A DNA stretch of 32,000 bases from Cupriavidus necator (GCF_016127575.1 NZ_CP066019.1:510001-542000); one strand, 5' to 3'; shown: positions 1 through 32,000, counted from the first letter of the stretch. Notes: a model not told the origin generated them from the sequence alone. A program made the numbers and translations.

Positions 1-178
1 GTGCTTCCTCCTGCCGCTGCTTCACCTCGGCTTCCAGCCTGGCCGACAGTTCCATCTGCACGCCGATGACCCCCAGCAGGACGAGCACGAACGCGCCCAG
101 CAGCACCGACATCAGGTCGCCGAAGACGGCCCAGGCCGGTACGGTCGGCTCGACGCCGGCGTCAAGGTCCTCTCTCAT
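1..178 (-). CDS. MotB/OmpA-family stator-like protein, N-terminal 59 codons only (gene continues past the left edge)
   Basis: My own translation of the reverse complement gives MREDLDAGVEPTVPAWAVFGDLMSVLLGAFVLVLLGVIGVQMELSARLEAEVKQRQEEA. It has a single TM helix preceded by the FGDLMS motif, which resembles the MotB/ExbD-type segment carrying the conserved Asp (Asp codon at 116-118). The ATG at 176-178 overlaps the upstream stop (ATGA), indicating translational coupling. Confidence 0.6.
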   Translation of the reverse strand, partial: MREDLDAGVEPTVPAWAVFGDLMSVLLGAFVLVLLGVIGVQMELSARLEAEVKQRQEEA

Positions 179-3100
179 GCCGCCTCTGCGCTGGGCGCTT
201 GCTGGCCGGCGCGCTGCTGCAGGTCCTCAAGGATCTGCTTTTGCGACAGCATGCTCAGGTCGACGACTTCGCGCGCCTGCGCCACGTAGTAGGCCAGTTG
301 CTCGTCGCTGCGCGTCATCGACTTGTCCAGCGCGGCCTCGATGCGCTGCAGGTGGTCGATCAGCTTGCCGTTGGATTCGCTGAACAGCTGCACCGCCACG
401 CCGAAGGCCTCGCCCAGGCTCGCGACTTCCACCGCACTGCCGGTGACCTGCGCGGCGATGTCGGTGAGCTTGCCGGTTTCGGCTTCGACCTTGTCGGTAA
501 AGCGCGTGCCGACGCGGTCCAGCAGGTCCGCCGTGGTGGCGACCAGGGTGTCGACCGCGCTGCGCTGCTCAGTGGAGGCGCGGCTCACGGCATCGAGCAG
601 CGTGCCCAGCGTTTCCAGCATGCGGCTGCGCTCTTCCAGCATGGCGTTGTCGCGCGCCATGCCGTCGGTGAGCTTCTCGCGCAGTTCTGCGATGACCTCC
701 GCGGCGGCCTTGGGCGCTTCGGATGCGGCCTGCATCAGGTGGGCGACTTCGGCGATGGTGCCGGTGGCCTGGGCCTGCGCCTGGGCTGCCATGTCGCGCG
801 CGGTGACGGCCAGCGTCTCGCAGATTTCCTGCTGGCGGCTGACGGTGTGCGCGCTGGCCTGTTCCCATTCCTGGCGCAGCGATGCGGCCATGGTGCCAAG
901 CGTGTCAGTCCAGGCGGCCATGCGTTGCGCGTCCTGCGATGCCAGTTCCGCCTGCAATGTGGTGGCGGCCTTGGGTGCCTCGGCCGCGGCTTGCACCAGG
1001 CGGTCGATTTCGGCGAGTGTGGTGCTGGCATGCGCCTGCGTCTCGGTCGAGATCGCGCGCGCGGTCTGCGCCAGCGCCTCGCAGATCTCCTGCTGGCGCG
1101 TGGCGGCGTGCGTGCTGGCCTGTTCCCACTGCTGGCGCAGCGTGGCGGCGATGGTGCCGAGCGTATCGGTCCAGCCGGCAAAGCGCTGCTCATCGCGCGC
1201 AGCCAGCTCGGCCTGCAGCGCAACGGCCGCCTTTGGGGCATCCGTTGCGGCCTGCACCAGACGGTCGATCTCAGCGAGGGTGCGGCTGGCATGCGCCTGG
1301 GTCTGGGCCGAGATGTCGCGCACGCTCTGCGCCAGCGTCGTGCTGATCTCGTCCTGGCGGCTTACCGTGTGCGCGTTCAGCTGTTCCCATTCCTGGCGCA
1401 ACGCGGCTGTCATGGTGCCGAGCGTATCGGTCCAGGCGGCGAAGCGCTGTGCATCGCGCGCAGCCAGTTCCGCCTGCAGCGCGACGGCCGCCTTCGGCGC
1501 GTCCGACGCGGCTTGCACCAGGCGGTCGATTTCCGCGAGGGTCTGGCTGGCATGCGCCTGGGTCTGGGCCGAGATGTCGCGCACGCTCTGCGCCAGCGTT
1601 GTACTGATCTCGTCCTGGCGGCTTACCGTGTGGGTGTTCAGTTGCTCCCACTCCTGGCGCAGCGCTGCGGTCATGCTGTCGAGCGTATCGGCCCAGGTGG
1701 CAAAGCGCTGTTCGTCGCGCGAGGCCAGTTCCGCCTGCAGCGCAACGGCCGCCTTCGGGGCGTCCGAAGCGGCTTGCACAAGGCGGTCGATTTCCGCGAG
1801 GGTCTGGCTGGCATGCGCCTGGGTCTGGGCCGAGATGTCGCGCACGCTTTGCGCCAGCGTCGTGCTGATCTCGTCCTGGCGGCTTACCGTATGCGCGTTC
1901 AGCTGTTCCCACTCCTGGCGCAGGGCAGTCGTCATGGTGCCGAGCGTATCGGTCCAGGCCGACAGGCGCTGCGCGTCGTGCGCGGCCAGCTGCGTCTGCA
2001 GCCCGGCATGCGACTCGCCCACGGTGCGCACCAGTGTCGCCGCATGCTCGCCGAACGCGGCTGCGGCGGCCGTCAGGGCCTGCCGGTTGTCGCCGGCGAG
2101 CTTCTCGCCGGTGCGCTCCTGGCGCGCCAGCGCCTCGCGCCATGCGTCGGCAGCGCTGGCGGCTGCCGTGTCGAGCCGGGTGGCGACATTGTCCAGCAGC
2201 CCGGCCGAGCGTTGTTCAAAGGTCTGGGCAAAGCCGTCGAGGGATGTGCGCAGGTCCGCTGCCAGTGCCTCGCTCGCGCGTTGATGCCCGGCCAGCGCCT
2301 GGTTCCAGGTATCCGCAACGCCCGCGGTGGCGCTCTCGAAGCGGCTCGATACCCCATCCAGGTGCTGTTGCACGGCTTGGGTCACGTTGTCGCGCAAGGC
2401 CGAGGTTTCGCGTGCCAGGCCCGCCATGGTCGCGTCCACCGCGGGCTGGATCGCTGCGCTTGCGGCACGGGCGCTGTCGGCGATGCTGTCCTTCAGCGAT
2501 TGCTCGACCGAAGACGCCAGGCGCGTGTAGACCACTTCGGTCTTGCCGTGGAAGGCGTCCTGGCTGGCGGCCAGGCGCTCGGTCAGGGCCTGGTTCTGTT
2601 CGGCCATCGTGGTCATCATGGCCTGCATGCGCTCGACCAGTGCCGGCATCACGTCGGCCTGGCGCTGCAGCAGCCGGACCGCTTCATCACGCTGGTGGCC
2701 GCGCGAGTAGGGACGCAGCGTGGTGGCGATGCGGGCATCCAGCGCCTGCGCGGCCTGGATCCGCTCGCGCCGGCACAATGCCGACAACAGGCCCAGCATC
2801 GCGGACGTGGCCACGCCCGCGACCGAGGTGCCGAACGCAAAGCCCAGGCCCTTGACCGGTGCGGCCAGCGAGGCGCGGATGGCCTGCAGGTCGGTGGCGG
2901 TCTCCAGCGCGATGCCGGTGCCGCGCAGGGTCGCCACCATGCCCAGGAACGTGCCCAGCATGCCCAGCAGCACCAGCAGGCCGACCAGGTAGGGTGTCAG
3001 CGCGGGGCCGGGCAGGCCGACGCGCTCGCCTTCCACGCGCAGGCGGGCGCTGTCGCGCAGGCTGGGATGCAGCCGTTCCAGCCAGTTGCCAAGGCTGGCC

Positions 3101-3312
3101 GGCGCTTCGGACAATCCGGCGACGGCCTGCGCCAGCGTGGCGGTGGCCTGGCGGTAGCGGTACAGCTCCAACGCCCCCGCCAGGTAGCAGCCGCCGATCA
3201 GCAGCGTCACGGCCAGCGCCAGGAAGTTCGTGCCTGCATAGCCGGCGGCGATCCAGCACACGATGGCCAGGCCCGCCAGGAAAGCGACAATATGGGTAAG
3301 GTATCGGGTCAT
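175..3312 (-). CDS. Large membrane protein: MotA/ExbB/TolQ-like 4-TM N-terminal domain plus a ~800-aa helical tail with five tandem 87-aa repeats (DUF802-like)
   Basis: The ORF track gives 175..3432. I place the start at the internal ATG at 3310-3312 (MTRYLTHIVAFLAG...), 10 nt after the upstream gene's stop. There are two N-terminal TM helices, then a second pair containing LVLLGMLGTFLGMVATL ... GLGFAFGTSVAGVATSAMLGLL, which resembles the MotA/ExbB/TolQ channel signature. The remainder is low-complexity A/Q/E/L/T-rich sequence with the repeat unit LAEIDRLVQAASDAPKAAVALQAELAARDAQRFAAWTDTLGTMTAALRQEWEQLNAHTVSRQDEISTTLAQSVRDISAQTQAHASxT. Confidence 0.8.
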   Translation of the reverse strand: MTRYLTHIVAFLAGLAIVCWIAAGYAGTNFLALAVTLLIGGCYLAGALELYRYRQATATLAQAVAGLSEAPASLGNWLERLHPSLRDSARLRVEGERVGLPGPALTPYLVGLLVLLGMLGTFLGMVATLRGTGIALETATDLQAIRASLAAPVKGLGFAFGTSVAGVATSAMLGLLSALCRRERIQAAQALDARIATTLRPYSRGHQRDEAVRLLQRQADVMPALVERMQAMMTTMAEQNQALTERLAASQDAFHGKTEVVYTRLASSVEQSLKDSIADSARAASAAIQPAVDATMAGLARETSALRDNVTQAVQQHLDGVSSRFESATAGVADTWNQALAGHQRASEALAADLRTSLDGFAQTFEQRSAGLLDNVATRLDTAAASAADAWREALARQERTGEKLAGDNRQALTAAAAAFGEHAATLVRTVGESHAGLQTQLAAHDAQRLSAWTDTLGTMTTALRQEWEQLNAHTVSRQDEISTTLAQSVRDISAQTQAHASQTLAEIDRLVQAASDAPKAAVALQAELASRDEQRFATWADTLDSMTAALRQEWEQLNTHTVSRQDEISTTLAQSVRDISAQTQAHASQTLAEIDRLVQAASDAPKAAVALQAELAARDAQRFAAWTDTLGTMTAALRQEWEQLNAHTVSRQDEISTTLAQSVRDISAQTQAHASRTLAEIDRLVQAATDAPKAAVALQAELAARDEQRFAGWTDTLGTIAATLRQQWEQASTHAATRQQEICEALAQTARAISTETQAHASTTLAEIDRLVQAAAEAPKAATTLQAELASQDAQRMAAWTDTLGTMAASLRQEWEQASAHTVSRQQEICETLAVTARDMAAQAQAQATGTIAEVAHLMQAASEAPKAAAEVIAELREKLTDGMARDNAMLEERSRMLETLGTLLDAVSRASTEQRSAVDTLVATTADLLDRVGTRFTDKVEAETGKLTDIAAQVTGSAVEVASLGEAFGVAVQLFSESNGKLIDHLQRIEAALDKSMTRSDEQLAYYVAQAREVVDLSMLSQKQILEDLQQRAGQQAPSAEAA
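680..2005 (-). repeat. Five in-frame tandem repeats of 261 bp (87 aa) inside the 175..3312 CDS
   Basis: The anchor motif ctgttccca(t/c)t(c/g)ctggcgca (encoding QEWEQ on the minus strand) recurs at 859, 1120, 1381, 1642 and 1903, an exact 261-bp period. The units anchored at 1381, 1642 and 1903 differ by only about 2-4 mismatches per 90 nt compared by eye. The units at 859 and 1120 are more diverged. Confidence 0.9.
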
Positions 3313-3322
3313 GATGTTCTGG

Positions 3323-4063
3323 TTAGCTGTCCTGCAGCGCCGCCAGCAAGCCTTCAAGGGGCTGCCAGCGGATGTCGAGTTCGGCGAGCAATACGCTCTG
3401 CATATCCTTGCGGAATACCCCCAGCCATGCACCGGGCCTGGCCGTTGCGGGCTGTCCCGCGGCCTGGGCTTCGGCCAGCGCCGCGGCTTCGGCCTGGCGC
3501 AGGCGCTGGAAGTGCGGCTCCAGCATCGTCGGCACGGCGCCCAGCAGGCTCTGTTCGCGCGCGCCCAGCACGCGCTCCATCACGGCATCGACCATGGCCA
3601 GCTTGGCCATGCCGGGTGCGTGGCCGGACAACGCGCCGCGCAGGCGCCCGCGCAGGTCGCCGATCGCGGTCTCCATGGTCTGTTGCAGCGTGAGGTAGCG
3701 CTGGCGATAGACCGCGTAGTCGACCTGCGCGTCCACGGGGTCGGGCAGCGCGGACGGCCGGCCCGGCCCGCGCCGCTTGCCGGCAAGCGTGGTGTCTTCC
3801 ACGATGGCACCGGCCAGCGCGGCGCGCACGCGCGCGCATTCGCGTGCCTCAGTGCTGTCGGCAGCACGTGCGGCAGGCGGCGTTGCCGGCGCATTGGCCT
3901 TCAGCGCCGATGACAGCGCGATCGCGTCCGCCCAGCCAAGCCATTGGCTCAGCTGGCTCGAGAGCGAGCTTGCAGGAGGAGGGGCATCGGCGTCAGTCAG
4001 GCGAGCCAGCAGGCGGACGAGCGTCGGGCCGCTGAAACCTGTGCGCCGGGGCACTTGTAACAT
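3323..4063 (-). CDS. Hypothetical protein (DUF3348-like as I recall the family), first gene of the MotA-like/MotB-like operon
   Basis: 246-aa ORF with an ATG at 4061-4063 and a stop 10 nt before the next gene's start. It is Ala/Leu-rich and soluble with no catalytic motif I recognise. The family assignment is from memory of Burkholderiales annotations next to DUF802/OmpA genes and is not verified. Confidence 0.6.
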   Translation of the reverse strand: MLQVPRRTGFSGPTLVRLLARLTDADAPPPASSLSSQLSQWLGWADAIALSSALKANAPATPPAARAADSTEARECARVRAALAGAIVEDTTLAGKRRGPGRPSALPDPVDAQVDYAVYRQRYLTLQQTMETAIGDLRGRLRGALSGHAPGMAKLAMVDAVMERVLGAREQSLLGAVPTMLEPHFQRLRQAEAAALAEAQAAGQPATARPGAWLGVFRKDMQSVLLAELDIRWQPLEGLLAALQDS

Positions 4064-4179
4064 TGCGCCGGATTCGAAAAATCCAGCAGTTTACACGCCC
4101 GGGCGGTGGCGTGGCCGGCTGGCGTGGTGGATGATTGGCGGGAATCCGTCCCGGACCCATCCCACCACGGAGTGAAACC

Positions 4180-4788
4180 ATGAGACTGGTTGGCATGCTT
4201 GATTCCCCTTATGTCCGCCGCACGGCGATCTCGCTGCGCCTGCTCGGGTTGCCGTTCACGCATGAGTCGGTGTCCGTCTTCCGTGAATTCGAGCGCTTCC
4301 ATGCCATCAACCCGGTGGTCAAGGCGCCTTCGCTGGTCTGCGACAACGGGGTCGTACTGATGGACTCGACGCTTATCATCGACTATGCCGAGTCACTGGC
4401 GGGCCGCAGCCTGATGCCGGCGCAAACCGCGTCACGGCAGGCCGCGCTGCGCATCGTCGGGCTGGCGCTGGCGGCGAGCGAGAAGGTGGTGCAGAACTTC
4501 TATGAGCACAGCCAGCGGCCGGCGGGCAAGCTGCACCAGCCGTGGCTGGACCGTGTCGATGCCCAGCGCGAGAGCGCCTTTGCACTGCTGGAGGCGGAAC
4601 TCGCCACGCGTCCGGTCCCGGCTGGCGAGGCGGAAACCGGCCAGGCCGAGCTGACCGCCGCGGTCACCTGGACCTTTTCGCAGTTCATGATGCCGGGCGC
4701 GGTCGATCCGGCGCGGCATCCGGCGCTGGTTGCGCTGACCGCGGCGCTTGAGCGGCTACCCGCATTCGAGGCATTGCCCTGCGCATAG
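4180..4788 (+). CDS. Glutathione S-transferase family protein
   Basis: MRLVGMLDSPYVRRTAISLRLLGLPF... shows the typical GST N-terminal thioredoxin-like fold motif (SPYVRR). There is a GGAG sequence 8 nt upstream of the ATG at 4180. The track ORF begins earlier at 4135. Confidence 0.8.
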   Translation: MRLVGMLDSPYVRRTAISLRLLGLPFTHESVSVFREFERFHAINPVVKAPSLVCDNGVVLMDSTLIIDYAESLAGRSLMPAQTASRQAALRIVGLALAASEKVVQNFYEHSQRPAGKLHQPWLDRVDAQRESAFALLEAELATRPVPAGEAETGQAELTAAVTWTFSQFMMPGAVDPARHPALVALTAALERLPAFEALPCA

Positions 4789-4919
4789 TTGGCCGCTGGC
4801 GCGCCTACCGCGGTAGGGTGCCAATCGCAGGCATTCCGATGCAACATCAGCCCCCTGTGGAACGCGCTGCACCGGCTTCCTCTGCGATACGCGCAGCCTA
4901 TTCGGCCTGTAAGCGCCAG

Positions 4920-4941
4920 GCGCCGGGGCTTGCCCCGGCGC
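4920..4941. terminator. GC-rich perfect hairpin (possible terminator downstream of the GST gene)
   Basis: gcgccgggg-cttg-ccccggcgc forms a 9-bp perfect stem. There is no T-tract and it lies 130 nt after the GST stop, so terminator function is uncertain. Confidence 0.3.
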
Positions 4942-5036
4942 CGGCGTGCCCATGTGCAGTCAAGGTAATACAATCCACCTGACCAGGCGACGAGACCAAT
5001 CGACAAGACCATACGCGCGAACCGGGGTGGGAACTC

Positions 5037-5726
5037 ATGACAAGAAGTCAAGGCGCCGCAGAGAACAACAACGACGCCAGCATCGACGCCAGCGCGTGCC
5101 GCAACTATGCCATCGTGGTGGATGACCACCCGTTGATGGCGCGCGGCATTGCCGGCTACCTTGCGGCGCATTGCGGGTTTGACGCTGCCCTGCATGCAGC
5201 CGATGCGCGGGAATGCGCGGCGCTGACGGAACGGGAGGGCTGCCCGGCGCTGCTGGTGGTGGATTTCTGGCTGCCGGACGGCACCGCGGTCGGGTTGCTG
5301 CGCGAAGCCGCGGCGCGCCTGCCCGCCTGCAAGCTGCTGGTGATGAGCGCCGACGACGATGCGCGCGTTTGCATCAAGGCACGCGAGGCCGGCGCGCACG
5401 GCTTTATCCTGAAGAACGAGCCTCCGGAGGTGTTCGCCACTGCGGTGGCGTCGCTGCGCCAGGGCCGGCGCTGGTTCCAGCAGGCGGGGCCGCCGTCGGC
5501 GCGGCGCGAGTTGCCGCTGGAGCCCAGCGAACTGGGCCTGACGGCGCGCCAGGCCGAGGTGCTTGGCATGATGCTGCGCGGCCTGCCGAACAAGCGCATC
5601 GCCATGACCCTGTCGGTGTCGGAGCAGACCGTCAAGGAGCATGTCACCGCGATCCTCGGCAAGCTCGGCGTGCGCAACCGGATCGAGGCTATCGCCCTGC
5701 TGCACGGACGCAGGCTGGAGTCATGA
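5037..5726 (+). CDS. NarL/FixJ (LuxR-type) two-component response regulator
   Basis: The receiver domain has AIVVDDHP, the phospho-acceptor context LLVVDFWLPDG, and FILKN. The C-terminal LuxR HTH is LTARQAEVLGMMLRGLPNKRIAMTLSVSEQTVKEHVTAILGKLGV. Confidence 0.9.
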   Translation: MTRSQGAAENNNDASIDASACRNYAIVVDDHPLMARGIAGYLAAHCGFDAALHAADARECAALTEREGCPALLVVDFWLPDGTAVGLLREAAARLPACKLLVMSADDDARVCIKAREAGAHGFILKNEPPEVFATAVASLRQGRRWFQQAGPPSARRELPLEPSELGLTARQAEVLGMMLRGLPNKRIAMTLSVSEQTVKEHVTAILGKLGVRNRIEAIALLHGRRLES

Positions 5727-7519
5727 AGAAGGCCCTCGCCCGGCTGCTGGGCTTGTCGCGCCCGGATGCGGATGCCGGCATCAGCCCGCGCGCGCGTGCG
5801 CGGTTGCTGGACATGACGTTCGGGCGCCTGGTGTTCAGCGTCAATGCGATTCCGTTCGTGGGGATGCCTTTCGTCATCTGGCTGTATGTCCAGAAGCTGG
5901 ACGGCGGCGCGCTGCTGGCCTGGACACTGGGGTATGGCGCCGCGGCGGTGTGGATGCAATTGCGCTTCCGGCGCTACAAGCAAGAGCGGGAAGACGATGA
6001 CGCCCTGGTCCGGCGCTGGCTGCCGTTTGTGCAGCGCGTGGCGCTGGTGCACGGCTTCTGCCTGTCGCTGGCCGCGGTCCTGACGGCCAGCCTGGGGGGC
6101 TTTGACTTCAAGCTGCTGCTGTATATCAGCATCGCCGCCATCGTGGCGGCCAATGCCACGCACCAGACGCCGATCCTCGGTGTATTCCAGCGCTTCTTCG
6201 TTGCCTGCTGGACTTTGCAGATCGTCAACACCCCGCGCAGCTTCCCTGAGCACTGGCCGTTCGTGCTGCCGCTGGCGCTGCTGTATGCGCTGGCCATCTA
6301 CCGGCACGCGCTGATCGCCAACCAGTTCTTCCGGCAGCAGGTACGGATGGAGGATGACGGCATCCGCCTGGCCGAGCGCTACCGGCTGGCCAAGGAAGAG
6401 GCCGAGAAAGCCCTGCAGGCCAAGAACCTGTTTCTCACCACCGCCAGCCACGACCTGCGCCAGCCCGTGCATGCCATGGGCTTCCTGATCGAAGCCATTG
6501 CGCGGCGCAACCGCGACCCGGCCCTGATCCCGCCGCTGGACGACCTGCGGCGCAGCGTGCGCTCGGTGCACCTGATGTTCAACTCACTGCTCGATCTGTC
6601 CCGGATCGAAGGCGGCATTGCCAGCCCGCGCAATACCGCCGTGGCATTTGCGCCCTTGGTCGAAGAGGTGGCGTCGCTGTTCCGGGAAGAGGCGCGCAGC
6701 CGCGGCCTGGACCTGCGCGTGCGCCTGCCCGCAGGCGCCGCCGCGGTGCTGGCCAATCCCGCACTGCTGCGCCAGTCTCTGGTCAACCTGGTGCACAACG
6801 CGCTGCGCTATACCAAGCGCGGCGGGGTGCTGGTGTCCGCGCGGCGGCGCGGCAGCCACTGGCTGCTGGAGGTCTGGGACACCGGCGTGGGAATCGCGAT
6901 CGAAGAGAAGGGGCGGGTCTACTCGCCGTTCTATCGCAACGAACATGCGTGGCGCATCGACAGCGCGGGCCATGGGCTGGGCCTTGCCGTGGTGGCGCGC
7001 TGCGCCACCCTGATGGGCGCCACCTACGGCCTGGACTCGGTGGAGCGCCGCGGCTCCAGGTTCTGGCTGCGCTTTCCCGAAGCGAAGCCGCTGGCGCCGG
7101 CGGCGATCGAGCCGGTCTACGAACCCGAAGGCCTGTCGGCGTCCACCCTGCTGCAGGGCGTCTGCCTGGTCGTCGAGGACGACCCGCTGGTGACCGCCGC
7201 GTGGACCAGCCTGATGGAGGCCTGGGGCGTGCAGGCGGCGTGCGCGGCGTCGGGGCAGGAAGCCCTGGCACTGGTCGATGCCGGCCTGCAGCCCCAGGCG
7301 ATCCTGTGCGACCAGCGCCTGCGCTCCGGCGAGAGCGGCTTCGAGGTGCTCAAGGCGCTGTTCGAACGCTGCCCGGACGCAAGCGGCGCCATGGTCAGCG
7401 GCGAGTTCGATTCCGAGGCGCTCCAGCAGGCCGAGCGTGAAGGCTATCTGGTCCTGCACAAGCCACTGGAGCCGTCGCAGCTGCATGCCTTGTTGTTCCA
7501 ATGGCTTTGTGCTGCCTGA
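5723..7519 (+). CDS. Hybrid sensor histidine kinase with a multi-TM membrane-embedded sensor and a C-terminal receiver domain
   Basis: The ATG at 5723 overlaps the regulator's stop (ATGA). About 6 hydrophobic segments come first. Kinase motifs follow: H-box TASHDLRQPVHAM, N-box LVHNALRYT, G1 VWDTGVGI and G2 GHGLGLAVV. The receiver has VCLVVEDDP...ILCDQRL...LHKP. Confidence 0.9.
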   Translation: MKKALARLLGLSRPDADAGISPRARARLLDMTFGRLVFSVNAIPFVGMPFVIWLYVQKLDGGALLAWTLGYGAAAVWMQLRFRRYKQEREDDDALVRRWLPFVQRVALVHGFCLSLAAVLTASLGGFDFKLLLYISIAAIVAANATHQTPILGVFQRFFVACWTLQIVNTPRSFPEHWPFVLPLALLYALAIYRHALIANQFFRQQVRMEDDGIRLAERYRLAKEEAEKALQAKNLFLTTASHDLRQPVHAMGFLIEAIARRNRDPALIPPLDDLRRSVRSVHLMFNSLLDLSRIEGGIASPRNTAVAFAPLVEEVASLFREEARSRGLDLRVRLPAGAAAVLANPALLRQSLVNLVHNALRYTKRGGVLVSARRRGSHWLLEVWDTGVGIAIEEKGRVYSPFYRNEHAWRIDSAGHGLGLAVVARCATLMGATYGLDSVERRGSRFWLRFPEAKPLAPAAIEPVYEPEGLSASTLLQGVCLVVEDDPLVTAAWTSLMEAWGVQAACAASGQEALALVDAGLQPQAILCDQRLRSGESGFEVLKALFERCPDASGAMVSGEFDSEALQQAEREGYLVLHKPLEPSQLHALLFQWLCAA

Positions 7520-7697
7520 CAGCATAGATCGGTGGTTCTGCTTGCGGCGGTGGCCCCACTCAGGCATCTCCGGGGCGAAAGAAGTGTCCGGATCGACTTT
7601 ATTCAGATCACCTGAAGAATTTATTTAGTTCACTTTTTTCCACCTCTCAGCGACAGTCTAGCGACCGCAAATCGCGATACTGGAAAGAGAGGGCCCC

Positions 7698-9074
7698 ATG
7701 TCTATCTCAAACCGCGCCGTCGGTGCCTCGGTGCTGGCCGTTTCCATGTTCGCGGGCCTGGCCGGATGCAGTAACCCGCCGGCTGCGGCGTTGGCTGCCG
7801 CGTCGGCTGTCTCGTCGGGCTCCGCGCCGGCCGCGGTGTCGGAACAGGACATCAACGATGCCTACATCTACCTGCTGGGCCGGCTGCTTGTCCTGCGCCA
7901 GCAGCAAATCGACTTCCGGAAAGAAGGTTTCCAGTGGAACCGGATCATTCATCGCGACGTCGGCGGTGTGTCGTGGGCCAACCCCAATCTGGATGTCGCC
8001 TACAGCGAGGCCTGGATTGCGGTCGACGAAAAGACCTGCACGGTCTTCAGCGTGCCGGCCATCAAGGGGCGCTACTACACCATTCAGTTCCTGAACGGCT
8101 GGGGCGAAACCGTCGCCAATATCAACGAACGCAACTATCCGGACCATCCAGGCGGCGAATTCGCGATGTGCCTGAAGGGTGCCACTGCGGCACTTTCGCC
8201 CAATGCCAGGCGCATCGACCTGCCGGGCAAGACCTCGCGGGTGCTGGCCCGGGTGGAAATCGGCGCAGACAAGAAGCAGGCCATTGCCCTGCAGCATCGG
8301 ATCACGACACGGATCACTGGCACGGCGACGATTGCCCCGGTACCTGCCACGCCCGCCTTCAGCAATGACAAGCTCCCCGGCGTTGAAGCCTTTGACTCGG
8401 CAGCCGTTGCGCTTCGCTCCGAGCCGGACATCAATCCGGGCATGGAGCCCATCCAGGCCAAGGTGCGCGCGGTGAGTGCCGCGGTGGCCAGCAGCCTCGC
8501 CGAACGCGCGCGGGTGGACAAGGTCATCCGCGAGAAGACGCTGCCGGCGTTCTTACAGTCGTTCTCCACCGCAGGTACCATCAGGAACGGCTGGAACCGG
8601 CCCGCTACCATCGGCAAGTACGGCAGCGACTTCCAGACCCGCACCCGCATCAACCTGGGCGGGATCTGGGCCAACAGCACGGATGAGGTCGTCTATTTCA
8701 AGACGGATGCAGACGGGACCGGCACCAAGCTCGACGGCGGCAATACCTACACCATCACCTTCCCGAAGGACGAGCTGCCCGCGCGCCACGTCAAATACTT
8801 CTGGTCGGTGATTGCGGTGGATGCCAAAAACTTCCGCGTGATCCCGAATGCGAAGAACCGGTTCCTGATCAACAAGCAGTCCAGGCTGAGCTATGGCGAG
8901 GACGGTTCGCTGACGCTGTACTTCGCGCCTGCCAGGCCGAAGGACGCGCCTGACGGCAACTGGCTGCCCACGCCCAAGGGAAAGAATTACCACCTGACGT
9001 TCCGGCTCTATGGGGCGGACCAGCCGGTCCTGTCCGGGGAGTGGTTCCCGGCGCCGCTGGTCAAGCGCAACTGA
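7698..9074 (+). CDS. DUF1254/DUF1214 domain lipoprotein
   Basis: The signal peptide has a lipobox (FAGLAGC). It is followed by RYYTIQFLNGWGE (DUF1254-like) and a C-terminal NWLPTPKGKNYHLTFRLYGA...W (DUF1214-like). An AAGAGAGGG Shine-Dalgarno-like sequence lies upstream. Confidence 0.75.
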   Translation: MSISNRAVGASVLAVSMFAGLAGCSNPPAAALAAASAVSSGSAPAAVSEQDINDAYIYLLGRLLVLRQQQIDFRKEGFQWNRIIHRDVGGVSWANPNLDVAYSEAWIAVDEKTCTVFSVPAIKGRYYTIQFLNGWGETVANINERNYPDHPGGEFAMCLKGATAALSPNARRIDLPGKTSRVLARVEIGADKKQAIALQHRITTRITGTATIAPVPATPAFSNDKLPGVEAFDSAAVALRSEPDINPGMEPIQAKVRAVSAAVASSLAERARVDKVIREKTLPAFLQSFSTAGTIRNGWNRPATIGKYGSDFQTRTRINLGGIWANSTDEVVYFKTDADGTGTKLDGGNTYTITFPKDELPARHVKYFWSVIAVDAKNFRVIPNAKNRFLINKQSRLSYGEDGSLTLYFAPARPKDAPDGNWLPTPKGKNYHLTFRLYGADQPVLSGEWFPAPLVKRN

Positions 9075-9114
9075 GCGGGCCAGTCTTGGCAGGAAGGCGC
9101 CTGCCAGTGCTGGC

Positions 9115-9480
9115 CTAATCCTCCGCCACCTCGCAAAACCGCAGCCGGTTCCCGAACGGATCGGCCACCTGCAGCATCCGCCCCCAGCCCACATCCTCCA
9201 CACCGGGCCTCGCGTACGGATAGTCCTTGGCAGACAGCTCCTGCTGCAGCGCATCGACATCCTCCACCGTCACGAACACCGTCGATCCGGGCGTGGCGTC
9301 GCCATAATGCTCGCTCAGGTGCAGCGTCAGGCCGCTGCGCCTGACCTGCGCGTACAGCGGAAATCCCTCTTCATACCGATGCTCCCAGTCGAGCGAGAAG
9401 CCGAGGAAGTCGAGGTAGAACTCCTTGGCCTTGTCGACCGAGAAGATCCGGAGGATGGGGATGCCGGCAGACAGGTTCAT
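9115..9480 (-). CDS. Glyoxalase/bleomycin-resistance (VOC) superfamily protein
   Basis: 121 aa. IPILRIFSVDKAKEFYLDFLGFSLDWEHR...LTLHLSEHYGD...FGNRLRF is typical of the bleomycin-resistance-like VOC fold. Confidence 0.8.
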   Translation of the reverse strand: MNLSAGIPILRIFSVDKAKEFYLDFLGFSLDWEHRYEEGFPLYAQVRRSGLTLHLSEHYGDATPGSTVFVTVEDVDALQQELSAKDYPYARPGVEDVGWGRMLQVADPFGNRLRFCEVAED

Positions 9481-9613
9481 GGTTTTCGTTCGGTAGTTGC
9501 GCAGGAATGGCAGATGATAGCGCCGGCCCGCGGTGATCCGCGCGCGCGGCGCATAAGCATCCGCGACAATCTTCGTTGGCTTTGTGCGGGCCCGTGACTA
9601 AGCTGGCGCTCCA

Positions 9614-10606
9614 ATGAAATCCCGGAACACCGCTATGAACCCGACCCACGACTCACGCCGCCGCCTGCTTCTGACGGCAGCGGGCGCCGCAGCTGCCGCC
9701 AGTGTGCTGCCAGGCGTCAGCTGGGGGCAAGGACAGACCGCGCTGCGCATCGGCTACCAGAAGTCCTCCACGCTGATGATCCTGCTGAAGTCGCGGCAGA
9801 CGCTGGAGAAGGCGCTGGCGCCCAAGGGGGTGACGGTGCAGTGGTACGAATTCACCTCGGGCTTGCCGCTGCTTGAAGCGCTGAACCTCGGCAATATCGA
9901 CCTGAGCGCCGACGTGGCCGATGCGGTGCCGCCGTTTGCGCTGGCCGCGGGTGCCGCGCTGACCTACTACGCCAGCGAGACGCCTTCGCCGCAGGCACAG
10001 GCCATTGTCGTGCGTGGCGACTCGCCGATCCGCGAGGTGGCGCAGCTCAAGGGGCAGCGGGTGGCATTTGCCAAGGGCGCAGGCGCGCACTACCTGGTGC
10101 TGGAAGCGCTGGCGCGCGCGGGTCTGTCGATCCGCGATATCGAACCGGCATACCTGAGCCCGGCCGACGCCCGCGCGGCGTTCGAGCGCGGCAGCGTGGC
10201 GGCATGGGTGATCTGGGACCCGTTCCTGGCCGCGGTGCAGCGCCAGGCCAATGCGCGCTTGCTGCGCGATGGCGAGGGGCTGGCCAGCTATCGGCGCTTC
10301 TACCTGGCGGCGACGCCGTTCGCGCGCGCGCATGCCGAGGTGCTTGAGGTGGTGTTCGATGCGTTGGGCGACGCGGGTGACTGGGTCAAGCGCAATCCGG
10401 CCGAGGCAGCGCGCTGGCATGCGCCACTGATCGGCCTGGATGCGGCCACCGTGGAAGCCGCGAACGCACGGCGCAGCTATGCGGTGCGCACGGTCGACGC
10501 CGCCGCGCTGGCCGAGCAGCAGCGCATCGCCGATGCCTTCACCGCGCAGCAGATCCTGCCGCGCAAGGTAGCGATTTCTTCTTCGCCAGTCTGGCGCAAG
10601 GCCTGA
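9614..10606 (+). CDS. SsuA/NMT1-like (aliphatic sulfonate type) periplasmic substrate-binding protein
   Basis: It has a Tat-like signal (SRRRLLLTAAGAAAAASVLP). ALRIGYQKSSTLMILLKSRQTLEKALAPKGVTVQWYEFTSGLPLLEALNLGNIDL is typical of SsuA-family binding proteins. No permease or ATPase gene is adjacent. Confidence 0.7.
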   Translation: MKSRNTAMNPTHDSRRRLLLTAAGAAAAASVLPGVSWGQGQTALRIGYQKSSTLMILLKSRQTLEKALAPKGVTVQWYEFTSGLPLLEALNLGNIDLSADVADAVPPFALAAGAALTYYASETPSPQAQAIVVRGDSPIREVAQLKGQRVAFAKGAGAHYLVLEALARAGLSIRDIEPAYLSPADARAAFERGSVAAWVIWDPFLAAVQRQANARLLRDGEGLASYRRFYLAATPFARAHAEVLEVVFDALGDAGDWVKRNPAEAARWHAPLIGLDAATVEAANARRSYAVRTVDAAALAEQQRIADAFTAQQILPRKVAISSSPVWRKA

Positions 10607-10637
10607 CCGGGTCCGAGCATCGCCCGTCAGGGAAGCG

Positions 10638-11573
10638 TCATATGCCAGCGGGCACGCCATCCTGTGCAAGCCCGGCGAACGTATTTGCCAGCCACATCAG
10701 GCCCGCATCATTGTCCCTTGCCGCGGACCAGACTGCGGTCACCGTGAAGTCAGGCATCGGCACGGGGCAGGGAAGCTGGCGCAGGCCTTCGGTGGCGCAC
10801 CATTGGTCCGCCAGCACCGCCGGCACCGTTGCCAGTGCAGCGGTTCCCTTCAGGATGGCCGGTACGCTGGCGAAGCGCGCACTGCTGTAGCGCACGTCCC
10901 GCGCCTGGCCCTGGGTGGCCAGCCACGTATCGGCGGTGCTGTCGAAAGCGCCGCGATATGACACCAGCACATGCGGAAACCGCAGATAGTCTTGCAGCGA
11001 CAGGATCTGGCAGGCATCCAGCGGCGCGGCCCCATAGACGCAGCGAAAGCCCATGGTCTGCCAGGCGCGCTCGCGCCGCCATGCCGCGCCCTTGGCGAAT
11101 GGCCCGATACCGAGGTCCATCTCATTGCGCTCGAGCATCTCGGTGCCACGGAACGGGTCCGTCGGCACGATGGCCAGTCGCACGCCCGGCGCGCAGGTGC
11201 TGAGGCTCGGCAGAATGCGCGGCGCGAGCCATAGCTCCACCCAGTCCGGCATCCCGACCACGAAAGTCCGGTCCGACGTAAGCGGGTCGAAGTCGCGCCG
11301 CTGCAGCAGGGCGGCCTCGATCTCGCCGAGGGCCGGCAGCAGGCGCCGCTCGAGTTCCAGTGCGCGCTCGGTCGGCTCCATGCCGTGAGCGGTGCGTACC
11401 AGCAACGGGTCGTCGAACATCTCCCGCAGCCGTGCCAGTGCACCGCTGACGGCTGGCTGTCCCAGGTGCAGGCGCGCCGCGGCGCGCGAGACGCTGCGCT
11501 CGCGCAGCAGCACGGTCAGCGTTACCATCAGGTTCAGGTCGACGCCGCGAAAATGGCCTTCCTTAATGCTCAT
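10638..11573 (-). CDS. LysR-family transcriptional regulator
   Basis: The N-terminal HTH is DLNLMVTLTVLLRERSVSRAAARLHLGQPAVSGALARLRE. A LysR substrate-binding-type C-terminus follows. Confidence 0.9.
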   Translation of the reverse strand: MSIKEGHFRGVDLNLMVTLTVLLRERSVSRAAARLHLGQPAVSGALARLREMFDDPLLVRTAHGMEPTERALELERRLLPALGEIEAALLQRRDFDPLTSDRTFVVGMPDWVELWLAPRILPSLSTCAPGVRLAIVPTDPFRGTEMLERNEMDLGIGPFAKGAAWRRERAWQTMGFRCVYGAAPLDACQILSLQDYLRFPHVLVSYRGAFDSTADTWLATQGQARDVRYSSARFASVPAILKGTAALATVPAVLADQWCATEGLRQLPCPVPMPDFTVTAVWSAARDNDAGLMWLANTFAGLAQDGVPAGI

Positions 11574-11639
11574 CTGCTACCCTCCCCCGCAGATAGGGCA
11601 TTGGAACATCGCGTGCAATCCGCGGCAAGCCGGCCGTCG

Positions 11640-13139
11640 TCATGCCAGGGCCGGCGTGCTGACGGGTGGGCGGCGGTGCCCGGTCGCGCGCTCGAAGGCC
11701 GACGCAATGGCCAGCAGCACGGCATCGCTGCGTGGACGTCCAAGCCACGACACCCCGGCTGGGATGTCAGCCGACGTGAATCCCATGGGTACGCTGACCT
11801 CCGGAAAGCCGCTGGCGCTTGCCATATGCATTGCCGCCAGCGGCTGCTGCGCCCGGCAATGGTAAGTGGCGTCCGCCATGTCAAAGCGCGGCGAGGCCGG
11901 GCAGGCCAGCGTGGGAAATACCAGGGCCTCCAGGCCACGCCCGCGCAGGATGTCGTCGAGCATGGCGCCGAAGCGGCGTGCCGCTGCAACATTGGCTTGG
12001 GGCAGCGTGTCTCGCATCTCGAACGCATGCCGCAGCGCGGCAAGCGTAAGCGGGTTCATTTGGTGCGCATCCGTGGAGAGGTCCGTGGTGGTGATGTGCG
12101 CCAGCAGTGCGGCCGTGCTGGCCGGAGCACCGCCCGGCAACTGTCCCAGGTAGGCATCGAGCCCACGCACCCATTCCGCTTGTACGATAGCGTCCAGCAG
12201 GTCGGCGTAGAGCGTGAGCGCCAATGCCGGCAGACGCACGGGTATCGTCACGGCGCCCGCCGCCCGCATCGCCTCCGTTGCGGTTGCAAAGAGCGCGTCG
12301 ACCTCGTCGCTGCCTCCGGCGAAGTCGGTCACGATGCCCAGCCTGCGGCCAGCCAGCGACGCCGGCTGTGCGATAACGCCTGAGCCCGGCACCAGTGCAT
12401 CCAGGACCATGGCCGCATCGTCGGCGTTACGGGCCAAGGGCCCGACGATATCGAACGATGTGGCCAGCGGCAGTACGCCGGCCGACTCCACCAGGTCATG
12501 CGTAGGCCGGATACCGGCCAGCGCATGCACGCATGCCGGACCGCGCACGGAGCCGAACGAATCGGTCCCCAGCCCGAACGCCGCGAAATTGGCCGCCACT
12601 GCCGCACCGGTGCCGCTGCTGGAACCGCTGGCGTTGCGGGATAAGCGATAGGGGTTCAACGTCAGGCCGTTGGCAGAGCTGTACCCGAAGCGCCCGTTAG
12701 AGGCGGCCAGTTCCGACATGTTGGTCTTGGCCAGTACGATGGCACCGGCCGCGCGCAGGCGCGCCACGCAGGCCGCGTCGGCGCGCGGGTAGGCCTGCCG
12801 CAGTGCCGCGCAGCCGGCAGTGGTCGGCATGCCGACAGTATCGATATTGTCCTTGACCACCATCGGTATGCCGTGCAGAGGCCCGCGCGGGCCGTGCGTG
12901 CGCAGTTCGTCGTCCAGGACTCGCGCCTCGTGCATGGCAGCGGGATTGATGCAACTGATCGCATTGATGCGCGGCCCGTCCTTGTCGAAGGCGGCGATAC
13001 GCGCGAGGTAGTAGTCCACCAGACCCGCTGCGCTGATCCGGCCGGCGTGCATGGCGGCGGCGAGTTCCCCGATGGAGGCCTCGAGAAGGTCGAAACGATC
13101 AGGCACAAGGCGAGGGGCGGCAGCAGGCATCGGAGTCAT
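11640..13139 (-). CDS. Amidase (amidase-signature family)
   Basis: It carries the AS-family motif GSSSGTGAAVAANFAAFGLGTDSFGSVRGPA. The track start at 13145 is a TTG codon, so I place the start at the first ATG (13137-13139). The ATG at 13128-13130 is equally possible, and no clear SD precedes either. Confidence 0.85.
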   Translation of the reverse strand: MTPMPAAAPRLVPDRFDLLEASIGELAAAMHAGRISAAGLVDYYLARIAAFDKDGPRINAISCINPAAMHEARVLDDELRTHGPRGPLHGIPMVVKDNIDTVGMPTTAGCAALRQAYPRADAACVARLRAAGAIVLAKTNMSELAASNGRFGYSSANGLTLNPYRLSRNASGSSSGTGAAVAANFAAFGLGTDSFGSVRGPACVHALAGIRPTHDLVESAGVLPLATSFDIVGPLARNADDAAMVLDALVPGSGVIAQPASLAGRRLGIVTDFAGGSDEVDALFATATEAMRAAGAVTIPVRLPALALTLYADLLDAIVQAEWVRGLDAYLGQLPGGAPASTAALLAHITTTDLSTDAHQMNPLTLAALRHAFEMRDTLPQANVAAARRFGAMLDDILRGRGLEALVFPTLACPASPRFDMADATYHCRAQQPLAAMHMASASGFPEVSVPMGFTSADIPAGVSWLGRPRSDAVLLAIASAFERATGHRRPPVSTPALA

Positions 13140-13229
13140 CGGCAATCAGGCGGCATGACGCCAGTATTGGTGCAGCCGTGCCGGCAGGCAATGGAAGTTT
13201 TGTCCATGCTTCTTTCCTTCAGGGAATGA

Positions 13230-14207
13230 ATGGATGACAATGCCAGCACGCGAACGGCCCCTCAAACCGAAGTCGGCTTCCCGTCACGCCCTACCGCCAT
13301 GAAAAGTACAAACGGCCGCCACCTGCCTGCGCTGGCGAACCTGATCGCATTCGAGACCACGGCCCGCACGGGCAGCGTCACCGGGGCGGCCGAGGAACTC
13401 TGCCTGACGCAGAGCGCGGTCAGCAAGCAGATCACCGAGCTGGAATCGTTCCTCGGCGCGCGCATGCTGAACCGGCGCAAAGGCGCGGTGGCGGCGACAC
13501 CCGCGGGCGAGGATTACCTCAGGAACGTGCGCAAGGCGCTGGCGCTGCTGGAGGAAGCGACCATGGAGGTGCAGTCCGGCCGCGCCGCGGGCGGGCGGCT
13601 GAACCTGTCGGTGCCGGTTTCGCTGGGCAATATCTGGCTGTTGCCGCGCATTCTCAGGTTCGTCAAGGCGCAGCCGCAGATCCAGCTAAACGTCACGACC
13701 AAGGTGGGGCCGGTCGACCTGGAAAGCACCGGGCTCGATGCGGCGATCATGTATTGCGCGGGGCCGCCGCCACGCCATTTCAGCCTGAAGGTCATGCCGC
13801 TGGTGCTCTATCCGATGTGCGCGCCTGAGTTGCTGCCTGGCGGCGGAACGCTGGCCAAGGCCGTGAAGCGCTTGCCGCTGCTGCACCAGATCGCCGCGCT
13901 GGAGGCCTGGCCCGCCTATCTCCGGCAGGCCGGGATCAAGCTGCCGCATCCCGACGACGGCTCACGCTATGGTCTGCTGACCATGGGTCTGCAGGCCGCC
14001 GTCAGCGGCATGGGCGTGGCCCTGCTGCCCGATTATGTGGCGGGTGAAGACATCAAGGCCGGCCGGCTGCTGCGCCTGTCCGACGAGCCCTATGTCTCAC
14101 CCAAGGCCTACTACTTCATCTGTCCGGAGGACAAGCGCGACAACCCGGCGATGCAGACCTTCATCGCGTGGCTGCTTGAGCAAAGCGCCGATGCAAGCGG
14201 GCGCTAG
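13230..14207 (+). CDS. LysR-family (GcvA-like) transcriptional regulator, divergent from the amidase gene
   Basis: The HTH is LANLIAFETTARTGSVTGAAEELCLTQSAVSKQITELE. The start is ambiguous: the ATG at 13230 or the internal ATG at 13299 (MKSTNGR...). Confidence 0.85.
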   Translation: MDDNASTRTAPQTEVGFPSRPTAMKSTNGRHLPALANLIAFETTARTGSVTGAAEELCLTQSAVSKQITELESFLGARMLNRRKGAVAATPAGEDYLRNVRKALALLEEATMEVQSGRAAGGRLNLSVPVSLGNIWLLPRILRFVKAQPQIQLNVTTKVGPVDLESTGLDAAIMYCAGPPPRHFSLKVMPLVLYPMCAPELLPGGGTLAKAVKRLPLLHQIAALEAWPAYLRQAGIKLPHPDDGSRYGLLTMGLQAAVSGMGVALLPDYVAGEDIKAGRLLRLSDEPYVSPKAYYFICPEDKRDNPAMQTFIAWLLEQSADASGR

Positions 14208-14220
14208 GTGAAGCGCGTCC

Positions 14221-15690
14221 TCAGCCGGCCTGGTCCGCCTTCACCAGGGTGGAAGTGACGAAGCGCCCGGGACGGGTGCTGGCCGGCAGGCCGTCGCGCA
14301 GGGTGGCCTCACCGGCGACGAACACATGCCGCACGCCCACTGACGGCTGCTGCGGGTCGTCGAAGGTGGCGCGGTCCTGGATCGTTGCCGGATCGAAGAC
14401 GGTGATGTCGGCGACATGGCCCGGCCTGAGTTCTCCACGCCGCTCCAGTCCAAAGCGCTGCGCCGGCAGTCCGGTCATCTTGTGGACCGCGCGTTCCAGC
14501 GGGAACAGGCCCAGGTCGCGCGAGTACAGCCCCAGCACGCGCGGGAACGTGCCCCACAGCCGCGGGTGTGGGGTTTCGTCGGAGGGAATGCCGTCTGAGC
14601 CGACCATCGTGTCCGGATAGGTCAGGATGTCGCGGACGTCCGTCTCGTCCATGATGAAGTAAACCGCGCCGCCTGGTACCAGCTGCCTTGCAACCTCATG
14701 GCGCGTCTGCCCCCACTCCTGCGCCAGGTCCTCCAGGTAGCGCCCCGCGGCCTCAGGGTGCGGGGCCGACCACGTGATCAGGATGCGGTCGCACTGATGC
14801 ACCCGTTCGGGCCGCAGCATGGTCGATGACGCCGCATACGGATAGCAGTCCAGGCACAGCGGCATGGTTTCGGCCAGGTTGCGCACCTGGGCCAGGGTAT
14901 GGCGGCTGCGGCCATGGTTCTGCTTGCCTACCAGCTTGTGGTGCGAGATGACGGTCGATACGCCCAGCGCCTTGCCAATGCGCGCGGTCTCGTCGATCGA
15001 CTCGCTGATGTTGTCGCTCTCATCGCGCATATGCGACACCAGCACACCGCCGAGCCGCTTCATCGGCTCGCACATGCGCACGATTTCATCCTCGGGTGCC
15101 GCGGCCGAAGGCGGATAGAAGGTGCCGGTGGACACTCCGATCGCGCCTTGGCGCAGGGCGTTCTCCACATCCTGGCGCATGCTCTCGATCTCGGCATCGC
15201 TGGCGGGCAGGCCGAGCTGTCCCATGCGCCTGGCGCGCAGCGTGGACTGCCCCACCAGCACCGCGACATTCACAGCCGCCGGCCGCACCGCAAACGCTTC
15301 CCGGTAGGCGCGCACAGAATCGAAGCGGTAGCCGCCACGCATGATGTCGAGCGGAGCCGGCGGAATGCTGTCGGTGACCAGCGGGAACAGGCTGATGCCG
15401 CAGTTGCCCGCGATGATGGTGGTCACGCCCTGCGTGACCTTCGGCAGCATGTCGGGGGACTGGAACACCATCCAGTCGTCGTGCGTGTGCGTGTCGATGA
15501 ACCCAGGCGCTACGATCAGGCCGGTGGCATCGACTTCGGTATCTGCCCGCGCTGCCGCGAGGTTGCCGATGGCGACGATCTCGCCATCCGCCACGCCGAC
15601 GTCGGCCGTGCGGCGCGGCGCGCCGGTGCCGTCGATGACGTCGCCATTGCGGATGATCAGTTTGAAGTGCAGGTCTTGGTGCGTTTGCAT
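14221..15690 (-). CDS. N-acyl-D-amino-acid deacylase (D-aminoacylase), amidohydrolase superfamily
   Basis: MQTHQDLHFKLIIRNGDVIDGTGAP...APGFIDTHTHDD (metal-binding HxH)...GVTTIIAGNCG is typical of the family. The start is the ATG at 15688-15690, 12 nt after the upstream Bug gene's stop. Confidence 0.8.
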   Translation of the reverse strand: MQTHQDLHFKLIIRNGDVIDGTGAPRRTADVGVADGEIVAIGNLAAARADTEVDATGLIVAPGFIDTHTHDDWMVFQSPDMLPKVTQGVTTIIAGNCGISLFPLVTDSIPPAPLDIMRGGYRFDSVRAYREAFAVRPAAVNVAVLVGQSTLRARRMGQLGLPASDAEIESMRQDVENALRQGAIGVSTGTFYPPSAAAPEDEIVRMCEPMKRLGGVLVSHMRDESDNISESIDETARIGKALGVSTVISHHKLVGKQNHGRSRHTLAQVRNLAETMPLCLDCYPYAASSTMLRPERVHQCDRILITWSAPHPEAAGRYLEDLAQEWGQTRHEVARQLVPGGAVYFIMDETDVRDILTYPDTMVGSDGIPSDETPHPRLWGTFPRVLGLYSRDLGLFPLERAVHKMTGLPAQRFGLERRGELRPGHVADITVFDPATIQDRATFDDPQQPSVGVRHVFVAGEATLRDGLPASTRPGRFVTSTLVKADQAG

Positions 15691-15701
15691 GGTGTTCTCT
15701 C

Positions 15702-16676
15702 TCAATCGACCCTGGCGCCGCTCTTGCGCACCAGCTCGCCGAACTTGACGGTCTCGCTCGCGATCAGCGCCTGGAAGTCGCGCGCGGTGCCGCCCAGCGG
15801 ATCGAATGAGAGCTTGTCCAGTTGGGCACGGAATGCCGGGTCATTGATGATCGCGTTGATTTCCCGGTTGATCCGCTCAATCACCTCGGTGGGAGTGCCC
15901 GGCGCGGCAACCAGGCCCGCCCATGCCGTCAGTTCATAGCCCTTGAGGCCGGCCTCCGCCATGGTGGGCAAATCCGGGAAGTGCGGCGAGCGCTTGCTTG
16001 AGGTCACCGCCAGCGCGCGTACGCGGTTGGACGTCACGTACGGTCCGATCGAAGGCACATTGTCGAACATCAACTGCACGTTGTTGCCGACCAGGTCCTG
16101 CAGCGCCGGCGTGCTGCCCTTGTAGGGCACGTGTGTGATGCTGAGATTGGCCATGACCTTGAACAGCTCGCCGCCCAGGTGGCTGGTGGTGCCGTTGCCC
16201 GCCGAGCCCATGGAGAGCTTGCCCGGATTGGCGCGGGAGTATGCCACCAGTTCCCCGGTGGACTTGACCGGTAGCGACGGATTGACGGCGAGGATGTTGA
16301 AGGTCGTGACCAGGCCGACGATGGGCACCAGCTTGTCCGGATCGTAGGGGAGCTTGCTGTAAAGGAAGCGATTGGTCGACAGCGTGGCATTGTTGCCGTA
16401 GCCGATCGTATAGCCGTCCGACGGTGCGGCCAGCAGCGCCTGCATGCCGATATTTCCGCCCGCGCCCGGCCGGTTCTCGACGATTACGGCCTGGCCGAGG
16501 CGCCTGGACAGCGCATCGCCGAACAGGCGCGCGACGATGTCCGGCGCGCCGCCCGGCGCGGTCGGCACGATCAGGCGCACCGGCTTCTCCGGCCACGCCG
16601 CTTGCACGGCCGCCGGTGCCCATGGCAGCGCGCCGAAGATCCCCGCGGCCAGGACTTGAACTGCTGACTTCCTCAT
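15702..16676 (-). CDS. Bug-family (TctC-like) tripartite tricarboxylate transporter substrate-binding protein
   Basis: A signal peptide (MRKSAVQVLAAGIFGALPWAPAAVQA) is followed by WPEKPVRLIVPTAPGGAPDIVARL...VIVENRPGAGGNIG, the hallmark Bug motif. The start is the ATG at 16674-16676 with GGGAG upstream. The track ORF extends to 16985. Confidence 0.9.
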   Translation of the reverse strand: MRKSAVQVLAAGIFGALPWAPAAVQAAWPEKPVRLIVPTAPGGAPDIVARLFGDALSRRLGQAVIVENRPGAGGNIGMQALLAAPSDGYTIGYGNNATLSTNRFLYSKLPYDPDKLVPIVGLVTTFNILAVNPSLPVKSTGELVAYSRANPGKLSMGSAGNGTTSHLGGELFKVMANLSITHVPYKGSTPALQDLVGNNVQLMFDNVPSIGPYVTSNRVRALAVTSSKRSPHFPDLPTMAEAGLKGYELTAWAGLVAAPGTPTEVIERINREINAIINDPAFRAQLDKLSFDPLGGTARDFQALIASETVKFGELVRKSGARVD

Positions 16677-16819
16677 GCTGACTCCCTCGTCGTCGTGGTG
16701 TAACTGTGGACGAGTATCGGCGACGGCCCCGTGCGGGCCTAGTGAAGTTTTTTGATGCGATAGTTTCCGTGGCGGAATGAATGACGCGGGCGCCACAGGG
16801 CTCGCGCGGCCTCCGCTGC

Positions 16820-16840
16820 GGTATCGCCTGTAGCGATACC
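16820..16840. promoter_or_regulatory. Perfect 8-5-8 palindrome (candidate operator) in the divergent Bug/D-aminoacylase and MBL-hydrolase promoter region
   Basis: ggtatcgc-ctgta-gcgatacc. It contains a T-N11-A arrangement (TCGCCTGTAGCGA) of the type used by LysR-family regulators. Confidence 0.35.
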
Positions 16841-16943
16841 GGCAATCATTCCAATCGATTTGTGCGATGCCGTCGCGGCCGCCAGAATCCTGCACAACAC
16901 GCGGGCATCCCTTTCGCTCGCGGTCATTTTCCAGGCAAACACA

Positions 16944-17930
16944 ATGAACACACCTCATTCCCCGGCTAAGCCCCCCCTGTGGCACTGCGCACTTCTGGTC
17001 GGTATGCTGCTCTGGTCAGTGGTAGCCATCCCGGCACATGCCGGCGCACCCCAGGTCGGCGCGCAGGCGCCCGGCTACTACCGCATGAAGCTCGGCAAGT
17101 TCGAGATCACGGCGCTGTCGGACGGCACTGTCAACGTGCCGATCAGCAAGCTGCTCAAGCATGCGTTGCATGAGCACATTGCGTCGGTGCAGGCGCGCAA
17201 CTACCAGTCCACTCAGCCCGAGACCTCTGTCAATGCGTTCCTGGTCAACACCGGCCAGCACCTGGTGCTGGTCGATGCGGGCGCGGGCAGCCTGTTTGGC
17301 CCGGGCGTGGGCGGCAAGCTGCCGGACAACATCCGTGCGGCCGGCTACCAGCCGGAGCAGATCGATGCGGTGCTGCTGACCCACATCCACGTGGATCACT
17401 CCGGCGGGCTTGCCGTCGATGGCAAGGCCATATTCCCGAATGCCGTGGTCTACGTCGACCGCCGCGACGCTGAGTTCTGGCTGAATCCGGCCAACGCCGC
17501 CAGGGCGGCATCGGGCCAGCGGCACAACTTCGCGCAGGCGGAGGCAGTGTTCGCACCCTATCTGAAAGCCGACAAGGTCCGCAGCTTCGACGACGAGCAT
17601 GAGCTGTTTCCCGGCATCCGTCCGCTGCGCATGCCGGGCCATACGCCGGGCCACACGTTCTATGAGATCAGTAGCGAAGGACAGCGGCTGCAACTGTGGG
17701 GCGACACCATCCATGCGCAGCACCTGCAGTTCCCCGAGCCCGGCGTAGCCATCGATTTCGACGTGGATTCCACGGCCGCGGTGAAGATGCGCAAGCGCGC
17801 CATGGCGGATGCAGCGGCCAAGGGCTATTGGGTGGGCGCGGCGCATATCTCCTTCCCGGGTATCGGCCACGTGCGGCGCGAGGGCAAGGGGTTCGCGTGG
17901 GTGCCGGCCGAATACAGCATGGGGCGGTGA
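16944..17930 (+). CDS. Secreted MBL-fold metallo-hydrolase
   Basis: The signal peptide is LLVGMLLWSVVAIPAHA. The HxHxDH motif is LLTHIHVDHSGG, followed later by PGHTPGH. The start is the ATG at 16944; the track ORF begins at 16860. Confidence 0.8.
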   Translation: MNTPHSPAKPPLWHCALLVGMLLWSVVAIPAHAGAPQVGAQAPGYYRMKLGKFEITALSDGTVNVPISKLLKHALHEHIASVQARNYQSTQPETSVNAFLVNTGQHLVLVDAGAGSLFGPGVGGKLPDNIRAAGYQPEQIDAVLLTHIHVDHSGGLAVDGKAIFPNAVVYVDRRDAEFWLNPANAARAASGQRHNFAQAEAVFAPYLKADKVRSFDDEHELFPGIRPLRMPGHTPGHTFYEISSEGQRLQLWGDTIHAQHLQFPEPGVAIDFDVDSTAAVKMRKRAMADAAAKGYWVGAAHISFPGIGHVRREGKGFAWVPAEYSMGR

Positions 17931-18053
17931 GGCTGTCAATGCGATGGCTGTACCTGGCAAGTCGATGCGACTGCGCCTTGATCCTGCATGCTGCATGCAA
18001 GAGCCCGCCACGCCGAGGCACGACGGACTCCGCTCATCCCCGCAGGCAGGGCA

Positions 18054-20258
18054 TCAAACCACTCCCATCTCCGGATCGCTGACCGCGTCCTCGCCGGTCT
18101 CCATCCGCCCCGCAAGGCGCCGCGCGAACGACGGGCTGGCCTCGCAGGTCACGACGAAGTCATACCAGTTGCCGCTGTCGGCCACCGGCCATTCCAGCGT
18201 TTCCACCTTGCCCCGCTTCAGGCTTTGGGTCCACGGGCCGTCGTCGCGGTAGGCCAGCGCCGTGACGGTGAAGGTCACGTCGGCATCGCTGTCGTTATGC
18301 AGCTTCACCTGGATCGTGGGCTTCCTGCACGGGTTGTAGCAGACCTGGATTTCGGTGGACGTGGTCACCGCTTCGTTGATATCGCCGGAGAACGAGCGGT
18401 GATAGCCGTTGGGCCCCAGCACCCACAGGTCGTACTTGCCGCCGTCGGCATTGATGTTCCACACGTCGTCCAGCGTCTTGCCGGCTTCGACCACGTAGCG
18501 GCGCGGAATGCGGTCGAGGTGCAGCTTGTCATAGACGTGGAACAGCGCGCCGGCCTGGTTGGTGCTGGCGTTGGCGAACAGCAGGCGGACTGCCTTGGAT
18601 GCGGCATCGACGCGTGCACTGGTATGCAGTTCATATGGCAGCTTGCGCGACGGACGCGTGCCGGTGTCCTGCTCAGGCAGCGCGGGCGTGGCCGGCACCG
18701 GGATCGCCGGCTGGGTCTGCTGCCATGCGGTCAGGCTGGTGGCGTCGGCACGGGTGGTGCGGCCGGCCAGCGTGGGCAGGGTCTCGGTGTTGGGCGTGGC
18801 AAAGTTGAAGGCGCTGGTCAGGTCGCCGCAGATGGCACGACGATAGGCGCTGATCTGCGGCTCCATCACGCCGAAGCGCGCCTCCAGGAAGCGCAGCACC
18901 GAGGTGTGGTCGAACACTTCAGAGTTGACCCAGCCGCCGCGGCTCCACGGCGACACCACCCACAGCGGCACGCGCGGGCCGGGGCCGAAGGGCTTGCCGT
19001 CCTGCGGCGGCTGCTTGGCCGTGGCGGGCTGGAAGTTGAAGTACTCGTACGCCATCTGCGCGTCGTCGAGGGTCGACTTGCCGGCCAGCGTGCCGTCCAG
19101 GTTGCGCGACGGCGCGGTCGGCGGCGGGCTGTGGTCGAAGAAGCCGTCGTTCTCGTCGAAGTTGATCAGCAGCACGGTCTTGCTCCAGACCTCGGGCGAT
19201 GCCGTCAGCGCGTCCAGGATGGCCTGCACGTACCAGCCGCCCTTGGCCGGGCTGGACGGGCCGGGGTGCTCGCTGAACTCGGCCGGCGGGATGATCCACG
19301 ACACCTCGGGCAGCTTGCCGTTGAGCACGTCGTCGCGCAGCGACTGCAGGAAGCCGCCGTCGGACATGGTGTTGCAGAAGCCCTTGGCCAGCGGGCTGTA
19401 CTGGTCGTCGATGTCGGGGTTGTAGGGCGGGTTGACGCCGGTGCCGGCGGTGTTGGAGAGCTTGCGTCCGACGGGCATCTTCTCCATCTCTGCGCGCCAG
19501 TGCCGGAAGCTCATCATCTGGTTGCAGCCATAGTTGTCCGGCACGTTCTGGTAGACCTTCCAGCCCACGCCGGCGGCCTGCAGGCGGTCGGCATAGGTTT
19601 TCCAGGTCCAGCCTTCGGTGGAGGGGCCAACATCCGCGCCCGCGTTGAACTCGTTAATCATCACCGCGACGTTGTCGCCGGTGGGACCATTGCTGCCGGT
19701 CCAGTAGAACAGGCGGTTGGGAATGGTGCCGGTGTGCATCGCGCAGTGGTAGGCATCGCACAGCGTGAAGGCGTCAGCCAGCGCGCGCTGGAACGGGATC
19801 TCGGCGTCATCGTAGTAGCCCATCGACAGCGCTTTCTTCGCGACCGGCCAGCGGTCCATGCGCCCGTGGTCCCACGCGGCCTGCGCATCGGGCCAGGTGT
19901 GCGGCGTGCCGCCCGCGCGCTGCGCGTTGCCCTGGGTTTCGTCGAGATGGTAGGGCGTCAGGAGGTTGCCGTTGGCATCGGTCTGGTAGAACGCGTTCTT
20001 GCCATTGGGCAACGGGATCGCGAAGCGGTCGCCGTAGCCGCGCACGCCCTTGAAGGTGCCGAAGTAGTTGTCGAACGAGCGGTTTTCCAGCATCACCATC
20101 ACGACGTGCTTGACGTCCTGGATGGTGCCGGTGGCGTTGTTGGCCTCGATGGCGAGCGCGCGGCGGATGCTGGGCGGAAAGCTGGCCAGCACCGCGGCGG
20201 CGGCGCCGGTGCCGAGGCTGGTCTTGAGGAAATGTCGCTTAGACGGGTTGAAGGTCAT
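18054..20258 (-). CDS. plcN: Phosphocholine-specific (non-hemolytic) phospholipase C, Tat-exported
   Basis: The N-terminus is MTFNPSKRHFLKTSLGTGAAAAVLA (Tat-like). HVVMVMLENRSFDNYFGTFKGVRGYGD is the phosphoesterase-family signature. The length is 734 aa and the C-terminal region is consistent with DUF756 repeats. The start is the ATG at 20256-20258; the track ORF extends to 20375. Confidence 0.85.
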   Translation of the reverse strand: MTFNPSKRHFLKTSLGTGAAAAVLASFPPSIRRALAIEANNATGTIQDVKHVVMVMLENRSFDNYFGTFKGVRGYGDRFAIPLPNGKNAFYQTDANGNLLTPYHLDETQGNAQRAGGTPHTWPDAQAAWDHGRMDRWPVAKKALSMGYYDDAEIPFQRALADAFTLCDAYHCAMHTGTIPNRLFYWTGSNGPTGDNVAVMINEFNAGADVGPSTEGWTWKTYADRLQAAGVGWKVYQNVPDNYGCNQMMSFRHWRAEMEKMPVGRKLSNTAGTGVNPPYNPDIDDQYSPLAKGFCNTMSDGGFLQSLRDDVLNGKLPEVSWIIPPAEFSEHPGPSSPAKGGWYVQAILDALTASPEVWSKTVLLINFDENDGFFDHSPPPTAPSRNLDGTLAGKSTLDDAQMAYEYFNFQPATAKQPPQDGKPFGPGPRVPLWVVSPWSRGGWVNSEVFDHTSVLRFLEARFGVMEPQISAYRRAICGDLTSAFNFATPNTETLPTLAGRTTRADATSLTAWQQTQPAIPVPATPALPEQDTGTRPSRKLPYELHTSARVDAASKAVRLLFANASTNQAGALFHVYDKLHLDRIPRRYVVEAGKTLDDVWNINADGGKYDLWVLGPNGYHRSFSGDINEAVTTSTEIQVCYNPCRKPTIQVKLHNDSDADVTFTVTALAYRDDGPWTQSLKRGKVETLEWPVADSGNWYDFVVTCEASPSFARRLAGRMETGEDAVSDPEMGVV

Positions 20259-20304
20259 GGCTGTCGCTGGTCGGTCTGTCGCTGGATCGGAAAGCGGGCC
20301 CGCA

Positions 20305-20514
20305 TCACGGGGCGCAACGCGTGGTGCAGGTGCCGGGCTGGTCAGGCTTGCCTGGCTGGTCCGGCTTGGTGCCATTGGCGCCGCTGGGCTGGAGGGTGCC
20401 GCCCGTCGCGCCCGGCGAATCGTCGCCGCCGCAGGCGGTAAGCATCAGTGCGAGGGTGAGGGTGCCGGCCGCCAGCCATGGCCGGGCGGAACGCGACAGC
20501 AATGAAGGTCTCAT
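20305..20514 (-). CDS. Small putative lipoprotein (69 aa) upstream of plcN
   Basis: The signal peptide has a lipobox (LALMLTAC). The mature part is G/P/T/D-rich with a tandem KPDQPG-KPDQPG and a C-terminal CTTRC. Third codon positions are mostly G/C, as in neighbouring genes. It lies 46 nt upstream of plcN on the same strand. I recognise no homolog. Confidence 0.45.
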   Translation of the reverse strand: MRPSLLSRSARPWLAAGTLTLALMLTACGGDDSPGATGGTLQPSGANGTKPDQPGKPDQPGTCTTRCAP

Positions 20515-20860
20515 GTGTGCATGCCCTGTAGTCGTTGAGGGGGATAACGATTGCCGAGCCCATGCGCCGACATCGGATGCAGGCCCATGGACTTCCGCCG
20601 CGCGGACGACAAGCGCGGGGAACTGGCCGGTTCGGGTGCGGTTGGCCTTGGCTTGTCGTGACAGCGAGCGATTGTTGATTGGTCAAATGTCAGATGTTTG
20701 ACATCAAACACATTTGGCGATTTGGTTTTGTAACCAAAAGTGTCGCGCTGGCAGAGTTGGCAATTGCTGGCTGGCCCCGCCCGCTCTCAGTCAGGCTGGC
20801 GTGCGTGGGGCCCCATCGTGTGCACACAAGCGGCACCTGAACGCGATCGGGCGCGGCGCG

Positions 20861-20974
20861 CTGGATGCCGAGGCGCTGGCTGGCGACATCAGCCGGGCCA
20901 CCCAGTCGCAGGACATCCGCGAAGGCGCGCTGGCCTGGAAGGAAAAGCGCACGCCGCAGTTCACCGGCACCTGA
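20861..20974 (+). pseudogene. C-terminal remnant of an enoyl-CoA hydratase/crotonase-family gene
   Basis: LDAEALAGDISRATQSQDIREGALAWKEKRTPQFTGT* matches the characteristic crotonase C-terminus (..ED.REG..AF.EKR.P.F.G). The upstream part of the frame (from 20714) has no crotonase-like sequence, and about 220 aa of a normal enzyme are missing. Confidence 0.6.
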
Positions 20975-20980
20975 TGCAGC

Positions 20981-21871
20981 TTACTGCGCCTGCCGCATCA
21001 CCCATTCCACCGCCCGCGCCAGGAACGGTGACGTGTCGCCTTCGCGATAGCTCATGATCACCGGCGACACGAAGCCCGGCGCGTCGATCGGGCAGTAGCG
21101 CACGTCGTCACGATGCAGGCGCTGGATCGAGGCCGGCACCAGCGTGATGCCGATGCCGGCCGCCACCAGCCCCAGCGCGGTCTGCAGTTCGTTGGCCTCC
21201 TGCGCCACACGCAACTGCAGGCCCTGCGCGCGGAACATCGACAGCAGGTGGTCGGCATAGCTGGGCCGCGGCCGGGCCGGGTAAAGAATGAACGGCTGCG
21301 CCGCCAGCGCCTGTGGCGTCAGCGCCTTGCGGCGCGGCGCGGGCAGGCGTGCGGGCAGCGCTGCCACCAGTGGCTCGGCCATCACCACCTGCTGGCGGAT
21401 GGCGGGATCGTTCAGCGCGATGCGGCCGAAGCCCAGGTCGATGCGGCCGGCCTTGAGCGCCTCGATCTGCTCCACGGTGATCATCTCGGCCAGTCCTACC
21501 TCTACCTGCTGGTCGTGCCGGTCTGATTCGCGCAGTTCGCGGATCAGTTCCGGCAGCACGCCATACAGCACCGACGGCACGAAGCCGATGCCGAACCAGC
21601 GCTTGTCCTGCCGCCCGATGCGGCGCGTGCCTTCGATGGTTTCTTCCAGCCGCTGCGTCAGCTGGGTGGTCTGCTCCAGCAGGAAGCGGCCGGCCTCGGT
21701 CAGCCGCAGCCCGCGGCCGACGCGGTCGAACAGTGCCACGCCCACTTCTTCTTCCAGCTGGCGGATCTGGCGCGACAGCGGCGGCTGCGCCATATGCAGC
21801 CGCTCGGCGGCGCGGGTGACGTTGAGTTCCTGGGCCACGACCTGGAAATAACGCAGGTGCCGGAGTTCCAT
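20981..21871 (-). CDS. catR: LysR-family regulator of catechol ortho-cleavage genes (CatR/BenM type)
   Basis: MELRHLRYFQVVAQELNVTRAAERLHMAQPPLSRQIRQLEEEVGVALFDR. It is divergent from catB with an ATAC-N7-GTAT box between them. The start is the ATG at 21869-21871. Confidence 0.85.
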   Translation of the reverse strand: MELRHLRYFQVVAQELNVTRAAERLHMAQPPLSRQIRQLEEEVGVALFDRVGRGLRLTEAGRFLLEQTTQLTQRLEETIEGTRRIGRQDKRWFGIGFVPSVLYGVLPELIRELRESDRHDQQVEVGLAEMITVEQIEALKAGRIDLGFGRIALNDPAIRQQVVMAEPLVAALPARLPAPRRKALTPQALAAQPFILYPARPRPSYADHLLSMFRAQGLQLRVAQEANELQTALGLVAAGIGITLVPASIQRLHRDDVRYCPIDAPGFVSPVIMSYREGDTSPFLARAVEWVMRQAQ

Positions 21872-21885
21872 TGGTGTCCTGCTCC

Positions 21886-21900
21886 CATACCTGTAGGGTA
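21886..21900. promoter_or_regulatory. CatR/BenM-type recognition site ATAC-N7-GTAT in the catR-catB intergenic region
   Basis: ATACCTGTAGGGTAT at 21886-21900 is the classic LysR T-N11-A interrupted dyad. It lies 15 bp from the catR start and 84 bp upstream of catB. Confidence 0.65.
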
Positions 21901-21983
21901 TCGATTGAGACATCATCGGTCTTGGACGCCGGCAAAGTCAAGCCGCATACTTGGCTTCAATGATCAATTCGCATCGACAAGGT

Positions 21984-23102
21984 ATGACCACGACTATCAC
22001 TTCGGTGGAAGCCATCCTGGTGGACCTGCCCACCATCCGGGCACACCAGCTGGCCATGGCCACCATGCAGCAGCAGACGCTGGTGATCGTGCGGCTGCGC
22101 TGCAGCGACGGCGTGGAGGGCATCGGCGAGGCCACCACCATCGGCGGCCTGTCCTATGGCGACGAAAGTCCGGAAGGCATCAAGCTGACCATCGACACCT
22201 ACCTGGCCCCCGCGCTGGCTGGCCAGGATGCCACCAACGTGCATGGCGCGATGGCGCGCCTGGGCAAGGTCGCGCGCGGCAACCGCTTCGCCAAGTCAGC
22301 GCTGGAGACCGCGTTGCTGGATGCGCAGGGCAAGCGCCTGGGCGTGCCGCTGGCCACGCTGCTGGGGGGCGCGGTGCGCTCAACCCTGCCGGTGCTGTGG
22401 ACGCTTGCCAGCGGCGACACCGCCCGCGACATCGCCGAGGCCGAGCAACTGCTGGCCGAGCGCCGCCACCATACCTTCAAGCTGAAGATCGGCCGGCGCA
22501 GCGTGCGCGACGACGTGGCCCACGTGGCCGCGATCAAGCGCGCGCTGGGCGAGCGGGCGCGCGTCACCGTCGACGTCAACCAGGCCTGGAACGAGGCCGA
22601 CGCCGCCACCGGCATCGCCATGCTGGAAGCCGCCGGCATCGACCTGATCGAGCAGCCCACTCCGCGTGAGCAGCGCATGGCGCTGGCCCGGCTGGCCGCG
22701 CGCTTCGTGGTGCCGATCATGGCCGATGAAGCGGTGTGCGGCCCGGAGGACGCGATGGAACTGGCGCGCATCGGCGGCGCCGACGTGTTCGCGCTGAAGA
22801 TCGCCAAGGCCGGCGGCATCTTCGGCATGCTGCGCACCGCCGCGGTGGGCGACGCCGCCGGCATCGCGCTGTACGGCGGCACCATGCTGGAGGGCAGCGT
22901 CGGCACCATCGCCGCGGCGCATGGCTTCTGCACGCTGCCGCAGCTGGCCTGGGGCACCGAGCTGTTCGGACCGCTGCTGCTCAAGGACGATATCGTGCAG
23001 CAGCGCCCCGAGTACCGCGACTTCAGCCTGCACCTGCCTGAAGGCCCCGGCCTGGGGCTGGCGCTGGACGAAGACAAGCTGGCGCACTACCGGCGCGGCT
23101 GA
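21984..23102 (+). CDS. catB: Muconate cycloisomerase (enolase superfamily, MLE subgroup)
   Basis: MTTTITSVEAILVDLPTIRAHQLAMATMQQQTLVIVRLRCSDGVEGIGEATTIGGLSYG...FKLKIG...VDVNQAW...LIEQP is typical of CatB. The length is 372 aa. The start is the ATG at 21984. Confidence 0.9.
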   Translation: MTTTITSVEAILVDLPTIRAHQLAMATMQQQTLVIVRLRCSDGVEGIGEATTIGGLSYGDESPEGIKLTIDTYLAPALAGQDATNVHGAMARLGKVARGNRFAKSALETALLDAQGKRLGVPLATLLGGAVRSTLPVLWTLASGDTARDIAEAEQLLAERRHHTFKLKIGRRSVRDDVAHVAAIKRALGERARVTVDVNQAWNEADAATGIAMLEAAGIDLIEQPTPREQRMALARLAARFVVPIMADEAVCGPEDAMELARIGGADVFALKIAKAGGIFGMLRTAAVGDAAGIALYGGTMLEGSVGTIAAAHGFCTLPQLAWGTELFGPLLLKDDIVQQRPEYRDFSLHLPEGPGLGLALDEDKLAHYRRG

Positions 23103-23166
23103 ACTGGCAGGCAGCGCACCCCCCGCATGGCACACCGGTGCCTGCACGCATCAAGTGAGGAGACCA

Positions 23167-24162
23167 ATGAAGACGTTATTCCAGCGGCTGGCAAGCACCG
23201 GCCGCGCAGGGGCGCTGGCACTGGCTGCCGGCCTGTCGTTCGCAGCGCCGGCCGCGCACGCGGCCTATCCCGACCATCCGATCCGCTGGATCGTGCCGTT
23301 CCCCGCGGGCGGTGCCATGGACAATATCGCGCGCACGCTGGGCGAAGACATGTCGCGCACGCTGGGCCAGGCCATCGTGGTCGAGAACCGGCCGGGCGCC
23401 GGCGGCAATATCGGCGCCGAACTGGTGGCGCGCGCGCCCGCCGACGGCTACACGCTGATCATCGTTGCCAACGGCATGGCCGTGAACCCGGCGCTGTACG
23501 GCCGGCTGAGCTACGACCCGGTCAAGGACTTCGCGCCGGTGTCGCTGCTGGCGGTGGTGCCCAACGTGCTGGTGGCCAGCAAGGCGCGGCGCCAGGAAAG
23601 CACCGTCAAGGACGTGGTGGCGCACGCCAAGGCGGCGCCGGGCAAGTACACCTATGCCTCCGCGGGCAATGGCACCTCGATCCACCTGGCGGGCGAGCTG
23701 TTCACCTCGATGGCCGGCGTCGACATGCTGCATATCCCCTACAAGGGCAGCGGCCCGGCCATGACGGACCTGCTGGGCGGCCAGGTCGACTACATGTTCG
23801 ACAGCATCACCTCGGCCAGGCCGCATATCGAATCGGGCAAGCTGACGGCGATCGCGGTCACCACCAGCAAGCGCTCCAGCGCGCTGCCCAACGTGCCGAC
23901 GGTGGCGGAGGCCGGCCTGCCGGGCTATGAGCTGTCGCCGTGGTTCGCCGCCTTTGTGCCGGCGAAGACGCCGCAGCCGGTCATCGACACGCTCAACCGC
24001 GCCATGCTCGAGGCGCTGCGCAAGCCTGCGGTGCAGAAGCGGCTGGCGCTGATCGGCGCCGAGCCGATCGGCAGTTCGCCGGCGGTGCTGCGCGAGCACC
24101 TGGCGAAGGAAACCGACAAGTGGGGTGTGCTGATCCGCCAGCGGGGTATCCGGGCGGATTGA
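23167..24162 (+). CDS. Bug-family (TctC-like) substrate-binding protein
   Basis: The signal peptide ends AAPAAHA. It is followed by YPDHPIRWIVPFPAGGAMDNIARTL...IVVENRPGAGGNIG. GAGGAG precedes the ATG at 23167, 64 nt after the catB stop. Confidence 0.9.
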   Translation: MKTLFQRLASTGRAGALALAAGLSFAAPAAHAAYPDHPIRWIVPFPAGGAMDNIARTLGEDMSRTLGQAIVVENRPGAGGNIGAELVARAPADGYTLIIVANGMAVNPALYGRLSYDPVKDFAPVSLLAVVPNVLVASKARRQESTVKDVVAHAKAAPGKYTYASAGNGTSIHLAGELFTSMAGVDMLHIPYKGSGPAMTDLLGGQVDYMFDSITSARPHIESGKLTAIAVTTSKRSSALPNVPTVAEAGLPGYELSPWFAAFVPAKTPQPVIDTLNRAMLEALRKPAVQKRLALIGAEPIGSSPAVLREHLAKETDKWGVLIRQRGIRAD

Positions 24163-24195
24163 GCGGCCCGGACCAACGCGGTTCATAGGGAGACG

Positions 24196-24216
24196 CCCCC
24201 GGAAATGCTCCGGGGG
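24196..24216 (+). terminator. Hairpin after the Bug gene (possible terminator)
   Basis: cccccgga-aatgc-tccggggg forms an 8-bp perfect stem 34 nt after the stop. The T-tract is weak. Confidence 0.35.
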
Positions 24217-24318
24217 AATGTCATTGCCCTGCCCCCGTCTCCCTGGCACATAATGTGCGTAAGATGCCAGCCGAAAGGCACACTCGAGCGGATCACCCGC
24301 CGGCACTGAGGGGAGACA

Positions 24319-26046
24319 ATGAGCAGTTCAACCGACAAGTTCTCGGCCACCATGCGCGATGGCCTGGCCGATCTTGCCCGCCGCCTGCGCTTCGCCATGG
24401 AGGAGGGTGCGATCTGGCTGGACGAGCAGCGCATGATCCTGATCCATACCGCCGCCCTGGGCGCGCTGCGCAAGGAACTGGTGGACACCCTGGGCATGGA
24501 GCGCGCGCGCGGCCTGTTCATGCGCATGGGCTTCCATTCGGGCATGCGCGATGCGGAGGTCGCGCGCAAGCTGCGCGCCGGCCACAGCGACTTCGGCCAG
24601 CTGGAGATCGGGCCCTGCCTGCATACCATCGAGGGGGTGGTGCGGGTCACGCCGGTCAAGGTCGACATCGACATCGCCGCCGGCATCTACGATGGCGAAT
24701 TCCTGTGGGAAGACTCCTTCGAGGGCGACGTCCACCGCCAGCTGTTCGGCATCGTCGACGAGCCTGCCTGCTGGATGCAGATCGGCTACGCCACCGGCTA
24801 CACCTCGGCGCTGATGGGGCGCACCATCCTGTACCGCGAGGTCGAGTGCATCGCCTGCGGCCATCCGCACTGCCGCATCATCGGCAAGCCGGTGGAAGCC
24901 TGGGAAGACGGCACGCAGGCGCTGGCGCTGTACCAGCCCGATCCCGTGATCGAAACCATCATCGCCTTGCAGAGCGAGGTAGAGCACCTGCGCGCGCTGC
25001 AGGGCACCCCGGCCACGCCGGCCGACCTGGTCGGCACCTCGCCCGGCTTCCGTGCCGCCTGGGGCCTGCTGCAGCGGGCCGCGGCCAGCAACGTGACGGT
25101 GCTGCTGCTGGGCGAGACCGGCGTGGGCAAGGAGCGGTTCGCGCAGGCGCTGCACAGCGTGAGCGGGCGCGCCGACAAGCCCTTCATTGCCGTGAACTGC
25201 GCGGCGATTCCCGATGAGCTGATCGAGTCCGAGCTGTTCGGCGTGGAAAAGGGCGCCTTCACCGGCGCCAGCCAGTCGCGCCCCGGGCGCTTCGAGCGTG
25301 CGCATGGCGGCACGCTGTTCCTGGACGAACTGGGCGAGCTGTCGGCCTCGGCCCAGTCCAAGCTGCTGCGCGTGCTGCAGGAAGGCGAGGTCGAGCGCGT
25401 GGGCGGCACCGGCACGCGCAAGGTGGATGTGCGGCTGGTGGCCGCCACCAATGTCGACCTGGCCGAAGCCGTGAAGCAGGGCACCTTCCGCAAGGACCTG
25501 TACTACCGCCTCAACGTCTACCCGGTCACGATCCCGCCGCTGCGCGAGCGCCTGGACGACATCCGGCCGCTGGCCGAGCGCTTCGTGGCCCGCTACGGCG
25601 CGCGCCACGGCAAGCGCATCGTCGGCATCACCGACCGCGCGCTGGCCGAGCTGCGCCACTATGACTGGCCCGGCAATGTGCGCGAACTGGAGAACGTGAT
25701 CGAGCGCGGCGTGATCCTGGCCAGCCAGGGCGGCCAGATCACCGCCGACCACCTGTTCCTGCCGGGCACCGTGGCACCGGTGGTGGATACCGCGCCGCGG
25801 CTGGGCGCGGGCGGCACCTTGCCAGACCTGCGCGAAGCCGCGGTCCATGCGCTGCTGGACCAGATGTCAGAGCAGCAGCTGGCGCTGGGCGACGTCGAGA
25901 CCGTGCTGATGGAGGCGGCCATGCAGCGCGCCGACGGCAACATGAGCCAGGCGGCGCGGTTGCTCGGCATTACGCGGCCGCAGCTGGCGTATCGGTGGAA
26001 GATGCGCGGTACGCGTGCCGGTAACGGGCACGGCAACGGTAACTGA
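24319..26046 (+). CDS. dmpR: Sigma-54-dependent, aromatic-effector-responsive activator of the XylR/DmpR (NtrC) family
   Basis: The N-terminal XylR_N/V4R-type sensor region is [43 protein letters not shown]. The AAA+ core has GETGVGKE and the GAFTGA loop (EKGAFTGA). The C-terminal HTH is [21 protein letters not shown]. The gene lies directly upstream of the phenol hydroxylase operon. Confidence 0.9.
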
Positions 26047-26078
26047 CGCCGTTTCCTCGCCTCAAGTGCCGAGGGTTT

Positions 26079-26109
26079 GCTCCCCTCTCCCGCTTGCGGG
26101 AGAGGGAGC
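26079..26109. repeat. GC-rich imperfect palindrome (REP-like hairpin) just downstream of the activator gene
   Basis: gctcccctctcccgc-tt-gcgggagagggagc forms a 14-bp stem with one bulged base. There is no T-tract. It resembles the palindromic intergenic elements common in Cupriavidus/Burkholderia genomes, which is my recollection and not verified. Confidence 0.4.
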
Positions 26110-26360
26110 GCGCCGGTGGTCATCAACATCGATCGCGTCTTCCACGCGCCTCGAATTCCAGCTTCTTCCCCACTTGATCATTTGATGCAGCCCCTCCGGG
26201 CCGCGCATCGGCCCGAAGTTGCCCGATGCTGCACCGCGCCAGCGATTTTTCCCTGCCAGATCAAGTCTTCTCACCCAGGTTGCCCACGCACGCTGCTGCG
26301 CCGCAGGGCAATCCCATCCGCATCTGCTCGCTGCCCGCAAACGCCCGCCCGGCGCGGCTT

Positions 26361-26406
26361 TTGATCATTTGATCAAGACCTGTGCGCAGCTTCATCAATT
26401 CATCGA
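26361..26406 (+). promoter_or_regulatory. Two candidate DmpR/XylR-type upstream activator sites (UAS)
   Basis: TTGATCATTTGATCAA (26361-26376, dyad-symmetric) and TTCATCAATTCATCGA (26391-26406) have centres 30 bp apart. They lie roughly 100-130 bp upstream of the -24 element. This geometry and the TTGATCA-type half-sites match the UAS layout of the Pu/Po promoters. Confidence 0.55.
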
Positions 26407-26494
26407 TGCGTTTCGCGCGGACCTTTCCGGGTTAACGCGCACGCTCGCCATCGCCGATTCCCCGTAACCCTTGTCCCACAACGCTTCGCGCTTG

Positions 26495-26510
26495 CTGGCA
26501 CGGTCTTCGC
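26495..26510 (+). promoter_or_regulatory. Sigma-54 (-24/-12) promoter of the phenol hydroxylase operon
   Basis: TGGCACGGTCTTCGCA reads as GG-N10-GC with one mismatch to the TGGCAC-N5-TTGC consensus. It sits about 40 bp upstream of the dmpK-like ATG and downstream of a sigma-54 activator gene. Confidence 0.7.
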
Positions 26511-26548
26511 AGTAAGGCCTGCGTCCAGCCAACGCAACGGAGCGCGCC

Positions 26549-26773
26549 ATGAACACCCCGTCGGTTCCCCTGTTCGAAGCCACGCCGCGCTATGTGCGGG
26601 TCGAGGGCCGCACCCCCGAAGGGTTTGTGCAGTTCGCCTTCAGCGTGGCCGACCCGGAGCTCAACGTCGAACTGATCATGCCGGAACCGATGTTCGAAGC
26701 CTTCTGCTGCGTCAACCGCGTGCGCTTCCTGCCCCCGCTGGAAACCGCGCCGCAGCCGCAAGCCGACGACTGA
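26549..26773 (+). CDS. dmpK: Phenol hydroxylase P0 subunit (assembly protein, DmpK-like)
   Basis: A 74-aa ORF is the first gene of the operon and has GGAG 7 nt upstream. Position and size fit the DmpK/PoxA class. Sequence recognition is weaker than for the other subunits. Confidence 0.7.
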   Translation: MNTPSVPLFEATPRYVRVEGRTPEGFVQFAFSVADPELNVELIMPEPMFEAFCCVNRVRFLPPLETAPQPQADD

Positions 26774-26823
26774 CGCCGCAGCCACCGCATCACAAAGAGA
26801 GAAGGGATACAGGAGACCAAGCG

Positions 26824-27819
26824 ATGCAAGTCGATATCAAGACCCAGCAGATCCAGCCGCTGCGCCAGACCTACGGCCATGTCGCGCGCCGCTTCGGCGA
26901 CAAGCCGGCGTCGCGCTACCAGGAGGCGACCTACGACGTGCAGTCTGAGGTGAACTTCCACTACCGCCCCACCTGGGACCCAGGCTTCGAGCTGTATGAC
27001 AAGCGCCGCACGGCGATCGTGATGCAGGACTGGTACGCGCTGAAAGACCCGCGCCAGTTCTACTACGGCGCCTACGTGACCGCGCGTGGGCGCCAGCAGG
27101 ATGCAACCGAAAAGAGCTTTGCCTTCGTCGAGAAGCGCGGGCTGCTGCAGGCGCTGCCGGCCGAATGGCAGGAACGCCTGGCCGTTGGCCTGCTGCCGCT
27201 GCGCCATGTGGAGTGGGGCGCCAACATGAACAACTTCTACTGCGCCGACTATGGCTGGGGCACGGCCATCACGCAGGCCTGCACCTATTGCGCGATGGAC
27301 CGCCTGGGTATCGCCCAATACCTGTCGCGCATCGGCATGCTGCTGGACGGCAATACCGGCGTGGCGCTGGAGCGGGCCAGGGTGGCCTGGCTGGAGAGCG
27401 CCGCGTGGCAGCCGCTGCGCCGCTTTGTCGAGCACACCTTTGTCACCGGGGACTGGTTCGAGACCTTCGTCGCACAGAACCTGGTGCTCGACGGACTGCT
27501 CTACCCGCTGGTCTACCAGCATGCCGACGCGGTGATCGCGCGCGCCTGCGGCACCGGGCTGGCGGTGCTGACCGAATTCATGAACGACTGGCGCGACGAG
27601 CACGCACGCTGGGTCGATGCCGTGATCCAGGCCGCAGCGGCCGAGTCCGACGCCAACCGCGCGCTGCTGTCGGGCTGGGCGCGCGCCGCCTGCGCCGAGG
27701 TGGCGCAGGCGCTGGTGCCGGTGGCCGATGCGCTCACCGGCGAAGACGGCGCGCAGATGGTGGCGCTGTGCCGCGAGCAGTTCGAAGTCCGCCTGGGCAG
27801 GCTCGGCCTGGCTGCCTGA
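26824..27819 (+). CDS. dmpL: Phenol hydroxylase P1 (beta) subunit
   Basis: 331 aa. MQVDIKTQQIQPLRQTYGHVARRFGDKPASRYQEATYDVQSEVNFHYRPTWDP...DWYALKDPRQFYYGAYV is typical of DmpL-type subunits. Confidence 0.9.
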   Translation: MQVDIKTQQIQPLRQTYGHVARRFGDKPASRYQEATYDVQSEVNFHYRPTWDPGFELYDKRRTAIVMQDWYALKDPRQFYYGAYVTARGRQQDATEKSFAFVEKRGLLQALPAEWQERLAVGLLPLRHVEWGANMNNFYCADYGWGTAITQACTYCAMDRLGIAQYLSRIGMLLDGNTGVALERARVAWLESAAWQPLRRFVEHTFVTGDWFETFVAQNLVLDGLLYPLVYQHADAVIARACGTGLAVLTEFMNDWRDEHARWVDAVIQAAAAESDANRALLSGWARAACAEVAQALVPVADALTGEDGAQMVALCREQFEVRLGRLGLAA

Positions 27820-27851
27820 TCCGCCCACGACGTACCCCACGGAGACACGCC

Positions 27852-28133
27852 ATGTCAGCCACCGCTGCCAACGTCTATATCGCCCTGCAGAACAACGACG
27901 ACACCCGACCCATCATCGACGCCATCACCGAGGCCAACCCGCATGCGGTGGTGTCGCAGTTTCCCGCCATGGTCAAGATCGACGCCCCCGGCCACCTGAC
28001 CATCGTGCGCGAACTGGTGGCCGGCAAGCTCGGCCGCGACTGGGACCTGCAGGAGATCCACCTGAACCTGATCTCGCTGTGCGGAAACATCGACGAAGAC
28101 GAAGACGCCTTCACGCTGCGCTGGAACGCCTGA
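27852..28133 (+). CDS. dmpM: Phenol hydroxylase P2 (regulatory/effector, MmoB/DmpM family)
   Basis: 93 aa. VYIALQNNDDTRPIIDAITEANPHAVVSQFPAMVKIDAPGHLTI...WDLQEIHLNLISLCGNIDEDEDAFTLRW. The ATG at 27852 lies within a longer out-of-context track ORF (27165..28133). Confidence 0.9.
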   Translation: MSATAANVYIALQNNDDTRPIIDAITEANPHAVVSQFPAMVKIDAPGHLTIVRELVAGKLGRDWDLQEIHLNLISLCGNIDEDEDAFTLRWNA

Positions 28134-28168
28134 CCGGGCAGCGGCACACAGAACATCACGGAGACATC

Positions 28169-29689
28169 ATGGACGCACGCAAGAAGCTCAACCTGCGCGA
28201 GAAGTACGCCTCGATGACGCGGGACCTGGCCTGGGAAACGACCTACGAGCCGATGGACAAGGTCTTCCCGTTCGACAAGTACGAGGGCATCCGCATCCAC
28301 GACTGGGACAAATGGGAAGACCCGTTCCGCATGACCATGGATGCCTACTGGAAGTACCAGTCGGAGAAGGAGCGCAAGCTGTACGCGATCATCGACTCGT
28401 TCGTGCAGAACAACGGCCACCTGAACGTATCCGACCCGCGCTACCTGAACGCGCTGCGGTTGTTCCTGACCGGCGTGACGCCGCTGGAATACGCCGCCCA
28501 CCGCGGCTACGCGCACCTGGGCCGCCATTTCCGCGGCGCCGGCGCGCGCGTGGCGGCGCAGATGCAGTCGGTCGACGAGCTGCGCCACGCCCAGACCCAG
28601 CTGCACACGCTGTCGGTCTACAACAAGTACTTCCACGGCTTTGGCGAATGGCGCCACATGCACGACCGGGTCTGGTACCTGTCGGTGCCCAAGTCCTACT
28701 TCGAGGACGCGATGAGCGCGGGGCCGTTCGAGTTCATCACCGCGATCTCGTTCTCGTTCGAGTATGTGCTGACCAACCTGCTGTTCATGCCGTTCATGTC
28801 CGGCGCCGCCTACAACGGCGACATGGCCACGGTGACCTTCGGCTTCTCCGCGCAGTCCGACGAGTCGCGCCACATGACGCTGGGCCTGGAAGTGGTCAAG
28901 TTCCTGTGCGAGCAGGACCCCGGCAATATCCCGATCCTGCAGAAGTGGCTGGACAAGTGGTTCTGGCGCGGCTTCCGACTGCTCACGCTGGTCGGCATGA
29001 TGATGGACTACATGCTGCCCAAGCGCGTGATGTCGTGGGCCGAGGCCTGGGAGATGTACTTCGAGCAGGCGGGCGGGGCCCTGTTCAAGGATCTGGAGCG
29101 CTACGGCCTGCGCATGCCCAAGTACCACGAAGTGGCCACCAGGACCAAGGACCGCATCACGCACGAGGCCTGGGCCACCTTCTACAACTACGCGGGCGCC
29201 GCCGGCTTCCACACCTGGGTGCCCAAGGCCGACGAGATGGCATGGCTGGCCGAGAAGTACCCCCAGACCTTCGAGCGCTACTACAAGCCGCGCCTGGACC
29301 ACTGGCAGGAGCGCCAGCAGGCCGGCGAGCGCTTCTACAACACCACGCTGCCGATGCTGTGCCAGACCTGCCAGATCCCGATGGTGTTCTCGGAGCCGGA
29401 CGACCCGACCCAGACCTGCTACCGCGAAAGCAGCTACCACGGCATGAAGTTCCATTTCTGCTCGGACGGCTGCAAGGACATCTTCGACGACGAGCCCGCC
29501 AAGTACGCGCAGGCCTGGCTGCCGGTGCACCAGATCTACCAGGGCAACTGCGGCGGCGCCACGCTGGAGGACGTGCTCAAGTGGTACCGGCTGAACCCGG
29601 GCGCTGACAACCTCGACTTCGAGGGCTCGCAGGACCAGCGCAACTGGAACGCGTGGAAGGGCATCGGGCCTGCCGCGGACGCCGCCTGA
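28169..29689 (+). CDS. dmpN: Phenol hydroxylase P3 (alpha, diiron oxygenase) subunit
   Basis: 506 aa. The diiron ligand motifs are VDELRH and SDESRH. The C-terminal Cys cluster is CQTCQIP...HFCSDGC. The N-terminus MDARKKLNLREKYASMTRDLAWETTYEP is typical of the family. Confidence 0.95.
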   Translation: MDARKKLNLREKYASMTRDLAWETTYEPMDKVFPFDKYEGIRIHDWDKWEDPFRMTMDAYWKYQSEKERKLYAIIDSFVQNNGHLNVSDPRYLNALRLFLTGVTPLEYAAHRGYAHLGRHFRGAGARVAAQMQSVDELRHAQTQLHTLSVYNKYFHGFGEWRHMHDRVWYLSVPKSYFEDAMSAGPFEFITAISFSFEYVLTNLLFMPFMSGAAYNGDMATVTFGFSAQSDESRHMTLGLEVVKFLCEQDPGNIPILQKWLDKWFWRGFRLLTLVGMMMDYMLPKRVMSWAEAWEMYFEQAGGALFKDLERYGLRMPKYHEVATRTKDRITHEAWATFYNYAGAAGFHTWVPKADEMAWLAEKYPQTFERYYKPRLDHWQERQQAGERFYNTTLPMLCQTCQIPMVFSEPDDPTQTCYRESSYHGMKFHFCSDGCKDIFDDEPAKYAQAWLPVHQIYQGNCGGATLEDVLKWYRLNPGADNLDFEGSQDQRNWNAWKGIGPAADAA

Positions 29690-29721
29690 AGCGGCCCCCA
29701 TCACAAGACAAGGAGACAACC

Positions 29722-30081
29722 ATGCCCGTCGTATCCATCGGCGACTACGCCTTCGAGGCGGCCGACCGCGAGGCCGTGTTCCACGGCAACCGGCTGCTCT
29801 ATATCGGCTGGGACGGCCACCTGCTGTTCTGCGCGCCGCATTGCTTCCCGTTCCCGCCGTCGATGCCGCTGCGCGACGTGGTCGACAAGGTGCTGCCCGG
29901 CGTCTACGGCTACCACCCCGACTTTGCCCGCATCGACTGGGGCCAGGTGCAGTGGCTGCGCGGCGGCCAGCCCTGGCAGCCCGACCTGGACCGCTCGCTG
30001 GAAGAGAACGGCCTGGGCCACAAGGACGTGATCCGCTTCCGCACGCCGGGGCTGGACGGCATCGGCGGCAGCCGCAGCTGA
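29722..30081 (+). CDS. dmpO: Phenol hydroxylase P4 (gamma) subunit
   Basis: 119 aa. MPVVSIGDYAFEAADREAVFHGNRLLYIGWDGHLLFCAP. Size and position match DmpO. Confidence 0.85.
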   Translation: MPVVSIGDYAFEAADREAVFHGNRLLYIGWDGHLLFCAPHCFPFPPSMPLRDVVDKVLPGVYGYHPDFARIDWGQVQWLRGGQPWQPDLDRSLEENGLGHKDVIRFRTPGLDGIGGSRS

Positions 30082-30118
30082 GGCGCATGGTCGAACGCAC
30101 CACCGGAAGGAGACCAAG

Positions 30119-31186
30119 ATGTATTCGCTGACCATTGAACCGATCGGGCAGACCATCCCCATCGCTCCCGGGCAGACCGTGCTGGACGCCTGCCTGCGCA
30201 ACGGCGTGTGGCTGCCCCATGCCTGCTGCCACGGGCTGTGCGCCACCTGCAAGGTGCAGGTGGTGGACGGCGAGGTCGAGCAGGGCGAGGCCTCCAGCTT
30301 CGCGCTGATGGATTTCGAGCGCGACAACGGCCAGTGCCTGGCCTGCTGCGCGACCGCGCAGTCGGACCTGGTGATCGAGGCCGACATCGAGGAAGACGCC
30401 GATGCGCTGGGCCTGCCGCTGGCCGACTATCGCGCCGAAGTTGTCGAGACGCGCGCCCTGACGCCCACCATCCTGGGCATCTGGCTGCGTGTGAAGGATG
30501 GTGGACGCACGACCTTCCAGGCCGGTCAGTACGTCAACCTGAACGTGCCGGGCTGCGACCAGCCGCGTGCGTTCTCGCTGGCCAACGCGCCGGGCGACGA
30601 GCTGGTCGAGCTGCACGTGCGGCGCGTGCCGGACGGGCAGGCCACCGGCTACCTGCACGACCAGCTGGCGGTCGGCGACGAATTGTCGTTCTCAGCGCCC
30701 TATGGCCGCTTCTTCGTGCGCAAGTCGGCGCAGGTGCCGATGCTGTTCCTCGCGGGCGGCTCCGGCCTGTCCAGCCCGCGCGCGATGATCCTGGACCTGC
30801 TGGCCGCCGGCGAGACCCTGCCGATGACGCTGGTGCAGGGCGCGCGCAACCGCGGCGAGCTGTACTACGACGCCGAGTTCCAGGCACTGGCGCAGGCCCA
30901 CCCCAACTTCCGCTACGTGCCCGCGCTGTCGGACGAACCCGCCGACAGCGGCTGGAGCGGCGCGCGCGGCTACGTGCATGACGTGCTGCACCAGCTCTAC
31001 GCGCAGGACGGCAATGCCGACTTCCGCGGCCACAAGGCCTACCTGTGCGGGCCGCCGCCGATGATCGAGGCTTGCATCCGCACGCTGATGCAGGGCCGGC
31101 TGTTCGAGGCGGATATCCACACCGAGAAGTTCCTGTCCGCGGCCGATGCGCAGAACAGCGCGCGCAGTCCGCTGTTCAAGATCTGA
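30119..31186 (+). CDS. dmpP: Phenol hydroxylase P5 reductase (2Fe-2S ferredoxin plus FAD/NAD(P)H oxidoreductase)
   Basis: 355 aa. The plant-type 2Fe-2S Cys pattern is ACCHGLCATCKV...CLACC. The flavin motif is RAFSLAN and the NAD motif is FLAGGSGLSSPR. Confidence 0.95.
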   Translation: MYSLTIEPIGQTIPIAPGQTVLDACLRNGVWLPHACCHGLCATCKVQVVDGEVEQGEASSFALMDFERDNGQCLACCATAQSDLVIEADIEEDADALGLPLADYRAEVVETRALTPTILGIWLRVKDGGRTTFQAGQYVNLNVPGCDQPRAFSLANAPGDELVELHVRRVPDGQATGYLHDQLAVGDELSFSAPYGRFFVRKSAQVPMLFLAGGSGLSSPRAMILDLLAAGETLPMTLVQGARNRGELYYDAEFQALAQAHPNFRYVPALSDEPADSGWSGARGYVHDVLHQLYAQDGNADFRGHKAYLCGPPPMIEACIRTLMQGRLFEADIHTEKFLSAADAQNSARSPLFKI

Positions 31187-31197
31187 GGAGGCCGGCC

Positions 31198-31521
31198 ATG
31201 CATACCGTCGAGATCGCCGGCAGCGGGCTGCGCTACCCCTGCGCGGCGGAGCAGAACCTGCTGCGGGCCATGGAAGTGCTGGGCCAGCGCGGCATCCCCG
31301 CCGGCTGCCGCGGCGGCGGCTGCGGCGTGTGCAAGGTCCGCATCGAAGCCGGCGACTTTCACGCCGGCAAGATGAGCCGCGCCTGCCTGTCCGAAGCGGA
31401 GCAGCGCGACGGACTGGTGCTGGCCTGCAAGACCTACCCGGACAGCGATATCCGCCTGCGGCCGGTGGCCCTGCTGCAGCGCTGCCTGGAAAAGCAGCGG
31501 TGGCGCGAACAGGGCCGGTAG
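31198..31521 (+). CDS. dmpQ: Plant-type [2Fe-2S] ferredoxin (XylT/DmpQ-like, catechol 2,3-dioxygenase reactivation)
   Basis: 107 aa. GCRGGGCGVCKVRIEAGDF...GLVLACKTYP. It lies between the reductase gene and the extradiol dioxygenase gene, as in dmp/xyl operons. Confidence 0.85.
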   Translation: MHTVEIAGSGLRYPCAAEQNLLRAMEVLGQRGIPAGCRGGGCGVCKVRIEAGDFHAGKMSRACLSEAEQRDGLVLACKTYPDSDIRLRPVALLQRCLEKQRWREQGR

Positions 31522-31592
31522 CACGCAAACGAAGCACAAGCAAGGAAGGTGGCACCCACACAACGCCACCCCACCACACCAGGAGACCCATC

Positions 31593-32000
31593 ATGGCATT
31601 GACAGGCGTATTGCGACCGGGGCATGTAGCCCTGCGCGTGCTGGAGCTGGAACCGGCGCTGAAACACTACACCGAGGTACTCGGCTTGATCGAAACCGCG
31701 CGCGATGCGCAGGGCCGGGTGTTCCTGAAGGCATGGGACGAGCACGACCACCACAGCGTGGTGCTGCGCGAGGCCGACAGTCCGGGCATGGACTACATGG
31801 GTTTTCGCGTCGACAGCGGCCACACGCTGGAGCGGCTGGCGCAGGAGGTGGAGCAATCCGGCCTGGCCAGCGATTGCAAGTGGATCGCCGCGGGCGAGCA
31901 CCCGCATACCGGCGTGCGCTTTCGCTTCACCATCCCGACAGGGCATGCGATCGAACTCTTTGCCGACAAGGACAAGCTTGGCTGCAAGACCGGCGACCTC
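31593..32000 (+). CDS. dmpB: Catechol 2,3-dioxygenase (extradiol, type I), N-terminal 136 codons; continues past the right edge
   Basis: It is not in the ORF track because no stop falls in the window. My own translation from the ATG at 31593 (AGGAGA upstream) is MALTGVLRPGHVALRVLELEPALKHYTEVLGLIETARDAQGRVFLKAWDEHDHHSVVLREADSPGMDYMGFRV...TIPTGHAIELFADKD, typical of XylE/DmpB-type enzymes. Confidence 0.9.
   Translation, partial: MALTGVLRPGHVALRVLELEPALKHYTEVLGLIETARDAQGRVFLKAWDEHDHHSVVLREADSPGMDYMGFRVDSGHTLERLAQEVEQSGLASDCKWIAAGEHPHTGVRFRFTIPTGHAIELFADKDKLGCKTGDL

Follow-up and report, generated by a model that had tools for sequence, protein, structure and literature searches.

Among the closest described relatives of the locus analysed here, type I Zorya has a ZorAB core that works as a proton-driven motor of 5:2 stoichiometry; its pentameric tail is 70 nm long, and function requires Asp26, the length of the tail and its tip (PMC11946911). 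Payne et al. 2021 (PMC8565338) defined Zorya type III and showed that the system of Stenotrophomonas nitritireducens DSM 12575 guarded E. coli from phages. With 6,401 systems counted there, against 7,742 for types I and II together, type III is roughly as frequent as the other two combined, and the present locus is a lead for its mechanism. The canonical type III gene order is zorGABF (PMC11946911), and the type ranges over Burkholderia, Ralstonia, Paraburkholderia, Xanthomonas and Stenotrophomonas (PMC11890865), which the locus of Cupriavidus necator H16 fits. ZorG3 is the PADLOC-DB name; the text of Payne 2021 calls this DUF3348 protein ZorF (PMC8565338).

We analysed a window of 32,000 nucleotides from chromosome 2 of H16, the first 4,063 of which hold three genes. 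In our best explanation, in which we have considerable confidence, these genes belong to a Zorya type III operon, zorG-zorA-zorB-zorF. The identity of the locus and its defence type are already published: a 2024 paper (PMC12645576, Table S1) enters it as Zorya type III and names E6A55_RS21755 ZorF3, RS21760 ZorB3, RS21765 ZorA3 and RS21770 ZorG3. As a discovery the finding is modest, since earlier papers had already reported the system type, its anti-phage activity and the assignment of this very locus. The sole new detail is that the ZorA3 tail is lengthened by tandem repetition of an 87-residue unit, the length of which preserves the register of the helix.

Gene content and order of the locus

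The first gene of the operon, zorG (3323..4063, minus strand), encodes the 246-aa DUF3348 protein ZorG3. A gap of 10 nt (3313-3322) separates it from zorA (175..3312, minus strand; 1045 aa from its ATG, with a GTG-extended reading frame reaching 3432), whose product ZorA3 joins a MotA/ExbB-type head to a helical tail. This gene shares an ATGA overlap at 175-178 with zorB (1..178, minus strand), which is cut by the window edge so that only the first 59 codons of ZorB3 are seen. Such tight packing of three minus-strand genes, with this gap and this overlap, had been described in the original prediction and is confirmed. A DUF2894 gene had also been expected downstream, and the source genome indeed holds one past the left edge of the window: zorF, encoding ZorF3 (L001 13775-14470), which overlaps zorB by 8 nt. 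Promoter and terminator scans gave no minus-strand promoter-like site or terminator inside the operon, and downstream of zorF only opposite-strand matches.

When the locus was checked with PADLOC, ZorA3, ZorG3, ZorB3 and ZorF3 were all matched, i.e., each of the four operon proteins has a type III profile in PADLOC-DB, and in the H16 source genome their genes stand on a single strand in the canonical zorGABF order. The order G-A-B-F on one strand was found at 75 of 80 species loci, and at three of the five exceptions genes are missing at contig or locus ends. No fifth conserved partner gene appeared in a search of the flanks of zorGABF loci. The earlier description of the cluster as Zorya-like with different accessory genes has therefore to be replaced, because four PADLOC matches in the zorGABF order make it exactly Zorya type III; what it said of a Zorya architecture lacking a ZorC/D/E-type nuclease or helicase was upheld.

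Standard annotation still labels the operon genes DUF802, DUF3348, OmpA family and DUF2894, and this is why the cluster appeared uncharacterised. The statement that no function had been assigned to it was wrong, given that type III is named and phage-protective (PMC8565338) and the H16 locus is listed (PMC12645576). The original prediction had also made its idea depend on the cluster having no characterised housekeeping function; to the letter this still holds, because the assigned function is defence, but the claim of novelty nonetheless fails.

The membrane head of ZorA3 and its partner ZorB3

All the sequence features ascribed to the 1045-aa protein beforehand are present, namely four hydrophobic segments (described earlier as two pairs of transmembrane helices), the GMLGTFLGMV signature and a long A/Q/E-rich tail. 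ZorA3 matches all four ZorA3 profiles of PADLOC at 1199-1650 bits (1650 bits for PDLC00650) and, more weakly, those of ZorA1 (E 2.4e-10) and ZorA2 (E 4.3e-9). NCBIfam ZorA_2 scores only 34.6 bits against a cut-off of 100, so type III ZorA is missed by NCBI naming. In Pfam only DUF802 was significant, and PF01618 (MotA_ExbB) had no match at E < 1. Pfam matches to Apolipoprotein and Phasin fell below the curated cut-offs and were rejected, as they reflect an amphipathic 11/22-residue helical pattern and no homology.

The membrane head (2773..3312, minus strand; aa 1-180) contains four hydrophobic segments, placed by a hydropathy scan at about aa 3-28, 26-51, 100-131 and 155-180. GMLGTFLGMV occupies aa 117-126 and GTSVAGVATSAMLGLL aa 161-176, and the conserved motifs GMLGT(121)FLGM and FGT(162)S(163)VAGVATS sit in the last two segments, with T121, T162 and S163 invariant in 27 species. 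A phmmer search of full-length ZorA against the PDB gave only apolipoprotein A-IV (E 0.06), which was rejected as compositional; it took a head profile to find a solved ZorA. The sole PDB match of a profile built from 27 heads was the Shewanella type I ZorA 8vvn_C (E 3.7e-5, aa 107-185); this match covers the TM2-TM3 region and aligns GT121F and T162/S163 of ZorA3 with the GTF and TS motifs of 8vvn_C. The head is MotA/ExbB-like, as had been proposed. Judged by motif position, T121 and T162/S163 would form a polar Thr/Ser pair on the two channel-lining helices, like T147/S184 of E. coli ZorA. The similarity of the ZorA3 head to ZorA1 and ZorA2 is weak (E 1e-5 to 1e-10), and this and the lack of a PF01618 match count against our best explanation.

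The visible ZorB product starts MREDLDAGVEPTVPAWAVFGDLMSVLL, and its Asp, residue 21 (codon 116-118, as the original prediction had placed it), lies within a single transmembrane helix. Even the window fragment matches PADLOC ZorB3 (E 5.5e-24). The full protein of 215 aa (L001 13135-13782) does so at E 1.2e-116 and carries a C-terminal OmpA/MotB peptidoglycan-binding domain (Pfam OmpA, E 3.3e-18). Its leading PDB matches are MotB and PomB domains, the top one being the peptidoglycan-binding domain of MotB, 3khn (E 4.1e-19). With D21 invariant in 78 of 78 sequences and the OmpA domain in place, the third gene is MotB-like, as had been foreseen from its transmembrane Asp.

ZorG3, ZorF3 and the proposed mode of action

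The DUF3348-like assignment of the first gene proved correct: ZorG3 matches PF11828 (DUF3348) over its full length (E 6.9e-100) and PADLOC ZorG3 at E 1.1e-95. ZorF3, the C-terminus of which is rich in Lys and Arg, matches PF11445 (DUF2894; E 2.5e-70) and PADLOC ZorF3 (E 7.2e-74). In the AF2 model ZorG is a soluble, all-alpha protein of nine helices (pLDDT 77, pTM 0.74), and the ZorF model is poor (pLDDT 61). Neither model had a Foldseek match at E < 0.3, TM-scores being about 0.2; ESCRT-III/PspA-like rows for ZorF were dismissed as noise (E > 2). The family profiles of both proteins gave no match among PDB sequences. Pfam, PADLOC, PDB profile searches and Foldseek detected no catalytic domain in ZorG or ZorF, and the lack of an identifiable activity counts against our best explanation. 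A role as regulators or adaptors of ZorAB is more likely for them than one as nucleases.

By homology to the solved complexes of types I and II, the inner-membrane machine would consist of two ZorB subunits enclosed by five of ZorA. If types I and II are a guide, perturbation of the envelope by a phage would lead ZorB to anchor to peptidoglycan, and proton flow past Asp21 would rotate ZorA together with its pentameric coiled-coil tail, the tip of which would hand the signal to soluble partners. In type III these partners would be the alpha-helical ZorG and ZorF, replacing ZorC/ZorD or ZorE. The H16 tail would differ by four extra 87-residue units placed immediately before the conserved tip.

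It is possible, though less likely than not, that the ZorAB channel is instead the effector itself, with ZorF and ZorG serving only as its gate; the proton-motive force would then be drained and the infected cell would stop or die, i.e., undergo abortive infection. It is just as tentative a part of this reading that phage DNA would not be locally degraded, unlike in type I. Such a course would agree with the lack of a detectable nuclease, helicase or other catalytic domain in ZorG and ZorF, with the finding that liquid cultures were protected only below an MOI of 0.1 and with the proposal of ZorF and ZorG as regulators of ZorAB (PMC8565338). However, type I Zorya is direct and non-abortive (PMC11946911), an enzymatic fold may go unrecognised in the low-confidence model of ZorF, and the conserved tail tip suggests that something is recruited there.

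Distribution and genomic setting

The remainder of the window encodes a GST, a two-component system, LysR regulators, amidases, TctC receptors, a phospholipase C and a phenol-hydroxylase cluster. Close Cupriavidus relatives keep the synteny of the locus, its place on chromosome 2 and its surroundings of metabolic genes. An association with a defence island was not borne out, as the neighbourhood genes are metabolic; such a setting was rejected for a locus lying among them on a stable secondary chromosome, and this too counts against our best explanation.

The same surroundings could indicate that the cluster is mainly a housekeeping, ion-driven envelope machine of Burkholderiales and Xanthomonadales, and that the anti-phage effect is a by-product of overexpression in E. 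coli. Its wide spread (one scan counted at least 390 species, and grouping at 50% identity gave 1383 clusters), its occurrence on chromids of about 2 Mb, never in phage records and on no small plasmid among the 15 records listed, and the lack of an enzymatic effector would all be in keeping with this. We nevertheless regard it as unlikely, because a type III system measurably protected from phage (PMC8565338) and phage exposure up-regulates type III genes in Stenotrophomonas and Burkholderia (10.64898/2026.01.02.697320; PMC12584637). In addition, the ZorAB core is homologous to proven defence motors, and the genomic context of the cluster varies between genera, as expected of a transferable module.

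Tandem units in the tail of ZorA3

Beyond the head, ZorA3 has a cytoplasmic helical tail of 865 residues; the 815 aa past aa 230 consist of 21% Ala, 9% Gln, 9% Leu and 7% Glu, with only 7 Pro. The proximal tail, or shaft (1978..2772, minus strand; aa 181-445), contains an internal repeat of 55 aa, old and diverged, to which two Pfam DUF802 matches correspond (two stretches, E 5.7e-33, best at aa 321-373), and lag-55 self-similarity near aa 318 is found in most homologues. The shaft is followed by five tandem units of 87 aa (261 nt) at 673..1977 (minus strand; aa 446-880), namely unit 1 at 1717-1977, unit 2 at 1456-1716, unit 3 at 1195-1455, unit 4 at 934-1194 and unit 5 at 673-933. Tandem Repeats Finder reported a 261-nt period with 5.0 copies and 83% matches at 702..2002, and a unit HMM counted 5 full copies. 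Units 1-3 are mutually 89-93% identical, while units 4 and 5 share 59-68% with the others. The tail tip (178..672, minus strand; aa 881-1045) is conserved, with a mean column identity among single-copy homologues of 0.84; the membrane head reaches 0.82 and the shaft 0.73.

Short-read assemblies split within zorA near the start of the repeats, at about aa 460-494, and DNA identity between repeats is 70-89%, as might be seen if the repeat-built tail were an assembly artefact; a neutral or decaying expansion without function would be another trivial explanation. Either is very improbable, however. An identical 1045-aa protein is encoded on 12 contigs, among them the finished H16 genome, and five units are also present in C. 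lacunae, Cupriavidus sp. amp6 and C. consociatus. No break interrupts the reading frame and, with dS of 0.35-0.47 and dN/dS of 0.07-0.15 between units 1-3, the repeat units are under purifying selection. Moreover, every duplication period keeps the helical phase.

In close relatives the commonest ZorA3 is 697-698 aa long with one unit, against 1045 aa and five units in H16. Species differ in the number of units, which runs from 1 to 5 and has arisen by independent duplications, giving an allelic series of 1 to 5 copies of 87 aa; other genera have 80-, 131-, 51- and 62-aa series. The ten distinct duplication periods collected from 80 species are all close to a whole number of turns of a helix with 3.63 residues per turn. 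Their phase at this pitch gave R 0.96, a value reached by 0 of 20,000 random sets, and the result was replicated with periods absent from the first set (p = 0.017). A heptad periodicity of 3.5 residues per turn was rejected for the tail, as it gave R = 0.16 across the duplication periods. When the H16 tail was taken alone, Fourier analysis of its hydrophobic positions gave only a weak 3.6 peak and was set aside as evidence. The 87-residue unit equals 24 helical turns and hence retains the helix register. In-phase periods are what would be expected of one continuous helical bundle, and the pre-tip shaft may have been duplicated repeatedly and independently, with only register-preserving lengths (~3.63 residues per turn) retained.

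With a rise of 1.5 Å per residue, one unit would lengthen the tail by about 13 nm, and the H16 tail would measure about 130 nm versus about 78 nm in the 698-aa form. Provided that the tail forms a single continuous helix, the tail lengths of all these series would lie between roughly 78 and 160 nm. We suggest, with more doubt than conviction, that the length of the ZorA3 tail is a selected, tunable parameter, and that non-catalytic partners and a non-nucleolytic signal carried by a long shaft go along with a reach adapted to host or phage. If so, the shaft would deliver such a signal deep in the cytoplasm, over a distance fitted to the host or its phages. The tail-repeat series is a natural experiment relating tail length and helical register to signalling by the ZorAB motor. 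The prediction that follows from it is sharp: insertions kept in phase, such as 87 or 80 residues, should be tolerated, and out-of-phase ones, such as 85 or 89, should abolish function.

Comparison with known systems

With MotAB/PomAB and ExbBD/TolQR, ZorAB shares membership of a family of inner-membrane ion-driven motors, the essential Asp of the B subunit and an OmpA-like peptidoglycan-binding domain. These motors, however, have no tail, in contrast to the 865 residues of ZorA3. No flagellar, TonB or Tol-Pal genes lie around the locus, and identity as a flagellar stator MotAB was rejected in view of the metabolic neighbours and the missing PF01618 match.

For type I, the comparators were E. 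coli ZorAB (PMC11946911) and that of Shewanella sp. ANA-3, PDB 8vvn (PMC11890865). ZorA3 resembles type I ZorA in its MotA-like head, with a conserved Thr on TM2 and Thr/Ser on TM3, and in its very long cytoplasmic helical tail, the tip of which is functionally important in type I and conserved in ZorA3. ZorB3 resembles type I ZorB in its transmembrane Asp and peptidoglycan-binding domain. The sequence similarity between ZorA3 and type I ZorA is only remote (E 3.7e-5 by profile), and the four hydrophobic segments of ZorA3, as opposed to three transmembrane helices in type I ZorA (PMC11946911), count against our best explanation. The partners also differ, being small all-alpha proteins in type III and the DNA-binding ZorC and the nuclease ZorD in type I, and the type III tail, partly built of tandem units, may be far longer.

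With type III (zorGABF) the H16 locus has everything in common that defines its layout: the same four families (ZorA3, ZorB3, DUF3348 and DUF2894), the same gene order and the same strand. The tested type III representative belongs to Xanthomonadales, another order than that of H16, whose system is known from sequence; this also counts against our best explanation. Compared with the commonest type III form, H16 stands out by its long ZorA, in which 1045 aa and five 87-aa units take the place of 697-698 aa and one.

Profile matches identify a canonical zorGABF operon of Zorya type III

ORF listing and translation returned three close-packed minus-strand genes, as the original prediction had described: zorG (3323..4063, 246 aa), zorA (175..3312, 1045 aa counted from the ATG) and zorB, which starts at 178 and continues past the left edge of the window. 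A gap of 10 nt lies between zorG and zorA, and zorA and zorB share an ATGA overlap. When compared with PADLOC-DB, the large zorA product matched all four ZorA3 models (1199–1650 bits), ZorG3 was the match of the upstream protein (E 1e-95), and ZorB3 that of the truncated downstream one (E 5.5e-24). The sequence past the left edge was taken from the chromosome 2 record AM260480.1 of Cupriavidus necator H16, found by exact-protein lookup. There the full ZorB (215 aa, ZorB3 E 1e-116) carries an OmpA domain (E 3.3e-18), for which this gene had been proposed for checking, and the anticipated DUF2894-type gene follows zorB with an 8-nt overlap (ZorF3, E 7e-74). With all four families matched, the operon is canonical zorGABF of Zorya type III. 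In Pfam the large protein shows DUF802 alone and the upstream one only DUF3348, and an NCBIfam search of ZorA did not reach the cut-offs of the ZorA models; thus public annotation still names these genes as DUFs. Antisense ORFs of up to 1164 aa, including one at 199-3693 (+), lie over zorA and have no family match; they are expected in repetitive DNA of 70% G+C and should be treated as artefacts.

The suggestion that no function had been assigned to this cluster was wrong, since Zorya type III is published and a 2024 study of electroporation in H16 (PMC12645576) names the exact four-gene locus as such in its Table S1. The type was defined by Payne et al. 2021, who counted 6,401 instances and reported that the system of Stenotrophomonas nitritireducens guards E. 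coli against phages (PMC8565338). Hu et al. 2024 count it as the third subtype, as do Mariano et al. 2025, and it is frequent in Burkholderia, Ralstonia, Paraburkholderia, Xanthomonas and Stenotrophomonas. In the text of Payne 2021 (PMC8565338) and Mariano 2025 the DUF3348 protein is ZorF and the DUF2894 protein ZorG, whereas the assignment is opposite in the PADLOC-DB profiles and in the order "zorGABF". Here, the PADLOC-DB naming was adopted, as in later papers writing zorGABF.

Genomic setting of the operon

The operon is a stable chromosomal resident, located outside any defence island. In a genome-collection scan, the G-A-B-F order on a single strand was present in 75 of 80 species loci, and three of the other five have genes missing at contig or locus ends. 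A fifth conserved gene was sought in the operon flanks and none was found. Metabolic and regulatory genes neighbour the H16 operon, synteny of the downstream flank extends to close Cupriavidus relatives and is lost beyond them, and homologues were found on chromids of about 2 Mb, never in phage records.

Several features of the surroundings were also recorded. A hybrid histidine kinase and a GerE-type response regulator (window ~5037-7519; 5794-8276 of the H16 locus L001) lie between a DUF1254/DUF1214 gene and a GST gene; L002 and L004, both C. necator assemblies, lack the pair at this site, which indicates a strain-level indel adjoining the Zorya operon. In L004 (CP196549.1, 15238-15975), the ADH and LysR genes 3' of zorF are cut to fragments of 104 and 140 aa, a deletion fusing two divergent genes. 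Unrelated to the Zorya operon are a phospholipase C gene (18054-20375) and a phenol/alkene hydroxylase-type cluster (24319-31186; Phenol_Hydrox large subunit with a YHS domain, Fer2/FAD/NAD reductase) adjoining a XylR-type sigma-54 activator.

The ZorA tail varies in length by tandem repeats

The ZorA tail (865 residues, rich in Ala, Gln, Leu and Thr and poor in Pro) contains in H16 five tandem 87-aa units (aa 446-880, window 673-1977). Among the 120 closest cluster representatives a single unit is the rule (about 105, mostly of 697-698 aa), with two units in a few; across species one, two, three, four or five copies occur, with ZorA lengths of 696-699, 784-785, 871-872, 958-962 and 1045 aa, respectively. 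Unit-by-unit comparison identified the last unit as ancestral. It also showed that Cupriavidus sp. TMH.W2 retains a three-unit state, that triplication of the first unit took place in the lineage of H16 and C. lacunae, and that Paraburkholderia phytofirmans, C. basilensis, C. pinatubonensis and Pusillimonas each underwent independent duplications within the tail. Pairwise dS among units 1-3 of H16 is 0.35-0.47 and dN/dS 0.07-0.15, thus these units are old enough for selection to have tested them. The tip, the 165 residues that follow the last unit, is as well conserved as the membrane head (0.84 and 0.82, respectively), and the shaft (aa 181-445) is less so (0.73).

In three Logan short-read contigs (L005, L006 and L007) from strains with identical ZorG, the assemblies stop inside zorA at about aa 460-494, at the onset of the 261-nt repeats, so copy number in draft genomes may be unreliable or missing. 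An old, diverged 55-aa internal repeat (35-53% identity) was also seen at window ~1978-2360 (ZorA aa ~318-430) in most ZorA3 homologues; it coincides with two Pfam DUF802 matches, and "DUF802" is thus a piece of the ZorA3 shaft. A 637-aa homologue (P0003) with 69% identity to the H16 head region is filed as a Rhizopus arrhizus hypothetical protein on a 2.4-kb contig, most likely bacterial DNA (endosymbiont or contaminant) in a fungal assembly.

Repeat periods preserve helical register

Across H16 and the related-species loci (L008-L087), the same tail site (~aa 446) is expanded with other periods in other genera: 80 aa in Burkholderia, 131 and 102 aa in Achromobacter, 51 aa in the P. sacchari group, 62 aa in the C. 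gilardii group, and 69, 109, 116 and 149 aa in single lineages. Together with the 87-aa unit these make ten periods, each of which lies within 0.1 turn of whole turns at 3.63 residues per turn (Rayleigh R = 0.96, 3.3-4.0 scanned), a value reached by 0 of 20,000 random ten-integer sets. The heptad value of 3.5 residues per turn gave R = 0.16. Among 150 further representatives, chosen as more divergent, thirteen periods absent from the first set also clustered at phase zero with the periodicity fixed at 3.63 (Monte Carlo p = 0.017), more weakly than in the first set; two short or noisy ones fall out of phase.

In line with the type I model, the tail would be one continuous helical bundle that runs almost straight or is slightly right-handed, in which the shaft may serve as a spacer whose length changes only by register-preserving steps, and the tip (aa 881-1045) would be the business end. 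The in-phase pattern could result from selection or from recombination between in-phase sequence motifs, and both readings point to the same tail structure. No mention of tail repeats was found in the Zorya literature searched, which is not proof of novelty.

ZorG and ZorF show no likeness to known effectors

The ZorG model is an all-helical bundle of reasonable confidence (pLDDT 77, pTM 0.74) to which nothing in the PDB is structurally close (best E 0.3, TM-scores ~0.2). For ZorF the model is of poor quality (pLDDT 61). Its N-terminal domain is helical and confident, its Ala/Pro linker is of low complexity and its C-terminus is basic; it gave no significant match. Family profiles of both proteins found nothing among PDB sequences, and neither protein matched the ZorC, ZorD or ZorE models. 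Payne et al. 2021 proposed that ZorF and ZorG regulate ZorAB; an abortive mechanism, the main mechanistic rival, is compatible with their observation that protection in liquid culture is limited to MOI < 0.1 (PMC8565338). The residual interest lies in the effector step of type III, and in the register-preserving series of tail lengths, which makes tail function directly testable.

The predicted ZorAB motor resembles that of type I Zorya

The first 180 residues of ZorA hold four hydrophobic segments, in agreement with the two predicted transmembrane pairs, and both motifs quoted for this protein are present. The ZorB N-terminus is a single transmembrane helix in which the FGDLMS Asp is residue 21 (codon 116-118), again as predicted; it is invariant in 78/78 sequences. 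The only solved structure that a profile of ZorA3 heads from 27 species matched significantly was 8vvn_C, the type I ZorA of Shewanella (E 3.7e-5); T121, T162 and S163 are unchanged in all 27. The alignment spans both channel-lining helices, pairing GMLGTFLGM of ZorA3 with GVIGTFMGL and FGTSVAGVATS with FLTSVWGVALS, and the C-terminal half of ZorB matches the peptidoglycan-binding domains of MotB and PomB. The structural reading first offered, of a MotA-like channel with a MotB-like anchor, a long tail and no nuclease, was right, and is a correct description of an already known system, to which the tail repeat series adds new detail.
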